64,000 nucleotides of DNA from the NCBI GenBank assembly GCA_946533175.1, contig CAMNBS010000001.1:35316-99315 (forward strand), written 5' to 3'. This document shows positions 1-64,000 of the stretch, in pieces. Positions within the stretch are counted from its first letter, which is position 1. Every line of letters begins with the position of its first letter. The stretch comes from an uncultured Clostridia bacterium. GTDB taxonomy: Bacteria; Bacillota_I; Bacilli_A; RF39; UBA660. A model generated the notes under the pieces. It was given only the letters and a program-made list of their open reading frames with translations. It had not been told where the DNA came from and ran no database searches. The position numbers were made by a program, and so were the translations under genes.

Positions 1-694
1 TTATTAGTTCATAAACGAGTATTCCCGTTGCTACTGAAGCATTTAAACTATTAACCTTTCCATACATAGGAATACTAACTATACAATCACATGAATCACG
101 TACAATTCTCGTTAAACCATTACCTTCATTACCAATTATTAGTGCAGACTTAGGAGCATAATCTACTTTTTTATAATCTTCACCATCCATAGAAGCTCCA
201 TAGATAAAAAATCCACATTTTTTAAGATATTTAATAGTATTATTCAAATTAGTAACTTGGCATATTTTCACATTAAATAAAGTTCCAACACTAGTTTTCA
301 TAACTGTTTCATTAACAGAAACACTTCGATTAACTGGCAATACTATTCCATCAATACCACTAGCTTCCGCAGTTCTAACTATTGCTCCTAAATTATGTGG
401 ATCTTCTAAGTGATCAAGTATTAAAATAGTACACTTTTCTTTATTACCAATAATATTATCAAGTGAGGTATAATTAAAATCCCCTACCTCTAATATTACA
501 CCTTGATGATTGTTTTTGACAAGACTATCAAGTTTTTGCTTTTCTTCATAAAAAACCGGAATTTTTTTTATTTTTAATAATGATAAAATATCTCTTTCAT
601 TAAAATTATTTTGACAAATCGCTCTTTTAATTATAATTTCTTCATGAAAATTTTTTAAAATTTCTTTAACATTATTTCTTCCTGATACTAACAT
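1..694 (-). CDS. rlmB: 23S rRNA (guanosine-2'-O)-methyltransferase, SpoU/TrmH family (RlmB-like); complete, stop at 1-3
   Basis: Own minus-strand translation from ATG at 694 (RBS GGAGG at 699-703) shows the three SpoU motifs: ILDHLEDPHNLGAIVRTAEASG, IGNEGNGL, VSIPMYGKVNSLNASVATGILVYE. Position downstream of cysS-mrnC matches the Bacillus cysS-mrnC-rlmB order. Not in the ORF track because it abuts the window edge. Confidence 0.8.
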   Translation of the reverse strand, partial: MLVSGRNNVKEILKNFHEEIIIKRAICQNNFNERDILSLLKIKKIPVFYEEKQKLDSLVKNNHQGVILEVGDFNYTSLDNIIGNKEKCTILILDHLEDPHNLGAIVRTAEASGIDGIVLPVNRSVSVNETVMKTSVGTLFNVKICQVTNLNNTIKYLKKCGFFIYGASMDGEDYKKVDYAPKSALIIGNEGNGLTRIVRDSCDCIVSIPMYGKVNSLNASVATGILVYELI

Positions 695-791
695 AAAACC
701 TCCAACTGAGAATAATTTGACTTTTTTAGTCCATATATATTTGTAATTATAACATATTTTAGCCAAAAGAAAAAGATGACACTCCACATAT

Positions 792-1178
792 CTAGCTTAG
801 AATTATCATCATTATTTCTTCAATTCTCTTAATATTTCCTTCTAGTTTTAAATAACCAATTAAAGCTTCTAAACCTGTAGCATATTTATATGTTACAATA
901 TCACAATTTCTTTTTTTAGTGACAGATTTATGATTTCTTGCCCGCCTAATTATTTCTAATTCTTTTTCTGTGAAAAAGTTATCATCAACTAATTTTTTAA
1001 CCCAAAAACATTGCGCAGGAGCGCTGACATATTTAATTGCTTCACTTTGCAAACTATTAACATTACCAATTCCTTTTTTAATCAAATATTCTCGGACATA
1101 ATCTTCATAAATCGTATCACCTAAATAAGCCAAAACTAAAGAGTTTATTTCTTTAATCATCACGTCTACCAACAACAA
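792..1178 (-). CDS. mrnC: Mini-ribonuclease 3 (Mini-RNase III); true start probably Met7 at 1160
   Basis: RNase III signature LAYLGDTIYEDYVREYL; about 125 aa; sits between cysS and rlmB as in Bacillus. Confidence 0.7.
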   Translation of the reverse strand: MLLVDVMIKEINSLVLAYLGDTIYEDYVREYLIKKGIGNVNSLQSEAIKYVSAPAQCFWVKKLVDDNFFTEKELEIIRRARNHKSVTKKRNCDIVTYKYATGLEALIGYLKLEGNIKRIEEIMMIILS

Positions 1179-1833
1179 TTAATACTAATCGTAATACTTC
1201 CATAAGGGTTGATAATACACCTGCAACATAAGTAAGAGCAGCTGATGTCAACATTTTTTTAGCTCCACTATATTCCTCTTTATCAACAATGGCATACTCT
1301 TCTATTTTTTTTAAAGCTCTTTTGGAGGCATCAAACTCCACCGGTAAAGTAACTAGTTGAAATAATAAAATAATTACTTCAAAAGCAATACCTACCCAGA
1401 TTAACTTAACTAAACTAAGAACAAAACCAATCATAATCGCTACATAACCAATTTTTGTAGAAAAATTAACTATTGGAATAATACTGTTACGAAATCTTAA
1501 AAAGGTATATCCCTCTTTATCCTGGATGGCATGACCGCATTCGTGAGCAGCAACACTAGCAGCTGCTACTGTTTGACCATGATAAATATCCGATGACAAT
1601 TTAACCACTTTTTTAGATGGATCATAATGATCTGTTAAATCTCCTTGAGTTTCTAAAATTAAAACATTTGATAAACCATTTCTATCTAATATCTCCCTAG
1701 CTACATCAAAACCACTTTTTTTCTTTTTTATATATACTTGTTTATACTTACGATAATTTAAGCTAATATAAGCTTGAGCTCCACTAGTTATCAAAAAAGC
1801 TCCTAAAATTAAAATTAAAGATATAAAATCCAT
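1153..1833 (-). CDS. Zn-dependent membrane metallopeptidase, YugP family (Zn_peptidase_2)
   Basis: HExxH motif (AAHECGHAIQD) flanked by TM segments; 226 aa; RBS GAGAGGTGA before the ATG at 1833. Confidence 0.6.
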   Translation of the reverse strand: MDFISLILILGAFLITSGAQAYISLNYRKYKQVYIKKKKSGFDVAREILDRNGLSNVLILETQGDLTDHYDPSKKVVKLSSDIYHGQTVAAASVAAHECGHAIQDKEGYTFLRFRNSIIPIVNFSTKIGYVAIMIGFVLSLVKLIWVGIAFEVIILLFQLVTLPVEFDASKRALKKIEEYAIVDKEEYSGAKKMLTSAALTYVAGVLSTLMEVLRLVLIVVGRRDD

Positions 1834-1918
1834 AAGTCACCTCTCTTAAATCATATAATAAAAAACATGTTTTTTCAATAGTATTATTCTAAAAGAAAAC
1901 TATAGTTTTCACTATAGA

Positions 1919-3313
1919 TTATTCTCTAATTTCATAAATTGTACCGTCTCTTGTATCTTTTAAAATTATTCCCAATTCTTGTAAATGATTTCTAATTTCA
2001 TCAGCTTGTTGATAATCCTTATTCTTTTTAGCCTCGTTACGTTTTTCAATTAAATTTTCTATTTCTTTTTCATCAATATTTATATTCTTTTCTATTTCTT
2101 TTGTTAAATCAAGTGATAGTACTCCATCAAATTCATCAATCAATTTTAATTTTGTATAATCATTCATATCACTTTTTAAAACATCATAAACCGTTGTTAA
2201 AGCAAGAGATGTATTTAAATTATTATTCATACTATCAATAAATTGTTGTTGATATTTAGCATAATTATTATCTAATTTATCCTCTTGTCTACTTAATCCA
2301 CTAATACGTTTTTTTAATTTTAAATAAGCTTTTTCTGAACCAATTAAATTATCATACGAAAACATTAAAGGTTTACTATAATGACTAGACAAAACCATAT
2401 AACGATAAGAAAGAGGATTAAATCCTTTATTAATTAAAGTATCAACAGTAACAAATTCTCCATTACTCTTACTCATTTTACCATTGGCATCATTTAAATG
2501 CTCAACATGAAACCAATAATTACACCATTTGTGACCTAGATAAGCTTCACTTTGAGCTATTTCATTTGTATGATGAGGAAAAATATTATCAATCCCACCA
2601 CAATGAATATCTAAATATTCTCCCAAATATTTCATTGATATACCAGAACATTCAATATGCCAACCAGGATATCCTAATCCCCAAGGGGAAGACCATTTTA
2701 ATTCTTGATCATCAAACTTACTCTTTGTAAACCATAAAACAAAATCAGTTTTATTTTTTTTATTTGTATCAGCTAAAACATCTTCACGAGCTCCAACAAT
2801 CAAATCATCTTCATTATGATTAGTTAGGACGTAATAATTATCTAATTTAGAAGTATCAAAATATACATTGCCACCAGCAATATAAGCATAGCCTGTATCC
2901 AATAATTTACTGATGATTTTGATATATTCATTAATTAAACTAGTAGCGGGAATTACAGTATCTGGTTTTCGTATATTTAACTTTTCAGCATCTATAAAAA
3001 ATTTTTCAGTATAAAACTTCGCTATATCTAAGACACTTTTATGTTCATGTTTAGCACTTAAAACCATCTTATCAGATCCCAAATCTGAATCACCAGTTAA
3101 ATGTCCTACATCCGTTATATTCATAACACGATCAACTTTTAAACCAATATATTTTAAATATTTTTCTAAAACATCTTCACAAATATATGTACGCAAATTT
3201 CCTATATGAGCATAATGATATACTGTTGGTCCACAAGTATACATTTTAACAATACCAGACTTGTTTGGAACAAATTCTTCTATTTTCCTTGTTAAAGTGT
3301 TAAAGATTTCCAT
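1919..3313 (-). CDS. cysS: Cysteine--tRNA ligase
   Basis: HIGH-type motif (YAHIGNLRTY) and KMSKS motif (GKMSKSNGEF). Start reassigned to the ATG at 3313, which has a GGAGGT RBS 7 nt upstream; the ORF-track N-terminal extension lacks an RBS. Confidence 0.9.
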   Translation of the reverse strand: MEIFNTLTRKIEEFVPNKSGIVKMYTCGPTVYHYAHIGNLRTYICEDVLEKYLKYIGLKVDRVMNITDVGHLTGDSDLGSDKMVLSAKHEHKSVLDIAKFYTEKFFIDAEKLNIRKPDTVIPATSLINEYIKIISKLLDTGYAYIAGGNVYFDTSKLDNYYVLTNHNEDDLIVGAREDVLADTNKKNKTDFVLWFTKSKFDDQELKWSSPWGLGYPGWHIECSGISMKYLGEYLDIHCGGIDNIFPHHTNEIAQSEAYLGHKWCNYWFHVEHLNDANGKMSKSNGEFVTVDTLINKGFNPLSYRYMVLSSHYSKPLMFSYDNLIGSEKAYLKLKKRISGLSRQEDKLDNNYAKYQQQFIDSMNNNLNTSLALTTVYDVLKSDMNDYTKLKLIDEFDGVLSLDLTKEIEKNINIDEKEIENLIEKRNEAKKNKDYQQADEIRNHLQELGIILKDTRDGTIYEIRE

Positions 3314-3363
3314 AAACATACCTCCAAATATGTTTTTATTATACATGATTTCTTATATAAAGT

Positions 3364-5628
3364 CTATATTTTCAAAGTATTTCTTTTCTTTAAAAGATTA
3401 TTAATAATAATATCATCTATTTTTTCTTCTAATAATTTATTAGCACGTCTCGCTCCATATATTTCATAATCACTTTCATCTATAATATCATCAATTATTT
3501 TTTTACTAATTCTTATATTAACTTCATTTTGATATTTTTTCTTTATATTATGAATTTTTAGCTTAATTATTTTATCAATATCATCTCGTGTTAAATGATT
3601 AAATGAACATATTAAATTAATACGATTAACTAGTGGAGTGGATAAAAAATTTCTAATTTCACTTTCAACTTTTACATTATTATTAAACCCTATAACTTCC
3701 TTATCACAACCAATGTTACTAGTCATAAAAATAATAGCATTATTTAAATATATTTTCTCACCATGGCAATTAGTAATAATTCCTTCATCTAAAGCTTGTA
3801 AAAAGAGATTAATAACTTCTGGATGAGCTTTTTCTATTTCATCTAAAAGAATAATACAATAGGGATTATTTTTTATTTTCTCTAAAACATTATCCGTATC
3901 ATTGTAACCAACATATCCTGGTGGAGAGCCAATTATTTTGCTTACAGAATGCGCTTCTTTATATTCACTCATATCAAGACGTATTAAAGGAATATTTAAA
4001 TACTTGCTATATTCTTTAACTAACATTGTTTTACCAACACCACTATTCCCAATAAATAAAAATGAATATGGTAAATTGTTCTTTAATCCTAATAATATTT
4101 TTTTGGTAACCTTAGTAATTTTATCAATAACATCATCCTGACCAATAACTATTTTCTTTAATTTACATGCTAAATCAACTAATTTTTCTTTACCATGATG
4201 TATTTCATAAATAGGAATATGAGTTTTACTTTCAATAACACTAGCTACATCTTCTCGTGTTATTATTTTTCGTTTATTATCACTAATACTTAATGATATT
4301 TCATTTATGGTACTTTCTAATTGCATCTCATTTTCTTTAATACTAGAAGCCTCATTATATTGATGATGAATAATTAATCTATTTTTTTTCTCTTTAATCT
4401 GGTTTAATTCTTCCTTTAATTTATCCAATTTCAAATATTTATTTCCTTTATTTAAAGATACTTTTGTACAAACAATATCTAAAATATCAAGGGACTTATC
4501 GGGATTATTTCGATCTTTAATATATTTATCTGTTAATTCTACTAATGAATCAATAACATCTATTGATATATTAACATGATGATAATCTTCATATATATTT
4601 TTTAAATTATATAATATTTTTTTAGTTTCTAAAAGATTATTTTCTTGAATTATAATATTTTGAAAACGTCGATTTAAAGCTTTATCTTTTGCAATGGTAT
4701 CTTTATATTCTTTAATTGTTGTTGCTCCAATAAGTCGAATATTTCCTCTCGCTAATGCTGGTTTTAAAATATTTGATGCATCAATAGCACCTTCTGCCCC
4801 ACCAGCACCTACAATGGTATGAACTTCATCAATAAAAACAATTAAATTATCATTGGTTTCTAATTCTTTTAAGATTTTATTTATTCGTTCTTCAAATTCT
4901 CCGCGATATTTAGTACCCGCTACACATGAAGCAACGGAAAGACTTAATATTCTTTTATTTTTCAACTTATCCGGAACTTTCCCTTTTACTATTCTACTAG
5001 CTAATTCCTCAACAATTGCAGTTTTGCCAACACCTGCTTCACCAATTAATAAAGGATTATTTTTATTTCGGCGAAGAAGAATTTCAATTACCTCATTAAC
5101 TTCTTTATCTCGCCCAATTAATGGATCAAAACCTGATTCGAACGCCTTCTTAGTCAAATCAATACTACAATCATTAATTAATAATTTTTTATTATTTTTC
5201 TTACACTTATTGTTTTTATTTAATTCTTCATATAAATCATCAATATTAAATCCCAAATTTGTCAAAATACGAACTGCTACTCCTTCCCCCTCATCTAAAA
5301 TAGATAGCATAATATCTTCAAGAGTTATTTCCTTACCATTATTATCCTTCACTTCCATTAAGGCATTTTCTAATACTCTTTTTAAAAGGGGAGTATATAT
5401 TAAATATTCATTGTTGCTTTCACCAATTCCCATGTTTTTTATTAATTCCTCTTTAAACAATTCATAATTTAAACCATAATTCAGTAATTTTTGGGACAAT
5501 TCTGTTTTACTATTTAAAATACTTAATAAAACATGTTCACTACCAATAAAACTGTGTTTTAACTTGCACATTTCCATTTTAGCATTTTTTAATATTTTTT
5601 GAGCTTCTTCACTAAACTTTATAAACAT
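3364..5628 (-). CDS. clpC: Clp ATPase, ClpC-like (two AAA+ modules, Clp_N repeats, UVR-like middle region)
   Basis: Clp_N (FSEEAQKILKNAKMEM...), Walker [16 protein letters not shown] (NBD1) and GNSGVGKTML (NBD2), Walker B IVFIDEVH and IILLDEIEKAH, VIGF loop. Start moved to the ATG at 5628 (RBS GGAGGA). Confidence 0.8.
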   Translation of the reverse strand: MFIKFSEEAQKILKNAKMEMCKLKHSFIGSEHVLLSILNSKTELSQKLLNYGLNYELFKEELIKNMGIGESNNEYLIYTPLLKRVLENALMEVKDNNGKEITLEDIMLSILDEGEGVAVRILTNLGFNIDDLYEELNKNNKCKKNNKKLLINDCSIDLTKKAFESGFDPLIGRDKEVNEVIEILLRRNKNNPLLIGEAGVGKTAIVEELASRIVKGKVPDKLKNKRILSLSVASCVAGTKYRGEFEERINKILKELETNDNLIVFIDEVHTIVGAGGAEGAIDASNILKPALARGNIRLIGATTIKEYKDTIAKDKALNRRFQNIIIQENNLLETKKILYNLKNIYEDYHHVNISIDVIDSLVELTDKYIKDRNNPDKSLDILDIVCTKVSLNKGNKYLKLDKLKEELNQIKEKKNRLIIHHQYNEASSIKENEMQLESTINEISLSISDNKRKIITREDVASVIESKTHIPIYEIHHGKEKLVDLACKLKKIVIGQDDVIDKITKVTKKILLGLKNNLPYSFLFIGNSGVGKTMLVKEYSKYLNIPLIRLDMSEYKEAHSVSKIIGSPPGYVGYNDTDNVLEKIKNNPYCIILLDEIEKAHPEVINLFLQALDEGIITNCHGEKIYLNNAIIFMTSNIGCDKEVIGFNNNVKVESEIRNFLSTPLVNRINLICSFNHLTRDDIDKIIKLKIHNIKKKYQNEVNIRISKKIIDDIIDESDYEIYGARRANKLLEEKIDDIIINNLLKKRNTLKI

Positions 5629-5713
5629 ATCATCCTCCATATATATTATATGGATATAATAAATAATTACTCATTTATCTCTTCGACAAAAAAAAGAACT
5701 CTATAATAGAGTT

Positions 5714-7366
5714 CTAAACAAAGAATTGCAATACAATAATAAATGTAATAAAAATTACCAAAACAATTTCTAATATTGGACGCCACATCTTCTTCAACCA
5801 TGTAGTATATTTAATATCCAATATAGATAAATTGAATAATAAAATTGTACTAGTTGGAGCTACTAAAAGAGCTAAACCATACATTGCTTGAGTAATTAAT
5901 CCACATAATGGATATACACTTGCACTAGTAAAATAACTTGTAGCATAGCTTAATGTTAGAGCACCATATCGATAATAAGTAAAATCAGTATTAAATAATG
6001 CACTAACGAAAGTACAAATTGGATACCAAAGAATACTTAATCCATCAGTTAACTTTAATAATGGCTTTAACATAGTTAAAATAACTGGATGTGATGATAT
6101 CAAAATTAAAACAGTATAGCTTAATAAAGCAACAAAGGCACCATATAAGACATTTTTAATACCTTTTCCATAGTTAGAAATAGCATCTTCAAAAGAAATA
6201 TGATACGTAAACTTAATTACTAATCCTAATATCAACATTACGGCAATATAATCATTATAAGTCCATTTTCCAAAAGCCTGAACAGATCCTAGTAATTTTT
6301 CCCAAGTAAAGGCATTAATTAAACCATCAACTTTAATTAATTCTAATGCTTTAGTTAAAATATCCGTAACTTTAAATACATCTTCAAACATTATTTTTAG
6401 AAGAGCAAGTAAGGCAAATACACCAAAAATAATGGTAACAATTAAGCGACGCTTACTCATAAAATGTTCAGATTTGTTAAGATTCTTTCTTTTTTTATAA
6501 ACACTATAAAGAACATTATATAGACAAACTAATGCACAAACTGTTAACACCACATATTTAGATAATACTTTACTAGCTAAAATATTTTCATGTAATGTAT
6601 CAAAGAAAGTAATATTAAAGGCTCCTGACCAATCTATTGTTGATAAAATAACAACAAGTATAAAGACAATTAACATTACAGCAAGTGGCCATACTTTAGC
6701 AGATTTTTCTTTTACTTTAGCCGGAATTAAAAAACCTTCCTCTACATTCTTTTCTCTTTCTTGTTTACGATTATGTAAGATAATATTAACTATAATAATA
6801 GCTGAACAAACAACTAATAATACTACTTTTACCCAGATTAGATCATTGTAATTAGTGCTTAATATCTCGTTAAAAGCACCCGCTACTAAACTCGAGAATG
6901 TTGTACCAATAATACCAGCACTTACTGAACCAACTGTAATCATTGCAGCTGTCATTTTATCATAACCAAGAAGTAAAACAATAGCAGCAATAAATGGTAA
7001 AACTAGCAATGTCTCAAAGGTAAATCCTGTAAATGAAGAGATAATCGCAATAAATAAAACAGTTATAACTAACCAGATAATTTCTCTTCCCTTAATATGA
7101 TTACTAACACGATCAAGAAGTAAACGATATGCAGGTGTTTTATTTAATAATCCATAAAATCCACCAATAGCAATTATATATACAAAAATATAAATAAAGT
7201 TATAAAAGGTAAATACTGGATAGCTAAAAATATTCATAATTCCTGCTTGAGCTCTTTCTGCTTCGACAAGTTCACCATTCAAATAAGTAACTGGCAATAT
7301 CCATGTTAACAATGCAACTATTAAAATAGTCAAAGTAACTACAAATAATGTATTATATTTTTTCAT
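5714..7366 (-). CDS. Polytopic membrane transporter, YfcC/AbgT-related superfamily (YfcC-like)
   Basis: 550 aa with 12 or more TM helices. The ...LGYDKMTAAMITVGSVSAGIIG... segment resembles the YfcC family. Sigma-A promoter on the minus strand: -35 TTGATT at 7408-7413, 17-nt spacer, -10 TATAAT at 7385-7390, RBS AGGAGGAGG. Terminator hairpin at 5687-5715. Confidence 0.45.
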   Translation of the reverse strand: MKKYNTLFVVTLTILIVALLTWILPVTYLNGELVEAERAQAGIMNIFSYPVFTFYNFIYIFVYIIAIGGFYGLLNKTPAYRLLLDRVSNHIKGREIIWLVITVLFIAIISSFTGFTFETLLVLPFIAAIVLLLGYDKMTAAMITVGSVSAGIIGTTFSSLVAGAFNEILSTNYNDLIWVKVVLLVVCSAIIIVNIILHNRKQEREKNVEEGFLIPAKVKEKSAKVWPLAVMLIVFILVVILSTIDWSGAFNITFFDTLHENILASKVLSKYVVLTVCALVCLYNVLYSVYKKRKNLNKSEHFMSKRRLIVTIIFGVFALLALLKIMFEDVFKVTDILTKALELIKVDGLINAFTWEKLLGSVQAFGKWTYNDYIAVMLILGLVIKFTYHISFEDAISNYGKGIKNVLYGAFVALLSYTVLILISSHPVILTMLKPLLKLTDGLSILWYPICTFVSALFNTDFTYYRYGALTLSYATSYFTSASVYPLCGLITQAMYGLALLVAPTSTILLFNLSILDIKYTTWLKKMWRPILEIVLVIFITFIIVLQFFV

Positions 7367-7641
7367 TTTCCCTCCTCCTATTCAATTATACAAAAAAGAA
7401 ATGATATAATCAATTTTTTTTTACATCATTTCACAATAAATATATCAAAAAATATTATTTAATTTCTTCGATAAACAGTATCTTCAACAAAGGAATATTT
7501 AGGAAAGCATCGAGATATTCTTCAATAGCTAAAGCTATTGACAAGTCTTTTTTCACAACCACCTAAATAGACATAAAAGGAAAATGTTAACGCTAAATCG
7601 CTTTCTTCATAATAATCTTCCCTATCACACCAAAGTATTCG

Positions 7642-9204
7642 TTATAAAACATTATCAATATTAATATCTTTATCTGTTATAGTTATTAAAACATCTTTAC
7701 GTTTCTTTTCTTTAGTATTAGTTGCATGCATAGTAACCGTTTTTTCATACATATTACGAACAAATCTTGCATTTCCAAAATTCTTCATGTTTTTATTTTT
7801 AATAATTATTTCTTTGGCTTTATCTAATGCGTCATTTGTAATTTTGAAACCTGCTTTATTAACCATTCCTTTAAATATTTCTAACAATTCATCTACAGTA
7901 TAATCTTTAAAATTTAAAGTATAGCCAATACGTGATGCAATACCTGAATTTGAATTAATAAAATCTTGCATCTCTTTTGTATAACCTGCAAAAATAACAA
8001 CTAAGTTATCACGATTATCTTCCATCGCTTTTATAAGTGTTGCAATAGCTTCATCATTATAAGAATTGTTTTTGCTGGATAAGGAATATGCTTCATCAAT
8101 AAATAATATTCCCCCTAAAGCTCTTTCAATAACACTGTATGTTTTTATTGCAGTTTGTCCAACATATTCCGCCACTAAATCTTTACTTGATACTTCAATT
8201 AGTTTATTTTCTTTAATATAACCTAAATTATATAAAATACCGGATAAACATCTAGCAACTGTCGTTTTACCAGTTCCAGGATTTCCTAAAAATAACATAT
8301 GTAAGTTAACATTAGCAATTTTTAAATCACTTTTTTCTTTTAAACTAATCAAATTAACCAAATCATACAATACCTTTTTTACATCATTAAGTCCAACCAA
8401 GTCATTAAGTTCAGAAAATATCTCTTCTGTACTCTTAACTTCTTTAATTTTAGGAACTTCTTTTTTAAAAGATAAATAATTTATTAATTTATCCCGATAA
8501 GATGAATAATTTATTATATCCTTATGCGTATTAGTAATATAATCTAATAATAATATATTATTAGATTCATCTAAACTAATCTTACTTAAAACTTCATGAT
8601 AAATATCCTGTATATCTGGAATAATTTCAATTAATTTAAAATTAAAGTACTTATTAGTAAGTTCATTATCAAAAGAAGTAAAAAGACTTATATCATCCTT
8701 ATTACCACTTAATAAGGTAATATGATTAGATAGATTATTTTTCAATTGATAAAGAAATAACTTTTTATTATTTTCATCAAGTAATAGAAATCCTTTTAGA
8801 TCAGTTAAAACAACAAGACCATTTTTATCATAAATATCTTTTATATCAACTTTATTTGATAATTCATACATTGATAATTTATATACACTATTATTCTTTA
8901 TATAATGATTATTTTTAACACTTTTTGAAAGTATTTCACTAATTTTATTGACATTTTCTGTGTCATTACTATCTATTATAATATTAAAATCAATATAATT
9001 TTTTTCTTCATTATTAGTATATTTACTCATATACTCAATTATTTGTTTAAGTAAGTTTTTAGATTCATTATCAATATATATAGAATTTATCTCATCTAAT
9101 ATATTAATTTCATCATCATTATTCTTCACTTTTTCTACGTTAATTTCATTCTTTTCTACTTTAAAAAAATCATTATATATATCATTAAAATATCTATTAT
9201 TCAT
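7642..9204 (-). CDS. AAA+ ATPase of the SpoVK/CbbX/EccA clade with a unique ~270-aa N-terminal extension
   Basis: Walker A LFLGNPGTGKTTVAR, Walker B ILFIDEAYSL, sensor region and ...FAGYTKEMQDF..., all typical of SpoVK/CbbX. N-terminal half is Asn/Lys-rich and unrecognised. Confidence 0.7.
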   Translation of the reverse strand: MNNRYFNDIYNDFFKVEKNEINVEKVKNNDDEINILDEINSIYIDNESKNLLKQIIEYMSKYTNNEEKNYIDFNIIIDSNDTENVNKISEILSKSVKNNHYIKNNSVYKLSMYELSNKVDIKDIYDKNGLVVLTDLKGFLLLDENNKKLFLYQLKNNLSNHITLLSGNKDDISLFTSFDNELTNKYFNFKLIEIIPDIQDIYHEVLSKISLDESNNILLLDYITNTHKDIINYSSYRDKLINYLSFKKEVPKIKEVKSTEEIFSELNDLVGLNDVKKVLYDLVNLISLKEKSDLKIANVNLHMLFLGNPGTGKTTVARCLSGILYNLGYIKENKLIEVSSKDLVAEYVGQTAIKTYSVIERALGGILFIDEAYSLSSKNNSYNDEAIATLIKAMEDNRDNLVVIFAGYTKEMQDFINSNSGIASRIGYTLNFKDYTVDELLEIFKGMVNKAGFKITNDALDKAKEIIIKNKNMKNFGNARFVRNMYEKTVTMHATNTKEKKRKDVLITITDKDINIDNVL

Positions 9205-9221
9205 AAAAACTCCTCGTCATT

Positions 9222-9250
9222 ATTGTATCAAATATCAATATTTATGGCAA
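9222..9250 (-). promoter_or_regulatory. Promoter of the AAA+ ATPase gene
   Basis: On the mRNA strand: -35 TTGCCA (plus 9245-9250), 17 nt, -10 TACAAT (plus 9222-9227), RBS GAGGAG, then the ATG at 9204. Confidence 0.5.
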
Positions 9251-9255
9251 ATACT

Positions 9256-9277
9256 TTATCCACATAATTGTGGATAA
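9256..9277. promoter_or_regulatory. Perfect 22-bp palindrome of two consensus DnaA boxes (TTATCCACA-TAAT-TGTGGATAA)
   Basis: Read directly. It ends 5 nt from the -35 of the AAA+ ATPase promoter and sits just after the telA terminator hairpin (9281-9299). Confidence 0.6.
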
Positions 9278-9280
9278 AAA

Positions 9281-9299
9281 AATAAGCCTTAAGCTTATT
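9281..9299 (-). terminator. Putative terminator hairpin at the telA stop
   Basis: AATAAGC-CTTAA-GCTTATT followed by a U-run on the mRNA strand; AT-rich stem, so moderate strength. Confidence 0.35.
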
Positions 9300-10473
9300 C
9301 TTTTTCTTGAACATTGATTTCAAGTAATTTATCTTTAAGTTCCTTTTCAAGTTGTTCAAGTTCTTTTTCAGATTCTTGACGTTTAATTCGTCCATTTTGG
9401 TGAATTTCAATAACTTTATCAATTGTTTCCACAATATCTTGATTAGTCTTACGAATCGTTTCAATATCCACAATTGCGCGTTCTGATTCTTCAGCAATTT
9501 TAATTGAACCTTGTTTTAATGTTTCACTATTTTTCTTTAACATATCATTAGTAAGTTTTGATACAGCTTGTTGATTTTTAAGAGCTTTTTGGGCATTATT
9601 AATGCCAAGAGCAAGAACCATTTGATTCTTCCATAAAGGAATCGTATTTGTAATTGAACTTTGTATTTTTTCTACTAATTCTGCATCATTATTTTGTAAA
9701 AGTCTTATTTGTGGTGCCATTTGAATAGAAATCATTCTAGTCGTTTTTAAATCATATATTTTCTTTTCTAAACGATTAATAATTGCTTCCATATCTTGAA
9801 CCTTTTGTATATCTAAATGTTCTCCTGATTCTTCAGCTATCTTTTTTAATTTAGGTAGTTCAACTTCATTAAGTTCTTCTATCTTCTTTTCACCAGCAAT
9901 AATATATAAAGATATTTCTTTAAAATATTCTAAGTTTTTTTCATACATAGTATCAAATAAATTAATATCTTTTAACATTTGTAACTTATCTTTTTCAAGA
10001 CCATTTTCTATTGTGCCAATATTTTTTTCAATTTTATTATATTTGGCAATTAATTTATCAAACTCTCTTTTAGCAGTGGAAAATAGTTTTTCTAATAAAG
10101 ATCTCCTTTGATTATCATCAATAGCTTTATCAAAAGATTTAATTTCAGCAACTAAACTACCTAATAACTCTCCAACTTCACCAGTATCTTTTGTACGAAC
10201 ACTTTCTAAAACAGTATCTGAAAATTTAGAGATTTTTTCTTGTGCAGGAGCACCAAATTGTAATATCTGAGTTTGATCATAAACATTAATCTCATTATTG
10301 AACTTTTCAATTGCTTTTTTTTCTTCTTCGCTTAAATTATCATAATTAAGTGATTTTTCAATTTTAGCATCTGTTACTTTCTTTTCATCTACTAACTTTT
10401 CTAAATCTTCCTTTTCTTGATTACTCGTTTTAACTAATTTTAATTCCATTTTTTTCCTCCTATTTAAGACCAT
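9295..10473 (-). CDS. telA: Toxic anion resistance protein, TelA family (YaaN/YceH-like)
   Basis: Architecture and motifs of Bacillus TelA homologues: QILQFGAPAQEKISKFSDTVLESVRTKDTGEVG, LYIIAGEKKIEELNEVELPKL, QIRLLQNNDAELVEKIQSSITNTIPLWKNQ, C-terminal EKELEQLEKELKDKLLE. Confidence 0.8.
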   Translation of the reverse strand: MVLNRRKKMELKLVKTSNQEKEDLEKLVDEKKVTDAKIEKSLNYDNLSEEEKKAIEKFNNEINVYDQTQILQFGAPAQEKISKFSDTVLESVRTKDTGEVGELLGSLVAEIKSFDKAIDDNQRRSLLEKLFSTAKREFDKLIAKYNKIEKNIGTIENGLEKDKLQMLKDINLFDTMYEKNLEYFKEISLYIIAGEKKIEELNEVELPKLKKIAEESGEHLDIQKVQDMEAIINRLEKKIYDLKTTRMISIQMAPQIRLLQNNDAELVEKIQSSITNTIPLWKNQMVLALGINNAQKALKNQQAVSKLTNDMLKKNSETLKQGSIKIAEESERAIVDIETIRKTNQDIVETIDKVIEIHQNGRIKRQESEKELEQLEKELKDKLLEINVQEKE

Positions 10474-11641
10474 TAATTAAAGCATTATATTCATTCATTT
10501 TAAGTCCTGATATTGTACTTGTTATTTCTTGTGGTACTGGAATACCTATTTTAGATACATCATATTTACCACCTGTTACACCCGTTCTAAATCCATATTT
10601 TTCCCAAGCAATTTGCTGAATACGATCATTTTCTTCAAAAGCTTTATAAAGAATTTCACCTTCTTCAGTAAAATACATATAGCAGTGATTATTCCATGAT
10701 GTTGGTTTTGGATAAAGAATCCTGATTCGATCTTTTACTTGTTCAAATCCCTTTGGATTTGAATTAGAAAAATCAATAATACTCTTTTCATAATCAACAA
10801 TTATTTTTTGAGTTCCCATACCAGCTCGTAAATATTCTTGAAATAAATCGGCTGGTGTAAAACGCATATTACCAGATTTAATATACAACTCTTTTAGTTT
10901 TGGCATATTTGCCTTTACATTAGCTTCAGTTATTTCACCATGAGATAAAATACCAAGTAATAATCCATAGTAAGTAGCTCCTGGACTAGATTTTACTGGA
11001 TCAATTGATGAAATACCAACATTACCATATATATCATCAGAAACCCCAAGTTCGCTCCATTTTTTACCATTTAAGATATAACTTACTAATTTTTCCATAT
11101 CTTTGACATAATAAATTCCATCTTTTTCTTCCGCTAAATTATTAGCAATTAAGGCATCAACAATTTTATCCCAACTATAAAAAACAATTGGCGTATTTAG
11201 AGTTAATCCTCCACCTAAAACAGTATATCTTTCAGCCTCTCCTTCTAGTGGACGTTGTTTATAATAGTCATAATATCGAATATCCGAAGTAAACAAAGCA
11301 TCATATTTTGTAACATCTGGACTATTAATAGTAAATTTTTCTCCATTACTCATACGATTAATTATACTTTGATTACCTAATCCAATAGTTTCACGAATTA
11401 AAGGACTAGATACTGTTTTACTATTACTCCAAGTATCAAAAACAACATTAAGTTTATATTCTTTTCGTAAAATTTCTAATACTTCCTCATCTTTTAGAAA
11501 ATCTTCTTTTCCACCACCAGTAGCAACATATATTGTTGTTAAATTACTATTTAATACTTCATTACCAAAATTCTTATATAAAATAATTGCCAGAATTAAA
11601 ACAATTAATATAACAATACCAATTATTCGCTTTTTATTCAT
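10460..11641 (-). CDS. Hypothetical membrane-anchored extracytoplasmic protein (N-terminal TM, ~370-aa ectodomain, possibly PBP-like fold)
   Basis: Start placed at MNKKRIIGIVILIVLILAIIL (ATG 11641), which overlaps the stop of the upstream gene by 8 nt (translational coupling). A single N-terminal TM helix. No family recognised. Confidence 0.5.
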   Translation of the reverse strand: MNKKRIIGIVILIVLILAIILYKNFGNEVLNSNLTTIYVATGGGKEDFLKDEEVLEILRKEYKLNVVFDTWSNSKTVSSPLIRETIGLGNQSIINRMSNGEKFTINSPDVTKYDALFTSDIRYYDYYKQRPLEGEAERYTVLGGGLTLNTPIVFYSWDKIVDALIANNLAEEKDGIYYVKDMEKLVSYILNGKKWSELGVSDDIYGNVGISSIDPVKSSPGATYYGLLLGILSHGEITEANVKANMPKLKELYIKSGNMRFTPADLFQEYLRAGMGTQKIIVDYEKSIIDFSNSNPKGFEQVKDRIRILYPKPTSWNNHCYMYFTEEGEILYKAFEENDRIQQIAWEKYGFRTGVTGGKYDVSKIGIPVPQEITSTISGLKMNEYNALINGLK

Positions 11642-12254
11642 CTTCATCACCACTTTCCAATATACTCTCATCATATCCATCAGATTTAAGTATAGCATTA
11701 TATACTTTCATTTCTGCTTCAGCATTAGCTATGTCACTTTGATATAAACTATTTAAAATTTTTTTAAAAGACTTATCGGTATCTTTGATAATCCGTTGGC
11801 CATCTTCCATAAACTTTTTACTATCATGACTAGTTAATTTTTGATTTTCAATTTCATCATATCCATCAATAATTTTTACACAAACCGGTAAATAATAATC
11901 TAAGAATTTATTCGATGTTTTATTTTTCAAACCATTCTTTTCAATAAAATCAATTATTTTAGTAGTAGATTTATTAATCTCTTCTAAATTCTTTTGAACT
12001 TCACTACTCTCAATTTTATTAATCATTTCCTTTATATGTTTATTATTTTTTCTAGATACTTCAATTCTTTCTTTAAACGACAATTCTTTTTTTTCTTCAA
12101 CAATCTTAGTTCCGCCACTAACAATTAATTCGGATGCCGCAAAAGATGCAACTCCCATTAAAAGAGCGGGTGGAAGAGCAAGAGATAATCCAAGATAGCC
12201 AACAGCAAAAAAGCTAGCGCCAACAATACTTGATATTATATTTTTATTCTTCAT
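11634..12254 (-). CDS. XpaC-like small membrane protein (two N-terminal TM helices plus a coiled cytoplasmic domain)
   Basis: 206 aa, two N-terminal TM helices, then a charged helical domain. Size and architecture match XpaC, which in Bacillus is encoded next to the TelA homologue yaaN. Confidence 0.4.
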   Translation of the reverse strand: MKNKNIISSIVGASFFAVGYLGLSLALPPALLMGVASFAASELIVSGGTKIVEEKKELSFKERIEVSRKNNKHIKEMINKIESSEVQKNLEEINKSTTKIIDFIEKNGLKNKTSNKFLDYYLPVCVKIIDGYDEIENQKLTSHDSKKFMEDGQRIIKDTDKSFKKILNSLYQSDIANAEAEMKVYNAILKSDGYDESILESGDEDE

Positions 12255-12255
12255 A

Positions 12256-13863
12256 CTAATTATAACCTCTTACCGTTTTAAAGGCATCTAATAAACTATT
12301 CCGTCCATCAAATACTTTTCCATTCGATAATGAAGACATATCATTCAATTGGCTATAACTAGCATCACCAAAAGTAATAGAATAAATAGGTATTTCTTTT
12401 TTTAGCTCATTATATCCTTTTTCTAAATCACTAAAAGAACCAATATTACCAACACCATCTGTCATAATAATAACTGATGAATTATAATTATCATTTTCTT
12501 CTTGTAGTATCTTCATTGCTTCTAAAGCTGCTGGAAATAAAGATGTTGCTCCCATTAACGATTGTTTATTAATTTCATCTAATAAATACTTCGTATTATT
12601 TCCTTTTGCACTCCAAGGCTTATTAACAGATGATCCAAATGCAATAACATCTATTTTATCTTCTTCCGTAAATTGAATCATACTACTATTAGCTTGATCA
12701 CTAAATAAATAAGCCATAGCATCTTTTAAATCATTAATTCCCTTTCCAGACATACTACCAGAATAATCTAAACAAAAAACAACATGAACTGGTTTTTTTA
12801 ATTTAGTTTGATATAAAAGCAACGCCTCTTTAATAACCTCATCACTAGGATACTTCACTGGAGAAATATACTTTGTTGTATCAATTCCCCAATCTTTATT
12901 AAAAATATCACTTGGAGCATTGGTGGTTGTTCCACCATACCAAGTACGTCGTCCTAATTTTAATAAAGTTTCCTGTCCTTCACCACTTAAAATAAAATCT
13001 TGAAGTTTTAAGAAAGCTTCTTTTTTCTTAGCATTTTTATTATCTATATATACTAAAGGTGAATCAGAAATAGTAACACCATCAATAGGATATATAGCAT
13101 ATAATATATCTTTATTTTGTTTTGTTAATTCCTTATTAATATTAATTATTGATGCCTCATATGTAAAAGCTGCATCATAGTCACCATTGATAAAAGATTT
13201 TTCAAGAAAGTCTTCATCTCCGCTTGTTCTCTTAAGACCAGAGAAAAAACTTTTCAAATCATTTTGTAGTGCAATACTTTTTAAATCTTTACTAGTTAAT
13301 ACATCTGGATTACCCGCTAAAGTACTTAAAATATTTAAATAACTAGAGGCTCCACTATTAGTTGTTACAGGATTAGCCATACTAAAGGTTAATTTACCAG
13401 ATTTAATTAATTCTAGTAATTCCTTCATAGTAACATTTTTACCAATTAAACCTAACTCTTTAGCCTTAGCTTTTTTTATTCCAAAAGTAACAGGTGTAAT
13501 ACTTGTTGACTTTAATTCACTTGTAGAAACATTTTTAATCATATTTAACCAAATAGAATTACTAGCCCAAATAGCATCATACTTTTCACCAGTATTAATC
13601 TTATCAACTATTTCTAAATTATCTGCATAAACAACTTGAACCTTAATACCATTTTCAGATAAATACTTTTTCATTGTTTCTTCTAATACTTTATTTTCAG
13701 GAGTTGTTATTAAACTAAACGTATTATCACTATAGACATATTCATCATTATTTTCATATTTATTAATTATTTTATTAATTGTTTTTAAGATAAATGATGA
13801 TCCAAAATAAATAATAACAATTACTATTAAAATTGACCAAAAATTAAACTTACTTTTATCCAT
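12256..13863 (-). CDS. Membrane-anchored fusion: N-terminal TM, PstS/ModA-like solute-binding-fold domain, C-terminal von Willebrand factor A (vWA) domain
   Basis: N-terminal TM (FWSILIVIVIIYFGSSFIL). Central region resembles type-2 periplasmic-binding fold. C-terminus has the vWA MIDAS motif VVFCLDYSGSMSGKG plus ...VIIMTDGVGN. Confidence 0.65.
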   Translation of the reverse strand: MDKSKFNFWSILIVIVIIYFGSSFILKTINKIINKYENNDEYVYSDNTFSLITTPENKVLEETMKKYLSENGIKVQVVYADNLEIVDKINTGEKYDAIWASNSIWLNMIKNVSTSELKSTSITPVTFGIKKAKAKELGLIGKNVTMKELLELIKSGKLTFSMANPVTTNSGASSYLNILSTLAGNPDVLTSKDLKSIALQNDLKSFFSGLKRTSGDEDFLEKSFINGDYDAAFTYEASIININKELTKQNKDILYAIYPIDGVTISDSPLVYIDNKNAKKKEAFLKLQDFILSGEGQETLLKLGRRTWYGGTTTNAPSDIFNKDWGIDTTKYISPVKYPSDEVIKEALLLYQTKLKKPVHVVFCLDYSGSMSGKGINDLKDAMAYLFSDQANSSMIQFTEEDKIDVIAFGSSVNKPWSAKGNNTKYLLDEINKQSLMGATSLFPAALEAMKILQEENDNYNSSVIIMTDGVGNIGSFSDLEKGYNELKKEIPIYSITFGDASYSQLNDMSSLSNGKVFDGRNSLLDAFKTVRGYN

Positions 13864-13866
13864 ACT

Positions 13867-14718
13867 TTATCCTTTCATTATATATGTAACGTAATATTCT
13901 TCATACGTAATACCTAGCTTATTAATTTCAGTAGCTACTTTTTCACCAACGTAACGAAAATGCCATGGTTCATATTTATAACCAGTTATAAAGGTTTTTC
14001 CTTCCAAATACCTTAATATAAACCCATATTTATATGAATTCTTTATAAGCCAAGCATATTCTTTCGTTCTTTCAAAATGAGCTTTAGAACTTGCTGTATT
14101 AATATCGCTTGCTAACCCAGTTTGATGTTCAGAGGTTCCAGGACGAGCCGAATATGTATCAGCTTTACTAACACCATCACGACTAACATAACTATTATAT
14201 AAATACTTTTGAGTAGCATAACTACGATACCCTGAAACGTTTCGAAGAGATATTCCATCTTTTTTAGCAGCATCAACCATTTTCATAAAGAAAGAAGCAG
14301 CTTCTTTTTGCATTTGCCCACCACCATATTTTCCCGGCAAATTTACTAAGTTTGGAACATAATTACTTTTTAAAGTGTGATACTTATTACATAAAACAAG
14401 TATTCCATCACTCATATCAGTATTTTCCATATTAGTATAAAAACTATGATCTAATCCAATATTAACATAAGTAATAATGGTATCATCATTGTAATCACTA
14501 TGAAGCTTTTTATAGGCCAAATATCGATCATAATATTTTTCAATATAATTAGCATTAACGATATTAAACTCATTACTATGTTCTAAATAAACTGGTTCAG
14601 CATTATATTGCATATTTACCTTTGTTTCTAATTGATGATATACTAAAAATTTCTTCCAAACAAAAATACTAATGAAGATAATAATTAAATATAACAACAA
14701 TAATAATATTTTTTTCAT
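13867..14718 (-). CDS. D-alanyl-D-alanine carboxypeptidase, peptidase M15B (VanY-like), membrane anchored
   Basis: VanY/M15 motifs SGYRSYATQKYLY and ARPGTSEHQTGLASDIN; N-terminal TM. Confidence 0.8.
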   Translation of the reverse strand: MKKILLLLLYLIIIFISIFVWKKFLVYHQLETKVNMQYNAEPVYLEHSNEFNIVNANYIEKYYDRYLAYKKLHSDYNDDTIITYVNIGLDHSFYTNMENTDMSDGILVLCNKYHTLKSNYVPNLVNLPGKYGGGQMQKEAASFFMKMVDAAKKDGISLRNVSGYRSYATQKYLYNSYVSRDGVSKADTYSARPGTSEHQTGLASDINTASSKAHFERTKEYAWLIKNSYKYGFILRYLEGKTFITGYKYEPWHFRYVGEKVATEINKLGITYEEYYVTYIMKG

Positions 14719-14814
14719 TTTTCTTTCCTTGAAACAACTTCACTATATATTATACAGAAATTTAGCATTTTTAACAATAGTTAAGGGTACAAAAAAAGAA
14801 GTATTAATATACTC

Positions 14815-15030
14815 CTATTTTGTATAAGGTAAAAGAGCAATAGAACGTGCTTTCTTAACTTGTTCAGCAATATGTCTTTGATGTTTTGCACATGCACCAG
14901 TTACACGTCTTGGTAATATTTTACCTTTATCATTAACATACTTTTTTAATGTTTCAATATCTTTATAATCAATATCTTTTCCAGTACACATATAGCATAC
15001 TTTCTTTTTCTTTCTAAAAAACTCTGCCAT
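14815..15030 (-). CDS. rpsR: 30S ribosomal protein S18
   Basis: Typical S18 sequence ([12 protein letters not shown]...[22 protein letters not shown]). Confidence 0.9.
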
Positions 15031-15044
15031 TATATCCTCCTTTT

Positions 15045-15533
15045 CTAGAATGGTAATTCACTATCACTAACTTCAATTTTTGCACCAAAGTCAGCAAAAG
15101 GATCACTTCCATCACTAGCTCCTACGCTAGTATTTCCATCATTAGGAAATTCATAAGGGGTAGAATTATTGGAATTATCAAAATCTGTAGCAATACTATT
15201 GTCTTGATTTCTACTTCCACGTGTATCTAAAAATTGAAAGTTTTCAATAATAACATCAGTGGTATATACTTTTTTACCATCAGCGCCATCATAACTACCA
15301 GTTTGAATTCTTCCATCAACGGCAATCTGACTTCCTTTAGTTAAATATTTTTTCATTGTTTCAGCGCGGTTTCCAAAAGCAACAATATTAATAAAATCCG
15401 CTCCTCTTTCTTCACCTTCTCGTTGATATGTTCTATCAACGGCAATACTTGTACGCATCGTAGCAAGATTACTACTAGTATAACGAAGTTCTGGATCTCT
15501 CGTTAATCTACCTATTAAAAATACCTTATTCAT
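15045..15533 (-). CDS. ssb: Single-stranded DNA-binding protein
   Basis: OB-fold N-terminus [19 protein letters not shown], Gly/Asn-rich linker, acidic C-terminal tip DSELPF. Canonical rpsF-ssb-rpsR arrangement. Confidence 0.9.
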
Positions 15534-15550
15534 ATCCTTCTCCTAATTCT

Positions 15551-15838
15551 TTAATCTTCTTTTCTTACAACAATATGTCGAATAATATCTTCTGAAATAT
15601 TAGCAATACGATCAAATTCTTTAACAGCTTCCTTATCACAAGTAACTTTAAATAAGAAATAACAGCCATTATTGAATTTTTTTACTTCATATGCTAATTC
15701 ACGTCTACCCATATTAACAACTTCATTAATAGTAGCACCAGCAGCTTCTAAAACCTTCTTCATATTTTCGCATACAGCATTAGTAGCTTCATCTTCTAAA
15801 TTAGGTCTTACAATAAACATAACTTCATAGTTTCTCAT
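15551..15838 (-). CDS. rpsF: 30S ribosomal protein S6
   Basis: MRNYEVMFIVRPNLEDE... typical S6. Confidence 0.9.
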   Translation of the reverse strand: MRNYEVMFIVRPNLEDEATNAVCENMKKVLEAAGATINEVVNMGRRELAYEVKKFNNGCYFLFKVTCDKEAVKEFDRIANISEDIIRHIVVRKED

Positions 15839-15905
15839 TATTTACACCTCCTTTTGGACTAAACGGGCTTATCGCCAAGGAGTAATTTCTTACTCGCCAA
15901 ATAAT
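15839..15905 (-). promoter_or_regulatory. Structured 5' leader of the rpsF-ssb-rpsR operon (candidate S6:S18-binding autoregulatory leader) with promoter
   Basis: On the mRNA strand: -35 TTGAAT, 17 nt, -10 TATATT. Then GGCGAGTAAGAAATTACTCCTTGGCGATAAGCC can fold into nested helices (GAGTAA/TTACTC) before the RBS AAGGAGG. Confidence 0.3.
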
Positions 15906-15974
15906 ATAACATAAATTACTTTTTTATTCAATAGTTTTAAAAAAATTCACAATAAATCTATTTTTAAACTAATT

Positions 15975-16012
15975 AAAAAAGTAATGCCAGATAATATAAC
16001 ATTACTTTCTTT
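15975..16012 (-). terminator. Rho-independent terminator downstream of the 240-aa gene
   Basis: mRNA-strand hairpin AAGTAATG-(loop)-CATTACTT followed by a T-run. Confidence 0.5.
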
Positions 16013-16016
16013 ATTT

Positions 16017-16739
16017 TTATTTTCCTCTTCCTTTTTCAACAATATTATCTAAAATAACCATTTGAGCTTCAACAAGAGAATTAATTTTTTCTTTCTTTAA
16101 AAATTCACGTAATTCTTCTAAATCACTTAATTGTACTTTTAATAATGGACGAACTCTTCCTTCCCCACGTATTCCACGTATTCCTCTAGGAAAATCACGA
16201 AGAGATATTTCTGCCTCAATACCTTTAAAAACCCCTTTATCATATTGTTCAACTGCTTTAACTACTATAATAGCATGATTAGGAATAGTAAAAGATGGCA
16301 AGTATTCACTACAAACAATAATGTTTCCCGTTCCTTCATAGTCAAAATCTCCTTCAGCGCGAATTTTCATATCACTGTATGTTTTTTCAGCACCATCCAA
16401 CTTTTCAGATTGAAAAGTAGAAAAATATGTATCTAAAGAGAAACGGCAAGCTCCTTTATATTCACTATCACTTTTGTAGCTACTATCTTCAAGGCGGGTT
16501 ACGGTTAATCCTTCACCATCAAAACTTGTTTCATTAACTTCGTTATATACTTCACCCCAATGATCAGAATTAAAGTGTCTTTTTCCTCCTGATACTGTCA
16601 TTTGTAAACGTCGATGAGCAATAATAGCATCTTTAACAAATTCAGGTATTTCTAAACTATTATTATCAACGACAGTATTAACTCTTAATAATTTCTCTAA
16701 TCTTGCAAGTTCATTTTCAACATTCATAAAATACATCAT
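16017..16739 (-). CDS. Hypothetical cytoplasmic protein (240 aa), no recognised family
   Basis: Long ORF with good coding character; Gly/Arg-rich GIRGIRGEGRVRP segment; no motif recognised. Confidence 0.45.
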   Translation of the reverse strand: MMYFMNVENELARLEKLLRVNTVVDNNSLEIPEFVKDAIIAHRRLQMTVSGGKRHFNSDHWGEVYNEVNETSFDGEGLTVTRLEDSSYKSDSEYKGACRFSLDTYFSTFQSEKLDGAEKTYSDMKIRAEGDFDYEGTGNIIVCSEYLPSFTIPNHAIIVVKAVEQYDKGVFKGIEAEISLRDFPRGIRGIRGEGRVRPLLKVQLSDLEELREFLKKEKINSLVEAQMVILDNIVEKGRGK

Positions 16740-16813
16740 CCTCTCTACTTATAGGATACAATACATAAATGTTTTAGTCAATTATTATTCTGCTATTTGA
16801 CATATTAAATAAA

Positions 16814-17524
16814 TTATTCTAAAACACTTCGACCAACTTGATATTTCTTATCATAAATAGTAACTTTTCCACTATTATTACAGATTAAAAGTAAAATATC
16901 TTTAACATCTTGATAGCCATTATCCTTTATTTGTTTCATTAACCATTTCTTATCTTTACCAAAGGCTTTTAAATTGTTTTCCATAATATTTCCATCAATA
17001 ATTAAATTAGCTGTTAAACCGTTTTCTTTAATTTTTATATCTATATCATTAACTTTTACTGGAGCATATATTGATTTTGGTAAAAAAGTTACTTTACCAC
17101 TTACTTCCATAATTGCATAATCTATTTCAGATAGATCAAAATAGCCATCTTCTCTAGCATCTTGTAATAAATCATTTAAATCAAGTTTTACTCTTTTTAA
17201 CTGTCCCATACTAATTTTTCCATGTTCCATTAATACAATTGGAACCCCAGAGATAAATCTACGAGCTATAATACTTTTAGTTGTAATAAATGAAACTAAT
17301 AGTGAAACAAGCCCATATATACTCATAGCAATAAAAGCATTAAGCATTGTAATATCCTTATTTATAGTCATTTCCGCCGCTATATTACCAAGACTAATCC
17401 CAATAACATAATCAAAAATATTTAATTGACTAATTTGCTTTTTTCCCATTATTTTAATAACAAAAAACAAAAATATTAATGAAGTAAATCCTTTAATAAT
17501 AACATCAATTGTTCCATTAAACAT
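16814..17524 (-). CDS. DUF421 (YetF/YrbG-type) membrane protein
   Basis: N-terminal TM pair plus the DUF421 signature ...GKKQISQLNIFDYVIGISLGNIAAE... Confidence 0.7.
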   Translation of the reverse strand: MFNGTIDVIIKGFTSLIFLFFVIKIMGKKQISQLNIFDYVIGISLGNIAAEMTINKDITMLNAFIAMSIYGLVSLLVSFITTKSIIARRFISGVPIVLMEHGKISMGQLKRVKLDLNDLLQDAREDGYFDLSEIDYAIMEVSGKVTFLPKSIYAPVKVNDIDIKIKENGLTANLIIDGNIMENNLKAFGKDKKWLMKQIKDNGYQDVKDILLLICNNSGKVTIYDKKYQVGRSVLE

Positions 17525-17547
17525 AATATCACCAATATTATTTTGGA

Positions 17548-17580
17548 ATTAATACAATTAATTATACAAAAAAATTCCTA
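17548..17580 (-). terminator. Terminator hairpin after clpB
   Basis: ATTCCTAT-ATTA-ATAGGAAT inverted repeat followed by a T-run on the minus strand. Confidence 0.5.
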
Positions 17581-17582
17581 TA

Positions 17583-19682
17583 TTAATAGGAATTTTTTAT
17601 AAATAAACTTTTATCATAATCAAAAGTAACTACTTCACCATATTTTATTTCACCAGATATTATTTTTTCCGCAATCATATTCTCAATTGTTTGAGATACA
17701 ACTCTTTTAAGTGGTCTTGCTCCATAGTTAACATCGTAACCAATATCCACTAAATAATCTTTTGCTTTATCTGTTAGTTTAATACGAATATTTTTATCAT
17801 GTAACCATTCTTCAAGTTCTTTAATAATCTTATCTAATATTTGATATATTGTTTCTTTACTTAATGGTTTGAAGACAACTATCTCATCTATACGATTAAT
17901 AAACTCTGGTCTAAAAGTATGTTGAAGTTCTTCTATTACTTTAGCAGTATTGCCATTAATAGCATATTCACTACCTAAATTACTTGTCATAATAATAATT
18001 GTATTTTTAAAATCAACTGTTCGACCATTGGAATCCGTTATACGTCCATCATCCAATATTTGTAATAATAAGTTTAATACTTCTGGATGAGCCTTTTCTA
18101 TTTCATCAAATAAAACAATACTATAAGGATTACGTCTTACAGCTTCTGTAAGTTGTCCACCTTCCTCATATCCTACATATCCTGGAGGCGAACCAATAAG
18201 ACGTGATACACTAAATTTTTCCATATACTCAGACATATCAATTCTTACCATATGAGTTTTATCATCAAACAGTTCATAAGCAAGTGTTTTAGCTACTTCT
18301 GTTTTACCAACACCTGTTGGTCCTAAAAAGATAAATGATCCAATAGGACGATTAGGATCCTTAATACCAGCTCGTGATTTAATAATAGCTTGACTAACTA
18401 GTTTTAAAGCTTCATCTTGCCCCATTACATTTTCTTTCATTTTATCAAACAAATGTAACAATTTTTCTCTTTCACCACTCATTAATTTAGAAATAGGAAT
18501 ATTTGTCCATTTTGATATAACTTGAGCGATATCTTCTTCATTAACTGTATCACTTAATAAACGATTTTCAGAATTATGTTTTAACTCTTCCAATTCCTTT
18601 TCAAGTCTTGGTATTTCACCATGACGATATCTAGCAGCCGTTTCTAAATCATAATTATTTTCTGCTGTTTCTAAAGTAAATTTAGCTTTTTCTAATTCGC
18701 TCTTTTTAGCTTTTATTTTATCATTAATACCCTTTTCTTTTTCCCATGATTCTTTAAGTTTTGCTTCATCTTGTTTTAAAGTATATAGTTTATCTTCAAT
18801 TTGTTGTAAACGCTTTTTACTAAATTCATCTGTCTCTTTTTTTATTGCTTGTCTTTCAATTTCAAGAGATAATATCTCTCTTGTTAAAGTATCAAGTTCA
18901 ATAGGAACAGAATCCATTTGTACTCTTATTGTGGCACAAGCCTCATCAACTAAATCAATCGCTTTATCAGGTAAATAACGATCGGTTATATAACGGTTAG
19001 ATAAAGTAGCTGCACTAATTAAAGCTTTATCGGTAATGCTTACACCATGATGAATTTCAAATCTTTCTTTTAATCCACGAAGAATAGTTATAGTATCTTC
19101 AACCGTTGGTTCACTAACTTTAATCTTTTGAAAACGACGCTCTAAAGCACCATCTTTTTCAATATATTTACGATATTCATTTAAAGTAGTTGCTCCAATA
19201 ACATGTATTTCTCCTCTAGCTAACATCGGCTTTAAAATATTACCAGTATCCATCGCTCCTTCAGCAGAATTACCCACAATCATGTGAATTTCATCAATAA
19301 ACATGATGATATTACCTTCACTTTTCTTTATTTCATTTAAAACATTTTTAAGTCGCTCTTCAAATTCACCACGATATTTAGCTCCAGCAACTAAAGCTGC
19401 TAAATCCAATTCCCAAATAGTTTTATTCTTCAAAGAATTAGGAACATCTCCTTTGGTTATACGATTAGCAAGTCCTTCTACTATAGCGGTTTTACCAACA
19501 CCAGGTTCTCCAATTAAAACCGGATTGTTTTTAGTTTTTCTTGATAAAATACGTGTGATACTTCTTATTTCTTCATCTCGCCCAATTACTGGATCAATTT
19601 TGCCATCGCGTGATGCTTTTGTTACATCACGGCCATATTTTTCAAGAACATTTTCTTCTTTTTGATTTTCTTGATTATACAT
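17583..19682 (-). CDS. clpB: ClpB-type disaggregase lacking the N-terminal domain (two AAA+ modules plus long coiled-coil M-domain)
   Basis: Begins at the linker ...[27 protein letters not shown]. Walker [16 protein letters not shown] and [12 protein letters not shown]. About 120-aa coiled-coil M-domain. Start moved to the ATG at 19682 (RBS GAGGTGA 5 nt upstream); the track's first codon is GTG. Confidence 0.85.
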
Positions 19683-19700
19683 ACATATCACCTCACCAAT

Positions 19701-19744
19701 TACATTATACACTATTTTTAGCACTTGTCAAGTAGGAGTGCTAA
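19701..19744 (-). promoter_or_regulatory. clpB promoter overlapped by a CIRCE-like inverted repeat (HrcA operator)
   Basis: Plus strand 19718-19744 reads TTAGCACTT-N9-GAGTGCTAA versus CIRCE consensus TTAGCACTC-N9-GAGTGCTAA (1 mismatch). On the mRNA strand the -35 TTGACA lies inside the N9 spacer; 16-nt spacer, then -10 TATAAT. Confidence 0.6.
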
Positions 19745-19789
19745 TTATATTATATTAAAAAAATACCTATTTTATAACAGGTATTCTAT

Positions 19790-20695
19790 TTATACTTTCA
19801 AATATTTTTTTACAGCTGATGATGAACCTATCATACCAACAACCGCTCCAATTAAAAGAATAAATAATGATATTTTAAAAACTATTTCGCGAGGAGGAAC
19901 TAGTGTAACTATTTCAGTTAATAGTTTACCACCTAAAACATCATAAATATAATAATATCCATAAACAACTGATGCAATAGGAATAATTGATCCTATTATA
20001 CCAATTAACATTCCTTCAAAAACAAAAGGCATTTTAATTGAAAAATTACTTGCCCCAACAAGACGCATAATTGATATTTCTCTTTTTCGAGAAAAGATAG
20101 TTAACTTAATAGTATTAATAATTAAAAATACTGTGACAATAATCAATAACACTGCTACAATGAATGAAAATCTTTGAATTCCATCTCCAGCTGCTAATAA
20201 TTGTTCAATAACACCTTCACCATACTTAACGAGTGTTACCTTAGATAAATTTTGAATAGATTTAGCAGTTTCCTTTAATTTATGAGAATCTTTAACTTTA
20301 ACAATATAAATATTCTGTAGGGGATTCTCTTCTTCATCCCACTCACTCATAATATTATTAAATGTTTCACTGCCATCCATCATTTCTTTTTTTATTTCTG
20401 CCTTACTTTTAAAAGTTACATAATCTGGATCAACATTATCAATTCCTTTTATCTGTGTTTCTAACGACGTAATATCAAAATTATCAGCATCATTACTAAT
20501 AAAAATATACATAGATAAATCACTTTCTATTTTATCAGTTGTCTCATTAACATTATAAAAGATAATTAATGATACACCAACAATTAATAAAGTAATTAGA
20601 ACACACGTAATAGATGCAATTGATAAGGAAAAATTTCGCCCAACGCTTTTGAAAGCATCACGAATACTTCTTCCTATAACTCTAAAGAACTTCAT
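19790..20695 (-). CDS. ftsX: Cell-division ABC transporter permease FtsX
   Basis: MKFFRVIGRSIRDAFKSVGRNFSLSIASI... N-terminus, 4 TM helices, large extracytoplasmic loop. Overlaps the ftsE stop. Start set to an internal Met at about 20695. Confidence 0.8.
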   Translation of the reverse strand: MKFFRVIGRSIRDAFKSVGRNFSLSIASITCVLITLLIVGVSLIIFYNVNETTDKIESDLSMYIFISNDADNFDITSLETQIKGIDNVDPDYVTFKSKAEIKKEMMDGSETFNNIMSEWDEEENPLQNIYIVKVKDSHKLKETAKSIQNLSKVTLVKYGEGVIEQLLAAGDGIQRFSFIVAVLLIIVTVFLIINTIKLTIFSRKREISIMRLVGASNFSIKMPFVFEGMLIGIIGSIIPIASVVYGYYYIYDVLGGKLLTEIVTLVPPREIVFKISLFILLIGAVVGMIGSSSAVKKYLKV

Positions 20696-21380
20696 CAACA
20701 TATTCCCCTTTCTTATAATCTTTAAATAAATGTCCATCTTTAAGGGCAATAACATGTTTTTTCATTTTATTAACTATATCTTTATCATGAGTAACCATTA
20801 ATACTGTCGTACCCTCTTTTTTATTAATATCTGCCAATAATTCGACAATTTCCATACTCATAACCGGATCAAGATTACCTGTAGGTTCATCACATATTAA
20901 TAATTTTGGCTCATTTACAATTGCTCTTGCTATAGCTACACGTTGTTGTTCTCCTCCAGATAAATTATCTGGATATTCTCTTACTTTACCTTTTAAACCA
21001 ACCAATTCTAAAGACTTTAACACTTTTGGTCGAATATTACTACGTTTTTCACCAATTGCTTCTAAAGCAAAGGCAACATTTTCATAAACTGTAAGTTTAG
21101 GTAATAAACGATAATCTTGAAAAACTATTCCTAACCTTCGACGTAATTTAAAAACATTTCTATTTCGTAGTTTACCAACATTAATACCACCAAGAATAAT
21201 AGATCCCTTTGTAGCTTTTTCTTCTCTATATAAAAGTTTAAATAATGTACTTTTTCCACAACCAGAACCACCAATAATAAATACAAAATCACCTTTTTCA
21301 ATACTTAAATTTAAATCATATAAAGCTGTAACACCATTTTTATATTGTTTTGTTACATTTTTAAATTCAATAAGACTCAT
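20682..21380 (-). CDS. ftsE: Cell-division ABC transporter ATP-binding protein FtsE
   Basis: Walker A GGSGCGKST, ABC signature LSGGEQQRVAIARA, Walker B LLICDEPTGNLD. Confidence 0.9.
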   Translation of the reverse strand: MSLIEFKNVTKQYKNGVTALYDLNLSIEKGDFVFIIGGSGCGKSTLFKLLYREEKATKGSIILGGINVGKLRNRNVFKLRRRLGIVFQDYRLLPKLTVYENVAFALEAIGEKRSNIRPKVLKSLELVGLKGKVREYPDNLSGGEQQRVAIARAIVNEPKLLICDEPTGNLDPVMSMEIVELLADINKKEGTTVLMVTHDKDIVNKMKKHVIALKDGHLFKDYKKGEYVDEVL

Positions 21381-21472
21381 AACATCACCATGCTTTCATT
21401 CTCACTTATATAACAAATTATATCATATATAAAGAGAAAAGAATATATTTTATAATAATATTTCAAAAATAA

Positions 21473-21898
21473 TTATCTTTTTACTTTTTCTCGAAAAACA
21501 AATTGTTTCTGGACAATAAAACTAATTATAAATAATAAAATCTCCGTTATTAACTTAGCAATAAATTTATTGATAGAAAAATAATAGACAAACATATTTA
21601 ATAACATTGTATTTAAACAAAGAATACAAAAAGCTAATAGAAAATAAGAAATAATAGATTTATATAAACTTTTTTTACTTTTAAAAACCATTTTTCTATT
21701 TAATGTATAATTAACACTAGATGATATTATTCTAGCTAATATGTTACATAGGCTAATATTATTAATTTTTATAGAAAACAATGTAAATAAACTATAATCA
21801 ATTAAAAAACTAATAATAGATGAAAATGAAAATTTTATTACATCAGTCAATTTATGTATCTTGTTATCTTTTTTTCTATCGAACATATGTTTATTCAT
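21473..21898 (-). CDS. Small 4-TM membrane protein, GtrA-family-like
   Basis: 141 aa, four predicted TM helices, charged N-terminus; topology typical of GtrA (PF04138). Family call is tentative. Confidence 0.4.
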   Translation of the reverse strand: MNKHMFDRKKDNKIHKLTDVIKFSFSSIISFLIDYSLFTLFSIKINNISLCNILARIISSSVNYTLNRKMVFKSKKSLYKSIISYFLLAFCILCLNTMLLNMFVYYFSINKFIAKLITEILLFIISFIVQKQFVFREKVKR

Positions 21899-22015
21899 CT
21901 CACTTTCTTACAATTTGACACTACTCTATCTTTATTTTAACTCTAAAAGAATCTATTCAGCAAGTAATATTATAAAAAAAACAAATAAATTTTTTTTAAT
22001 TTATTTGTTTTTATT

Positions 22016-22153
22016 TCATCTTTTTTTACTTTGATACTTATCAGTTACAAAATAACCAATAATAGCAAAAATAAGAAATAATATTACTAAGCAATATACA
22101 AAATATGTAAATCCAGATATTGTATCTCGAAAAAATCTTACAATATATTCCAT
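22016..22153 (-). CDS. Possible 45-aa single-TM micro-protein (unannotated small ORF)
   Basis: My minus-strand translation gives MEYIVRFFRDTISGFTYFVYCLVILFLIFAIIGYFVTDKYQSKKR*; weak RBS (AGGG). Sits just downstream of gap. Confidence 0.25.
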   Translation of the reverse strand: MEYIVRFFRDTISGFTYFVYCLVILFLIFAIIGYFVTDKYQSKKR

Positions 22154-22159
22154 AGAACC

Positions 22160-23161
22160 CTACTTATTCATTAAATATTTAGCAGTTCTAACCATTTGAG
22201 CACTATATCCCATTTCATTATCATACCATGCTACTATTTTAACAAGTTGGCGATTATTAACTTCTAAAACATTCGTTGACAATCCATCAACTACAGCACC
22301 ATACATTAATCCAATAACATCACTTGATACAATAGGATCTTCCGTATACATAATCGTTTCATTTTGATTATTTTTAAATAATTCGTTAATTTCTTCTTTA
22401 GTAGTGTTTTTCTTTAATTCCAAAGTTAAATCAATAACAGATCCAGTTGGTACCGGAACACGCATAGCAGTTCCATCTAGTTTACCTTTAAGATCCTTAA
22501 TAACTTCACCAATGGCACTAGCAGCCCCAGTAGAAGCAGGTACAATATTAGCTGCTGCAGCTCTACCACGACGAGAATACATTCCTTTTTTATGTGCAAC
22601 ATCTAAAGTTGCTTGATCATTTGTATAAGCATGAACCGTTGTCATATATCCTTTTTCAATTCCTAAATTATCATTAATAACTTTAAGAACCGGTGCTAGG
22701 CAATTAGTTGTGCAACTAGCTGCTGATATTACCTCTTCACTTCCATCTAACGTTTCTTCATTAACATTATATACGATAGTTTTCAAATCACCTTTAGCAG
22801 GAGCCGAAATAATAACTTTTTTAGCACCTGCTGTAATGTGAGCATATGCACCCTCTTTACTAGTAAAGAAACCTGTACACTCAAATACAACATCAATCCC
22901 CATTTCTTTCCATGGCAAATTACTAGGATCTTTTTCACTTAAAACTCTTATTTTTTTTCCTCGAACTATAATATTTTCGTCATCACTTTGAATACTATTA
23001 ACATCATAATTACGGTGATTTGTATCATATTTTAATAAATAAGCTAATTGGTGAGCATCCGTTAAATCATTAATTGCAACAACCTCCATTTTAGGATCAT
23101 CATTCATTAAACGAAATACTAATCTCCCAATTCTTCCAAAACCATTAATTGCAACTTTCAT
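22160..23161 (-). CDS. gap: Glyceraldehyde-3-phosphate dehydrogenase
   Basis: NAD-binding INGFGRIGR; active site [10 protein letters not shown]. Confidence 0.9.
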
Positions 23162-23184
23162 TTTATCATCTTCCTTTCATTTAT

Positions 23185-24831
23185 CTAAAAGCAGCTTCCA
23201 CCAATAAATTCACGTACAATTGAATCAGCTGGTATCGCTTCGCTTGGAATTGGTAAAAATACATCTAATACCTTCATTAATCTTACTGCCTCTGAATAAT
23301 TAGGATCATCCGTCTTTACAGAATATAAAAGAGGCATAACATAAGTTTTTAATAAGCAGAATTCATATATTAAAGCAGTATCAAAAACAAAATCAGCTTC
23401 ATCCTGATATGGGAAAATATATTTTTCTTCCCCTTCTCTAACATCTTTCCAAAGTCTTAATGTATCAGAAACAGTATATCCTCTAGTACGATTATCACGA
23501 ATCATACGTCGTAATAGGCGATTATCTGTTAAATAAATGCGATTATCACGATCGATATTAACAGAAGTTAATGGTGATAAATATATTTTATATTTAACAT
23601 CACGATTAATATCTACTAATAACTTTGGATTTAAAGCATGAATTCCTTCGATTAATAAAATATCTGTAGGTAATAGAGTCATTTCCTTTTTAAACTTTTT
23701 CTCCCCGCTATAGAAATCAAATGTTGGCATTTTAACCGTTTTACCTTCTAATAAATCTTTAATTGTTTTATTAAATAATTTTAAATCTATTGCTTCTAAG
23801 CATTCAAAATCATATTCACCATTTTCTTTTTTTGGTGTATCAGCTCGATCTTTAAAAAAGTCATCCATGGAAATCATTTTAGGTGTTAAACCAAAACTAT
23901 GTAAATAAACTGCAAGTTTAGTACAAGCAGTTGTCTTTCCACTACTAGATGGTCCAGCTATTAAAACTACCTTTACTTTATTATTCGTTTTTCGAATAAG
24001 TTTCACTTGATCAAGAATGCGATTATTCATTAACGTCTCACTAATTCTTATTAAATGATCCATATATCCCAAAGAAACAACTTTATTTAAATCACTCGAA
24101 TTTTCAACATGAATAAGTTTTCCCCATTCTTTAGCTTCTTTGAACACATCAAATAGTTTTTCATGATGAACATAATCTTTTATCTTTCCGGTATTTATAC
24201 TTGGAAACTGTAATATAAATTCTTTTTCATTTAAATATGTTAATTTAAACTCACTTAAACATGACGTTTCACAAGGCATTTTGCTAAAAATATAATTATA
24301 CATATTTCCTATTTTGTATAAATGAACGTAGGTACTAGTCATATATTCTAACAAACGAACTTTAGATGTATCATTAGTTTTCTTAAAATAATCAATAGCC
24401 TCATTTTTTAAAACCGTCATTTTATTAATTGGTAAATTTGCCTCAACTACTGCCTTTATTTTCTTTTCAACATTATTTAAATCTTCTTTCGTAATGTCTT
24501 CATCAACTTCAATACATATAGCTTTATCAACTGAATGTTTTACAGTTATACGATTTTTTCCATGATATAATTCATCAAACGCATAATTAAGTAATAAAAT
24601 AAGACCATTAACATATATTCTATTAGCTAAAGGACTAGTAACATCTAAAAATACAATATTATCATTATCATTAGGTGTATAACTTAATTCATGTACAATA
24701 TCATTAACTGAAGCTACTATTGGTCTACGACCTTTACTTTTAAACATTTTAGATATTTCTAGTAAACTAGTTCCACGCGATACCTCAATTTCCATTCCAT
24801 CAACACTAACTTTAATATTTTCTACTATCAT
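23185..24831 (-). CDS. Fusion protein: N-terminal TGS-like domain plus C-terminal uridine-kinase/PRK-family P-loop nucleoside kinase
   Basis: C-terminal LIAGPSSSGKTTACTKLA (Walker A), ISMDDFF and udk/PRK-like downstream motifs. N-terminus MIVENIKVSVDGMEIEVSRGTSLLEI resembles a TGS beta-grasp. Confidence 0.5.
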   Translation of the reverse strand: MIVENIKVSVDGMEIEVSRGTSLLEISKMFKSKGRRPIVASVNDIVHELSYTPNDNDNIVFLDVTSPLANRIYVNGLILLLNYAFDELYHGKNRITVKHSVDKAICIEVDEDITKEDLNNVEKKIKAVVEANLPINKMTVLKNEAIDYFKKTNDTSKVRLLEYMTSTYVHLYKIGNMYNYIFSKMPCETSCLSEFKLTYLNEKEFILQFPSINTGKIKDYVHHEKLFDVFKEAKEWGKLIHVENSSDLNKVVSLGYMDHLIRISETLMNNRILDQVKLIRKTNNKVKVVLIAGPSSSGKTTACTKLAVYLHSFGLTPKMISMDDFFKDRADTPKKENGEYDFECLEAIDLKLFNKTIKDLLEGKTVKMPTFDFYSGEKKFKKEMTLLPTDILLIEGIHALNPKLLVDINRDVKYKIYLSPLTSVNIDRDNRIYLTDNRLLRRMIRDNRTRGYTVSDTLRLWKDVREGEEKYIFPYQDEADFVFDTALIYEFCLLKTYVMPLLYSVKTDDPNYSEAVRLMKVLDVFLPIPSEAIPADSIVREFIGGSCF

Positions 24832-24945
24832 AACCTATTCCTATTCTTATATGTAGTATATCATTTATTCAAAAAAAAGTAAATCCATCTACATATTTTA
24901 TCGTATAAAAAAATAATTAATACATAATCTATTATGGGTGATAAA

Positions 24946-25530
24946 ATGAATTTAATTCCAATAATTATTGATAAAGAACAAAATGGAGAAAGAAGTTATG
25001 ATATATTTTCCCGTTTATTAAAAGATCGTATTATTCTATTAAGTGGTGAAATTAATGATTACAATGCTAATATTATAATTAGTGAACTATTATACCTTGA
25101 TTCTATTAATCATAATGATATTTCATTATATATTAACAGTCCCGGTGGATCTATTACTAGCGGATTTGCAATTATGGATACCATGAATTTTATTAAAAGT
25201 GATGTATCAACAATATGTATTGGAATGGCTGCAAGTATGGGAGCTTTCTTATTATCATGTGGAACAAAAGGAAAAAGATATATTCTTCCCAATGCTGAAG
25301 TTATGATTCATCAGCCTCTTGGTGGAGCAACAGGTCAAGCAACAGAAATTAAAATTGCTGCCGAACGTATTTTAAAAATGAAAGAAAAGCTCAATATTAT
25401 ATTATCCCAAAATACTAAACAAAAAATATCTAAAATAGAACAAGACACAGAAAGAGACCATTATCTAGATGCTAATGAAGCTCTTCTTTATGGTATTGTT
25501 GATAAAATATTAGAAAAAAAGAACAATTAA
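24946..25530 (+). CDS. clpP: ATP-dependent Clp protease proteolytic subunit
   Basis: Catalytic Ser in [11 protein letters not shown], His in [17 protein letters not shown] before the ATG at 24946. Terminator hairpin AAGAACA/TGTTCTT overlaps the stop at about 25512-25540. Confidence 0.9.
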
Positions 25531-25540
25531 TGTTCTTTTT

Positions 25541-26473
25541 TTATTTATTTTCTTTTAATTTACTAGCTATTTCTTTTATTTTCCTAAAGCGATGATTTAA
25601 ACCCGATTTAGTAATAGATTTTCCTATCTCTAGACTCATTATACTACTTAATTCTTGCAAAGATGATTCTGGATATTTTAACCGATAAGTACATGCATCC
25701 TTTAATTTATCATCTAAAAAATCTATACCTAATTTTTCCATAATATAATTAATATCTTTAATTTGACTATTACATGTATTTATCGTTTTTTCAATATTAG
25801 CTTGTTCCATATTATTTAATCGATTAGTCATATTTTTATGATCACGATATATTCTTATATCTTCGTAATACATAACTGCCTGAGAAGCATTAATAATTCT
25901 CAAAAAATCACCAATTTTTTCAGCTTCTTTAACATATACCATGTACTTTTTATCTTTTAATATAACTTTACTATTTAAATAATATCCATTTAATAAATTA
26001 TTAATAAATAATGCTTCTTCTTCATTATTAATAAAAAATTCTAAATGATATCGACTTGTCTTCGGATCATTAACGCTTCCACAAGATAGGAAAATTCCCT
26101 TTAAATAGGCCCTTTTCTCATTTTCACTATCCATCAAATAGCTATTAACTACTTTTAAATAATGCATATTATCATCAACAATAGATAAATCCTTCAAAAT
26201 AAAGGAAATATCACCAGTCACCTTAACAACATATAACCTATTTCTATTAAAAGAATTTTCTTTATCATCTATAGTAACTGGCACATTATATATATTTAAA
26301 AAAAGAAGATATATTCGTTTAGCAACTTTAGAATTTTCCGTTATTATTGTAATATTATTATTATCATATTTTCCACTATTTCGAATAATGGCCGACAACA
26401 TAGCCAAATTCTCACTCCGATCGCCATCATAACTAGCAACTTCATTTTTTACATTACTCGTAAAGGAAATCAT
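25541..26473 (-). CDS. whiA: Sporulation/cell-division regulator WhiA (LAGLIDADG-like domains plus C-terminal HTH)
   Basis: N-terminus MISFTSNVKNEVAS typical of WhiA; C-terminal HTH LQELSSIMSLEIGKSITKSGLNHRFRKI. Confidence 0.75.
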   Translation of the reverse strand: MISFTSNVKNEVASYDGDRSENLAMLSAIIRNSGKYDNNNITIITENSKVAKRIYLLFLNIYNVPVTIDDKENSFNRNRLYVVKVTGDISFILKDLSIVDDNMHYLKVVNSYLMDSENEKRAYLKGIFLSCGSVNDPKTSRYHLEFFINNEEEALFINNLLNGYYLNSKVILKDKKYMVYVKEAEKIGDFLRIINASQAVMYYEDIRIYRDHKNMTNRLNNMEQANIEKTINTCNSQIKDINYIMEKLGIDFLDDKLKDACTYRLKYPESSLQELSSIMSLEIGKSITKSGLNHRFRKIKEIASKLKENK

Positions 26474-27258
26474 TTTTCTACCTCACTATTATATTTTTCT
26501 CTTTTTCTATTTACTATTATTAAAATCAAACCACTAACAAATAATATAATCGAAATAACTTGAGCCATTTTTAAATTTCCTAACATTAAACTATCCGTTC
26601 GAAGTGATTCAACCCAAAAACGAATAATACTATACCACATTAGATATATACCAGTAATAGTACCTATTTTAATTTTTTTATTTCGACGTAAAATTATTAA
26701 AATAATAAAACCAATTAAATTAAAAAAAGCTTCATAAAAAAAGGTCGGATGATAATAATTTCCATTTATATACATTCCCTCAATTATAAAATTTGGAAGA
26801 TGAAGTTTTTCAAGAAATTCTCGGGATACAACACCACCATGAGCTTCACTATTAAAAAAATTACCCCAACGACCAATAACTTGACCAATCATTAAACCAG
26901 GTGCACATATATCTAGCATTAAAAGTATAGATAAACCATTTTTTCGACAATAAAAGAAAATAGCTAAAGCTGCCCCAATTATTCCTCCATGAATAGCAAG
27001 GCCACCATTCCATACCTTAATTATTTCAATTGGATATGTTAAATAATAATCCAAATTAAATAAAACATAATATATTCTAGCTCCTAAAAAACCAAAGATA
27101 ATTGCCCAAAAAGCCATGTTTTCAAATTTAGTTAAATTAATTTTGTGTTTTTTAATTTCTATATAAGCAACAACAATACCTAAAAAGACTCCTAAAAACA
27201 TCGTAATAGAATACCAATATATTTTAATAAATCCTAAGTCTAATGCCACTCTATTCAT
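26470..27258 (-). CDS. lgt: Prolipoprotein diacylglyceryl transferase
   Basis: Lgt signature GRWGNFFNSEAHGG and GLAIHGGIIGAALAI; overlaps the whiA start by 4 nt. Confidence 0.85.
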   Translation of the reverse strand: MNRVALDLGFIKIYWYSITMFLGVFLGIVVAYIEIKKHKINLTKFENMAFWAIIFGFLGARIYYVLFNLDYYLTYPIEIIKVWNGGLAIHGGIIGAALAIFFYCRKNGLSILLMLDICAPGLMIGQVIGRWGNFFNSEAHGGVVSREFLEKLHLPNFIIEGMYINGNYYHPTFFYEAFFNLIGFIILIILRRNKKIKIGTITGIYLMWYSIIRFWVESLRTDSLMLGNLKMAQVISIILFVSGLILIIVNRKREKYNSEVEK

Positions 27259-27348
27259 AATATCTCCTCACCTATAGTATATAATATAAGAGTAAAGAAA
27301 ACAATTAAAAAAAGCAAATTAAATATATTTCAATTTGCTTTGTTTTTA

Positions 27349-27993
27349 TTATAAACTTAATTCCAATACTTTCTCATGGTTATCTATTAAATCTTTGGAA
27401 AAAGTCCGAATTAACTCATTAAGTCTATTTTGAATATCAATAAGAGTATTATTCTTATAATCAACCAATAATATTCCCATTAGAATAGAAGAAATAAGCA
27501 TAACCGTACTATAAACAATCGAACTATTAAAATTATGCTCACTGTTTAATAAAACATAAGAAATCAAGTCAACTATTCCTAAGGCATAAATTCTTTCTAA
27601 GCTATCTAACTTCATTTTTTTTAAATCATCATAATAGCGTATTTTTTCAAAAATTTTCTTAAATTGTTGTTCACTTTGACCAATTAATTGATAAACATGA
27701 GAATCTTTTGATAGCTCATTTAGAATCAAATTATGTTGTTCAGCATACAAAATTAAATATTGAACTATTAATGAATGGTCATCAGTAATAACACTTGTTT
27801 CATCATCATAGATAATTATTGCTTCCGAATAACTATTTTTATCCTTATTTAAGGTATAACCTATCATATAAATTTCACTGACTTTTTCAAAATTCATTTT
27901 TTTTAAAGAGACTTTTCTTTTACCTACTTCATATTTCATATTAAACCTCAAATTACAAGGATATATTTTAACAAGAAAAGAATTTCTTGTCAA
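27349..27993 (-). CDS. Hypothetical protein (about 190-214 aa), start uncertain
   Basis: ORF immediately downstream of uvrA (2-nt gap). C-terminal hydrophobic segment; no recognisable motif. Confidence 0.4.
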   Translation of the reverse strand: MTRNSFLVKIYPCNLRFNMKYEVGKRKVSLKKMNFEKVSEIYMIGYTLNKDKNSYSEAIIIYDDETSVITDDHSLIVQYLILYAEQHNLILNELSKDSHVYQLIGQSEQQFKKIFEKIRYYDDLKKMKLDSLERIYALGIVDLISYVLLNSEHNFNSSIVYSTVMLISSILMGILLVDYKNNTLIDIQNRLNELIRTFSKDLIDNHEKVLELSL

Positions 27994-27995
27994 TT

Positions 27996-30809
27996 TTATA
28001 ATATTTTTGATAAAAACTGACCAGTATAACTTTCTTTAACTTTGACTATTTCTTCTGGAGTTCCAGAAGCAACAACAGTTCCTCCTCCAGAACCACCATC
28101 TGGACCTAAATCAATAATATAATCTGCTACTTTTATAACATCCAAATTATGTTCTATAACAATTACAGTATCGCCATTATCTACAATTCTTTCTAAAATT
28201 ACTAATAATTTTTTAATATCATCTGTATGAAGGCCAGTTGTTGGTTCATCAAGAATAAATAAACTTTTTCCTGTAGGCTTTTTTTGAAGTTCTTTAGCCA
28301 ATTTAACACGACCTGCTTCACCACCAGATAAAGAAGGAGCACTTTGACCAAGCTTAACATAACCTAGACCGACATCTTCCATTGTTTGAAGTTTATGTTT
28401 TATTTTAGGTACATTACTAAAAAAATCTAAAGCTTCACTAACCCGCATTTCCAAAACTTCCGCAATATTCTTTCCTTTATACTTAACGCTTAATGTTTCA
28501 CTATTATAACGTGTTCCATGACATACTTCACAAGGAACATAAACATCAGGTAAAAAATGCATTTCTATTTTTTTAACACCATCGCCCCAACAAGCTTCAC
28601 AACGACCTCCCTTAACATTAAAAGAAAATCGATTCTTACCATAGCCTAATAATCTAGCCTCTTTGGTATTTGTAAATAAATCCCTAATATCATCAAAAAC
28701 ACCAGTATAAGTAGCAGGATTACTCCTTGGAGTACGTCCAATTGGATTTTGACTAATAAAAACTAACTTATCAATATTTTCAATTCCATTAATTTTATCA
28801 TGATCAAGTGGTTTATCTTTTGATTTGTATAATTTAGAACTAATAGCTTTCATTAATATTTCATTAACTAAACTTGATTTACCACTACCGGATACACCAG
28901 TCACACAAGTAAATGTATTAAGAGGAAATTTTACGTTAATATTCCTTAAATTATTAGCACGAGCCCCAACTACTTCTAAATACTTTTTATTACCCTTACG
29001 ACGTTTTTTAGGAATATCTATTTTTAAAATACCTTTTAAGTATTTACCAGTTAAACTATTTGGATTATTCATTACTTCCGAAGGAGTTCCGGCAGCAACA
29101 ACATAACCACCTTTATCACCTGCCCCAGGACCTATATCCACTAAATAATCAGCAGCAAGCATTGTATCCGTATCATGTTCTACAACAATTAATGTATTTC
29201 CTAAATCGCGCATTTCTTGAAGAGAACGTATTAACTTTTCATTATCTTTTTGATGAAGACCAATACTTGGTTCATCTAAAACATACAAAACACCAGTTAA
29301 TCTTGAACCTATTTGAGTTGCTAATCTTATTCTTTGACTTTCTCCTCCTGACAAAGTTCCAGCATTTCTCGCTAGAGTTAAATAATCAAGTCCCACGTTA
29401 TGTAAAAAATTCAATCTGTTTTTTATTTCGCTAATTAAAAGGTTTGCAATTTCTTCCTCTTTTTTTGTTAATTTTAATTCACTAAACCAACTTAAAATGT
29501 CTTTAATAGACATACATGTAATGTCAAATATATTCTTTTTATCAACAAAAATATTTAAAACACTATCATCAAGTCTTGCACCATGGCATTTTGGACATTC
29601 TAATTCAATCATATAATTAGATAACCAATCTCTTATCCATTCACTTGATGTTTCCATATATCTTCTTTCTAAATTATTAATAACGCCTTCATAAAAATTG
29701 TTATTTTTCATAACATTACCGCTTTTAGTAGTTATTTTAAATTCAATTAATTCATTTGAACCATATAATATAATATTCTGTTTTTCTTTACTTATTTTAT
29801 TAAATGGTTTATTCATATCTATTCTGTAATGCTTACAAACAATTTCTAGTTTACGATAATCAATTGATTCCTTATCATCCGATAATGTAACAATACAATT
29901 TTCATTCAAACTTTTATCCTTATTAGGAATTACTAAATCGGGATCAATTTTTAATTTAGTGCCTAAACCCTTACATTCTTTACAAGCACCATATGGACTA
30001 TTAAAACTAAATAATCTTGGTTCTAATTCTGGCAATGAATAATTACATTCCGGACAAGCATACTTGGTGGAAAATAATATTTCACCTTCACCCAAAACAT
30101 CAACTACAACCTTACCATCAGCTTTATTAGTAGCTAGTTCAATTGATTCATAAAGTCTACTCCTTATATCTTCTTTAATTACAATACGATCAATAATAAT
30201 ATCTATCTTATCTTTAATATTCTTTTCCAATGTAATTTCTTCAGATAAATCAAATATTTCACCATTAACACGTACTCGAATAAAACCTTCTTTACGAAGA
30301 GAATCAAATAAATCCTTATGTGTCCCTTTTTCACCATGAACTATAGGTGACATAATAACTAATTTCGTTCCAATAGGATATTCCAATAATTTGTTAACTA
30401 TTTCTTCAACACTTTGACTTTTAATTGGTCGATGATGATAAGGACAGTACGGAACACCAATTCTAGCAAACAAAAGACGTAAATAGTCATATATTTCTGT
30501 TACCGTACCAACTGTACTTCTAGGGTTATTATTAATCGATTTCTGATCAATACTAATACTAGGAGATAAACCCTCTATACTATCAACATCAGGTTTTTCA
30601 CTTCCTCCTAAAAATTGTCTTGCATAAGCAGATAAACTTTCAATGTAACGTCGTTCACCCTCAGCATAAATAGTATCAAAAGCAAGAGATGATTTACCAC
30701 TTCCTGATAATCCAGTCATTACAATTAATTTATTTTTTGGAAGCTCTAAATCAATATTTTTTAAATTATTCTCACGAGCTCCTTTAATAATAATTTTATC
30801 CATAAACAC
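27996..30809 (-). CDS. uvrA: Excinuclease ABC subunit A
   Basis: Two ABC modules: GLSGSGKSSLAFDTIYAEGERRY and GVSGSGKSSLVNEIL; zinc-finger cysteines; signatures LSGGESQRIRLA and LSGGEAGRVKLA. Confidence 0.95.
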   Translation of the reverse strand: MFMDKIIIKGARENNLKNIDLELPKNKLIVMTGLSGSGKSSLAFDTIYAEGERRYIESLSAYARQFLGGSEKPDVDSIEGLSPSISIDQKSINNNPRSTVGTVTEIYDYLRLLFARIGVPYCPYHHRPIKSQSVEEIVNKLLEYPIGTKLVIMSPIVHGEKGTHKDLFDSLRKEGFIRVRVNGEIFDLSEEITLEKNIKDKIDIIIDRIVIKEDIRSRLYESIELATNKADGKVVVDVLGEGEILFSTKYACPECNYSLPELEPRLFSFNSPYGACKECKGLGTKLKIDPDLVIPNKDKSLNENCIVTLSDDKESIDYRKLEIVCKHYRIDMNKPFNKISKEKQNIILYGSNELIEFKITTKSGNVMKNNNFYEGVINNLERRYMETSSEWIRDWLSNYMIELECPKCHGARLDDSVLNIFVDKKNIFDITCMSIKDILSWFSELKLTKKEEEIANLLISEIKNRLNFLHNVGLDYLTLARNAGTLSGGESQRIRLATQIGSRLTGVLYVLDEPSIGLHQKDNEKLIRSLQEMRDLGNTLIVVEHDTDTMLAADYLVDIGPGAGDKGGYVVAAGTPSEVMNNPNSLTGKYLKGILKIDIPKKRRKGNKKYLEVVGARANNLRNINVKFPLNTFTCVTGVSGSGKSSLVNEILMKAISSKLYKSKDKPLDHDKINGIENIDKLVFISQNPIGRTPRSNPATYTGVFDDIRDLFTNTKEARLLGYGKNRFSFNVKGGRCEACWGDGVKKIEMHFLPDVYVPCEVCHGTRYNSETLSVKYKGKNIAEVLEMRVSEALDFFSNVPKIKHKLQTMEDVGLGYVKLGQSAPSLSGGEAGRVKLAKELQKKPTGKSLFILDEPTTGLHTDDIKKLLVILERIVDNGDTVIVIEHNLDVIKVADYIIDLGPDGGSGGGTVVASGTPEEIVKVKESYTGQFLSKIL

Positions 30810-30899
30810 TCCAAATCTCTATTATTTTATCACAAAATTAATATTTTTTACTATTAATTATCTAAAAATAAATATTTACACAAGAAATATCAAATAAAT

Positions 30900-30928
30900 T
30901 GCATAAAAAAAGTGTAAATGATATAATA
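30900..30928 (+). promoter_or_regulatory. Near-consensus sigma-A promoter for the small plus-strand gene
   Basis: -35 TTGCAT, 17-nt spacer, -10 TATAAT. Confidence 0.5.
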
Positions 30929-30961
30929 ATTATGAAAATATAGCGAGAAATGGAGATAATA

Positions 30962-31228
30962 ATGGAAAATATTTTTAATTTTAACCACGGTGATGAACAT
31001 TCTACTAATAATACTGAACCTTTTCATTTTGAAACAAGAAATGATGAACCACAAAAGAAAAAATCATCATCTGGCGATGATACGTTGGGACATAGCATTG
31101 AACCATTAGCCAATTTTCGTTTAGAAATTGAAAGATTGAAAAAAAAGAAAGAAGAAGTATTACGATTAAAAAGAGAACAAGAACAACGTAAACAAGAAGA
31201 ACAAAAAAATAGTGGATTTCAAAGATAA
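30962..31228 (+). CDS. Small charged hypothetical protein (88 aa) with C-terminal K/E/R/Q-rich helix
   Basis: RBS GGAG 6 nt before the ATG at 30962; strong promoter upstream; hairpin terminator overlapping the stop. Confidence 0.45.
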   Translation: MENIFNFNHGDEHSTNNTEPFHFETRNDEPQKKKSSSGDDTLGHSIEPLANFRLEIERLKKKKEEVLRLKREQEQRKQEEQKNSGFQR

Positions 31229-31236
31229 TCCACTAT
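31211..31236. terminator. Bidirectional rho-independent terminator between convergent genes
   Basis: AGTGGATT-(8-nt loop)-AATCCACT followed by TATTTTTAT. Confidence 0.6.
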
Positions 31237-31238
31237 TT

Positions 31239-31898
31239 TTATCCATTAGTAATTGCTCCATCTTCTTCTAATGATATCATTTCACCTAAATATTTACTTT
31301 TCGGTTTTAAAATGCATTTAATAAAATTTTTATCGCGTGAGAATATTTCTCTTATTTCATTTTTTAACATGATACTTTTATAAGGAATTTCATTTGCTTC
31401 AACACCTATAGCATCAATATTTAAAGCATGAGCAATATATAATGCACGATATAAATGATATTTTTGAGTTACAATAACTATTTTCTTGGCATTAAAAACA
31501 TATTTTGCTCGATAAATACTATCATATGTAGTAAATCCTGCATGATCTAAAAAGATATCTTTTCTATCTATTCCTTTTTCTAATATATAATCACGCATAA
31601 CATTTACTTCATCATATTTTTCCGTTCCATGATCTCCCGATAATATCAATTTCGTATTTAAAAGTTGATATATTTCTTCACCTTTATCAAGGCGATAGCT
31701 AAGCATTAAACTAGGACCATCACTATATGCCTTACATCCTAAAACTAATATTGCATCTATATCGTGATAATTACTAATATCATTAATATTAACAATTCTA
31801 TTCTCCACTGTCTTTATCATGTAATTATTTATTAAAAAAGTACCAACAAGTAAAAACAAAAGCATTCCAATTATCCAAAACCAAATTTTCTTTTTCAT
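31239..31898 (-). CDS. SanA/YdcF-like DUF218 protein (membrane anchored)
   Basis: DUF218 pattern: DAILVLGCKAY...PSLMLSYRLDKG...LILSGDHGTEKYDEVNVMRDY...IVIVTQKYHLYRALYIA; N-terminal TM. Confidence 0.7.
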   Translation of the reverse strand: MKKKIWFWIIGMLLFLLVGTFLINNYMIKTVENRIVNINDISNYHDIDAILVLGCKAYSDGPSLMLSYRLDKGEEIYQLLNTKLILSGDHGTEKYDEVNVMRDYILEKGIDRKDIFLDHAGFTTYDSIYRAKYVFNAKKIVIVTQKYHLYRALYIAHALNIDAIGVEANEIPYKSIMLKNEIREIFSRDKNFIKCILKPKSKYLGEMISLEEDGAITNG

Positions 31899-31904
31899 AA
31901 CTTT

Positions 31905-32204
31905 TTAACTATCTAAATAATTCAATTCCTTTTTATTATTTTTGTCAATAACATATTGTTCTAAAGCTCCATAATAAGTACCAATAAATTCTCCACCAAG
32001 AACAACAATCACTAATAAAAGATATAATAATAGATAGAATGTCCACAAGTAAAAATAACTTGAATAAATTAATAATAAACTAATTCCTAAAGTAGATAAA
32101 AAATCTATCATAATCCCTAATCTCATCCATAACACTTTCATTCTGCCATTAGGTGTATCACGAAATTCTTTTTTATCTTCATTCGTAATATATATTTTTT
32201 TCAT
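31905..32204 (-). CDS. Small 2-3 TM membrane protein, unknown function
   Basis: 99-aa hydrophobic ORF following the DUF218 gene. Confidence 0.35.
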   Translation of the reverse strand: MKKIYITNEDKKEFRDTPNGRMKVLWMRLGIMIDFLSTLGISLLLIYSSYFYLWTFYLLLYLLLVIVVLGGEFIGTYYGALEQYVIDKNNKKELNYLDS

Positions 32205-32254
32205 CCACGACTCCTATATTATCATTATAGGTTATTTTTTATTTAAAAACAAGA

Positions 32255-32280
32255 AAAGACATTAAATTATTAATGTCTTT
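32255..32280 (-). terminator. Rho-independent terminator after rplL
   Basis: Perfect 11-bp stem AAAGACATTAA/TTAATGTCTTT, loop ATTA, U-run on the mRNA strand. Confidence 0.6.
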
Positions 32281-32299
32281 TATCATACTTTACACTAGC

Positions 32300-32671
32300 T
32301 TATTTAACTTCTACTTCAGCGCCAGCTTCTTCTAATTTAGCTTTAATTTCATTAGCTTCATCAACGGAAATGTTTTCTTTTACAGCACCACCATTGTCGG
32401 CGATATCTTTAGATTCTTTTAATCCAAGACCAGTAATTTCTTTAATAACCTTAATTACATTAACTTTAGCAGCTCCTGCATTAACTAATGTAACAGTTAC
32501 AGTACTTGGTCCTTCGTTAGCAGCTTCAGCTCCTGCTACTGGTGCAGCTACAGCTACACTACTAGGATCTACTCCAAATTCCTCTTTCATTGCATCAACT
32601 AATTCTTTAATTTCTAATAAGTTCATTTCCTTTAATGAATTAATAAATTCATCTCTTGTTAATTTTGCCAT
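32300..32671 (-). CDS. rplL: 50S ribosomal protein L7/L12
   Basis: Ala-rich hinge and typical C-terminal domain ...KVIKEITGLGLKESKD... Confidence 0.9.
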   Translation of the reverse strand: MAKLTRDEFINSLKEMNLLEIKELVDAMKEEFGVDPSSVAVAAPVAGAEAANEGPSTVTVTLVNAGAAKVNVIKVIKEITGLGLKESKDIADNGGAVKENISVDEANEIKAKLEEAGAEVEVK

Positions 32672-32693
32672 TTTCTTTCTCCTCCTATTTTTA

Positions 32694-33182
32694 TTATTCC
32701 TTATCCTTAGAATATAAATCTAAGCATATTGATAAATCCTTAACAATACCAATCATTCCTCCAGCAAGCATTGTAAGTAGTCCATCGCGTGATGGAATAG
32801 TTGCTAAACTTGCTAACTTATTCTTATCTGTAATTTCATTATCAACAATTCCTACTTTAAGAATAACTGACTCATGTTTTTTTGCAAAATCAGTTAATAC
32901 TTTAATAGGTGCTATTTGATCAGATGAATAAGCAAGAGCACTTGGTCCAACAAGACTTTCATCAATATTAATGTTTAAATCGTTTAAAGCACGGGCCATT
33001 AATGTATTTTTATATACTTTATAATCGCCACCAGCATTTCTTAACGCTCTTCTTAATTCTTTAGCTTCACTATCAGTAAGTCCACGATAATCAAACAAAA
33101 CAACACCATTGGCATTATTAATATGTTCTTTTATTTCATCGATTACTTCTTGTTTTTTAGCTAAAATACTAGCATTTGCCAT
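32694..33182 (-). CDS. rplJ: 50S ribosomal protein L10
   Basis: Typical L10 sequence; operon position rplJ-rplL. Confidence 0.9.
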   Translation of the reverse strand: MANASILAKKQEVIDEIKEHINNANGVVLFDYRGLTDSEAKELRRALRNAGGDYKVYKNTLMARALNDLNINIDESLVGPSALAYSSDQIAPIKVLTDFAKKHESVILKVGIVDNEITDKNKLASLATIPSRDGLLTMLAGGMIGIVKDLSICLDLYSKDKE

Positions 33183-33345
33183 TTTGCCTCCTTTATATTA
33201 TTATCTATTTCCTGTTACCATAAATAAAAGTCCTTATAGCATAGAATAAGGACTTTAATTCATAAAGATTCTTGTCCTCGGTAGGATTTACATATTACCT
33301 ACTGTCTATGGCACCAACAAACATAGTTATTATAACATAATTTTA
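33183..33345 (-). promoter_or_regulatory. rplJ 5' leader (candidate L10(L12)4-binding autoregulatory leader)
   Basis: 163-nt untranslated gap between rplA and rplJ with two stable hairpins (AAGTCCTTAT...ATAAGGACTT; GGTAGG...CCTACT), as expected for the Firmicute L10 leader. Confidence 0.3.
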
Positions 33346-34044
33346 TTATTTGTCAAATGAATTTAGACTAATTTTAATACCAGGTCCCATTGTACTAGAA
33401 ATGGAAATATTTTTTACAAAATCTCCTTTAACAGTAGATGGTTTTAACTTAATAATAGTTGTAACAAAACTATCTAAATTTTCAACTAATTTTCCTTCGT
33501 CAAAACTAGCTTTACCAATGATACTATGAATATTACCAAATGTATCAGTACGATATTCAACACGTCCAGCTTTAACATCGTTAATTGCCTTAGCAACATC
33601 ATTAGTAACTGTTCCAGTCTTTGGATTAGGCATTAATCCTTTAGGTCCTAAAACACGTCCTAATTTACCAAGAAGCGGCATTGTTTCAGGTGTTGCAATT
33701 AAAGTATCAAAACCAAACCAGTTTTCTTTTTCAATTTTTTCTAACATGTCAGTATCACCAACAAAATCAGCACCAGCTTCACGAGCTATCTTAGCTTGAT
33801 CTCCTTTAGCAATAACTAAAACTTTTTTGTCCTTTCCAGTACCATTAGGTAAAAGAATAGCTCCACGTAATTGTTGATCAGCTTTTTTAGTGTCAACATT
33901 TAAATTCATAGCTATTTCAATAGTAGCATCAAACTTACTATTTGAAGTTTCTTTTACTAATTTACAAGCTTCTTCTTTAGAATATAAACGACCTTTTTCA
34001 ATTTTAGATACAGCTTCGTTATATCTTTTTCCTCTTTTTTTCAT
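33346..34044 (-). CDS. rplA: 50S ribosomal protein L1
   Basis: Typical L1 (KRGKRY..., [15 protein letters not shown]). Confidence 0.9.
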
Positions 34045-34127
34045 TTCTACCTCCTTGTGGTCATAATGGAAATTATTTTGATAAGTGTATTTCCTTCCAC
34101 ATAGTTTAACTATATGTTTTTATTTTA

Positions 34128-34559
34128 TTATTTTATTTCAACGCCCATATTTTGAGCAGTACCTTTAACCTGTTTCATAGCACTTTCAACATCATAAGCA
34201 TTTAAATCAGGTAATTTAATTTCAGCTATTTCACGTAATTGTGCTTCGGTTAAAGATCCAACTGGTTCATTTTTTCCTTTAGTTGAACCCTTTTTTATTT
34301 TAGCATATTTTTTAATTAAAAATGCTGTAGGTGGAGTCTTAATTATAAAGTCAAATGTTCTATCTTCATAAATAGATATTTCAACTGGTAAGACATCTCC
34401 CATCTTATCTCTTGTTTGTTCATTATACTTAGTACAAAACTCTTGTAAGTTAATTCCGGCAGGTCCTAAAACTGTTCCAACTGGTGGAGCTGGAGTAGCA
34501 CGTCCTGCTTCAATAGCTAACTTTACTTTTTTTACTACTTCTTTTGCCACGAAAAACAC
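34128..34559 (-). CDS. rplK: 50S ribosomal protein L11
   Basis: Typical L11 (PPVGTVLGPAGINLQEFCTKYN...). Confidence 0.9.
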   Translation of the reverse strand: MFFVAKEVVKKVKLAIEAGRATPAPPVGTVLGPAGINLQEFCTKYNEQTRDKMGDVLPVEISIYEDRTFDFIIKTPPTAFLIKKYAKIKKGSTKGKNEPVGSLTEAQLREIAEIKLPDLNAYDVESAMKQVKGTAQNMGVEIK

Positions 34560-34738
34560 CTCCTATTTCATTATTTTATTTTCCGCGAGTGGTCTCGAAT
34601 CACTTATCACTTTTCTCCCACTAAATCTATATTTAATTAAATATAGCGATATCATTCTACCATTAAAGCATTAAAAAATCAATTATTTTTTTTACTTAAA
34701 TAGTATTTTCTATAAATTTTATCACTTTTTTAGCATAA

Positions 34739-35275
34739 TTATGCTTTTTCTACTTGATCAAGAGGCACTTCAATACTTGTTTCTTGTCCAAATAAATCAA
34801 CAATAGCATTAACTAATTTTTGTTCTAAATCAATGCTTTCAATTGTTCCAGACATACCAACAAATGGTCCATCTGTAATTTTAATTTTATCGCCTTCTTT
34901 TAATTCGGCATTAATCTTTTCTTTGGTAATTCCCATATTTTTTAGAATATTATCTACTTCATATGGTTGTAAAGGTGTTGGCTTAGCACCTTTTCCAGAA
35001 GAACCAATAAATCCTGTAACTCCTGGAGTATTACGAACAACAAACCATGCTTCGTCAGTCATTACCATTTCTATTAAAATATATCCTGGAAAAATTTTCT
35101 TTATTTTCTCTTTTGTCACCCCATCTTTTTCTTCAATAACTTTTTGTTCTGGAACAACAACGCGACATATTTTATCTTCCATATTCATTGATTGAGCACG
35201 CATTTCGATTTTTTCTTTAACCATATTCTCATGACCAGAATATGTATTAACAACATACCATTTTTTCTCTTCCAT
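34739..35275 (-). CDS. nusG: Transcription termination/antitermination factor NusG
   Basis: NGN domain KWYVVNTYSGHENMVKEKIE and KOW motif GDKIKITDGPFVGMSGTIESID. Confidence 0.9.
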   Translation of the reverse strand: MEEKKWYVVNTYSGHENMVKEKIEMRAQSMNMEDKICRVVVPEQKVIEEKDGVTKEKIKKIFPGYILIEMVMTDEAWFVVRNTPGVTGFIGSSGKGAKPTPLQPYEVDNILKNMGITKEKINAELKEGDKIKITDGPFVGMSGTIESIDLEQKLVNAIVDLFGQETSIEVPLDQVEKA

Positions 35276-35277
35276 AA

Positions 35278-35454
35278 TTACACCAACGTCTTAATAAAGG
35301 CCACAGCCAAATCAATTAAATAAAAGAATAAAGCAAAAAATACTACAAAAGTAATTGTTGCAATCGAATATTTAACCATATCTTTTTTTGTTGGCCATTT
35401 TACTTTACCTAATTCCTTTTTAACTTCTCCAAAGAATTTTTTAATTTTTTTCAT
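35278..35454 (-). CDS. secE: Preprotein translocase subunit SecE (58 aa; too short for the ORF track)
   Basis: My translation from ATG 35454: MKKIKKFFGEVKKELGKVKWPTKKDMVKYSIATITFVVFFALFFYLIDLAVAFIKTLV*. Single C-terminal TM, conserved KVxWP motif, RBS AAAGGAGA, immediately upstream of nusG. Confidence 0.65.
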   Translation of the reverse strand: MKKIKKFFGEVKKELGKVKWPTKKDMVKYSIATITFVVFFALFFYLIDLAVAFIKTLV

Positions 35455-35666
35455 AAAACAAATTCTCCTTTTTAAACCAAAATAAAAACACCTTCGTGCA
35501 CATATAAAATATCACACTCAGGTGAAAAAAGCAAGTTTTTTTTAATACAATCATTAATTATATGATAAATTTCAATGGAAATATATTTATCACGATGTTT
35601 AAGATTAATTCCTTTAACAGATAATTGCCGTGTTTTTTCTTCTTTCAAAATACAAAAAATCTATTT

Positions 35667-37001
35667 TTATTTATTTTTTGATTGTTCTTCAACGTTTCCT
35701 TTACATTTTTGAATAACATTATTTACATACCTACTCTTCAGCTCTCCTAACTTACTTATAACTTCTAAATGCGTTGGCGTTGAATTATTCCATATAATTG
35801 CTGCATCTTTATATTTAAAAGCAAAATTTGAGTCACAAGCAGCATTATATGTATAAGAATATACTATATATTTCACAATGGGAGAACAATCCATAAATGA
35901 CATTACATTTTCCCATTCATATTTACCACCATTATTTATATAATTACTATAATTACTATAATAATTAGAATCAGCCAAAAGAATTCTATTACACCATTTT
36001 TTACAAAAATCATACATCTTATTTTCATTATACAAATTTCTAGTTCCACCATAATGAATTTCCATATCCGGTTCAATTTCAAACAACAATTCAAACAGTA
36101 TGTTTCTATTAGCAGTATTTTCTTCAGTAAAATTCCGATGCTTCAATGAATAAGTCATCATTGACTCATCACCATAGTTTAAATTACCTTTAACAATATT
36201 ATCAATATAATTTATTAAAAAATACCCATCAGATCGTGTTATGTTTTCATAATTTTCATTCATGTAATCTAAAAATACTCTTTCAAATCTTGGATAATTT
36301 TCAATAATAAAATTATCATGTTGTGAAAGATGTAAATTATATCGATCAGATGAATCATGATTTTCCCAACGAATAATTGGACTTTGACTTAGTTGAGTTC
36401 TTTCAGTTAATTTATAAGTCGATAAAGTTGCTGATAATATTGCAATACTTGCAATAAAACTAATTGTAATTTTAAGGGCTCTTTTTCTTGATTGCTTTCT
36501 TCTCTCTATATCTCTTATTAATTCTTCCCTTATATGCTGTGCACGTCTTCCATTTTGAGGACCGGAAAGTAACTTATCACGATAATGTTTTTTTGATTTA
36601 TATTCAGAAATAGAATGAGCAAAATCATCTTGAGCACGCTCAATAGCTTCTCTAATTTTCTGCCTTTTATCTAAAACTGCATCCCGAGCATTATTGGCCA
36701 AACGTCCTGGAAGTTTAAATATTGAATGGTCATATATATCACATAATGATTCTCTTTGTTTTCCTGTCCAATAGTCAAAAAATAGAACAGGTTCATATAA
36801 CTTATGTGAAGATAAAAAATTAATAATTTCATAGTACTTATCGGTACCATCAATTCTTCTTTGATATACTCGTTCAATTCTATCCGGATCATCAATTGTA
36901 TACTCCAAAATACAATAAGTTTTGTCAAAACCATATTGATCAAAGTACACTCTTAATCTTACAAATTTTTCTTTTTTATTAAAATCTAATATTGGTTCCA
37001 T
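35667..37001 (-). CDS. Hypothetical bitopic membrane protein (about 190-aa cytoplasmic N-domain, 1 TM, about 230-aa Cys/Tyr/Asn-rich ectodomain)
   Basis: Single central TM ITISFIASIAILSATL; N-domain charged and helical; C-domain has 6 Cys and NYYSNYSNY repeats. No family recognised. Confidence 0.5.
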   Translation of the reverse strand: MEPILDFNKKEKFVRLRVYFDQYGFDKTYCILEYTIDDPDRIERVYQRRIDGTDKYYEIINFLSSHKLYEPVLFFDYWTGKQRESLCDIYDHSIFKLPGRLANNARDAVLDKRQKIREAIERAQDDFAHSISEYKSKKHYRDKLLSGPQNGRRAQHIREELIRDIERRKQSRKRALKITISFIASIAILSATLSTYKLTERTQLSQSPIIRWENHDSSDRYNLHLSQHDNFIIENYPRFERVFLDYMNENYENITRSDGYFLINYIDNIVKGNLNYGDESMMTYSLKHRNFTEENTANRNILFELLFEIEPDMEIHYGGTRNLYNENKMYDFCKKWCNRILLADSNYYSNYSNYINNGGKYEWENVMSFMDCSPIVKYIVYSYTYNAACDSNFAFKYKDAAIIWNNSTPTHLEVISKLGELKSRYVNNVIQKCKGNVEEQSKNK

Positions 37002-37064
37002 GAATTACCTCCATAATTTACAAATGATGACAACTTTAAAACTAATCTGTATTATTTGGTTATT

Positions 37065-37673
37065 TTACCTATAAAAAATAAAATATACAACAATAACAAT
37101 TAAAAATACTAAACATAATACTGCTGGTAAAAGAAGTATTTTAGCATAACCATTTTCTTTATCACTAAAAGCTCTTCCTACTGCTGTTGATTTTGTATAA
37201 ACCAAACTACTATTTTTATTATTTCCTCGATCATTATTATAATTTAAAGCAAAATTATTAATATAATCAATATTACCACGCATAAAAACATCTATATAAT
37301 ATTCTTGAAACATTTTAGGTATTTTCCCATTTTCTAAAAACATATCTAAATTATCAATTAAATAACTAATAAATTCTTTGTTAGTATAAAACTTATTAAA
37401 TCGATTAAAAGCACAAATACCAATGGAACACATCTCTAAAATATCTTGTTTATCGCCATTTGAATTAAAACCTTCCTGTTCTTGTTTAATATAATCAACT
37501 TTATTTTTAAATGAAGCTAAGGTTATTTCATCATTAATAACTTCTATATCTGCCATATCACTAACCACATAATAATTATTTTGATGTAATTCCATTACAC
37601 TTTTATCTAAAAGCATCAATCGACTTGTTAATTCATTATTTGGTATATGACTAAGAAAATCTTTCAATTTCAT
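37065..37673 (-). CDS. Hypothetical tail-anchored protein (C-terminal TM)
   Basis: 202 aa; hydrophobic C-terminus ILLLPAVLCLVFLIVIVVYFIFYR. Confidence 0.45.
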   Translation of the reverse strand: MKLKDFLSHIPNNELTSRLMLLDKSVMELHQNNYYVVSDMADIEVINDEITLASFKNKVDYIKQEQEGFNSNGDKQDILEMCSIGICAFNRFNKFYTNKEFISYLIDNLDMFLENGKIPKMFQEYYIDVFMRGNIDYINNFALNYNNDRGNNKNSSLVYTKSTAVGRAFSDKENGYAKILLLPAVLCLVFLIVIVVYFIFYR

Positions 37674-37724
37674 AAAATCACCCTATTCTAAAATAATTAT
37701 AACACAATCTTTTTCTTTAAACAA

Positions 37725-38087
37725 TTATTTTTTTATCTTACTTTTCTTTGCATAGTGATTTCCAATTATTTGATAACAGATAAGTGCTAATAATAATGAT
37801 AAAAGAGTTCCAAATAATAAAGATATTACTGCATTATTATATAATTTAATAACAAAAGTTATAGCAAAAGATAAGATTATTGTTGTAACAAAACTTACTA
37901 TTTTAACCATACTATAAATATCAATTTTTTTATAGTCAATATGATATTTTATTAGTATTAAATTCACTTCCACTGGTACATAATCTTTATTCTTTTTACA
38001 TTTTCTTATAATAAAGAAATAATATAATGTATAAATAATTAAAAACGTAGCCAAAAATTCTATAATTGTCATATAAATATTTTCCAT
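37725..38087 (-). CDS. Small polytopic membrane protein (3-4 TM)
   Basis: 120-aa hydrophobic ORF; its start is 1 nt from the GH31 stop. Confidence 0.4.
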   Translation of the reverse strand: MENIYMTIIEFLATFLIIYTLYYFFIIRKCKKNKDYVPVEVNLILIKYHIDYKKIDIYSMVKIVSFVTTIILSFAITFVIKLYNNAVISLLFGTLLSLLLALICYQIIGNHYAKKSKIKK

Positions 38088-38088
38088 A

Positions 38089-40485
38089 TTACATCTCCAT
38101 ATATTCTAATAGTCTTAAAAAGATTTTTACACTTCTTGTATCCAATCCTTTTCTTTTTAATTTCCGTAGCGCTATTCTTTTATTACCTAAAGACATCTCT
38201 TCATTAAACATTATTCTAGCTACATCATCTTTAATAACCGTATTTATTTTTAAGTCAGAAATAATACTATCAATATCATCTTTAATAAGTTTTAAACTAT
38301 CAATTTCGATATCTTTTCCATAACAGTTAACAACTAATTGATTCTTTGTATCAACATTTTTTATATACACAATAAAATCAGTTTCAGTTGTCTCAGTTTG
38401 AATATCTTGTAATTCTTGATTATTTTCATATACAACAACATTATCAGATTTTTTTGTATTACGAAAAACTATTTTAAAATTTCTTTTTTCTGGTATAACA
38501 CTAGTATCTCCTTCTAAAGAACGAATAATTAATGTGTAATTACTTGCTCGATAATTATAATCTAACTCTGTAATATGATATTTTCCCTGTTGATATTCCA
38601 TAGTTTCTCCATCATCTTCATATAAATGATATGTATTACTCTCACCAGGAAAAACGTGAATTTCAAAGCTATTAGGATTATTTACACTATATAAACTATC
38701 ATCACCAGCTAAAGGAATAATACTGCCTCTTTTAACAAAAATAGGATAGTCATCTATAGAATAAAAAGCAATATATTTATGATTTCCAAGAAAACGTTTT
38801 CCAGTCTTAAAATCATACCAAACGCCTTCTGGAATATAAAACTTTTGAATAGTTCTTCCAATTACCGAATCCATAGGATTAATAATAGGACTAATCATAA
38901 TAGAACTACCAAAATAATATTGATTAACATAGTTTTCATTATCATAAAAAACAAAATCATGATAATAAAATGGTCTAATTATCGGGGTTCCATTTTTACT
39001 ATATTTATACGCCTCTGTATATAAATAAGGAATTAATTTATGACGAAGTCTTAGATAATAACTAGCAATACTATCCGTTACAACATCCCATTTCCAAGGC
39101 TCTCGTTTAAAGTAATTTCCATACTCAGTATTAAAACGTAGAATAGGGGAAAAGACACCAAATTCTAGACTTCTTAAATAAAAGTCACTATCTTCAATTC
39201 CTCCAATACTACCGCCAACATCATGACTCCAAAAACTTACACCAATATTAGCACTATTTAAATTATAAAATGGTAATATTCTTAAAGTATTCCAATCAAT
39301 TGGATTATGACCAGAATATAAAATATTAAACAAGTGAGCATCATAGGTACTATTACGTGATAAAACCAAATCACGTTTATTTTCTCTTAAAAAATCTTTA
39401 TGCATATAATAGTTCATCAAATATAGTTTATTTTTATCAGAATCATTATAATCATTCCAAAAAAAATCAATTCCCATATATTCTAACGGTTGCAAATAAA
39501 ATTTTAAAAATATATCAATATCTTTCATATTCATTGGATCAAAAGGAATTATCCCTTTTTTATTAGCAGTTATATATTTCAAAGTTTCATTATAATACTT
39601 TTCACAAGGGTAGAAACCAAATTGAGGATTAATTTTTAACCCTATTTTTAAACCTGAATGATGTACTTTAGCAATAAAATCACTAGGATTAGGATATAAT
39701 TTTTCATTAAAAGTAAATCCTGTTTTAACATTTTCTCCAGCTTTTGACCATCCATTATCCAATAAGAAAACAGATAAAGGTATATTATGTAACTTAAATT
39801 TTTCTATTAAGGATAATACTTCTAAATCACTATAGTTATACTCCTTGCTCCACCAATTACCTAAAGCATATCTAGGAATTAATTTTGGATATCCTGTTAA
39901 ATGAAAATAATCTTGTAAACATAATCCAAAATCTTTATCATAAATAAATAAGTATAGATCAACATGGCCTTTAGAAACAGAAGGAATAACAGGATTACTA
40001 TAAATGTCAAAACGCATACTATATGTATCATCAATTGTTGCAATACCATCTGTTGCAAACAAACCATTAACAAGTTTAGGCAAAGATATACAATTATCTA
40101 AACTTTGGGCACAGCTTTTTAAATTCCGAACCTCCTTATTACCATAATACCAAGCAACTTTTTTATCTTTTATTGAAACTGTTAAACTACGGCTAGAAAA
40201 GGGCATATTTTTTACATAAGAAAGCGTAAAATATTTAGTTTCAATTCTTAATATACCTTCATCTTCTTGTTTTATAAAAGATGGTTCTGTAAATAATCTG
40301 TTTTTAACAATAACCGTTTCCATATCATTAAAAACACCATCTACACTATATTCAAGTCTCATTAATCTTTCAGTTAAAACTGATATTCGATATTGACTTC
40401 CACGAAATATTACTTTAGAGGATGATAATAATTGATTTGGTTGACCATTTTTAAAGTGTTCACCTAAATTATACATACTATTCAC
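38089..40485 (-). CDS. Glycoside hydrolase family 31 (alpha-glucosidase/alpha-xylosidase-like), cytoplasmic (no signal peptide)
   Basis: GH31-like catalytic regions: ...YMGIDFFWNDYND... (compare G[IF]W.DMNE) and FWSHDVGGSIGG; 798 aa; N-terminus lacks a signal sequence. Confidence 0.7.
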   Translation of the reverse strand: MNSMYNLGEHFKNGQPNQLLSSSKVIFRGSQYRISVLTERLMRLEYSVDGVFNDMETVIVKNRLFTEPSFIKQEDEGILRIETKYFTLSYVKNMPFSSRSLTVSIKDKKVAWYYGNKEVRNLKSCAQSLDNCISLPKLVNGLFATDGIATIDDTYSMRFDIYSNPVIPSVSKGHVDLYLFIYDKDFGLCLQDYFHLTGYPKLIPRYALGNWWSKEYNYSDLEVLSLIEKFKLHNIPLSVFLLDNGWSKAGENVKTGFTFNEKLYPNPSDFIAKVHHSGLKIGLKINPQFGFYPCEKYYNETLKYITANKKGIIPFDPMNMKDIDIFLKFYLQPLEYMGIDFFWNDYNDSDKNKLYLMNYYMHKDFLRENKRDLVLSRNSTYDAHLFNILYSGHNPIDWNTLRILPFYNLNSANIGVSFWSHDVGGSIGGIEDSDFYLRSLEFGVFSPILRFNTEYGNYFKREPWKWDVVTDSIASYYLRLRHKLIPYLYTEAYKYSKNGTPIIRPFYYHDFVFYDNENYVNQYYFGSSIMISPIINPMDSVIGRTIQKFYIPEGVWYDFKTGKRFLGNHKYIAFYSIDDYPIFVKRGSIIPLAGDDSLYSVNNPNSFEIHVFPGESNTYHLYEDDGETMEYQQGKYHITELDYNYRASNYTLIIRSLEGDTSVIPEKRNFKIVFRNTKKSDNVVVYENNQELQDIQTETTETDFIVYIKNVDTKNQLVVNCYGKDIEIDSLKLIKDDIDSIISDLKINTVIKDDVARIMFNEEMSLGNKRIALRKLKRKGLDTRSVKIFLRLLEYMEM

Positions 40486-40611
40486 CTTACTTATTCCTTA
40501 ACAAATTCTATAACCCCACTATTTTAGTATATCATGTAAAATGCAAAATTGAGCAATTAAATGTTTAAATATTGTAAATTTAGTGTATAATTATTTATGC
40601 GAAGGTGATTT

Positions 40612-40917
40612 ATGGAATATAAAAAAATTCATAATTTAGTTTATCAACAAAATCTCCTAATTAAACCACAGAATTACTGTTCAAAAAAAGAATATAATTT
40701 AACTTTAGATAAAATGTTAATTAATAATTTACAAAAATGTATCGATAAAAAAATTCCAATAGAAATAGATGAAATAGAATTTGCTAATGTTTATAAGATA
40801 TATCTTAAATTGCGAAAAAATAATATTCCTATTGATTATAGCTTTATTATTAATTTATCAAATTTAGCTACTAAAAAACTAGATTATTTAGGAATTATTC
40901 ACGAAATAACGGAGTAG
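40612..40917 (+). CDS. Small hypothetical protein (101 aa) co-transcribed with the radical-SAM gene
   Basis: RBS GAAGGTGA 7 nt upstream; 3-nt gap to the next gene. Confidence 0.4.
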   Translation: MEYKKIHNLVYQQNLLIKPQNYCSKKEYNLTLDKMLINNLQKCIDKKIPIEIDEIEFANVYKIYLKLRKNNIPIDYSFIINLSNLATKKLDYLGIIHEITE

Positions 40918-40920
40918 AGC

Positions 40921-41853
40921 ATGTTTACTTATTCAGATACTAATAAAAGATATCATACATTAGATTATTATTATAAACATAAATTTGGCTGTAAAATAGC
41001 CAAAATATCATTAAATGCTGGTTTTACTTGTCCAAATAAAGATGGGACAAAAGGAGTAGGGGGATGTATTTACTGCTCTAAACTAGGAAGTGGTGATTAT
41101 GCTGGAAAGCCCAATAAAAGTTTAAGTGAACAATTTTATGAAATCAAAAATATAATAGATAAAAAGTGGCCAAATGCAAAATATATAGGCTATTTTCAAG
41201 CCAATACCAATACATATGCCAGTGTTAACGTTTTAAAAGAAAAATATGAAGAAATATTAAATATCAATGGAGTAGTAGGTCTAAATATTGCAACAAGGTC
41301 TGATTCTATTTCTTTGGAATGTCTTGATTACTTAGAAGAATTAAACAAAAAAACTTTTTTAAATGTTGAATTAGGTCTACAAACTATTCATGAAAAAACC
41401 AATAAATTAATTAACAGGAAAGAGACACTAGAAGAATTTGAAAAAATGGTTAAAAAACTTCGTAGTAGAGGAATAAATGTTATAGTTCATATTATTAACG
41501 GATTACCATACGAAACCAAGGAAATGATGCTAGAAACAATTAAATATGTCAATAAGTTAGATATTCAAGGTATTAAAATTCATATGCTCCATATTCTTAA
41601 AAACACCAAATTAGCAGAACTATATCAAAAAGAAAAATTTCACATATTAACTAAAGAAGAATATGTTAACATTGTCTGTGATCAATTAGAACTATTAAGA
41701 AAAGAAATTGTTATTAACAGAATAACAGGTGATCCAAATCCCAATGAATTAATTGAACCACAATGGTTAATTAAAAAATTTGGAGTATTAAATGAAATAG
41801 ATAAAGAAATGGTAAGAAGAAATGCTTACCAAGGAGATAGAGTAGGGGATTAA
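40921..41853 (+). CDS. Radical SAM protein, TIGR01212 (YhcC-like) family
   Basis: Unusual extended cluster CPNKDGTKGVGGCIYCS characteristic of TIGR01212; about 310 aa. Confidence 0.7.
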   Translation: MFTYSDTNKRYHTLDYYYKHKFGCKIAKISLNAGFTCPNKDGTKGVGGCIYCSKLGSGDYAGKPNKSLSEQFYEIKNIIDKKWPNAKYIGYFQANTNTYASVNVLKEKYEEILNINGVVGLNIATRSDSISLECLDYLEELNKKTFLNVELGLQTIHEKTNKLINRKETLEEFEKMVKKLRSRGINVIVHIINGLPYETKEMMLETIKYVNKLDIQGIKIHMLHILKNTKLAELYQKEKFHILTKEEYVNIVCDQLELLRKEIVINRITGDPNPNELIEPQWLIKKFGVLNEIDKEMVRRNAYQGDRVGD

Positions 41854-41858
41854 AAAAA

Positions 41859-41884
41859 ATACTAGTGTTATTTAGAACTAGTAT
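41859..41884. terminator. Bidirectional terminator between the radical-SAM gene and ychF
   Basis: ATACTAGT-(10-nt loop)-ACTAGTAT flanked by an A7 run upstream and a T7 run downstream. Confidence 0.6.
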
Positions 41885-41888
41885 TTTT

Positions 41889-42986
41889 TTAAACATTAAA
41901 TCTAAAATGGCAAATATCCCCATCTTGCATTAAATATTCTTTCCCTTCAAGACGAAATTTTCCTGCCTCTTTAACTTTTATTTCGCTTCCACAAGTTATT
42001 AAATCATTATAAGACATGACTTCAGCTCGAATAAAACCTTTTTCAAAATCACTATGAATAATACCCGCACATTCTTTGGCATTCATTCCATTTTTAAAAG
42101 TCCAGGCTCTAACTTCATCGGTTCCTACAGTAAAATATGTACGAAGTCCTAATAATTCATAAGTTGTTTTTATTAATTCATCGATGCCACTATTTTTTAT
42201 TCCAAGCATATCTAACATTTCTTGTTTTTCATCTTCAGTATAATCAACTAAATCACTTTCTAATTTGGCACTAATTTTAATAGCGCGACTTCCTTCTTTT
42301 CTTGCATAATCAAGAACATCATTATAGTAGTTATTTTCATTATTATATTCATCTTCTAATACATTTGCTAGATAAATAATTGGTTTAATAGTTAAAAAGC
42401 AAAATGGTTTAATTAGCATTATTTCTTCATCATTAAAATTAATCATTCGAAGAGGTATATTCTTTTCTAGGGCATTTTTAGCCTTTTCTAAAACTTCTAC
42501 TTCCAATAAGGCATCTTTATCTTTAGTAGTTGTAGCCTTTTTCTTAATTTTATCCAAGCGATTATTAATTATTTCCAAATCAGCAATAGACAATTCTAAA
42601 TTTATTATTTCAATATCTCGTAAGGGATCACATTTACCTTCCACATGAATTATATTATCATCATTAAAGCATCGAACAACTTCGACAATAGCATCCACTT
42701 CTCGAATATGTGATAAAAACTTATTGCCAAGTCCTTCACCATGCGATGCCCCTTTAACAAGTCCAGCAATATCAGTAAATTCAAAACTAGTAGGAATCAA
42801 TCGAGCGGGATGATACATTTCATTTAATTTTGTAATTCGCTCATCTGGAACATTAACAATTCCGACATTCGGATCAATTGTTGCAAATGGATAATTTGCA
42901 GCTAATATATTTTGCTTTGTAATGGCATTAAATAAAGTTGATTTACCAACATTTGGTAAACCAACAATACCTGCTTTTAAACTCAT
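41889..42986 (-). CDS. ychF: Ribosome-binding ATPase YchF (Obg-family GTPase with C-terminal TGS domain)
   Basis: G1 motif GIVGLPNVGKSTLFNAIT and typical YchF length and C-terminus. Confidence 0.9.
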   Translation of the reverse strand: MSLKAGIVGLPNVGKSTLFNAITKQNILAANYPFATIDPNVGIVNVPDERITKLNEMYHPARLIPTSFEFTDIAGLVKGASHGEGLGNKFLSHIREVDAIVEVVRCFNDDNIIHVEGKCDPLRDIEIINLELSIADLEIINNRLDKIKKKATTTKDKDALLEVEVLEKAKNALEKNIPLRMINFNDEEIMLIKPFCFLTIKPIIYLANVLEDEYNNENNYYNDVLDYARKEGSRAIKISAKLESDLVDYTEDEKQEMLDMLGIKNSGIDELIKTTYELLGLRTYFTVGTDEVRAWTFKNGMNAKECAGIIHSDFEKGFIRAEVMSYNDLITCGSEIKVKEAGKFRLEGKEYLMQDGDICHFRFNV

Positions 42987-42995
42987 AAAACCTCC

Positions 42996-44597
42996 TTATA
43001 TTGTTGGATATACTTCTGGTCCAATTGGTAAACCTATTATATACCAACCAAGAAGAATAAGCAACCATGTAATACTAATTATTACGAAATAAGGAAAAAT
43101 AATCTTTATTGCCCCACCAATGGTAACTGGTTTATCTTGACGATGATTATATATATTTAAATATCCCACAAAGATAACAAAATATGCATAAAGTGGAGAA
43201 ATACCATTTGTCATTGAATCAACAGCACGCATTGAAAATTGCGCAAACTGAGGTGAAATACTTGATTGCATTAAAGCTGGTACAATAACAGGAGCAAAAA
43301 TAATCCACTTTGCCTGAATTCCCGTCAAAAAATAATCACTTATCATCATGATAATAATAGCAATAATTAAATAGAAAATACCACCAAAGGAAAAACTTGA
43401 TAACACATTAGCAAGTATTCCAGCTATAACAGTACCAATATTCGTCCTTTTGAAAATTGCTACAAACTGAGAAGCAACAAAAAGTAATAATAGAATACTT
43501 CCTATTCGAGCTAAAGGCTCTTTACACGCATTAATAACATCTGTATCACTTTTAAATTTCTTTGAGGCAAATCCATATACTAATCCAGATACAACAAATA
43601 AAAGAGATATCATATAAGCAAAACCATCTTGAAAATAAGAATTATCACCAAAAATTTGTCTTAAATATGTTTCTTCACTATAATCAAGTAACAACCCTGA
43701 TCCAGGAAGACCAGGAATAACAGAATAAATGAAGAAAATGACAAATATTGTAGCCACAATCATCGCATGCTTATATCCTCTTTTTTCATTATAATCAGCG
43801 CTTAACATACTTTGTTCTATCTCATCATCGCCAATGATTTCCAAATCATCTAATTCATTTAATTCTTTTTTAACACGATACTTTCCTAATGATGTAGCTA
43901 TTATTTTTTCAACTATAATTGTACCAACAATAGATAAGATGATACTTGATATAATCATAATATACAAATTAGATACCAAACTAATATGGTATGTTCGATC
44001 TATTAATCGAGCAGCAGTTGTTGTGTATGGAATTAATTGTGTTTCTAAAATGCCAACAAAGATACTTGTTCCATATCCAAAAGCACATCCCGCAAATGCT
44101 GCCACGACTCCAATCATAGGATTTCTTTTTTTTGCCTTATACATAAAGGCCGCAAGAGGAATTAAAATAACAAAACCAACTTCATTAATTAAAGAAGAGA
44201 TTGTTCCTAAAAAGATAACTATAAAAGTTAATATATTCTTATTCAAATTAGCAAACATTCTTTTAAATAGTACATCAAAAAATCCACTTGCTTCGCATAT
44301 TGCTAACCCAATCGCCGCAACAAGATACATTGCTAACGGTGCAAAAGCAATAAAGTTTTTTGAGGCATTACCAACTATATATTTAAGTCCATCAAAACTA
44401 AATAAATTTTCCACTTCACTACTTACTTGCACAAGTTCTACTTTGGTGCTATCAACTACATTATAAGTTGTTTGAAAATGAAATAACGAAAGAATACCAC
44501 TTAATATAATAACAATAAGAGTCAAGACAATATATGTCGTTACTGGTTGAAATGAACGTTTTTTTAATTTAATATTCCAATCATTCTTTTTAAACAT
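42996..44597 (-). CDS. AbgT/YfcC-superfamily polytopic transporter (AbgT-like)
   Basis: 533 aa with 12 or more TM helices; N-terminal cytoplasmic segment then re-entrant-like hydrophobic loops typical of the AbgT fold. Tentative call. Confidence 0.45.
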   Translation of the reverse strand: MFKKNDWNIKLKKRSFQPVTTYIVLTLIVIILSGILSLFHFQTTYNVVDSTKVELVQVSSEVENLFSFDGLKYIVGNASKNFIAFAPLAMYLVAAIGLAICEASGFFDVLFKRMFANLNKNILTFIVIFLGTISSLINEVGFVILIPLAAFMYKAKKRNPMIGVVAAFAGCAFGYGTSIFVGILETQLIPYTTTAARLIDRTYHISLVSNLYIMIISSIILSIVGTIIVEKIIATSLGKYRVKKELNELDDLEIIGDDEIEQSMLSADYNEKRGYKHAMIVATIFVIFFIYSVIPGLPGSGLLLDYSEETYLRQIFGDNSYFQDGFAYMISLLFVVSGLVYGFASKKFKSDTDVINACKEPLARIGSILLLLFVASQFVAIFKRTNIGTVIAGILANVLSSFSFGGIFYLIIAIIIMMISDYFLTGIQAKWIIFAPVIVPALMQSSISPQFAQFSMRAVDSMTNGISPLYAYFVIFVGYLNIYNHRQDKPVTIGGAIKIIFPYFVIISITWLLILLGWYIIGLPIGPEVYPTI

Positions 44598-44602
44598 ATA
44601 TA

Positions 44603-44794
44603 TTACGCTTCCTTTTCAACTATTTTTTTAATTTTTTTATTAAATTCAACACGAGGAATCATTACTATCCGCCCACATCCAACACATTTAATTCGAATAT
44701 CAGCACCAAGTCTTACAATTTCCCATAAGTTTTCTCCACATGGATGTCCTTTTTTTAATATAACCAGACTTCCAATATCATATGTTTTATCCAT
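44603..44794 (-). CDS. DUF951 protein (YyzM-like)
   Basis: YDIGSLVILKKGHPCGENLWEIVRLGADIRIKCVGCGRIVMIPRVEF matches the DUF951 pattern with its four Cys; found between ychF and parB as in Bacillus. Confidence 0.75.
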   Translation of the reverse strand: MDKTYDIGSLVILKKGHPCGENLWEIVRLGADIRIKCVGCGRIVMIPRVEFNKKIKKIVEKEA

Positions 44795-44817
44795 TTTTAT
44801 ACTCCCTGGAAAGAAAA

Positions 44818-45711
44818 TTATTTTCCAACATTTAATATTTCTAATATACGATTCAAATCATTAACATCGCGAAATTTTACTTCAAATTTATTTTTATATA
44901 CTCGAACCTTTGCATCCAATTTTTCACAAAGTAATTCTTCAGCATATTTATATTCTTTGTCAGATTCTTTAACTTTTCTTTCAACTTTAACTATTTTTGC
45001 AATCTCATTCCCTTTACTAATCTCTTCTAAATCACGAACTGATAACCCTTCATTAATAACACGATTAGCTAGTTTATTAATAGTGTCTGTATCACTCATT
45101 TTTGAAAGAATACGTGCATGGGTCATAGAAAGTTTATCCTCAACAACCAAAGTTTTAATCTCATCTGGCAAACGTAATAAACCAATTGTATTAGTTACAT
45201 ATGATTGACTTTTTCCAAGAACTTTAGCTAATTCCTCATGAGTTAAATTTTTTGCTTCCATAATTTTCTGATACGCTGTTGCTTCTTCAATAGGATTCAA
45301 ATCTTCTCTTTGTAAATTTTCTAAAAGAGCAATTTCCATCATTTCTGTATCATTAAAATCACGAATTATTGCAGGAATTGTATCGCGTCCGGCAATACGA
45401 GAAGCTTTAACACGTCTCTCACCAGCAATTATTTCATATCCTTTGATACTTTTCTTAACAATAATAGGTTGAAATACACCATGCTCTTGAATAGATAAAG
45501 CAAGTTCATTCAATGCTTCTTGATCAAACACTTGTCTTGGTTGATATGGATTACTACGTAATTCATCCAATCTTACTTCAACAATCTCTTCTTTTGGTGT
45601 TTCTTCTACTATTTTTTCTTCTAACTCATTAAAGTCTAATACTTCTGTACTAAATAATTCTTCCAAACCTTTCCCCAATGCTCTTCTTCTAGGCGTTTCC
45701 ATTTCTTTCAA
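44818..45711 (-). CDS. parB: Chromosome partitioning protein ParB/Spo0J
   Basis: ParB box GERRVKASRIAG and HTH ...THEELAKVLGKSQSYVTNTIGLLRLP. Confidence 0.85.
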   Translation of the reverse strand: MKEMETPRRRALGKGLEELFSTEVLDFNELEEKIVEETPKEEIVEVRLDELRSNPYQPRQVFDQEALNELALSIQEHGVFQPIIVKKSIKGYEIIAGERRVKASRIAGRDTIPAIIRDFNDTEMMEIALLENLQREDLNPIEEATAYQKIMEAKNLTHEELAKVLGKSQSYVTNTIGLLRLPDEIKTLVVEDKLSMTHARILSKMSDTDTINKLANRVINEGLSVRDLEEISKGNEIAKIVKVERKVKESDKEYKYAEELLCEKLDAKVRVYKNKFEVKFRDVNDLNRILEILNVGK

Positions 45712-46486
45712 TCACTTCCTTCGCTAAATTTAAATAAGCTTGTGATCCCTTACTTTTTGGATCATAGGCGATGATTGGCTTACCATGACTTGGAGCTTCA
45801 GCCAATCTTATTAATCTTGGTATTATTGTTGTATATACTTTTTCCTTAAAATAACTTCTAATTTCTTCAATTACTTCAATACTTAAGTTAGTCTTAGCAT
45901 CAAACATTGTTAAAAGAACACCTTCTAACTTTAAATTTGGATTCAATTTCTTTTTAGTTAACATAATTGCATTTAATAATTGAGTAATACCCTCTAAAGC
46001 AAAAAATTCACATTGCACTGGTATAATAACAGAATCACTGGCAGTTAAGGCATTAGTAGTAATTAATCCAAGGGAAGGGGGACAATCAATAATAATATAA
46101 TCATAATTATCCCTACATTTATCAAGTTCTATTTTAAATTGAAAAGACTTTTGAAAATTAGGATCCTCTCTTCCTTTTTCTATAAGTTCAATATCAATAC
46201 CTGCTAATTGTAATGATGATGGAAGTAAATCCAAATTACGAAATTTAGTCTTTAAAATTACATCAAAAATATTTCCTGTTCCATTGAATATATCATAAAC
46301 ACTTTTTTCAATATCACCTTTATTATAACCAACACCAGTTGTTGCATTACCCTGAGGATCTAAATCAATTAATAATACTTTTTTCCCCTCCAAGGCCAAT
46401 GATGCTGACAAATTTATACTTGTTGTAGTTTTTCCTACACCACCTTTTTGATTAACTAAAGAAATAACTTTTCCCATTTTTATCAC
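45689..46486 (-). CDS. parA: Chromosome partitioning ATPase ParA/Soj
   Basis: Deviant Walker A KGGVGKTTTSINL; about 260 aa. Confidence 0.9.
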   Translation of the reverse strand: MIKMGKVISLVNQKGGVGKTTTSINLSASLALEGKKVLLIDLDPQGNATTGVGYNKGDIEKSVYDIFNGTGNIFDVILKTKFRNLDLLPSSLQLAGIDIELIEKGREDPNFQKSFQFKIELDKCRDNYDYIIIDCPPSLGLITTNALTASDSVIIPVQCEFFALEGITQLLNAIMLTKKKLNPNLKLEGVLLTMFDAKTNLSIEVIEEIRSYFKEKVYTTIIPRLIRLAEAPSHGKPIIAYDPKSKGSQAYLNLAKEVIERNGNA

Positions 46487-46593
46487 CTGCTTAATTTTTG
46501 TCCAATATAATCATACCAAAAAATGAAGAAGAAAGGAATAGAAAAAAAGAAAAAAATAATTTTCCTTTTTTTAAAATTTATAAAAGAGAATTT

Positions 46594-48039
46594 CTAAAAA
46601 TTCCCTTTCTTATCTATTTTGATAGTAATTTGATACATATCATCAAAGTTAATTTCATCTGTATCAATTTTAAGTTTACTTTTTTCCTTAATTCGATCAA
46701 TCGTTTCTTTTAATTCTTCAATTATTTCATCGATATTATCAATCATATCAGGTCTTGAAATATCAACATAATCAGGATTATCTTCTACATAATTATTGGC
46801 GTTAAAATTACTAGTTATTGGTGGAGTAACATCATTTAACATAACATTATTCTCATTAATATTATTACTTGAAGGCATTTCGTTATTATAGTTAGGAATA
46901 ATATTGGTAATATTATTTAATTCATTTTGATTACTATTTTGCTCATTCAAGGAATCAGTATAATTATTCTGAACATTTGTGAATTCATTAGTTGGAGTAG
47001 GGGAGCTTGTATCTACTGAATCATTAATATTTTGTTCATTAGAATTATTATTATAATTATTTAAGAAGCTCATAAAGTTATTACTATCATTACTATCCAA
47101 TACATTATTTTCAGGACTTTCTGATACACCAATATTATTTATATAATTATTATCATTACTATATGAATTAGAATTTTCATAATTATTTAAGAATGAATTA
47201 TTTTCTGATGGTGCTGTTTCATTCAAACTTGCTTTGTCATAATTATTTAAAAAGCTTGTAAAATTATTATTGTCATTATTAGTTAAATTTTCAGATGAAT
47301 GCATTCCATTATCAAAATTATTCAAGAAACCAATTCCACTATTTTCATTAGGAATACTGTTATTCATATTATTATTTAAATTATTATCAATAAAACGATT
47401 ATTTATTCCATTTGGTATCCAATTATTAGTATTATTATTTTCTTCATTCATCATTTTTATTTCACTATCCAATTCTCTAACGGTCATTCTTTTTTCTTTT
47501 ATTTTATTGAGTAATTCTATTTGTTTTTCACTATTTTTAACTGCTAATAAACTTCGAGCATGTCTTTCACTTATCTCATTCTTCATTAGAGCATCTTGTA
47601 CTTCAATTGGTAAAGTAAGAAGTCTTAATTTATTAGCTAAAGTAGACTGACTAATTCCCAACGATTTAGCCAACTCTTCTTGAGTCATATTATTACTCTT
47701 TAGTATACGTTCAGAAGTACGAGCTTCTTCAATAGCCGAAACATCTCTTCGTTGAGCATTCTCTATATATGCAACAATAGAACTCTCTTTATCATCCAGA
47801 TTTTTTACGATAGCCGGAATTTTAGTTAATCCTGCAAGAGCAGATGCCTTATATCTACGTTCACCAGCAATTATTTCATACTTATTTTCAAAAGGACGCA
47901 CTAGAATTGGTTCCAAAACACCATGTTGTCTTATAGAATCAGCAAGTTCATTCAATGCTACTTCGTCAAAAATTTCTCTTGGCTGAAAACGATTAGGAAT
48001 AATATCATCTAATTTTATGTACATGATTTCATTTTCCAT
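46594..48039 (-). CDS. ParB/Noc-family paralogue with a ~250-aa Asn/Ser-rich repeat insert
   Basis: N-terminal ParB box (IIAGERRYKASALAG) and HTH (QEELAKSLGISQSTLANKLRLLTLP). Then a low-complexity region with four copies of an (N)F(T/M)SFLNNY-like motif, and a short charged C-terminal domain. Confidence 0.7.
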   Translation of the reverse strand: MENEIMYIKLDDIIPNRFQPREIFDEVALNELADSIRQHGVLEPILVRPFENKYEIIAGERRYKASALAGLTKIPAIVKNLDDKESSIVAYIENAQRRDVSAIEEARTSERILKSNNMTQEELAKSLGISQSTLANKLRLLTLPIEVQDALMKNEISERHARSLLAVKNSEKQIELLNKIKEKRMTVRELDSEIKMMNEENNNTNNWIPNGINNRFIDNNLNNNMNNSIPNENSGIGFLNNFDNGMHSSENLTNNDNNNFTSFLNNYDKASLNETAPSENNSFLNNYENSNSYSNDNNYINNIGVSESPENNVLDSNDSNNFMSFLNNYNNNSNEQNINDSVDTSSPTPTNEFTNVQNNYTDSLNEQNSNQNELNNITNIIPNYNNEMPSSNNINENNVMLNDVTPPITSNFNANNYVEDNPDYVDISRPDMIDNIDEIIEELKETIDRIKEKSKLKIDTDEINFDDMYQITIKIDKKGNF

Positions 48040-48137
48040 TATTTTTACCTCTTTTCATTCTAATACACCTATATTAAATATTATACAAAAAGAAAAACAT
48101 TTTTTCAATGTTTTTCGTAATTATTTTTGGATTACAT

Positions 48138-48554
48138 TTATTTTGACATTGTTTTACTATGTAACTGCTTATATTCTTTATTTAAATCATCTAATATGTC
48201 AAATAGTGTTCTTTCATATAATCGACTCTCTTCTTTTTCGAAGAATAAGGGTAATGTAGCCATTAAATCATATATTTGTTGCATAATATATATAATTTTT
48301 CTATCAAATAATTCAGATGATTCTACACTATGCGTTTCTTGATAATCATCCCTTATTTTATTCATGTCTTCAATATCACGATAAATTAATTTCATAAAAT
48401 TGACAATCACATGTCTTATTTTTTTATTAGATTCACCCGATAATTGAAGTGTAGTTACAAATTCTTTTAATGATGTACCACCTGGAATATAATCTTTTAT
48501 TTTTTTATCCTCTTTTTTCATAATTTTCTCCTTTTTATTTTTTGCTTTTTCCAA
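48138..48554 (-). CDS. Hypothetical protein (138 aa), paralogous to the C-proximal part of the upstream 414-aa protein
   Basis: Shares the motif series (II)Y(IM)QQIYDL / YYHYLICNYIQIIDEV and LFDILDDLNKEYKQLH / LLNVLNDLNDQYHDLH with the neighbouring gene; overlaps it by 20 nt. Confidence 0.45.
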   Translation of the reverse strand: MEKAKNKKEKIMKKEDKKIKDYIPGGTSLKEFVTTLQLSGESNKKIRHVIVNFMKLIYRDIEDMNKIRDDYQETHSVESSELFDRKIIYIMQQIYDLMATLPLFFEKEESRLYERTLFDILDDLNKEYKQLHSKTMSK

Positions 48555-49779
48555 TATTTGATGGTAATTTGGGATGTCTTAATTCTTCATATTGTCTAAC
48601 ACAACTATTGCGTATCCCTAATAAAATATCCTCTATTCTTTCTTTTTCAATTTCAGAATATAGTTTTGGTACAATTTCTAAAAGCTTATTAATACTTTGC
48701 TGAAAAAACTCAATTCCTCCATATAAAGTACTTACTATTCTTTTTTCTAATTTTAATAATTTTATATTTTCAGTTTCATAATTACCATTTTCACATAGCA
48801 AATTTTTATGATACTTTAATTGTTCGTGAAGTTTAGAACCATCGAAATTAAAACGAAAAGGTTCATATCCTTCTTTCAAATCAAGATGTCTTTCCCATAA
48901 CACAACTATTTCGTTTAGCAAAATTAAAAATAACGACTTAGCATCTTCTTCATTACCTGTTTTTAAGGTTTCCATTATTTTCTCAACTTTATAATCAAAT
49001 AAATAAGGATCATATCCTACACCATACATTTTTATTTCAGAATATCCGTATGAAGAATCAGTTGAATTTTCTTGATCTTTTTCAGGGGCTTTACTTTTAG
49101 ACTTACGGCCATCTTTATAAATAATTCTATGAAGATCATGATATTGGTCATTTAAATCATTAAGTACATTTAATAATGATGTAAGTAAGCCGCTTTTTGT
49201 AGGACTTTTATAATATACTTCATCAATAATTTGAATATAATTACATATAAGATAATGATAGTATAAAAAACTTCCTTCCAAATACCTTTTTATTTTATCA
49301 TCTAAAAAGTTAGCATCAATAGGTAAATTATGTTTAAAAAACAATGAAAATTTACTTTTAAAAAGAGGATATTTATTCAAAGATTCTACAATTTCACTAC
49401 AATCACCACTTAAAAGAAAATCTTTATACATTTTCTTTAAAAGAATATGAGATTCTATATTTCTTACTAAATCATCTAATTTTACTTCCATTATTCCATA
49501 AGCCAAGTCTAAATTCCCTGAAGAAAAATTAGTACGAATACTACTTAATCCATCAGAATCAATTCTGTATCCTGCGGCTGACATTTTTAATTTTACTGTA
49601 GTTGAAGCAAAATAATTTTTTATATTTCTACTTATTTCACTACTTATTACGGAAGCTTTGGGCTTTTCTTTCTTTTTTTCTTCTTCTTGTCTTTTTTTCA
49701 TAAAAGAAAACATATCCTTTCTTTTTGGACTTTCCTTTTTCTTATATAATTCATCATTATCTTTCATAGTACACTCCAT
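48535..49779 (-). CDS. Hypothetical protein (414 aa) with N-terminal K/E-rich low-complexity tail
   Basis: Long ORF between noc and rsmG; no recognisable family; internal region paralogous to the 138-aa neighbour. Confidence 0.5.
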   Translation of the reverse strand: MECTMKDNDELYKKKESPKRKDMFSFMKKRQEEEKKKEKPKASVISSEISRNIKNYFASTTVKLKMSAAGYRIDSDGLSSIRTNFSSGNLDLAYGIMEVKLDDLVRNIESHILLKKMYKDFLLSGDCSEIVESLNKYPLFKSKFSLFFKHNLPIDANFLDDKIKRYLEGSFLYYHYLICNYIQIIDEVYYKSPTKSGLLTSLLNVLNDLNDQYHDLHRIIYKDGRKSKSKAPEKDQENSTDSSYGYSEIKMYGVGYDPYLFDYKVEKIMETLKTGNEEDAKSLFLILLNEIVVLWERHLDLKEGYEPFRFNFDGSKLHEQLKYHKNLLCENGNYETENIKLLKLEKRIVSTLYGGIEFFQQSINKLLEIVPKLYSEIEKERIEDILLGIRNSCVRQYEELRHPKLPSNIGKSKK

Positions 49780-49831
49780 TTTTAGAATATATTATTTTTG
49801 TTTTATTGTCAATAAAATACTAGTTTAATAA

Positions 49832-50470
49832 TTACTTTCTTTTAATAACAATAATCGTTCGATTGCTATTTTCTATTGGTAAGAGAAACTTTTCTATTTT
49901 GACTATTTTTATTTTTTTATTCTTTTTTATTTCTTCTATTTCATCATCACAATTAGCTTTCATCGGTAAAAAAGATCCATTTTTATTTAATAGAGGTAGA
50001 CAATAATCTAAAAGTTTATTTAATCGACTTACTGCACGACATGTAACGATATCAAATTGATTGCTTTTAATTTTAGCATAATCTTCTGCTCGAATATGAA
50101 TAGTATTAATATCTTTTAAATTTAATTTTTGAATTACTAAATTTAAAAAATTAATTCTTTTTTGTAAAGCATCAACTAAAGTTATGGATAGAGTAGGGAA
50201 GACTATTTTTAAAACAATACCAGGAAATCCTGCTCCGGTTCCTATATCACATAATGACATATTATGATGTAAATCAACAACTTTCGATAAAGTTATTGAA
50301 TCATAAAAATGTTTTAAATATACATCTTTTTCTTCAATAATTCGTGTTAAATTAATTTTCTGATTCCATTCAACTAATAGGTTATAATAATCATCTAATT
50401 GTTTTAACTGCGTTTCATTTAAAGAAATATTTATATTTTTTAATTCTCTAATAAATTCTTCCTTATTCAT
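49832..50470 (-). CDS. rsmG: 16S rRNA (guanine527-N7)-methyltransferase
   Basis: SAM-binding DIGTGAGFPGIVLKI; position next to mnmG. Confidence 0.85.
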   Translation of the reverse strand: MNKEEFIRELKNINISLNETQLKQLDDYYNLLVEWNQKINLTRIIEEKDVYLKHFYDSITLSKVVDLHHNMSLCDIGTGAGFPGIVLKIVFPTLSITLVDALQKRINFLNLVIQKLNLKDINTIHIRAEDYAKIKSNQFDIVTCRAVSRLNKLLDYCLPLLNKNGSFLPMKANCDDEIEEIKKNKKIKIVKIEKFLLPIENSNRTIIVIKRK

Positions 50471-50471
50471 T

Positions 50472-52340
50472 TTATTTTCCCTTTTTTAAATATATGCTAA
50501 GCATAGTTATATCGCTTGGATTTACACCACTAATTCTTGTCGCTTGTCCCAACGTTAATGGCATTACTTTTTTTAATTTATCTCTAGCCTCACTAGCTAA
50601 ATTAATAACTAAATCATAGTTAATATCGTTAGGAATTTTAATATTTTCCATTGCCTGCATTTTTTCGACTTCTTTTTCTTCTTTACGAATATATCCTTCA
50701 TATTTTATGGATATTTCAACTTGTTCAATAACTTCATCACTATATATATTAGGAACTTTACCAACTTCAATTAATTGATTAATAGTAATCTCTGGTCTTT
50801 TAATTAGTTCATATAAACTTATTCCATTCATAATTCTTGAAGTATTTAACTGATTTAACAAATTATTTTCACTAGTAACTATTTTTGTTGTACATAAATA
50901 ATTCTTTAATTCGTCAATTTTTTTAAGTTTTTCCTTAAATTTATGATATTTTTCATCATTAATTAAACCTAATTGATGTCCATATTCACGAAGTCTTATA
51001 TCCGCATTATCATGTCTTAATAATAAACGATACTCGGCACGAGAAGTTAACATACGATATGGTTCTTTTGTACCTCTTGTCGTTAAATCATCAATTAATA
51101 CGCCTAAATAAGCTTCATTTCTTCCTAAAATAAAGGGTGGCTTGTTTTCTATTTTCAAAGAAGCATTTATTCCCGCTAGTAACCCTTGTCCAGCAGCTTC
51201 CTCATATCCACTTGTACCATTAATTTGACCAGCCGTAAATAAATTTTCTAATATCTTATTTTCTAAGTTTTTTTTCATTTCTAATGGATCAATTGCATCA
51301 TATTCAATTGCATAAGCATATTTAAGAAAAACTGCTTTTTCTAATCCAACTAAACTATGAACCATTTTTTCTTGAACATCATGTGGCATACTTGTTGAGA
51401 AACCTTGAAGATAAATATCATCGTAATATCGACTTTCAGGCTCTAAAAACAATTGATGTCTTTCTTTATCTGCAAAACGAACTACTTTGTCTTCAATAGA
51501 AGGACAATATCTTGGACCAATACCATGAACATATCCTCCATACATACTCGATTTTTTTAAATTATCAGTTATTATTTCATGTGTATATTGATTGGTATAA
51601 GTTAAATAACATGGTATTTGTTCATCCAATTGATAAATAGGGGAAAAATCATATGAAAAGCTTCTTAAAACACTATCTCCATCTTCACGAGTTAATTTAC
51701 TATAATCAATTGAACTCTTTAAAAGACGAGGAGGAGTACCAGTCTTTAATCTTTGAATTGTAATTCCATATTTTCGAAGATTATTAGATAAATTTTTAGA
51801 TTCTTTTTCACCATGTGGACCACCAGGAGTTCTTTTATCACCAACTAAAATATCGGCCTTTAAATATGTTCCAGTTGTTAAAATAACCACTTTACTATAT
51901 ATTTTTTCTCCATTTTCTAAAATAACACCAATTACTTTATTATTAGCAACAATTAAATCATCAACAAAAGCCTCTTTTATCCATAAGTTTTCTTGTTTAT
52001 TTAAAGTAGTCAGCATCTCTTTTGGGTATGTTATTTTATCTGCTTGAGCACGCAAAGCTTGAACTGCAGGGCCCTTTTTAGTATTAAGCATTTTTAATTG
52101 TAATAGGCTTTTATCAGTATTTATTCCCATTTCTCCGCCTAAAGCATCTATTTCACGAACAAGAATTCCTTTTGCTGGTCCACCAATGCTTGGATTACAT
52201 GGCATATCCGCAATATTATTAATATTTCCTGTTATCAAAAGAGTAGAATGCTTCATTCTACTAGCTGCAAGAGAAGCTTCACATCCTGCGTGACCTCCTC
52301 CAACAACAATAACTTCATAGTTCACGTTCATCACTTCCAT
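50472..52340 (-). CDS. mnmG: tRNA uridine 5-carboxymethylaminomethyl modification enzyme MnmG
   Basis: FAD-binding VIVVGGGHAGCEA; 622 aa. Confidence 0.95.
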   Translation of the reverse strand: MEVMNVNYEVIVVGGGHAGCEASLAASRMKHSTLLITGNINNIADMPCNPSIGGPAKGILVREIDALGGEMGINTDKSLLQLKMLNTKKGPAVQALRAQADKITYPKEMLTTLNKQENLWIKEAFVDDLIVANNKVIGVILENGEKIYSKVVILTTGTYLKADILVGDKRTPGGPHGEKESKNLSNNLRKYGITIQRLKTGTPPRLLKSSIDYSKLTREDGDSVLRSFSYDFSPIYQLDEQIPCYLTYTNQYTHEIITDNLKKSSMYGGYVHGIGPRYCPSIEDKVVRFADKERHQLFLEPESRYYDDIYLQGFSTSMPHDVQEKMVHSLVGLEKAVFLKYAYAIEYDAIDPLEMKKNLENKILENLFTAGQINGTSGYEEAAGQGLLAGINASLKIENKPPFILGRNEAYLGVLIDDLTTRGTKEPYRMLTSRAEYRLLLRHDNADIRLREYGHQLGLINDEKYHKFKEKLKKIDELKNYLCTTKIVTSENNLLNQLNTSRIMNGISLYELIKRPEITINQLIEVGKVPNIYSDEVIEQVEISIKYEGYIRKEEKEVEKMQAMENIKIPNDINYDLVINLASEARDKLKKVMPLTLGQATRISGVNPSDITMLSIYLKKGK

Positions 52341-52400
52341 TAATCTCTAAAGATTATACAATAAAGTTTTAAAAATGTAAATAAAAAGAAAATAGCATAA

Positions 52401-53756
52401 CTATTTCCCTACACAAAATTTACTAAATAATTCATCTAATAATTCATCACTATATTTTTCACCGATAATCTCTCCTAATATATTCCAGATATTTCTTAAA
52501 TCTATTTCTAACATATCAAGAGGAATATCGTTTAATAATGACATATCAATATCATCTAATATCTTAAGACATTCTTTAATTTTAGCAATTTCTCGAGCAT
52601 TAGTAATATAGTTGTAATCTTGTTTTTTTATTTGATCCAAATTAAATAATTTAGTGATTCTATTCTTTAAATCATCAAGTCCAGATGATAAAAGAGTATT
52701 AGCATAAATTACGTCTCGATTTTGTAATTTAGAAATATCAATTCTACTATTTAAATCATCTTTATTAATGACAACAATACTCGTTTTATCTTTTGTTTTA
52801 TCCAATATATCTAAATCAACCTCAGTTAATTCTTCATTATTATTCAGAATAACCAACACTAAATCAGCTTCATCAATTTTTTCAAAACTTTTCTCAACAC
52901 CAATCTTTTCAACAAGATCATTTGTTTCACGAATTCCAGCAGTATCAATAAAATCCAGTAATATTCCATTAAAAGATATACTACCTTCCACAATATCTCG
53001 TGTTGTACCAGGAATATCCGTAACAATAGCCTTATCAGTATCTAAAAACCTATTTAAAAGACTGCTTTTGCCTACATTGGGACGTCCAACAATAACTGTT
53101 TTTATACCTTCACTTATTATTCTTGTGTTTTCATATTCCGATATTATTTTTACTAAACTATTTCTAAATATACTTAATTTACTTTTTAAATCTTGTACTG
53201 TAACTTCATATATATCATTATATTCAGGATAATCAATATTTACTTCAATGTTACTTATAATATTAATTAAGTCTTTTCTTAAAGAAGAAATAAGCTTTTT
53301 TGCATTACCTTCTAATCCCTTCATAGCCATTTTTCTTGCTGCCTCAGTTTTACTATTAATTAAATCCATAATTGCATCAGCTTCAGTCAAATCAATTCTT
53401 CCATTTAGAAAAGCCCTTTTAGTAAACTCACCAGCTTCTGCTAAACGACAACCATTACATAAAAGTATTTCTAACACTTTTTTTGTTGTCGCAATACCAC
53501 CATGACAGTTAATTTCTACTATATTTTCTTTCGTAAAAGTTCGAGGAGCTTTCATCACACTCACTAATACCTCATCTATTTTTTCATTATTATATACAAT
53601 ATATCCATAATGAATAGTATGTGATTTAACATTTTCCAAATTTTTACCAAAAAACACTTTATTTACTATCTTTATAGCATCATTTCCACTAACACGAACA
53701 ATTGATATAGCAGAAACCCCTAAAGCTGTACTAATAGCGCAAATCGTATCTTGCAT
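52401..53756 (-). CDS. mnmE: tRNA modification GTPase MnmE
   Basis: G-domain GRPNVGKSSLLN and C-terminal FCVGK (CxGK motif). Confidence 0.9.
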   Translation of the reverse strand: MQDTICAISTALGVSAISIVRVSGNDAIKIVNKVFFGKNLENVKSHTIHYGYIVYNNEKIDEVLVSVMKAPRTFTKENIVEINCHGGIATTKKVLEILLCNGCRLAEAGEFTKRAFLNGRIDLTEADAIMDLINSKTEAARKMAMKGLEGNAKKLISSLRKDLINIISNIEVNIDYPEYNDIYEVTVQDLKSKLSIFRNSLVKIISEYENTRIISEGIKTVIVGRPNVGKSSLLNRFLDTDKAIVTDIPGTTRDIVEGSISFNGILLDFIDTAGIRETNDLVEKIGVEKSFEKIDEADLVLVILNNNEELTEVDLDILDKTKDKTSIVVINKDDLNSRIDISKLQNRDVIYANTLLSSGLDDLKNRITKLFNLDQIKKQDYNYITNAREIAKIKECLKILDDIDMSLLNDIPLDMLEIDLRNIWNILGEIIGEKYSDELLDELFSKFCVGK

Positions 53757-53758
53757 AA

Positions 53759-54541
53759 TTAACTCCTTTTCTTCTTTTTTAAATTATTATTACAATATTT
53801 TAAAATATTATCACATATTTTATATTCCTCAATTAGTTCTTCATAGCTTAATGTTAATAAATTACTATAAATATCATTTTCATGACAATAATTAATAAAT
53901 TCTTCCATATTATCAATTATTCTTTGACAAGCATCAATTAATAATGTTTCATCATACTCATCTTGATTCAAATAATATAAGGTAATTAAATGAAAAATAG
54001 TTGTATTAACTATCATTATTTCATAAAAATCCAATGTATTATGATGTTCTTTTTGATACTCTTGATATAGATTCATTACATCTTTCAATATATTAAATAA
54101 TTTATCATTATATTTTTTTATTTTAAACAATTTATCACATGAAATATTCTTTACTATTTTACTAATAAAAATATCAAATTCAGTTAAAACCTTTATTTTT
54201 TCTTCATCCATATCACTGCTAATTAACTTATCAGATGGCAAAAGCAAACACTGAATATCTTGCATTAAATATAAACTATCTTCATAAGAAAAAACACTAT
54301 TTTCATCATCTAGCATTATTTTTGCCATTAGTTTAAATAAATCTTCATCAATTAATTGTAATTTTTTTTCTTTCTTGAAAAGATATAAGTCATCCATTAG
54401 GCATAATAAATCATTAATATTCATTTTAACATACTTTAAAAATAATCTTATTTTAGATAAAATAACAGATGCTTCTTCTATAGATAAACTTTCACCTGTT
54501 TGTTTTTCATATAGCCCAATCAAATAATAAGAATGAAACAT
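53759..54541 (-). CDS. Hypothetical acidic, helical protein (260 aa) translationally coupled to mnmE
   Basis: Stop TAA-TT-ATG (2 nt) to the mnmE start; no motif recognised; not present in the canonical Bacillus jag-mnmE interval. Confidence 0.45.
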   Translation of the reverse strand: MFHSYYLIGLYEKQTGESLSIEEASVILSKIRLFLKYVKMNINDLLCLMDDLYLFKKEKKLQLIDEDLFKLMAKIMLDDENSVFSYEDSLYLMQDIQCLLLPSDKLISSDMDEEKIKVLTEFDIFISKIVKNISCDKLFKIKKYNDKLFNILKDVMNLYQEYQKEHHNTLDFYEIMIVNTTIFHLITLYYLNQDEYDETLLIDACQRIIDNMEEFINYCHENDIYSNLLTLSYEELIEEYKICDNILKYCNNNLKKKKRS

Positions 54542-54605
54542 AATATCCCCCCAATCAAATGTATCATAACACTATTTCTATTTGAAGTAAAGAAAAGAAA
54601 CTATT

Positions 54606-55229
54606 TTATTTAGTTTCTTCATCTTCCATCTTTGGTTTTATAACAACATAACGATGAGGTTCTTCTCCTTCACTTTCTGTATATACTCCACGATAATTAG
54701 TTAACGCATTATGAACTATTCTTCTCTCATAAGAATTCATCGGATCAAGTTTAGCTTCTATTTTTGTTTTAGCAACTTCTCTTGCTACTTTTTTAGCTGT
54801 TTTTTCAATGAAAAATTGTTGTTTTTCTTTATATTCTGAAACATCTAACACAAAGTTATAATAAGTACCAATCTCTTTATATACAGCTTGTTTAACAATG
54901 GTTGTTAAAGCAGATAATGTACGAGCATTTTTTCCTATTAAGATACCATTATTATCACTATATATAGCAATACTAACATTATCATCTCTTTTTTTTACTT
55001 CCATGTTTATAGTCAAACCCATATACTTAGTAATATTTTTCAACAATTCTTTAATATATTCAATTACATCTTCCTTTTTAATAACCTCAATAACAGATTT
55101 TTTATTAAACAATTTCGTTGAACTTTCTATTTCATTAATATATAGATTTTCTTCTTGTTCCATTAAATCAACTAAAGCATTATTTTTGGCTTCTTCAAAG
55201 TTTTTTGCTTGATAAGTATACTTCTTCAT
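54606..55229 (-). CDS. jag: Jag/KhpB RNA-binding protein (Jag_N, KH and R3H domains)
   Basis: C-terminal R3H YERRIVHNALTNYRGVYTESEG; position downstream of yidC. Confidence 0.8.
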   Translation of the reverse strand: MKKYTYQAKNFEEAKNNALVDLMEQEENLYINEIESSTKLFNKKSVIEVIKKEDVIEYIKELLKNITKYMGLTINMEVKKRDDNVSIAIYSDNNGILIGKNARTLSALTTIVKQAVYKEIGTYYNFVLDVSEYKEKQQFFIEKTAKKVAREVAKTKIEAKLDPMNSYERRIVHNALTNYRGVYTESEGEEPHRYVVIKPKMEDEETK

Positions 55230-55230
55230 C

Positions 55231-56343
55231 TTACTTCATACTCCTTTTAATTAAATAGTTTTGTATTAATGTACAAACATTCGATGCAATCCAATAAATA
55301 TTTAGTGCTGAACTCATAAATATCGACATAACAATAATCATTATTGTAAAAACATTCATCATTGTCTTTGTTTGCTTCATCATATCATTATTTGCTGTAT
55401 TATTATTTTGAGTATTTTTAAAAGAATAAAAAGTAGTTACTGCAACAAGAAGAGTTAAAACAATATAAAACCAATTGCCGTTTCCAATACCTATTCTCGG
55501 AGTCATTCCTAAATGAAGAGATAAAAGTTTTTCTTCAAAAATTGCTGGTACTCGATTTATAGCATCTAAAAAAGCAATGAATAAAGGTAATTGTAAAAGA
55601 GCTGGTAAGCATCCTGATATAGGATTAATATCATATTTTTTATAAAGCATCATCTTTTCTTGAGCTTGTGCCATCGCTATTTCACGATCATTTTTATCTT
55701 TTCCTTCGTATTTTTTATCAATTCGATCCATTTCCGGTTGAATTTGTTTCATTTTTTCAGATTGCATAGTTGATTTTCTAGTTAAAGGAAACACTATTAA
55801 ACGTATTAAAATAGTTGTAATAATTAATCCAATACCAAAATTACCAGTAAGTTTTCCAAAAAACAATATTACCCATGCAAGAGGTCTTACAAAGATATTT
55901 GTCCATAATCCTTCATATTTTCCGGATATGGTAAATTCTTTACAAGTATCTGTATCTTCCTTGGCAACTTCATTCGTATTTTCTTCATTTTCTTTCTTTT
56001 CTTCGGTTTGTTTGGTTTCATTTTTTTTAGATTCATCTTGCTTTTTAGATTCTGATACTTCTTTTTCCTCATTAGAATCATCAGCTTCTATTTGCTCTTC
56101 TTTTTCTTCTTGATAATCTTTACAAGAACAATATGGCAATTCACTTAAATCATAACCGTTAGCTTCATAAAGCATTATTGTTTCTTCATCAGTTGGGCGA
56201 CATAAAATATTTTCTGTTAAACTTTGCCCAGTTGTCTTATTAATTACTGTCTTACCATCATCACCTTTGATATAAGTGGTGCATCCTGTTGTTCCTAATA
56301 ATAAAACAATACTTAACAATGTATATTTAATTTGTTTCTTCAT
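55231..56343 (-). CDS. yidC: Membrane protein insertase YidC/SpoIIIJ (lipoprotein type) with an acidic/Lys-rich N-terminal insertion
   Basis: Lipobox LLLGTTGC; core YidC motifs (KMKQIQPEMDRIDKKY..., ISGCLPALLQLPLFIAF). Confidence 0.85.
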   Translation of the reverse strand: MKKQIKYTLLSIVLLLGTTGCTTYIKGDDGKTVINKTTGQSLTENILCRPTDEETIMLYEANGYDLSELPYCSCKDYQEEKEEQIEADDSNEEKEVSESKKQDESKKNETKQTEEKKENEENTNEVAKEDTDTCKEFTISGKYEGLWTNIFVRPLAWVILFFGKLTGNFGIGLIITTILIRLIVFPLTRKSTMQSEKMKQIQPEMDRIDKKYEGKDKNDREIAMAQAQEKMMLYKKYDINPISGCLPALLQLPLFIAFLDAINRVPAIFEEKLLSLHLGMTPRIGIGNGNWFYIVLTLLVAVTTFYSFKNTQNNNTANNDMMKQTKTMMNVFTIMIIVMSIFMSSALNIYWIASNVCTLIQNYLIKRSMK

Positions 56344-56686
56344 TTTCTTGTTCCTTTTCTTTATTAATTTTTTGCATTAAATACATAAAGCTATCATTAA
56401 TATCACTAAATTTTAACTCTATGCATCCTTTCTTCATTATTATAATATAATCTTTATTATTTGAATAGTACTTTTTATTATTATCACAAATATTTCTTAT
56501 TACTCTTTTATAATAATTTCTAGTTACAGCATTACCAATTTTTTTACCAACGGATACTCCAAAACGATTTTTTCTAAATGTATTATTCATATAGTAAATA
56601 ATAAAATCTTTATTTTGAACATACTTTCCATTTTGAATAATATTATCAAATTCACGATTGTTTTTAACAACATCTTCTTTTTTCAT
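56327..56686 (-). CDS. rnpA: Ribonuclease P protein component
   Basis: RFGVSVGKKIGNAVTRNYYKRVIRN motif; start probably the ATG at 56686 (the track adds 10 N-terminal residues). Confidence 0.8.
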   Translation of the reverse strand: MKKEDVVKNNREFDNIIQNGKYVQNKDFIIYYMNNTFRKNRFGVSVGKKIGNAVTRNYYKRVIRNICDNNKKYYSNNKDYIIIMKKGCIELKFSDINDSFMYLMQKINKEKEQENEETN

Positions 56687-56724
56687 AACTTCTCCCGATG
56701 GAACAAAAAGAACCACATATGTGG

Positions 56725-56850
56725 CTATTTTCTAATTAATTCTTTACGACCTTTTTTTCTACGACTATTCATAATCTTACTTTTCATACGAGCAAAAAAA
56801 CCATGCTTTTTAGCTCTTCTTCTATTATTTGGTTGATAAGTTCTTTTCAT
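56725..56850 (-). CDS. rpmH: 50S ribosomal protein L34
   Basis: [23 protein letters not shown]...; start moved to the ATG at 56850 with RBS GGAGGTGG 6 nt upstream. Confidence 0.9.
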
Positions 56851-56929
56851 CAATTCCACCTCCATAAATACAAAATCTACACTATTATAATAAACTTTTT
56901 CTAGATTTGTCAAATGTTTTTATTAAAAA

Positions 56930-57886
56930 TTATCCCCTCATAATTACATAAGTGTAATACATTAAGAAAACCATTAAAAACATAATTCCTTCTTTTTTGC
57001 TAATTTTTCGGTCATTTAATGTAAATACAAATAATAAAATAGCACTTATAAGCATCGCAATAATATCAATATAATTAAAATTAATTTGATTTATTCCACC
57101 AAAAATGGCCACAGGAAGTCCTAAAACTAATCCTATATTAAAAATATTACTTCCTACAACATTTCCAATTGCTAAATCAGATTCTCCTTTTTTAGCAGCA
57201 ACTACTGAAGTAACTAATTCAGGAAGAGAAGTTCCCAAAGCAATAATTGTTAAACTAATCATTTTTTCACTAACATTTAAGCTTTTGGCAATACTAGATG
57301 CTTGATTGACTACTAAATCACTTCCTAAGACAATCATGGCAATTCCTAAAACAGTAAATATTATAGCTTTTAATAATGTCATTTTGGCTTTTTCTTCATT
57401 ATCTCTTTTCTTATCTTTAATACATACTGATACTAAATAGTAAACAAATACTGTAAAGAATAATAGTAAAATGATTCCATCACTTCTAGTAAAATTATTC
57501 GCTATATCGGCATTGAAAAAACTATTAGAAACCAATACACCAAATAATGTTGTAATTAATAAAAGAATCGGTAATTCTTTTTTTACAGTATTCTCCTTAA
57601 CCACTAATACGCCAAATAATGAGCTTACTCCTAAAATCAATAAAATGTTCAATATATTACTTCCTATTACGTTTCCTAAAACAATATCATAATTACCAGA
57701 CATAATAGATTTTAGGCTAACTGCAAACTCTGGTGCAGATGTACCAAAAGCAACAATAGTTAAACCAATAACTATTTTAGGAATTTTAAAATTCGTTGCG
57801 GTACTACTAGCGCCATCTACAAAAAAATCAGCCCCTTTAATTAAAATAACAAACCCCACAATTAATAATAAAATTTGTAATAACAT
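56930..57886 (-). CDS. Ca2+/Na+ antiporter, CaCA (YrbG) family
   Basis: Two alpha-repeats GNVIGSNILNILLILG and GNVVGSNIFNIGLVLG; 10 TM helices. Confidence 0.8.
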   Translation of the reverse strand: MLLQILLLIVGFVILIKGADFFVDGASSTATNFKIPKIVIGLTIVAFGTSAPEFAVSLKSIMSGNYDIVLGNVIGSNILNILLILGVSSLFGVLVVKENTVKKELPILLLITTLFGVLVSNSFFNADIANNFTRSDGIILLLFFTVFVYYLVSVCIKDKKRDNEEKAKMTLLKAIIFTVLGIAMIVLGSDLVVNQASSIAKSLNVSEKMISLTIIALGTSLPELVTSVVAAKKGESDLAIGNVVGSNIFNIGLVLGLPVAIFGGINQINFNYIDIIAMLISAILLFVFTLNDRKISKKEGIMFLMVFLMYYTYVIMRG

Positions 57887-57951
57887 ATTTTATCTCCTTT
57901 TATATAAATATTATATTATTTAACCTAATAAAATACAAGATAAAATATTAC

Positions 57952-58079
57952 TTATACACACTTTTCCACCAAATGTTTAAAACTATTTTTTGACAGTGAA
58001 TAAAATATTTTTATAATTGTGGAAAACTTACATATTTATTGTTATTTCATCATTTATTTGTGCATAACTTTGTGGATAA
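57952..58079. promoter_or_regulatory. oriC upstream DnaA-box cluster (incA/B-like) and dnaA promoter region
   Basis: TTATACACA (57952-60), TTTTCCACC (57962-70), TGTGGAAAA (58018-26), perfect TGTGGATAA (58071-79), within an AT-rich 290-nt gap before dnaA. Confidence 0.6.
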
Positions 58080-58175
58080 CATGTTTATAACTTATATTAG
58101 ACATTTTTATCTTTCTTTTTTGCACAAAATCGTTTAAAATATTCTTATCAAATTACTTATAGGGAGGTGAGGTAA

Positions 58176-59537
58176 ATGAACAATGACCTTTTATGGTCAA
58201 AAGTCTTAAATAAAATCCAAACCGAAGTTAATTCAATTGTTTTTAAAACATGGTTTAAAGAAACAAAACTTTATACCATCGAGAATAATATTGCTACTAT
58301 AATTGTTCCAATGGAAATACATAGAAAACGTCTTTTGGACACTTATAAAGATTTAATTACCGGAGCTTTACTTGAAATAACCAATGTAATATATGATATT
58401 AATATTTTATTGGAGGATGAAATAATTATTAACAAAGAAGTGGATATTTCTATTCCAAAGAAAGAAGAAACAATTACTTTTAAGCACGCTTCTAATCTTA
58501 TTAAATCATATAATTTTGAAAACTTTGTTGTTGGAAATAGTAATAAACTTGCCCATGCATCAGCTCTAGCGGTTGCTGAAGCTCCAGGTCAAACATATAA
58601 TCCACTTTTTTTATATGGAAGTAGTGGGCTTGGAAAAACCCATTTAATGCATGCGATTGGTAATTATATTGAAGAAAACAGTAATAAAAAAGTATTATAT
58701 GTTTCATCACAACAATTTATTGATGATTTTTCTAAAATAAGTAGAAGAGATGATAATAACAAAACTAATTATGATTATGCCGATTATTTTAAAAATAAGT
58801 ATCGTTCATTAGATGTTTTAATTATTGATGATATACAATTTCTCGCAACGAAACCTAAAACACAAGAAGAATTTTTTCATACTTTTAATATACTATATAA
58901 TGATAATAAACAAATTATTATATCAAGCGATCGCTCACCAAATGATTTGAAATTATTAGAAGAACGTTTAAAAACAAGATTCTGTTGGGGATTAACAGTA
59001 GATATTTATCCTCCAGAATTTGAATTAAGGAAAAACATTTTAAAGAAAAAAATTCAAGGTGCTAATATTCATCAAAAAATACCTGATGATGTTATTGAAT
59101 ATATTGCCTCTAATATGACTAGCGATGTAAGAAATTTGGAAGGCGCTATTAATAGGTTAATGGCTTATTCATTAATGATGGGATATAATGAAATCAATTT
59201 ACCAATGGCTGTTGATGCTTTAAAAGATACTATTAATAAAGGAACAAGTGAAAAGACTAATATATTAAAAGTCCAAAAAGCTGTTGCCGATTATTTTCAA
59301 ATCTCTGTTGATGATTTAAAAAGTAAAAAAAGAAGTGCTTCAATTGCTTTTCCTAGACAGATAGCAATGTATTTATCTAGAACAATTTTAAATGAATCAT
59401 TTGAGCGTATTGGACTTGAATTTGGAGGAAAAGACCATTCTACGGTAATGCATTCATGCGATAAGATAAAAGGGGAAATAAATAATAATATGGAAATAAA
59501 AAATTCAGTTGAAAAAATTAAAGAAAGTATTCTATAA
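58176..59537 (+). CDS. dnaA: Chromosomal replication initiator protein DnaA
   Basis: AAA+ motifs (YGSSGLGKTHLMHAIG), box VII and C-terminal DNA-binding domain; RBS GGGAGGTGAGG. Confidence 0.95.
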   Translation: MNNDLLWSKVLNKIQTEVNSIVFKTWFKETKLYTIENNIATIIVPMEIHRKRLLDTYKDLITGALLEITNVIYDINILLEDEIIINKEVDISIPKKEETITFKHASNLIKSYNFENFVVGNSNKLAHASALAVAEAPGQTYNPLFLYGSSGLGKTHLMHAIGNYIEENSNKKVLYVSSQQFIDDFSKISRRDDNNKTNYDYADYFKNKYRSLDVLIIDDIQFLATKPKTQEEFFHTFNILYNDNKQIIISSDRSPNDLKLLEERLKTRFCWGLTVDIYPPEFELRKNILKKKIQGANIHQKIPDDVIEYIASNMTSDVRNLEGAINRLMAYSLMMGYNEINLPMAVDALKDTINKGTSEKTNILKVQKAVADYFQISVDDLKSKKRSASIAFPRQIAMYLSRTILNESFERIGLEFGGKDHSTVMHSCDKIKGEINNNMEIKNSVEKIKESIL

Positions 59538-59575
59538 TGTTAATAAAAAAAGAATTAAAGTGAATAACATATGAC

Positions 59576-59689
59576 TTATCCACATCTATAAAAATCTTAT
59601 TTTGAAATAATATTAACATATATGCTTTTTATCCACATATTTCCACATTGTTATTATAATTATTAAAATAAAGAAAGAAGGAATTATAA
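59576..59689 (+). promoter_or_regulatory. oriC downstream DnaA boxes (incC-like) followed by an AT-rich, triplet-periodic unwinding region
   Basis: Perfect TTATCCACA at 59576-84 and 59629-37, degenerate ATTTCCACA at 59640-48, all in the same orientation. Then TGT TAT TAT AAT TAT TAA AAT AAA, with A in the middle position of nearly every triplet (DnaA-trio-like). Confidence 0.55.
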
Positions 59690-60805
59690 ATGAAAATTAT
59701 TATAAAAAAAGAATTATTATTAGAAAATTTAAATAAAGTTAGTAAAGCTTTATCTACTAAAAATTTAGTTCCAGCTTTAGCTGGTATTAAATTTGATTTA
59801 AATGAGAAAGGATTAACATTAACAGCAAGTGATAATGATATAACTATTAAAACCTTTATTCCAAAAACTAATGATATGACAATTGATGAAGAAGGAAGTA
59901 TTATTATTCAAGGAAGATATATTTTAGATATTGTTAGAAAAATACCAGATAATCAAATAAATTTGGAAGTATTTGATGAAACTAAAATAATTATTTCCAC
60001 AAATAATAGTGAATATAATTTAAATGGAATTAATAAAAGGGATTATCCTAATATAAATTTAGAAGAAAACAAAAATCCAATTATTTTAGATGGTAAAAGT
60101 TTTAAAACTATGATTAATCAAACTGCCTTTGCTACAAGTCAAGATGAGTCTCGTCCTCAATTAACAGGTATTAATTTTAAAATTGTTGGAGATGAATTGG
60201 AATGTAATGCTACTGATTCTTATCGATTAGCTCGTAAATTGATTAAATTAAATCAAAATAGTGAGGAAACATTTAATATAGTTGTACCAAGTAAAAATTT
60301 ACAAGAATTTGCAAAAATAATTGATGATGATAGTGTTGAATTACATATTTTTAATAACAAAATACTATTAAAAAATAATAATACCTATATTCAAAGTCGT
60401 TTAATTAACGGAAGTTATCCTAATACTGCCAACTTATTACCTAATGAAAGTATTCTTAAAATAAATGTAAATATAAATGATTTATATAATGTAATAGATC
60501 GTGTAAGTATTTTAACAAGTGATAAGGAAAAGAATATTGTTACTTTAGAAACAGAAGGAAATACTTTAATAATGCGATCAAGTAGTCTTGAAATTGGTCG
60601 AGTAGAAGAAAAAATGCCAATTACAAAAAATAATGAAGAAGAAATAAGAATATCATTTAGTGCAAAATATATGATGGAAGCATTAAAAGTTTTTGATGGG
60701 GAAGAGGCAACAATTACTTTTGTAGGCGAAGTAAATCCAATTATTATTCAAGATAATAAAGATGAAAAGTTAATACAATTAGTTTTACCAATAAGAACTT
60801 ATTAA
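59690..60805 (+). CDS. dnaN: DNA polymerase III beta sliding clamp
   Basis: 371 aa, typical three-domain beta-clamp N-terminus MKIIIKKELLLENLNKVSKAL; position after dnaA. Confidence 0.9.
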   Translation: MKIIIKKELLLENLNKVSKALSTKNLVPALAGIKFDLNEKGLTLTASDNDITIKTFIPKTNDMTIDEEGSIIIQGRYILDIVRKIPDNQINLEVFDETKIIISTNNSEYNLNGINKRDYPNINLEENKNPIILDGKSFKTMINQTAFATSQDESRPQLTGINFKIVGDELECNATDSYRLARKLIKLNQNSEETFNIVVPSKNLQEFAKIIDDDSVELHIFNNKILLKNNNTYIQSRLINGSYPNTANLLPNESILKINVNINDLYNVIDRVSILTSDKEKNIVTLETEGNTLIMRSSSLEIGRVEEKMPITKNNEEEIRISFSAKYMMEALKVFDGEEATITFVGEVNPIIIQDNKDEKLIQLVLPIRTY

Positions 60806-60953
60806 ATAAGAGATTAAAAAGTGGTTAAATATCCACTTTTTTTGTGGAAAAAAGAATTTTTAATTTACAATTGACAAATTTCGACATTATTTGACATTTT
60901 TAATTACTATTATATTGGGCATTCACTTTGGTGAAGAGAAGGGAGGTTATTGG

Positions 60954-61397
60954 ATGGATTCTTATGAAATTAATAAGGATACTTGTGCTATTGTAAGTTT
61001 AAATAGTAACGTAACAAAAATTGTTGAAAAAGAAGATGATTATTTTATTAATAAGAATAGTTATGAAGTAATGGAAGATAGTTGTCAGTATTATGGTAGT
61101 TCATGTGAAGGAAGAATGAAGGGAACGAAAATGATTCTTGGTAGTAATTATAAAGTACCAATAATAATTGAAGAAAGTAATGAAATAATCTTTTTTCCTA
61201 CTGAATCACCTACATCTGAAAGTTGTATTTGGCTATCGCTAAATCATATTAAGATGTTTGAAAAAAGCAATGGTATGACAAAAGTTACTTTTGATTCTGG
61301 TAAAACAATGATTATCAAAATGTCTCCATCAGCATTTGAAATGCAATTATTACGAGCTAATAGACTTGGATCAATTATGCGCAAAAGAAAAGAATAG
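60954..61397 (+). CDS. comK: ComK-family competence transcription factor
   Basis: Conserved blocks align with B. subtilis ComK: SYEINKDTCAIV, SCQYYGSSCEGRMKGT, KVPIIIEESNEIIFFPTES, CIWLSLNHIKMF, KVTFDSGKTMIIKMSPSAFEMQLLRANRL. Start set to the ATG at 60954 (RBS GGGAGG 7 nt upstream). Confidence 0.75.
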   Translation: MDSYEINKDTCAIVSLNSNVTKIVEKEDDYFINKNSYEVMEDSCQYYGSSCEGRMKGTKMILGSNYKVPIIIEESNEIIFFPTESPTSESCIWLSLNHIKMFEKSNGMTKVTFDSGKTMIIKMSPSAFEMQLLRANRLGSIMRKRKE

Positions 61398-61521
61398 TAT
61401 TTATTTTTTAATTAGACGTTAAATTTCTTTAAAATCCCCTTAATTTGTGTTATAATTAACTAGTAATGTGGGTATACGTGTTTTTTAAAAAACAATTTTG
61501 AGCCTATTTTAGAGGTGTATT

Positions 61522-62655
61522 TTGAAAATTGAACGATTAAAATTAACTAATTTTAGAAATTATGCTAATTTAGAATTAGAATTTAATCCTAAAATTAATA
61601 TTTTTATTGGCGATAATGGTCAGGGGAAAACTAATATTCTTGAAAGTATTTATATTTTATCTCTAACTAAAACCAATCGTCAATGTCAAGAAGATGAACT
61701 GATTAAGTTTAATGAAGAAATAACTATGATTGAGGGGATTATAAAAAATGATACCTTAATAAAGAAAAAGAAAGTGGCTATTTCTAAAAAGAAAAAACAA
61801 TTATTTATTAATAATAAAGAAATACATCGTAATAGAGATTATATTAAGGATTTTTCCATTATTTCTTTTACACCAAATGATCTTGAAATAGTAAAAGGAT
61901 CTCCTAATATTAGGCGAAATATGATGAACATTGACATAAGCCAATTACATAATAATTACATTACCTTTCTAAATGAATATAACAAAATAATTAAAATTCG
62001 TAATGATTACTTAAAAAAAATGAATTTGAATGGTAATAGTGATATAAGATATCTTGAGGTTGTCAATAAAAGTCTAATTGAAAAGGCTACTAAAATTTAT
62101 GAATATCGTTTTTCATTTATTGAAAAAATTAATGAATATTTGCCAATAATTTACAAAAAAATAACAGGATTATCTAATTTACATATTGAATTTAATAATA
62201 GTATTGGACTTGAAAAGTTTGATTCCTTTGAAATAGAAAATGTATTTCAAAAGAAATTAAAAAAGAATTTTAATGCCGAACTTATGCAAGGAATGACATT
62301 AACTGGTCCTCATAGAGATGATTTTTCCTTTATATTAAATGATATGGATATGAAATCATATGCATCGCAAGGACAACAACGAATGGCTGTTATTGCACTT
62401 AAAATTAGCGAAATATATTTATTTAAGGAAATATTAGGTGAATTTCCTGTTTTACTTCTTGATGATATTTTTAGTGAAATAGATATGAAGAAGAGAAATA
62501 AAATTATTAAATTTTTTAAAGATGATATTCAAATTATTATTACAACAACAGATATTAATGATATAAATAATGAATTGTTGAAAAATTCTGTTATTTATAC
62601 AGTAAAAAATAGTAAATTAACACGAAAGGGTAGGATAAAATATGGAAGAGAATAA
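61522..62655 (+). CDS. recF: DNA replication and repair protein RecF
   Basis: N-terminus LKLTNFRNY, Walker [10 protein letters not shown], signature/D-loop region. Confidence 0.9.
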
Positions 62656-64000
62656 AGTAACAAATAATTATGATTCATCAGCAATACAAGTATTAGAAGG
62701 CTTAGAGGCAGTAAGAAAACGTCCTGGTATGTATATAGGGACTACTGATGTTAAAGGCTTACATCATTTAGTATGGGAAATTGTTGATAATTCAATTGAT
62801 GAGGCCTTAGCAGGATTTTGTAAAAATATTGAAATAGTTATTAATAAAGATAATTCTGTTACAGTTAAGGATGATGGACGTGGAATTCCGGTAGATATTC
62901 ATCCAAAAACGGGTAAATCAACTGTCGAAACAGTATATACTGTCTTACATGCCGGTGGTAAGTTTGGTGGTGGCGGATATAAAGTATCTGGTGGTTTACA
63001 CGGAGTAGGAGCGAGTGTAGTTAATGCCTTATCTAGTTGGGTAGAAGTTACTGTCTATAAAAATGGAAAAGTATATTTCATACGTTTCGAAAATGGAGGA
63101 CATACAAAAGAACCATTAAAGGTTATAGGTGAATGTGATGTTAATAGGACAGGAACAAGTGTAACATTCAAACCAGATTCATCAATATTTGATAGTGATA
63201 TATATGATTATGAAACGTTAAAAGTTAGGGTACGTGAATTAGCTTTCTTAAATAGAGGTTTATCATTAACCTTAAGAGATGATCGTGATGAAAAAGATAC
63301 TCAAGGTGATAAGTTTGTTTATGAAGGGGGAATAAGCGAGTACGTAAGATTTATTAATCGCGGAAAAAATCCTATTCATAATGATATTATTCATTTACAA
63401 GGTGAAGATGAGGGTGTCTTTTTTGAAGTAGCTATGCAATATACTGATGGTTATAATGATAATATTTACTCTTTTGTTAATAATATCAATACTCATGATG
63501 GTGGAACGCATGAAGAAGGAGTAAGAAGGGCTTTAACACGAGTAATAAATAATTATGCCCGTAAATCTTCAATGCTAAAGGAGAAAGATGAAGCATTAAC
63601 AGGTGATGATGTTAAAGAAGGTTTAACAATGATTATTTCTTGTAAACATCCAAATCCTCAATTTGAAGGTCAAACAAAAGGAAGACTTGGTAATTCTGAA
63701 GTAAGAAGGTTGGCTGATAAAGTATTCTCTGATGGTTTTGAAAGATTTTTAATGGAAAATCCTGAAGATGCTCGAACAATTGTTAATAAAGCAATGTTAG
63801 CATGTCGAGCAAGAAATGCTGCGAAAAAAGCTCGTGAAATAACACGAAAAAGTGATTTAGCAATGACTAGTTTCTTTGGTAAATTATCTGATTGTAAGAG
63901 TAAAGATCCAAAAGTATCTGAAATATTTATTGTCGAGGGAGATTCAGCTGGTGGAAGCGCTAAAAAAGGACGAGATTCAATGACCCAAGCTATTCTTCCT
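62642..64000 (+). CDS. gyrB: DNA gyrase subunit B (5' partial; continues beyond window)
   Basis: [30 protein letters not shown] ATPase motifs; overlaps the recF end by 14 nt. Confidence 0.95.

Follow-up and report, generated by a model that had tools for sequence, protein, structure and literature searches.

Extra-origin DnaA boxes beside promoters are already well known. In B. subtilis, DnaA sites that are stable in vivo require approximately four or more clustered boxes, with individual clusters holding between four and eight of them (PMC2533591). Such clusters are found near oriC in Bacillus species, where they precede genes that differ from species to species and restrain initiation (PMC3245932). 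The E. coli nrdAB upstream sequence, TTATCCACA-AAG-TTATGCACT-TGCAAG, places two boxes directly against the -35, one of them a perfect consensus, and DnaA either stimulates or represses nrdAB depending upon its level and nucleotide state (PMC8203912). The core of DARS1, as read from the E. coli MG1655 sequence, is TTATCCACT-ATTCC-TGTGGATAA-CCA-TGTGTATTA, and in both DARS1 and DARS2, boxes I and II of the core are convergent (i.e. head-to-head) and separated by a short spacer (PMC6868365). The A-site of the ABC primosome, which belongs to the single-stranded replication intermediates of plasmids and phages in E. coli, is a stable single-strand hairpin carrying a duplex DnaA box within its stem (PMC6127211).

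We examined a 64-kb stretch of DNA (hereafter, the window) from an uncultured low-GC gut/rumen Bacilli lineage, in which a pair of perfect DnaA boxes is located upstream of a gene encoding an AAA+ ATPase. The features of this region are as follows:

7642-9204, minus strand: AAA+ ATPase of 520 aa with AAA and AAA_lid_6 domains (CbbX/SpoVK/EccA-like), preceded by an N-terminal region of ~260 aa without an assigned domain
9202-9215, minus strand: presumed ribosome binding site GAGGAG (9210-9215), TTTTT, and the ATG start codon (9202-9204)
9222-9250, minus strand: TTGCCA-17-TACAAT, a promoter of the sigma-70/sigma-A type (10 of 12 matches) whose -10 is extended by TG
9255-9278, no strand: whole inverted repeat, arms of 10 bp and a loop of 4 nt
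9256-9264, plus strand: promoter-proximal DnaA box, perfect TTATCCACA, at ~-41 to -49 from the presumed transcription start
9265-9268, no strand: 4-bp spacer TAAT as read from the sequence, not self-complementary
9269-9277, minus strand: distal DnaA box, perfect TTATCCACA, at ~-54 to -62 from the presumed start
9278-9302, minus strand: hairpin of the telA operon resembling an intrinsic terminator, AAUAAGC-UUAAG-GCUUAUU and then U7, including the telA stop codon (9295-9297)
9295-10473, minus strand: telA (PF05816, E = 1e-116), the final gene of the series 9295-13863
10460-11698, minus strand: protein of unknown function, located between the XpaC-like gene and telA
11634-12254, minus strand: XpaC-like protein
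12256-13863, minus strand: VWA/solute-binding protein (SBP), the first gene of the series

Both arms of the repeat match the DnaA consensus TTATCCACA at 9/9 positions, and the boxes, at 9256-9264 (plus strand) and 9269-9277 (minus strand), are convergent with 4 bp between them, which confirms a preliminary description of this locus as two consensus boxes arranged head-to-head. That description had also referred to a 22-bp perfect palindrome. However, the reverse complement of TAAT is ATTA and the element is instead a perfect inverted repeat with 10-bp arms (9255-9264 and 9269-9278). The final two bases of the distal box are also the end of the telA terminator T-tract. When folded as single-stranded DNA, the repeat yields -8.3 kcal/mol (z = -5.2), with 0/200 shuffles folding equally well, and 9255-9278 accordingly has in common with the ABC-primosome A-site a stable hairpin with a duplex DnaA box in its stem (PMC6127211). 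Boxes are not enriched any further within 200 bp of the pair. The nearby relaxed boxes (≤1 mismatch to TTATNCACA) are just those at 9197 and 9464, which is chance density, and relaxed boxes likewise occur at chance density throughout the window (30 vs 25 expected and, with ≤1 mismatch to TTATNCACA, 125 vs 125 expected), indicating that no cluster surrounds the pair. Aside from oriC, the only other convergent pairs in the 64 kb are 2-mismatch matches (386, 19273, and 33862). The last of these, at 33862-33877, is a weak convergent half-site pair, TCCACGTAATTGTTGA, which also has a TAAT centre but 2 mismatches to the core and is probably due to chance.

We next considered how often such a pair would be expected by chance. 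The window contains five perfect boxes versus 0.92 expected, and 0/100 shuffles reach five. By our own arithmetic from the shuffle rate, two independent convergent boxes at a spacing of 0-12 would arise at ~4e-5 per window. The window also contains 26 perfect inverted repeats with arms of at least 9 bp, as compared to 9-21 in Markov simulations (about twice expectation), and these repeats provide ~126 nine-mer registers, from which a box-bearing repeat would be obtained by chance at ~1e-3 per window. Since a box in one arm of a hairpin automatically creates the second box, ~1e-3 is a fairer null than 4e-5. The earlier assertion that a consensus pair is rare by chance is therefore sound, with the estimate ranging from ~4e-5 per window for independent boxes to ~1e-3 for a box-carrying hairpin. 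The motif is real, and a chance origin is unlikely. A value of ~1e-3 is small, yet not negligible over a scan of many windows, which is why we retain a neutral origin as a serious rival explanation below.

The intergenic layout places the pair immediately beside a promoter. A plausible sigma-A promoter had been proposed 5 nt from the pair, and it was confirmed, with the -35 TTGCCA at 9250-9245, 17 nt, the -10 TACAAT at 9227-9222, and a gap of 5 nt between the proximal box and the -35. The telA-AAA+ gap of 90 nt is fully occupied by the terminator-like hairpin, the box pair, these 5 nt, the promoter, the ribosome binding site, and the ATG. If the start of transcription is taken near 9215, the pair would lie at ~-41 to -62 with its centre at ~-51.5. 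To examine the promoter among relatives, we aligned 84 nt through the ATG from eight loci, namely that of the window and seven related ones with 67-80% protein identity. All eight share the extended -10 TGnTAnAAT without change, at a constant distance from the start codon. For the -35, the window and the two relatives nearest to it have TTGCCA, TTGCCT, or TTGCTA. As the extended -10 is unchanged across all eight loci, the promoter beside the box pair is credible. Upstream of the -35, the same eight loci exhibit no conservation. Thus, with a conserved -10 and nothing conserved 5' of the -35, the promoter is older than the box pair. The predicted leader of the ATPase mRNA is very short, with 6 nt from the -10 to GAGGAG, and the relatives likewise have only ~9 nt between the -10 and the ribosome binding site. 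The possibility that the box repeat is itself a terminator was rejected, because neither strand has a U-tract after the repeat. What comes next is AAGUAUUUGCC on the minus strand and an A-run on the plus strand, and the repeat was not among the terminators that the scan called. A known RNA family was likewise rejected, as Rfam returned only sub-threshold chance matches (OrzO-P, 27 bits vs a cut-off of 60). Across the window, just one Rfam family scored above threshold, namely the ribosomal protein L10 leader RF00557 (52.9 bits, 33214-33329, minus strand).

The gene behind this promoter had been described as a SpoVK/CbbX-type ATPase, and this family resemblance was upheld at a level below the cut-offs: the best NCBIfam similarities are to SpoVK, CbbX, and EccA, all under their cut-offs, and among solved structures CbbX and EccA1 come closest. 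A DcuC-type transporter gene comes after the AAA+ gene in the direction of transcription, and all genes of the region are encoded on the minus strand, co-oriented with the leftward replication fork. Neither the gene list nor the family searches revealed a regulator gene adjoining the box pair, and nothing in the window points to a plasmid or phage context. A defence-system operon was also rejected, as PADLOC yielded only weak generic AAA+ matches. From the family, structure, and PADLOC searches, we found no replication link for the CbbX-like ATPase.

The window also includes dnaA and oriC, with the following features:

57952 and 58059: oriC matches to TTATNCACA
58071 (minus strand), 59576 (plus strand), and 59629 (plus strand): perfect oriC boxes flanking dnaA, from the consensus scan
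58176-59537, plus strand: dnaA (TIGR00362, 508 bits)

The GC skew switches sign at dnaA, which is 48.9 kb from the box pair, placing the pair in the vicinity of oriC. Perfect and near-perfect boxes are present on both sides of dnaA, and the three perfect boxes of the 64 kb that remain besides the pair all flank this gene, in agreement with the earlier statement that the others occur only at oriC, 49 kb away. Hence, the host uses the same box consensus at its own oriC. The base-contact residues of DnaA domain IV are R399, P423, D433, H434, T435, and H439 (PMC2533591). In comparison with the E. coli protein, the host DnaA is identical at R399, D433, H434, and H439, while it has S in place of T435 and E in place of the base-contacting P423, even though its oriC retains consensus boxes.

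When measured against the described systems, the locus is closest in promoter architecture to nrdAB, as two boxes lie beside the -35 in both, those of the window being of high affinity and next to a credible promoter. The nrdAB boxes are arranged in tandem at a distance of 3 bp and are joined by a third, ATP-DnaA-specific box, whereas those of the window face each other across 4 bp and end 5 nt short of the -35; we found no tandem arrangement and no third box at the site. The ATPase further differs from nrdAB in having no known link to DNA synthesis. The B. subtilis DnaA regulon (sda, ywlC, yydA, trmE, and others) is similar in its Firmicute-type genome, intergenic promoter-side location, and proximity to oriC, and a neighbouring gene that varies between species is a further likeness to the Bacillus clusters (PMC3245932). 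The B. subtilis clusters are stably bound and comprise 4-8 boxes, whereas the window has only two, though both are of the highest-affinity type. For this reason, the locus does not fit the sda and ywlC class to which it had been compared: two boxes with chance-level relaxed matches fall short of the four-box minimum, and the link to the ATPase is found in 0/84 orthologues. A role as a DnaA titration site, which had been offered as the other option, also fared poorly, as two boxes are a poor sink. The genes yaaN, xpaC, spoVK, and telA have no occurrences in the B. subtilis in vitro DnaA-binding tables.

We next examined whether the pair is found in relatives, using 84 orthologous loci (590 kb; 47-81% protein identity), of which 80 were obtained from a GTDB scan and four from ENA assemblies (80%). 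The 80 loci from the GTDB scan are rumen/gut MAGs labelled as Bacilli, Erysipelotrichaceae, Mollicutes, or Clostridia. The box pair is present upstream of the ATPase in 0/84 loci, including the closest ones (77-81% identity), and the databases searched contain no relative above 81% protein identity. There is also no convergent pair at a spacing of 0-12 anywhere in the 590 kb of relatives, while perfect single boxes number nine, which is the chance rate of ~1 per 64 kb. Four box-like matches at -55 to -67 had hinted at conservation, but those of L047, L013, and L057 are C-terminal codons of telA (..INVDK/INMDK..); at the fourth, L037, no start codon was found. In most of the orthologous loci, the ATPase gene directly follows telA, often with just a hairpin or adjoining stop and start codons between them, suggesting that the ancestral state was a single operon. 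This adjacency can be seen across L005-L060 (e.g. L030 at 2990-3003, L016, and L021). TelA and the ATPase thus look like parts of one conserved operon that also takes in the VWA/SBP, XpaC-like, and unknown genes preceding telA in the window. Only the subclade of the window (67-81% identity) has a separate ATPase promoter together with a shuffled upstream neighbour, which is gpsA, a His_Phos_1 gene, or, in the window, telA. The absence of the pair from 84 orthologous loci leaves no footprint of selection, and the pair is not a conserved cis-regulatory element of the AAA+ gene. Most likely, it is a recent lineage-specific gain.

The same arrangement recurs in unrelated DNA. The exact 22-mer TTATCCACATAATTGTGGATAA was detected in 22 metagenome contigs (L205-L226) with a GC content of 18-56%, as compared to an expectation that we estimate to be well below 1. 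Approximately nine of these copies (L207, L210, L212, L214, L215, L216, L219, L221, and L222) are embedded in dense oriC-like box clusters of unrelated contigs, some of which adjoin rpmH or dnaN, while the remaining copies are isolated intergenic pairs. The copy in the window differs from the oriC-internal ones in being isolated, 49 kb from oriC, and devoid of extra boxes, a DnaA-trio, or an unwinding element. The neighbours of the isolated copies include a methionine-gamma-lyase-family gene, prfB, comK/recF, pepA together with an EncFtn-like gene, a GST, and phage-like Xre/primase genes, and we found no neighbouring gene common to them. Unrelated neighbours of this kind fit a global factor such as DnaA rather than a local repressor.

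An independent collection of viral contigs from phages and proviruses (L085-L204 and L228-L382) provided a comparison among box orientations. At a spacing of 4 bp, convergent pairs were found in 78 stretches (67 distinct flanking contexts), divergent pairs in three, and tandem pairs in at least 120, while a composition-matched scrambled inverted repeat was found in four. Over spacings of 0-12, convergent pairs are most frequent at 3, 5, and 6 bp, and the 4-bp spacers of the viral convergent pairs are mostly GC-rich (GCCC, ACCC, and CCCC). The strong excess over the controls indicates that convergent boxes at close spacing are in general under selection, which in turn supports DnaA as the ligand of the pair in the window and speaks against a local repressor. 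The orientation bias, in which convergent and tandem pairs are common and divergent pairs almost absent, bears upon how DnaA protomers pair on DNA, and together with the recurrence of the 22-mer across phyla may merit a systematic genome-wide survey.

From the sequence, we tentatively infer that DnaA binds both boxes and modulates the adjacent ATPase promoter as a recent lineage-specific acquisition, the most likely of the accounts considered, although it falls somewhat short of probable. The convergent boxes would constitute a single high-affinity site for the host DnaA, probably occupied by two protomers placed head-to-head, and the bound DnaA would touch or crowd RNA polymerase in the -35/UP-element zone, such that ATPase transcription would track the level of free DnaA, which itself would vary with replication status. 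As for the sign of the effect, we lean toward stimulation at ordinary DnaA levels, because the site is wholly upstream of the -35, as is the case for E. coli nrdAB and B. subtilis sda. The site would have been gained recently, in one lineage, on an older promoter. Several observations count against modulation by DnaA, namely the presence of only two boxes, the 0/84 orthologues, the change of P423 to E, and the ATPase having no replication link. The promoter is also already strong (10/12 matches and an extended -10), and may therefore be insensitive to an upstream factor. Overall, the pair resembles an ordinary additional DnaA site specific to its lineage, and does not look like a novel type of system. 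Should DnaA indeed act on it, one uncultured gut/rumen Bacilli lineage would have tied a CbbX/SpoVK-like remodelling ATPase from the TelA stress-operon family to replication status, and the locus would represent one more case in which DnaA regulons easily gain or lose members.

Among the alternatives, the one that we take most seriously, although we consider it unlikely, is a young neutral inverted repeat, such as a quasi-palindrome perfected by template switching around one chance box. A clade in which single perfect boxes occur about once per 64 kb would supply the starting box, inverted repeats are about twice as numerous as in the Markov simulations, a box in one arm brings its partner along automatically (hence ~1e-3 per window), and a pair missing from all relatives is what such an event would leave behind. 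Even so, the event is still improbable in a single window, and the repeat would need to have fallen by accident exactly between the terminator and the conserved promoter. The ~20-fold predominance of the convergent layout over scrambled and divergent controls in the viral contigs, as well as the presence of the exact 22-mer in oriC-like clusters of unrelated organisms, also argue against neutrality.

It is rather unlikely as well that the pair is an auxiliary oriC-proximal DnaA site with no promoter role, serving to buffer or organize DnaA through titration, origin-domain structure, or as a roadblock behind the telA terminator. A site of this type could lie in front of any gene, and this accounts for the lack of a conserved gene link. 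The relatives are without the pair, and its position 49 kb from oriC is replicated early. The Bacillus clusters, too, change their neighbouring gene between species while keeping close to oriC, and they restrain initiation (PMC3245932). Nevertheless, two boxes would hold very few DnaA molecules in comparison with the 4-8 boxes of B. subtilis (PMC2533591), no more boxes are enriched within 200 bp, and the tight abutment to the -35 would have to be a coincidence.

A broader and improbable interpretation is that convergent pairs are a distinct widespread module for a head-to-head DnaA dimer, like that at the DARS core, as opposed to the nucleation of an ordinary head-to-tail filament, with the isolated chromosomal copy in the Firmicute-like genome of the window being a minimal instance outside of oriC. 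This interpretation is compatible with the 78 convergent versus three divergent stretches and with a 22-mer that reappears in different phyla, and under it the module could, for example, alter the nucleotide state of DnaA or serve as a hairpin loading site.

There is little to recommend an operator of another dimeric helix-turn-helix regulator, the half-sites of which would merely resemble DnaA boxes. An inverted repeat beside a -35 is the classic layout for such an operator, and in the low-GC contig L226 a comK-like gene lies between two related CCACATAATTGTGG repeats. However, both arms of the window repeat match the DnaA consensus at 9/9 positions with no regulator gene adjacent, and the copies found elsewhere have unrelated neighbours, with many located among ordinary boxes in oriC-like regions. 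In L226, the two repeats are a perfect pair at 1333-1354 and a degenerate copy, TTTTCCACATAATTGTGGAGAAAA, ~541 bp away, and the comK-like gene that they flank sits between dnaN and recF.

To our knowledge, DARS has been established only in E. coli and its close relatives, and no cycle that reactivates ADP-DnaA is known to us from Firmicutes. A DARS-core-like site, in which head-to-head protomers destabilize bound ADP to regenerate ATP-DnaA, is correspondingly very doubtful. Boxes I and II of DARS1 are convergent as are those of the window (MG1655 sequence; PMC6868365), but they are separated by a spacer of 5 bp rather than 4 bp, and the essential box III, which is in tandem to box II in DARS, is missing on both sides of the window pair: at the corresponding slot 3 bp beyond either box, the left flank has 3/9 matches and the right flank has nothing box-like.

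Helicase loading in Firmicutes proceeds via DnaD/DnaB/DnaI, and we know of no evidence for an ABC-primosome A-site pathway in these organisms, which counts against the last alternative. Although the hairpin (-8.3 kcal/mol, z = -5.2) has a precedent in the ABC primosome (PMC6127211) and phage-like contigs are rich in convergent pairs, including one beside an apparent primase gene, the chromosomal location of the pair far from any origin or mobile element makes a single-strand A-site that recruits DnaA for helicase loading or priming the least probable reading. The phage-/plasmid-like contig concerned, L217, carries its pair at 1012-1033, with an Xre-like HTH gene on one side and a small gene on the other; the apparent primase gene (its translation judged by eye) comes after the small gene, and this pair may be part of a mobile-element origin that uses the host DnaA.

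Follow-up and report, generated by a model that had tools for sequence, protein, structure and literature searches.

In Bacillus subtilis, the genes leading into the ribosomal protein cluster occur in the order cysS-mrnC-rlmB-yacP-sigH-rpmGB-secE-nusG-rplKAJL, and in Bacillus-type genomes generally sigH and secE are neighbours (sigH-rpmGB-secE). Membrane-anchored pseudokinases occur in bacteria, such as EssB/YukC and the pseudokinase domain of MviN. Retaining glycosidases can lose their canonical acid/base residue: the position is occupied by Gln in the GH1 myrosinases, while the GH3 phosphorylases NagZ/Nag3 employ a His as acid/base. In these cases the loss goes with phosphorolysis or with substrates whose leaving group is anionic or good. 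To our knowledge, no GH31 enzyme with a naturally replaced acid/base has been described, and none was found in the literature searched. A characterised member of the GH31_u1 group, whose members normally lack a signal peptide, is LlGH31_u1, an intracellular, nigerose-specific α-1,3-glucosidase of Lactococcus lactis (PMC9061262). Its acid/base is D394, and the D394A variant is inactive; nigerose is recognised by H280, Q343 and H427, together with S455 and Y99 (PMC9061262).

The locus described here lies in a 64,000-nucleotide stretch of DNA from an uncultured Clostridia bacterium (the window), and comprises the following features.

40612–41853, plus strand: divergent pair of p101 (101 aa) and an MnmL/YtqA-type radical SAM gene (TIGR01212 at 1e-103)
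38089–40485, minus strand: GH31 protein, 798 aa, cytoplasmic (PF01055/PF21365/PF17137; best PDB match 7WJ9)
37725–38087, minus strand: TM120, a 120-aa membrane protein (open reading frame; three hydrophobic segments)
37065–37673, minus strand: p202, a 202-aa tail-anchored protein (open reading frame; AF2 model)
35667–37001, minus strand: p444, a 444-aa bitopic protein (open reading frame; hydropathy scan)
35455–35666, minus strand: spacer of 212 nt separating secE from the p444 gene, without rpmG, with a promoter-like match
34739–35454, minus strand: secE (58 aa) and nusG (178 aa), conserved genes that anchor the block on its downstream side (SecE by Pfam and NCBIfam; synteny in all loci)
35278–35454, minus strand: secE alone
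34739–35275, minus strand: nusG alone, followed by rplK/A/J/L

The four same-strand reading frames that the initial annotation placed upstream of secE-nusG-rplKAJL are all present. The GH31 protein has 798 residues when started at a GTG; gene callers start three codons later, at an ATG, for a product of 795 residues. Intergenic gaps measure 1 nt (GH31/TM120), 51 nt (TM120/p202), 63 nt (p202/p444) and 212 nt (p444/secE). The annotation had read tiny gaps as a sign of one transcription unit. The first three spacings, and the lack of terminator-like hairpins, are compatible with co-transcription of the four genes, but the gap before secE is not tiny. A promoter-like sequence in that spacer (TTGAAA-16-AATTAT, 35648–35621) belongs to a kind of match that is no commoner here than in shuffled sequence, the DNA being AT-rich. 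No rpmG-like reading frame is present in the spacer, in agreement with the annotated absence of rpmG, and tblastn with RpmG queries gave no match in the window, nor in any of the related loci.

Related loci (numbered with the prefix L) were found on contigs of rumen (sheep and cattle) and human gut origin, titled as uncultured Erysipelotrichaceae or Bacilli metagenome-assembled genomes. The order radical SAM/p101, GH31-TM120-p202-(variable slot)-secE-nusG recurs in about 20 independent contigs, among which GH31 identity falls to about 52%. The p101 and radical SAM pair adjoins GH31 in these relatives too and marks the upstream boundary of the block. The dnaA and dnaN genes lie 18–22 kb away, with yidC/jag/mnmE/gidA/gidB/parAB in between. 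The locus is best explained as a core gene block near the origin, passed on vertically within an uncultured low-GC rumen and gut Bacilli lineage, and not as an insertion. A shared function of the four genes is proposed from their adjacency, and a slowly rearranging, reduced genome can keep neighbours by mere inheritance.

What the encoded proteins do is inferred. The joint explanation favoured here, and held to be somewhat probable, is that of an inherited core block in which a GH31 enzyme of altered chemistry is coupled to TM120, p202 is a pseudokinase-like scaffold and p444 a partner at the surface.

The assignment of the GH31 protein at fold level is clear, with Pfam scores of 156.9 bits for PF01055 (1e-45; cut-off 23.5), 60.8 bits for PF21365 and 60.5 bits for PF17137. 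The closest PDB sequence is 7WJ9, LlGH31_u1 (E 6e-112, 35% identity over 618 aligned positions). The annotated lack of a signal peptide is borne out, and is normal for the GH31_u1 group (PMC9061262). Across 121 orthologs from several genera, at 52–72% identity, 171 of 798 columns hold a single residue in 98% or more of the sequences. The nucleophile, D345, aligns with D341 of LlGH31_u1 on strand β-4 and is Asp in 119/121 orthologs. Equivalents of the −1 subsite are likewise kept: D231 in 116, W339 in 120, and H422 and D423 in all 121. This retention, together with the overall identity, argues that the core of the active site is under strong purifying selection.

The acid/base position differs. 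The residue corresponding to D394 is His393 in the window, within a YSGH motif that replaces (W/F)xGD; a second reference, 5X3I, gives the same register (WAGD against YSGH). Among the 121 orthologs this column holds Arg in 73, His and Lys in 22 each, and Tyr, Asn, Gln and Ser once each, with no Asp or Glu. Judged from these alignments, the general acid/base Asp has been exchanged throughout the clade for a basic residue (His in the window; Arg, Lys or His elsewhere). The protein thus has the nucleophile of a canonical GH31 and not its acid/base Asp. The nigerose-binding residues have also changed: the H280 equivalent is Asn in 119/121 and that of H427 Ser in 107/121, the Q343 equivalent varies within the clade, the S455 equivalent is Glu or Val, and Y99 is not conserved. 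A nigerose-specific enzyme of the LlGH31_u1 type was rejected on the changes at these five positions.

The protein would still be a retaining, α-glycoside-processing enzyme. Either the acid/base has been relocated, with Glu431 as a candidate (invariant in 121/121 in the clade, and Lys in LlGH31_u1), or the substrate carries an anionic or good leaving group, so that acid catalysis would not be needed.

The alternative that survives best, still rather doubtful, is that the GH31 protein is catalytically dead, kept for sugar binding or as a structural (hexameric) component, and functionally unconnected with the membrane proteins; conservation of the block would then reflect inheritance only. The column without Asp or Glu in any ortholog, with its varied occupants, and the loss of activity in D394A (PMC9061262) speak for it, as does the variation of the Q343 and S455 equivalents in the +1 subsite. 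So do the gene contexts. In L022 and L030 no GH31 gene lies upstream of p202. An insertion sequence (IS) is found at the GH31 3′ end in two species. In L026 a 34-aa remnant is all that is left of GH31 in the contig; the same IS directly adjoins the GH31 stop codon in L001 and L012, where the contigs end inside it. Because of this IS and the remnant, GH31 may be dispensable in the lineage. Against a dead enzyme stand the near-complete retention of the nucleophile and the −1 subsite, identities of 52–72% across genera with near-invariant columns, and the close spacing of GH31 and TM120 genes that is kept in relatives. A decaying, inactive enzyme would also show a varied acid/base column and varied +1 residues. 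It also counts against the favoured joint explanation that in L008 and L016 inserted genes part GH31 from TM120-p202.

On the favoured reading of an active enzyme, TM120 would be made together with GH31. The TM120 start codon lies one nucleotide beyond the GH31 stop (TAA-T-ATG), with GGAG 9–12 nt upstream, which makes translational coupling likely from the sequence; in L004, L006 and L014 the gap is 0–8 nt. TM120 occurs beside the p202 gene, at 49–73% identity, in contigs of the window's clade. It had been described as having three to four transmembrane segments; the sequence and family alignment give three hydrophobic ones.

The statement that the three membrane proteins belong to no recognised family holds for Pfam, NCBIfam, PADLOC and PHROGs, none of which gave a curated match, TM120 included. 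Two of them represent new families of membrane proteins, and one is a membrane protein that evolves very fast.

The p202 protein defines a new family of tail-anchored proteins of about 200 residues, with 89 clusters and 177 representatives at 50% identity, nearly all of this length. In p202 itself, a cytoplasmic domain (1–150) leads through the conserved linker YTKSTAVGRAF into a transmembrane helix at the C-terminus; the annotated tail anchor corresponds to a helix at residues 164–200 in the AF2 model (pLDDT 77). No match to p202 was found in Pfam or among PDB sequences. A Foldseek search of the model against the PDB returned protein kinase or pseudokinase domains for all of the best 50 matches (E 0.035–0.56, TM 0.38–0.52); EssB/YukC was not among the top matches. 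The family motif MK.lH..GYyi..F.p..I.i fits kinase helix αE and the catalytic loop, and a distant member, P0273, has weak matches to LanL and LanKC kinase domains and to Kdo kinase (E 0.008–0.04). An hhalign comparison with kinase sequences placed the best register at αD-αE with a probability of 5.7%, and among 44 family members Pfam Pkinase gave no match even at E up to 5. The protein starts at the position of helix αD/αE, and HRD and DFG are replaced by VVSD and SFK. Membership of the Hanks-type kinases was rejected: there is no N-lobe, HRD and DFG are replaced, and Pkinase does not match. On the strength of the model, the cytoplasmic domain is a borderline case of a non-catalytic, kinase C-lobe-like fold. 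The p202 gene is a conserved neighbour of secE on its upstream side. The protein may serve as a pseudokinase-like scaffold that, being tethered to the membrane, keeps a cytoplasmic partner there.

The ancestral partner was probably a SigH-like sigma factor. In distant relatives (sigma-context loci L035, L036, L037, L039 and L040), the p202-like gene starts 37–58 nt past a gene with Sigma70_r2/r4_2 domains, whose best NCBIfam equivalog matches are SigH models; in 4/4 contexts a p202 homolog directly follows the SigH-like gene and precedes secE, where Bacillus has rpmGB. These pairings lend some colour to a second alternative, namely an anti-sigma or co-anti-sigma role of p202, and perhaps of p444, towards a SigH-like factor encoded elsewhere in the genome, GH31 and TM120 being unrelated neighbours. 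Anti-sigma factors, too, usually combine a cytoplasmic N-terminal domain with a single pass through the membrane. It is nevertheless unlikely. Neither the window nor the near-relative loci L001–L034 contain a sigma gene, which means that a link to sigma may not hold for the organism of the window, and p202 has no recognisable anti-sigma domain in Pfam or NCBIfam; these two points do not support a membrane-anchored anti-sigma factor. We know of no anti-sigma factor for Bacillus SigH. Moreover, since sigH and secE are neighbours in Bacillus-type genomes anyway, the adjacency of p202 to both could be positional only.

The p444 protein has an N-terminal cytoplasmic part, a transmembrane segment at about 175–193 by hydropathy scan, and an ectodomain of about 250 residues that is Cys/Tyr/Asn-rich and contains the NYYSNYSNY repeats noted initially. 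No match was found in Pfam or the PDB, and a k-mer search returned only p444 itself. Positional orthologs are joined by transitive phmmer matches, at 18–25% identity where nusG shows 76–83%. The slot between the p202 gene and secE is empty, single or double across relatives (empty in L008, L015, L016 and L019). By these comparisons p444 is a member of a fast-evolving bitopic family in a hypervariable slot, and could be a surface-exposed, fast-evolving partner of the other proteins.

A far more specific version of the proposal, improbable as a whole, is that a GH31_u1-type α-glucosidase has turned into an enzyme of different chemistry that works at the membrane, complexed with TM120 and p202. 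Its basic residue would bind an anionic aglycone or phosphate; p202 would be a C-lobe-only pseudokinase, once the membrane-tethered partner of SigH, and p444 would be exposed at the surface. If true, the GH31 protein would be an α-glycosyl-phosphate or lipid-phosphate-sugar hydrolase, transferase or phosphorylase.

The initial annotation had regarded the block as an accessory island, possibly a sugar uptake or sensing module. Composition and codon usage do not support an island: on GC, GC3 and codon usage alike, the four genes fall inside the window's range (GC3 0.10–0.15; window mean 0.14 ± 0.02), and their codon-usage distance is typical. GC dips to 0.21–0.22 across the TM120 and p202 genes, and the low GC of the TM120 gene resembles that of small genes elsewhere in the window whose products are membrane proteins or unknown (0.193 and 0.199, for example). 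No tRNA, integrase or mobility genes, or meaningful flanking repeats were found around the block, and PADLOC and PHROG searches of it gave no matches. A genomic island or mobile insertion was rejected for these reasons and because relatives share the block, patchy presence being confined to the p444 slot. Transporter membership (ABC, PTS or MFS) was examined as well: no Pfam or NCBIfam transporter match rose above noise, and transmembrane counts are 3 (TM120), 1 (p202) and 1 (p444), against a threshold of at least six. As no protein here resembles a transporter, the sugar uptake idea is without support. The annotation had named conservation of the same genes at this position in all relatives, with matches to known families such as permease components, as evidence against its view; the first was found, while the membrane proteins match no permease family. 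It had also asked whether rpmG and secE are normally contiguous and the block an insertion; rpmG is missing before secE in every related locus examined, so its absence is not a local event. A horizontally acquired cassette between rpmG and secE, for which the missing rpmG, three membrane proteins without known family and the GC dip could be cited, is already largely refuted and very improbable in view of the recurrence of the block at the same site in about 20 rumen and human gut contigs from different species, the typical GC3 and codon usage, and the lack of repeats, tRNA, integrase and transporter-like proteins.

Like B. subtilis, the window keeps secE-nusG-rplKAJL with the L10 leader, and distant relatives retain cysS-mrnC-rlmB-sigH upstream. 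Unlike in B. subtilis, the p202 family stands in place of rpmGB, and the window's clade has GH31-TM120 and an origin-proximal gidAB-parAB-ychF block instead of mrnC-rlmB-sigH.

With LlGH31_u1, the GH31 protein shares the fold, domain order, lack of a signal peptide, nucleophile Asp and core of the −1 subsite. Both extend past the DUF5110 region at the C-terminus, where LlGH31_u1 has a four-helix hexamerisation domain (a comparison by position only); the window protein is about 59 residues longer there. In the window, H280, which contacts the sugar 6-OH, is replaced by Asn, the +1 residues Q343/H427/S455 by Asn/Ser/Glu, and Y99 by Lys. The gene adjoins small membrane proteins and secE, and not ABC/PTS transporter or LacI genes. 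Like myrosinase and NagZ/Nag3, the protein has a retaining glycosidase fold with the nucleophile kept and the acid/base replaced; it differs from them in fold family.

For p202 as modelled, the order of elements (αE, short strands, αF-αI) and the lH..GY.i motif resemble kinase C-lobes such as those of PAN3, DAPK and CHK1 in the PDB, and its tethering to the membrane resembles that of the EssB/YukC and MviN pseudokinases. Unlike Hanks-type kinases and pseudokinases it has no glycine loop, VAIK lysine or αC helix, and unlike the systems named here it is tail-anchored, with no ectodomain.

The stretch upstream of secE is occupied by four genes on one strand, which encode a glycosidase-fold protein (GH31) and three membrane proteins named here by their lengths (TM120, p202 and p444).

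38089–40485, minus strand: GH31 ORF, 798 aa; Pfam/NCBIfam matches PF01055, PF21365 and PF17137
37725–38087, minus strand: TM120 ORF, 120 aa; no Pfam/NCBIfam match above threshold
37065–37673, minus strand: p202 ORF, 202 aa; no Pfam/NCBIfam match above threshold
35667–37001, minus strand: p444 ORF, 444 aa; no Pfam/NCBIfam match above threshold
35278–35454, minus strand: secE; Pfam/NCBIfam SecE
34739–35275, minus strand: nusG, downstream of secE and followed by rplK, rplA, rplJ and rplL
33214–33329, minus strand: L10_leader (Rfam RF00557, 52.9 bits), upstream of rplJ and the sole Rfam match across the 64-kb window

The initial annotation described four same-strand genes before secE and the absence of rpmG, and both points are borne out by ORF calls, a spacer scan and tblastn. 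No rpmG-like ORF is present in the spacer before secE, and both a motif search and tblastn with RpmG queries were negative for the window and for all related loci. The gaps, described as tiny, are indeed short inside the block (1, 51 and 63 nt); the p444–secE gap, at 212 nt, is not. The TM120 start follows the GH31 stop as TAA-T-ATG, with GGAG 9–12 nt upstream; p202 and p444 are each preceded by a Shine–Dalgarno-like sequence of their own, after the 51-nt and 63-nt gaps, respectively. In DNA as AT-rich as this, a promoter scan was not informative (57 matches versus 55.8 expected), and the same scan gave no terminator-like sites on the coding strand. The view that the three membrane proteins belong to no recognised family is upheld; searches of Pfam, NCBIfam, PADLOC and PHROGs with these three and with p101 (the 101-aa protein encoded, with a radical SAM protein, rSAM, by a divergent gene pair bordering GH31) returned only noise driven by transmembrane (TM) segments (Orf78, AmpE). 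Hanks kinase motifs were absent from the window and from related loci.

Missing rpmG and unknown genes are insufficient grounds for calling an island. Relatives were traced from the closest GH31 homologues (52–72% identity, all ~795–800 aa), and a further 21 loci, titled at NCBI as uncultured Erysipelotrichaceae or Bacilli MAGs, came from p202-profile scans of genome and metagenome collections. Assemblies from sheep rumen, cattle rumen and human gut share the order gidA-gidB-parB-parA-parB-DUF951-AbgT-ychF-(rSAM and p101 on the opposite strand)-GH31, followed by genes for ~120 aa and ~200 aa, the variable gene and secE-nusG-rplKAJL. With all ORFs labelled in the near set of loci (L001–L034), the same block was found wherever the contig was long enough. 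The accessory island proposed in the initial annotation is therefore not sustained: the same genes lie at the equivalent position in relatives, GC3 of the four genes (0.10–0.15) matches the window (mean 0.14, sd 0.024), and their codon-usage distances are ordinary, leaving no compositional signal of an island. In addition, there are no tRNA genes across the window, a repeat search around the block found no boundary repeats, and there were no PADLOC or PHROGs matches to defence or phage families. The block is most fittingly classed as a core module specific to this lineage, whose parts would be a GH31 without the canonical acid/base, a tail-anchored family with a kinase C-lobe only, at the sigH/secE locus, and a fast-evolving orphan. 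It is a conserved core block with a changed GH31 active site, a tail-anchored p202 that probably resembles a kinase C-lobe and a hypervariable bitopic p444; the parts worth following are the catalytic anomaly of GH31 and the p202 family.

The block is presumably near the replication origin. It lies 18–22 kb from dnaA/dnaN and is transcribed away from dnaA, with yidC, jag and mnmE in between.

58176–59537, plus strand: dnaA, confirmed
59690–60805, plus strand: dnaN, confirmed
52401–57886, minus strand: Na/Ca exchanger gene, yidC, jag (KH/R3H) and mnmE

Since dnaA/dnaN are on the plus strand and the exchanger, yidC, jag and mnmE on the minus strand, the origin is probably near 57.9–58.2 kb. The yidC–dnaA interval holds the Na_Ca_ex gene; no rnpA or rpmH was noted there.

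Several other features of these loci were observed. The first ParB-like protein is unusually long (481–601 aa versus ~290 aa for the second copy), with a long C-terminal extension after its ParB_N and HTH_ParB domains (46594–48039, minus strand, in the window; L004:2259–3905; L008:745–2550). Further ORFs without a Pfam match are found on the minus strand at 48535–49779 (414 aa), 53759–54541 (260 aa) and 27349–27993 (214 aa); the 414-aa one is situated between gidB and the long ParB-like gene, a place where L004 and L006 have no equivalent. Between nusG and rplK, relatives carry an extra ORF of 241–253 aa, again unmatched in Pfam (L004:15706–16467, L008:17839–18564, L014:10305–11048, L016:9406–10149 and L017:2691–3437), where the window has a 180-nt gap; this position is a second variable slot of the same operon.

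The four proteins may associate physically. Obligatory co-function is argued against by insertions that separate GH31 from TM120 (L008, L016), by loci without GH31 upstream (L022, L030) and by a DDE_Tnp_1 transposase (577–579 aa) at the GH31 3′ end in three loci. The transposase genes are on the strand opposite to TM120 and just upstream of it.

L001:83–1822: DDE_Tnp_1 transposase
L012:83–1822: DDE_Tnp_1 transposase
L026:1228–2961: DDE_Tnp_1 transposase

L001 and L012 are from the same species as the window (99.6–99.9% DNA identity), and the GH31 stop codon (window 38092) is the exact point where their homology to it begins. L026 is from a different species; its contig has only the last 34 GH31 codons, with a Zn-dependent phospholipase C gene beyond the insertion sequence. 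The transposase copies are 94% identical between the two species. This placement suggests either a site of repeated insertion or a dispensable GH31.

TM120 is a membrane protein with three segments and no family match. Overall identity is 49–73%, and its cytoplasmic loop, RKCKKNK..VPxEVxLI..IDxKKIDxY, is well conserved. Its gene lies directly upstream of the p202 gene in every window-clade contig showing both except L008, in which a leucyl-tRNA synthetase gene intervenes. The GH31–TM120 gap is 0–8 nt in L004, L006 and L014, and from this spacing translational coupling of the two genes is likely.

The slot between the p202 gene and secE is the variable part of the block. Its gene encodes 327–529 aa, and it is doubled in L014 and empty in L008, L015, L016 and L019. 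Most slot proteins are joined by transitive phmmer links (window–L020, 8e-11; L020–L014, 3e-28; the L004 group reaches L006), and BLASTP aligns window p444 with its L004 counterpart at 25% identity (E 1e-5); p444 and the L006 slot protein have no meaningful alignment (1%; BLASTP E 1.0). The common layout is a cytoplasmic N-terminal part, a charged helix, a TM segment and an ectodomain of ~240 aa. In the same loci, identity to the window is 18–25% for the slot protein, 49–56% for TM120, 50–69% for p202, 63–71% for GH31, 76–83% for nusG and 81–85% for rSAM. Both halves of p444 evolve fast, the ectodomain somewhat faster within the L004 group, and the NYYSNYSNY patch of the window protein is not conserved in homologues. 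A k-mer homologue search with p444 returned only itself, a profile of 13 slot proteins gave nothing meaningful against PDB and Pfam (ATP synthase b, E 1.6, from the charged helix), and a single-sequence AF2 model was unusable (pLDDT 36, pTM 0.22). p444 may be a partner that is exposed and subject to diversifying pressure; the slot protein, as a fast-evolving surface protein, could be of use as a strain marker or a phage/host-interaction target. The second slot gene of L014 (L014:8253–9479, 408 aa), which has no Pfam match, was rejected as a p444-family member, having neither a TM segment nor a phmmer link. The p202–p444 spacer is ~100 bp longer in L001 (2971–3136) than in the window (37002–37064); that contig is otherwise 99.6–99.8% identical to the window, which indicates an indel polymorphism between strains.

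For p202, a word-indexed search gave 89 clusters and an exhaustive profile search 177 representatives at 50% identity; nearly all full-length ones have 190–290 aa and the same layout. The 236-aa gene that follows GH31 in L008 is not a homologue of p202. The AF2 model of p202 (44 sequences, pLDDT 77) has a helix at 12–31, short strands, helices at 73–148, a disordered linker carrying the conserved motif YTKSTAVGRAF, and a C-terminal TM helix. Among the top 50 Foldseek hits in the PDB there are only protein-kinase or pseudokinase domains (PAN3 pseudokinase, DAPK, CHK1, CDK9 and others), with borderline E values (0.035–0.56) and TM-scores of 0.38–0.52, normalised to the whole 202 residues. The family motif 'MK.lH..GYyi..F.p..I.i....F' aligns with kinase helix αE, the catalytic loop and the DFG position; the distant member P0273 reads HERGYYITDFNINNILI versus the kinase consensus HskgiiHRDlKpeNiLl, and gives weak NCBIfam matches (E 0.008–0.04) to LanL and LanKC kinase domains and Kdo kinase. 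The p202 profile has no match among PDB sequences even to E 10, and no kinase family appeared when 44 family members were run against Pfam with E values to 5. Comparison by hhalign with five kinases, which serves as a register check only, was non-significant (probability 5.7%) and picked the αD–αE register. p202 probably has a C-lobe-like order; it lacks the N-lobe, HRD and DFG of protein kinases, which excludes catalysis as a kinase; a true kinase-fold ancestry is reasonably probable. If the C-lobe assignment holds, p202 would represent a compact, C-lobe-only membrane family at sigH-rpmG-secE-nusG, a highly conserved Firmicutes locus.

Four distant p202 homologues (E 1e-7 to 1e-16 versus the profile) were traced in other lineages. 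In all four contexts the p202-like gene lies 37–58 nt after a gene with Sigma70_r2/r4_2 domains, for which SigH models are the best matches among NCBIfam equivalogs, below their cut-offs; secE or secE-nusG comes next wherever the contig extends past the gene. One of them, L039, has the order lysS..clpC-cysS-mrnC-rlmB-sigH-p202-secE-nusG-rplKAJL..rpoB, which is that of Bacillus except that Bacillus has rpmGB in the p202 position. In the window clade the mrnC-rlmB-sigH segment is not upstream of the block, and no sigma genes occur in the window or L001–L034; the ftsH...dusB-lysS genes upstream in L022 are likewise left over from the Bacillus order. No adjacency is better conserved than that of p202 with secE, since the sigma gene is found in the distant loci only and secE across both groups. 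This arrangement suggests that ancestral p202 may have had a membrane-tethered, sigma-regulating role. p202 may be a non-catalytic scaffold tethering a cytoplasmic partner at the membrane; SigH as the ancestral partner is a doubtful proposal. The family offers a testable lead on the control of SigH-type sigma factors or other partners in reduced-genome gut Bacilli. In L030, a 127-aa protein encoded directly upstream of p202 (L030:600–983) has a prepilin-type N-terminal methylation motif (PF07963, 2.8e-06) and resembles a competence pseudopilin. This neighbour is notable, as competence genes of some Firmicutes are under the control of SigH-type sigma factors.

The solved structure closest to GH31 is that of LlGH31_u1 (PDB 7WJ9; E 6e-112, residues 26–653), an intracellular, hexameric, nigerose-specific α-1,3-glucosidase from Lactococcus lactis with a C-terminal four-helix domain; its catalytic pair is Asp341 (nucleophile) and Asp394 (acid/base), and the D394A mutant is inactive (PMC9061262). 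Since this closest solved relative is intracellular, a missing signal peptide is normal in the group. Residues were mapped by HMMER alignment to LlGH31_u1, with the highest posterior probabilities in this region, and by MAFFT with 120 orthologues. The nucleophile D345 is kept in 119 of the 121 sequences, and the equivalents of D231 (116/121), W339 (120/121) and H422/D423 (121/121) are kept as well. In the acid/base column the window has His, and the clade has Arg (73), His (22), Lys (22) and single Tyr, Asn, Gln and Ser; Asp or Glu occurs in none of the 121. An independent GH31 reference (5X3I) gives the same register, with 'WAGD' opposite 'YSGH' of the window. As for specificity, His280 of LlGH31_u1, which contacts the sugar 6-OH, is replaced by Asn in 119/121 and His427 by Ser, and the equivalents of Gln343, Ser455 and Tyr99 vary across the clade. 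By these alignments, GH31 has the fold of the family, departs from it in one defining catalytic feature and lacks the residues that give LlGH31_u1, the nearest relative to have been characterised, its specificity; the labels 'α-glucosidase' and 'α-xylosidase' are unjustified. A literature search found no report of a GH31 clade without the acid/base and nothing directly relevant on GH31 subfamilies.

Glu431, which is invariant in the clade, lies five residues past the +1 subsite residue, where LlGH31_u1 has Lys432, and is a candidate relocated acid/base. That GH31 would still be an active retaining enzyme, either through an acid/base at a new position or on a substrate that is anionic or activated, has a little better than an even chance. 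The alternative, a dead sugar-binding protein, would fit the complete loss of the acid/base carboxylate and less readily the near-invariant nucleophile, and is considered unlikely. Activity of the clade in the absence of the canonical Asp would widen the catalytic range of a much-studied α-glycosidase family and would call for caution in annotating abundant rumen and gut GH31 proteins as α-glucosidase or α-xylosidase. Compared with LlGH31_u1, then, GH31 shares the nucleophile and differs at the acid/base, where Asp394 becomes His, and at both His280 and His427. Precedents for a missing acid/base carboxylate come from other families: it is lost or replaced in GH1 myrosinase and GH3 NagZ/Nag3, where the loss accompanies good or anionic leaving groups or phosphorolysis.

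Follow-up and report, generated by a model that had tools for sequence, protein, structure and literature searches.

Genes and signals at the locus

Two minus-strand open reading frames, here called A and B, were found at positions 48138-49779 of the window, the 64,000-nt stretch of DNA that was analysed as a whole. They are flanked by rsmG and by a noc-like parB paralogue, are the only genes between these two, and are separated by roughly 8-10 kb from dnaA and from the clusters of DnaA boxes. The following features were identified at the locus.

49832-50470: rsmG (PF02527, 2.4e-52)
49784-49812, minus strand: promoter-like site 5′ of B (TTGACA, 17-nt spacer, TATTCT; 10/12 consensus matches), in the 64-nt rsmG-B spacer
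48535-49767, minus strand: gene B, 410 aa from an ATG with GGAG upstream (the longest ORF, 414 aa, starts at 49779)
48522-48534, minus strand: B-A spacer of 13 nt, holding the AAGGAG ribosome-binding site of gene A, as read directly from the sequence
48138-48521, minus strand: gene A, 127 aa from an ATG (the longest ORF, 138 aa, starts at a TTG)
48087-48116, minus strand: terminator-like hairpin 3′ of gene A, with an A/U-rich stem of 10 bp and a UUUUU tract after it
48080-48108: noc promoter-like site (TTGAAA-17-TATAAT) from the promoter scan, overlapped by the hairpin after A
46594-48039: gene in the noc position, encoding a ParB_N/HTH_ParB protein

The first-pass annotation of this DNA described proteins of 414 and 138 aa encoded by genes that overlap by 20 nt. 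Our analysis showed that this overlap is a product of longest-ORF calling. AAGGAG lies just before the ATG at 48521 and GGAG just before that at 49767; from these starts the two proteins have 410 and 127 aa and their genes are separated by a 13-nt gap. The same ATG starts are used in the recorded gene calls for A and B, and the 410-aa B product was also called on two further contigs. Both reading frames are intact on 4/4 contigs. A and B are real coding genes. For B this follows from the codon-position bias of its strain differences and its dN/dS ratio of 0.32, and for A the confident structure prediction from its single sequence speaks for it, all described below.

The promoter-like site of B is a consensus match only, and the region contains just as many sites of this kind as shuffling predicts. 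The hairpin after A had a predicted fold energy of −9.5 to −10.3 kcal/mol (z=−3.7), which was reached by 0/200 shuffles. It was skipped by the terminator scan because its stem is too poor in G-C pairs. Taken together, these signals suggest that A and B make up a small, separate operon, which would run from the promoter-like site through B, the 13-nt gap with its ribosome-binding site, and A to the terminator hairpin.

Insertion into the rsmG-noc junction

The junction between rsmG and noc is normally tight, as had been stated before: the gap measures 33-110 nt in 9/12 informative relatives versus 1792 nt here. The A/B pair is an insertion into this junction. It was missing from 12/12 informative relatives, all of which retain noc, parAB and the same ori cluster, and no homologue of A or B was found by tblastn in any of 13 loci. 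The carriers of A/B are uncultured Bacilli from the sheep rumen and belong to a single lineage that is poorly sampled. Next to the pair, neither defence nor mobile genes were identified.

Unrelated lineage-specific genes were also found at other junctions of the ori cluster, namely a 260-aa orphan in the window and extra genes in the relatives L014, L007, and L008. The A/B locus is an example of a conserved origin-proximal cluster taking up lineage-specific genes.

Repeat modules and predicted structure

Comparison of the two proteins with each other and with themselves revealed a repeated helical module. Its copies, and the tail that precedes them in B, are located as follows.

49558-49767, minus strand: B residues 1-70, a basic, K/E-rich low-complexity tail, predicted to be disordered
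49132-49548, minus strand: B repeat 1 (residues ~74-212), the first copy of a ~140-aa helical module, including YYHYLICNYIQIIDEV and LLNVLNDLNDQYHDLH
48580-48987, minus strand: B repeat 2 (residues ~261-396), the second copy of the module
48150-48299, minus strand: A residues 75-124, a helical hairpin with homology to the two final helices of the B module (third, partial copy), including IIYIMQQIYDL and LFDILDDLNKEYKQLH

Repeats 1 and 2 of B aligned with a Smith-Waterman score of 82, compared with 33.1±5.7 for shuffled sequences (z=8.6, 0/3000), and BLASTP aligned them at E=1e-5 with 22% identity across 140 aa. When A and B were compared as whole proteins, the similarity was at chance level, with 185/2000 shuffles reaching the Smith-Waterman score, and BLASTP returned a single 17-aa segment (E=0.002). 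The pairing of motifs between the two proteins became significant once the internal repeat of B was recognised. A profile built from the B repeats scored 13.6 bits against A residues 75-124, a value reached by 1/5000 shuffles. Among 450 ORFs, A was the best non-self match of this profile (E=0.0018), and the next-best unrelated ORF scored 10 bits versus 13 bits for A. The hhalign comparison of A with the B module gave E=7.5e-4, and region-restricted Smith-Waterman alignments of A residues 75-124 with three B-repeat sequences gave z values of 5.7, 5.4, and 4.4.

The mutual paralogy of A and B proposed in the first-pass annotation is therefore not found for the whole-protein pair but stands for the motif pairing, as seen through the B-repeat profile. 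The homology link from A to B, as judged from these sequence comparisons, is modest. Judged by the order of its helices, A resembles a truncated copy of the module, with a detectable match in the last two helices only. The duplication of one domain that had also been suspected was borne out, and it is in fact a triplication, with two copies in B and a shortened one in A. Both proteins are built from a single ~140-aa helical-bundle module present in three tandem copies, two of them fused in B behind the disordered tail. A/B would represent a new family that arose by tandem multiplication of a helical module, in which a stop codon and a ribosome-binding site split off the last copy.

AlphaFold2 predicted A from its single sequence as an antiparallel three-helix bundle (pLDDT 85.1, pTM 0.77) with helices at residues 32-63, 66-93, and 96-124. 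A has no hydrophobic leader, and no signal peptide was found in either protein. B is predicted to be all-helical and soluble, with no transmembrane segment. Its model is of low confidence overall (pLDDT 53.7). It is best in repeat 2, where the mean pLDDT of 10-residue blocks is 79-88 for residues ~261-290 and 85-92 for residues ~351-390, and it falls below 50 for residues 299-338. The K/E-rich N-terminal tail noticed earlier in the larger protein is present, with a pI of 9.86, a net charge of +8.5, and pLDDT values of 32-49 across its blocks. A candidate amphipathic membrane-targeting helix in this tail (KDMFSFMKKR) was dropped since the hydrophobic-moment scan did not set it apart. Neither A nor B was found to contain a catalytic or DNA-binding domain.

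The A model superposes on the BAG domain, the MIT domain, FliS, and Der f 21 (TM 0.55-0.66), with which it shares three antiparallel helices of ~30 residues. However, none of these matches was significant (best E=0.22), the identity was 4-19%, and this three-helix fold is very common and functionally uninformative. Unlike A/B, none of these families is known to occur in tandem triplicate within a bacterial operon. Strings of helical-bundle repeats with a flexible tail in front are typical of scaffolds and adaptors (spectrin-like, EzrA-type). B is laid out in this way, but neither its sequence nor its fold matched spectrin repeats or EzrA, it has no transmembrane anchor, and its module has two extra short helices.

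Searches for relatives

No relatives of A or B were found in Pfam, NCBIfam, PHROGs, PADLOC, PDB, the phage and plasmid collections, or among billions of proteins. This agrees with the earlier observation that neither protein belongs to a recognisable family. In Pfam at E≤1 there was no match for B, and A matched only RNA_pol_Rpb4 at 0.12, while the neighbouring noc and parA products did match their own models. In PADLOC-DB, A matched only DarG (E=0.02, 12 bits) and B matched nothing. The PHROGs matches of A and B were all at E>0.01, and Foldseek with the low-confidence B model gave nothing at E<0.05.

Several apparent matches were rejected. The phmmer match to P0004 (E=1e-12) was spurious, as P0004 is a 1284-aa protein of 12 near-identical repeats, whose individually weak matches add up to this score, and the match to the designed repeat protein 7rdr was likewise a sum of weak repeat matches. 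The 260-aa orphan mentioned above, which lies between jag and mnmE, carries a similar-looking LFNILKDV..Y motif and is unrelated to A/B (profile score −3.6 bits). In L008, the rsmG-noc gap contains a 91-aa orphan on the reverse strand, which showed a 15-aa LFDIxDxLNxEY match to A; the profile found nothing in this orphan, and the match was put down to chance. It serves as a warning on such motifs in AT-rich helical proteins.

Strain variation in gene B

Differences between the strains were concentrated in one segment of B.

48571-48938, minus strand: strain-hypervariable patch, B residues 277-399, inside repeat 2, with 94 substitutions over 368 nt but not a single indel (window versus L001)

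This 368-nt patch contained 94/98 of the differences between the window and L001, an allele taken from a 1.4-kb metagenome scaffold that may be a chimera assembled across a strain bubble. By codon position, 45 of the strain differences fell at third, 29 at first, and 24 at second positions. The patch had a dS of 0.75, versus 0.02 upstream of it, and a dN of 0.24, which gives the dN/dS of 0.32. At the protein level, 45/123 residues of the patch differ (37% divergence between the alleles). Hydrophobic positions stayed hydrophobic in 47/52 cases, and 25 replacements altered charge.

The other contigs differed little. L016 had only 2 SNPs in 7233 nt, at 48673 and 48653, both of them nonsynonymous and both within the patch. 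Contig L015 breaks off at 48939, right at the edge of the patch, and has an in-frame 3-nt deletion at 49686-49689 in the B tail, which is the only indel seen. Gene A was 100% identical on 3/3 other contigs carrying it. This suggests that the second B module exists as deeply diverged alleles in the rumen population, in which polar positions would have been re-patterned and hydrophobic ones largely kept, with the rest of B and the whole of A nearly invariant among strains.

As in the targets of diversity-generating retroelements (DGRs), the variable region of B is localised at the 3′ end of the gene. However, 35/98 changes start from A, which is roughly the A content of the coding strand, and the 368-nt patch is rich in synonymous changes, in the manner of an old allele. 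The patch occurs only once in the window, with no template-repeat copy. A DGR origin was rejected on this spectrum, which is not adenine-specific, and on the missing template copy.

Alternative explanations

The location of the pair led the first-pass annotation to raise a role in chromosome or origin biology, by which A/B would be an accessory factor of segregation, for example an adaptor or tether, working with the Noc-like ParB paralogue or with ParAB. We consider this unlikely. The position between rsmG and the noc-like gene, close to dnaA, and the basic N-terminal tail of B speak for it. Foldseek with the low-confidence B model also gave very weak, non-significant matches to MukF/MukBEF chains (E 0.7-1.9, TM 0.2-0.3); these and the Rap matches, all at E~1, were not counted as evidence. 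However, all 12 informative relatives that have noc and parAB do without the pair, and its own promoter-like site and terminator indicate that it is not co-transcribed with noc. No parS with ≤2 mismatches was found in the locus or next to it, and the only NBS-like match (Noc-binding site) was at 14329; both consensus sequences were taken from Bacillus subtilis, and this lineage may use different ones. There were no DnaA boxes in the A/B locus and no ParB_N, HTH_ParB, or ParA/MinD-type ATPase domains in A or B by Pfam. A hypervariable domain would moreover be unexpected in a segregation protein, and unrelated orphans sit at other junctions of the same ori cluster. A/B share with the Noc/ParB-ParA cluster the physical neighbourhood only, being a separate transcription unit that is not conserved with it, so position is all that is left of the proposed role. 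Adjacency to noc and parAB is thus no ground for assigning a segregation function. The same annotation offered a small mobile cassette instead, and the pair might likewise be a prophage or plasmid remnant that landed in the rsmG-noc spacer. The insertion is indeed lineage-specific, its orphan proteins are of a kind common in phage accessory regions, and the weak PHROG matches (E>0.01) point the same way. But neither an integrase or transposase nor convincing flanking direct or inverted repeats were found at the locus, IMG/VR, the INPHARED phages, and the PLSDB plasmids contained no relatives, and Foldseek of A against viral structures (BFVD) gave nothing significant. GC3 was 0.156 for A and 0.134 for B, versus 0.11-0.17 in the neighbours. 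A mobile origin is distinctly improbable on these results.

The extreme orphan status of A/B could also mean that they are functionless or decaying DNA, young ORFs with no fitness role in which the patch reflects relaxed constraint. An AT-rich genome easily yields K/N/I/E-rich, helix-prone ORFs, and the dN/dS of B is above that usual for housekeeping genes. Yet this ratio is well below 1 and the differences are in excess at third positions. Neither frame is broken on any of the four contigs, the ribosome-binding sites of A and B are strong, the sole indel is in frame, hydrophobic positions are largely kept despite the 37% protein divergence, and A folds confidently from a single sequence. Decay therefore has little probability in our view. 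We give similarly little to the derivation of the second B module from a partial duplication of the helical C-terminal region (~469-568) of the neighbouring mnmG product. B matched the MnmG of the nearest relative at E=3e-4 and that of the window at E=0.003 by BLASTP in collinear alignments, and both B alleles gave Smith-Waterman z values of 4-7, but only against the two closest MnmG proteins. These values were not significant after multiple testing, and an unrelated 101-aa ORF had a higher z. The tblastn value was E=0.036 in a small database, the score fell from 13.3 to 5.2 bits once repeat 1 joined the profile, and B did not match the GIDA C-terminal Pfam models (PF21680 / PF13932). It is very unlikely that A/B are a type VII-like system, whether of helical effectors that are secreted or of a polymorphic toxin and its partner, A being the chaperone or immunity protein and B having a variable C-terminal effector. 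Small helical-bundle proteins in tandem paralogous arrays, with no signal peptide and with a variable C-terminal domain in B, would fit it. However, no WXG100, LXG, or toxin domain was matched in Pfam, no secretion genes were identified within the window, the downstream gene A does not co-vary, and the variable domain is a paralogue of the conserved first B module and not a separate toxin fold. An RRNPP (Rap/Rgg-type) receptor with its peptide gene was rejected as well, since there was no TPR/Rap Pfam match and A is a 127-aa bundle with no hydrophobic leader; Foldseek of the low-confidence B model against Rap proteins gave E 1.5-2.

Possible function

Conflict systems carry hypervariable recognition domains, such as fused toxin-antitoxin or defence sensor domains and polymorphic toxin C-termini. 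B is like them in having a sharply bounded diverged segment with near-identical flanks, in which the surface has changed and the hydrophobic positions have been kept. Unlike them, A/B lack an effector or enzymatic domain and matched nothing in PADLOC or Pfam, the adjacent gene shows no co-variation, the dN/dS of B is not above 1, and the locus is outside any defence island.

The explanation we prefer, tentatively, is that A/B are a lineage-specific, fast-evolving operon of soluble helical-bundle proteins with one variable surface, possibly with a conflict or recognition function. The paralogous modules may pack together, so that B and A would form a hetero-oligomer. A is invariant, though co-variation would be expected if A bound the variable module. 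The second B module may serve as a variable recognition surface whose diversity is kept by balancing or diversifying selection. The pattern of the patch would fit strain-specific recognition or conflict, for example the sensing or neutralising of a phage or mobile-element protein, and would be a poor fit to a housekeeping segregation role. The near-origin position may be incidental, as the clade seems to tolerate lineage-specific genes at several ori-cluster junctions. Against this explanation, the patch dN/dS is below 1, and the patch may be a neutral import from a related species, as opposed to a selected polymorphism. The lack of defence or mobile genes beside the pair, the modest link from A to B, the low confidence of the B model, and the possibly chimeric L001 scaffold also weigh against it.

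A bolder form, which we regard as rather doubtful, is that this young family arose by tandem triplication, that its second module exists as ancient, surface-divergent alleles under selection, and that it forms an undescribed strain-specific recognition or conflict system with no enzymatic domain. If true, balancing or diversifying selection would here be acting on a recognition surface inside the cell, used for phage or mobile-element sensing or immunity and encoded beside the origin. The diverged allelic patch is the one feature of A/B that could point to something larger.

Genomic context of the gene pair

Two adjacent minus-strand genes, here called A and B, were found between rsmG and the gene at the noc position. 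The genes around them are likewise all on the minus strand, in the order rnpA, yidC, jag/khpB, a 260-aa orphan, mnmE, mnmG, rsmG, the two ORFs of the pair, the noc-position gene, parA, parB, and a DUF951 gene.

Features around the pair
46594-48039, minus: ParB_N/HTH_ParB protein at the noc position, 481 aa
48138-48521, minus: gene A, 127 aa
48535-49767, minus: gene B, 410 aa
49832-50470, minus: rsmG (PF02527, 2.4e-52)
50472-52340, minus: mnmG
52401-53756, minus: mnmE
57952-58079: DnaA-box cluster
58176-59537: dnaA
59576-59637: DnaA-box cluster

The first-pass annotation placed the pair near the origin, and this is correct, because dnaA, dnaN, and recF are 8-10 kb away and DnaA-box clusters are present on both sides of dnaA. 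These clusters probably mark a bipartite oriC. A Na+/Ca2+ exchanger gene (56930-57886, minus) lies between rnpA and dnaA, and a ComK-family gene (60891-61397, plus; PF06338, 5.6e-43) lies between dnaN and recF, which is an unusual location for a competence regulator. The noc-position protein has an asparagine-rich low-complexity stretch of about 250 residues C-terminal to its HTH domain. It begins right at the ParB N-domain, without an N-terminal amphipathic helix; the Noc of Bacillus subtilis carries such a helix. The noc-like proteins of relatives have an equally short N-terminus, and their N-rich regions are variable.

An RsmG query, with one genome kept per species, gave 13 loci, all from MAGs labelled as uncultured Bacilli or Erysipelotrichaceae (RsmG identity 45-74%). 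In nine of them a noc-like gene follows rsmG after 33-110 nt, whereas the distance in the window is 1792 nt, which bears out the insertion into this junction noted in the first pass. No homologue of A or B was found by tblastn in any of the RsmG loci. The junction of the closest relative, the rumen MAG L002 (CACZNM010000094.1), falls beyond its contig end, which is inside rsmG. Its MnmG is 79% identical, and its cluster appears rearranged, since no mnmE homologue was found in the roughly 8 kb that the contig has upstream of mnmG.

The ori clusters of related MAGs hold unrelated lineage-specific genes of their own. In L008 the rsmG-noc gap is 402 nt and contains a 91-aa orphan on the opposite strand (10726-11001, minus). 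L007 (6372-7550) and L014 (10754-11935) have an unrelated N-rich orphan of 392/393 aa after rsmG, with noc absent there, and L014 has two additional genes between mnmE and mnmG (6601-8192). The ori cluster has gained genes repeatedly in this clade.

The 260-aa orphan of the window (53759-54541, minus), between jag/khpB and mnmE, is acidic (pI 4.8), has 20% GC, and is unrelated to A or B. It had no match in Pfam, NCBIfam, PHROG, or PADLOC, and no counterpart was found in relatives, where jag abuts mnmE (L008) or the gap is 300 nt (L005). The copy on L015, a sheep-rumen contig of the same species as the window, is identical except for one SNP.

Gene boundaries and transcription signals

The 20-nt overlap and the sizes of 414 and 138 aa in the first-pass annotation were artefacts of choosing the longest ORFs. 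The smaller ORF opens with a TTG at 48554, and downstream of it an ATG at 48521 has AAGGAG at the canonical distance before it; GGAG precedes the ATG of B at 49767. From these ATG starts, B has 410 aa and A has 127 aa, with 13 nt between them containing the ribosome-binding site of A. Database records for further contigs from this organism carry exactly the 410-aa and 127-aa products.

A TTGACA-17-TATTCT site lies inside the 64-nt spacer after rsmG. Gene A is followed by a hairpin whose A/U-rich stem of 10 bp runs into UUUUU (z=-3.7, -9.5 kcal/mol); the hairpin overlaps a TTGAAA-17-TATAAT site preceding noc. Both promoter-like sites are matches to consensus only. Marked by the upstream site and the hairpin, the pair would form a separate transcription unit.

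A helical module in three copies

Our analysis showed a collinear similarity within B between residues ~74-212 and ~261-396 (repeats 1 and 2), which scored 82 against 33±5.7 in shuffles (z=8.6, 0/3000). A diverged allele of repeat 2 gave the same outcome against repeat 1 (z=8.3), and BLASTP aligned the two repeats over 140 aa with 22% identity (E=1e-5). By these sequence comparisons, the internal repeat of B is secure.

Paralogy of A and B as whole proteins did not rise above chance: BLASTP gave one 17-aa segment, and the Smith-Waterman score was equalled by 185 of 2000 shuffles. It did stand in a refined form. The B repeat profile matched residues 75-124 of A (hmmsearch, 13.6 bits), which are the C-terminal end of the module at the equivalent position, and only 1 of 5000 shuffled A sequences reached this score. 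Among 450 ORFs from the window and the loci of relatives, A was the best non-self match (E=0.0018), the next unrelated ORF scoring 10.3 bits. Comparison of A with the B repeats by hhalign gave E=7.5e-4, and the equivalent segments alone gave z=5.7, 5.4, and 4.4 against three repeat sequences. The motifs paired in the first pass are exactly those aligned by the profile. Residues 1-74 of A have no significant similarity to the B module; from the order of its helices, A looks like the module minus two short middle helices. A link of A to the B module is probable. Because B is internally repeated and A matches the repeat profile, the domain duplication proposed earlier becomes a tandem triplication: one module occurs three times in a row, and its third copy stands as a gene of its own.

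Single-sequence prediction gave a confident fold for A (pLDDT 85.1, pTM 0.77), a short N-terminal helix followed by three antiparallel helices of ~30 residues. Foldseek found only generic three-helix bundles for it (BAG, MIT, FliS, Der f 21; best E=0.22) and nothing among viral structures. B was modelled as all-helical with low confidence (pLDDT 53.7), and this model had no significant Foldseek match. In its predicted layout, a disordered basic tail (1-70, pI 9.9) precedes two helical regions (71-222 and 254-397), which are joined by a disordered linker (223-252). No hydrophobic segment fit for a signal peptide or membrane span was found in A or B.

Distribution and strain variation

Neither protein matched anything in Pfam, NCBIfam, PHROGs, PADLOC, PDB sequences, IMG/VR, INPHARED phages, or PLSDB plasmids, and a word-indexed search of 5.8 billion proteins gave nothing for A, B, or the repeat profile. 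Exhaustive phmmer of B against 1.84 billion representatives gave a single non-self match, which is spurious because its score sums weak matches over a 12x tandem repeat. The family is formally new, since it is outside every library searched, in line with the first-pass remark that no known family was recognisable; its lineage is thinly sampled. Other occurrences are confined to three sheep-rumen metagenome contigs, clearly of the same species as the window.

The 1367-nt scaffold L001 aligned to the window without gaps and with 98 mismatches, 94 of them in a 368-nt patch at 48571-48938 (25.5% divergence) corresponding to B residues 277-399 in repeat 2. Only four mismatches were found upstream of the patch and none downstream, including all of gene A. 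By the Nei-Gojobori method, the patch has dS 0.75 and dN 0.24 (ratio 0.32), while dS is 0.02 in B upstream of it. Differences affect 45 of its 123 residues, 25 replacements alter charge, and 47 of 52 hydrophobic positions stay hydrophobic, a pattern that fits a fold kept intact under a re-patterned surface.

Over 7233 nt, contig L016 shows just two differences from the window; they are nonsynonymous and fall in the patch (I365M and E372G), and E372G is the L001 allele. Contig L015 stops at 48939, one base short of the first variable site, consistent with an assembly-graph bubble. Each of these independent observations fits a polymorphism in the population. L001 could have been assembled chimerically across a strain bubble, but even then the sample would need to contain the divergent segment, bounded in the matching way. 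The pattern points to a recombined, old allele, which may be kept by selection or be a neutral import (n=2 alleles). A diversity-generating retroelement is unlikely, because the spectrum has no adenine bias and the window has no second copy of the patch.

Possible role of the pair

The pair is a real coding two-gene unit with its own signals, specific to a single rumen lineage that is poorly sampled. It contains one helical module three times, and one of these copies is allelically hypervariable. The paralogous modules of B and A may associate, and the variable module of B could be a recognition surface. A strain-specific recognition or conflict role would fit this pattern better than a housekeeping role, although there is no effector domain or defence-island context, A does not co-vary with the variable module, and dN/dS is below 1. 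The hypervariable module of B is the feature that deserves follow-up.

The role in segregation or origin biology suggested in the first pass is not supported: only position speaks for it, while the pair is missing from all relatives keeping the cluster, has separate transcription signals, and has no parS or NBS sites at its locus, and several other junctions of the cluster hold unrelated lineage-specific genes in this clade. Nor is its alternative, a mobile cassette, for which we found no positive evidence. A search for flanking repeats found none, phage and plasmid matches were lacking, and the GC3 of the pair (0.13-0.16) is the same as that of neighbouring genes, so base composition gives no sign of foreign origin. 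A relation of repeat 2 to the helical part at the MnmG C-terminus was indicated by E=3e-4 against the MnmG of the nearest relative, but it was lost under multiple testing and weakened once repeat 1 joined the profile; this similarity probably arose by chance.

Other features of the window

Among Rfam models, only a ribosomal protein L10 leader (33214-33329, minus; RF00557, 52.9 bits) reached its gathering threshold in the window. Far from dnaA, the spacer that separates the genes at 7642-9204 and 9295-10473 contains two perfect DnaA boxes (TTATCCACA) at 9256-9277, inverted relative to each other and with 4 nt between them; they may belong to a promoter regulated by DnaA.
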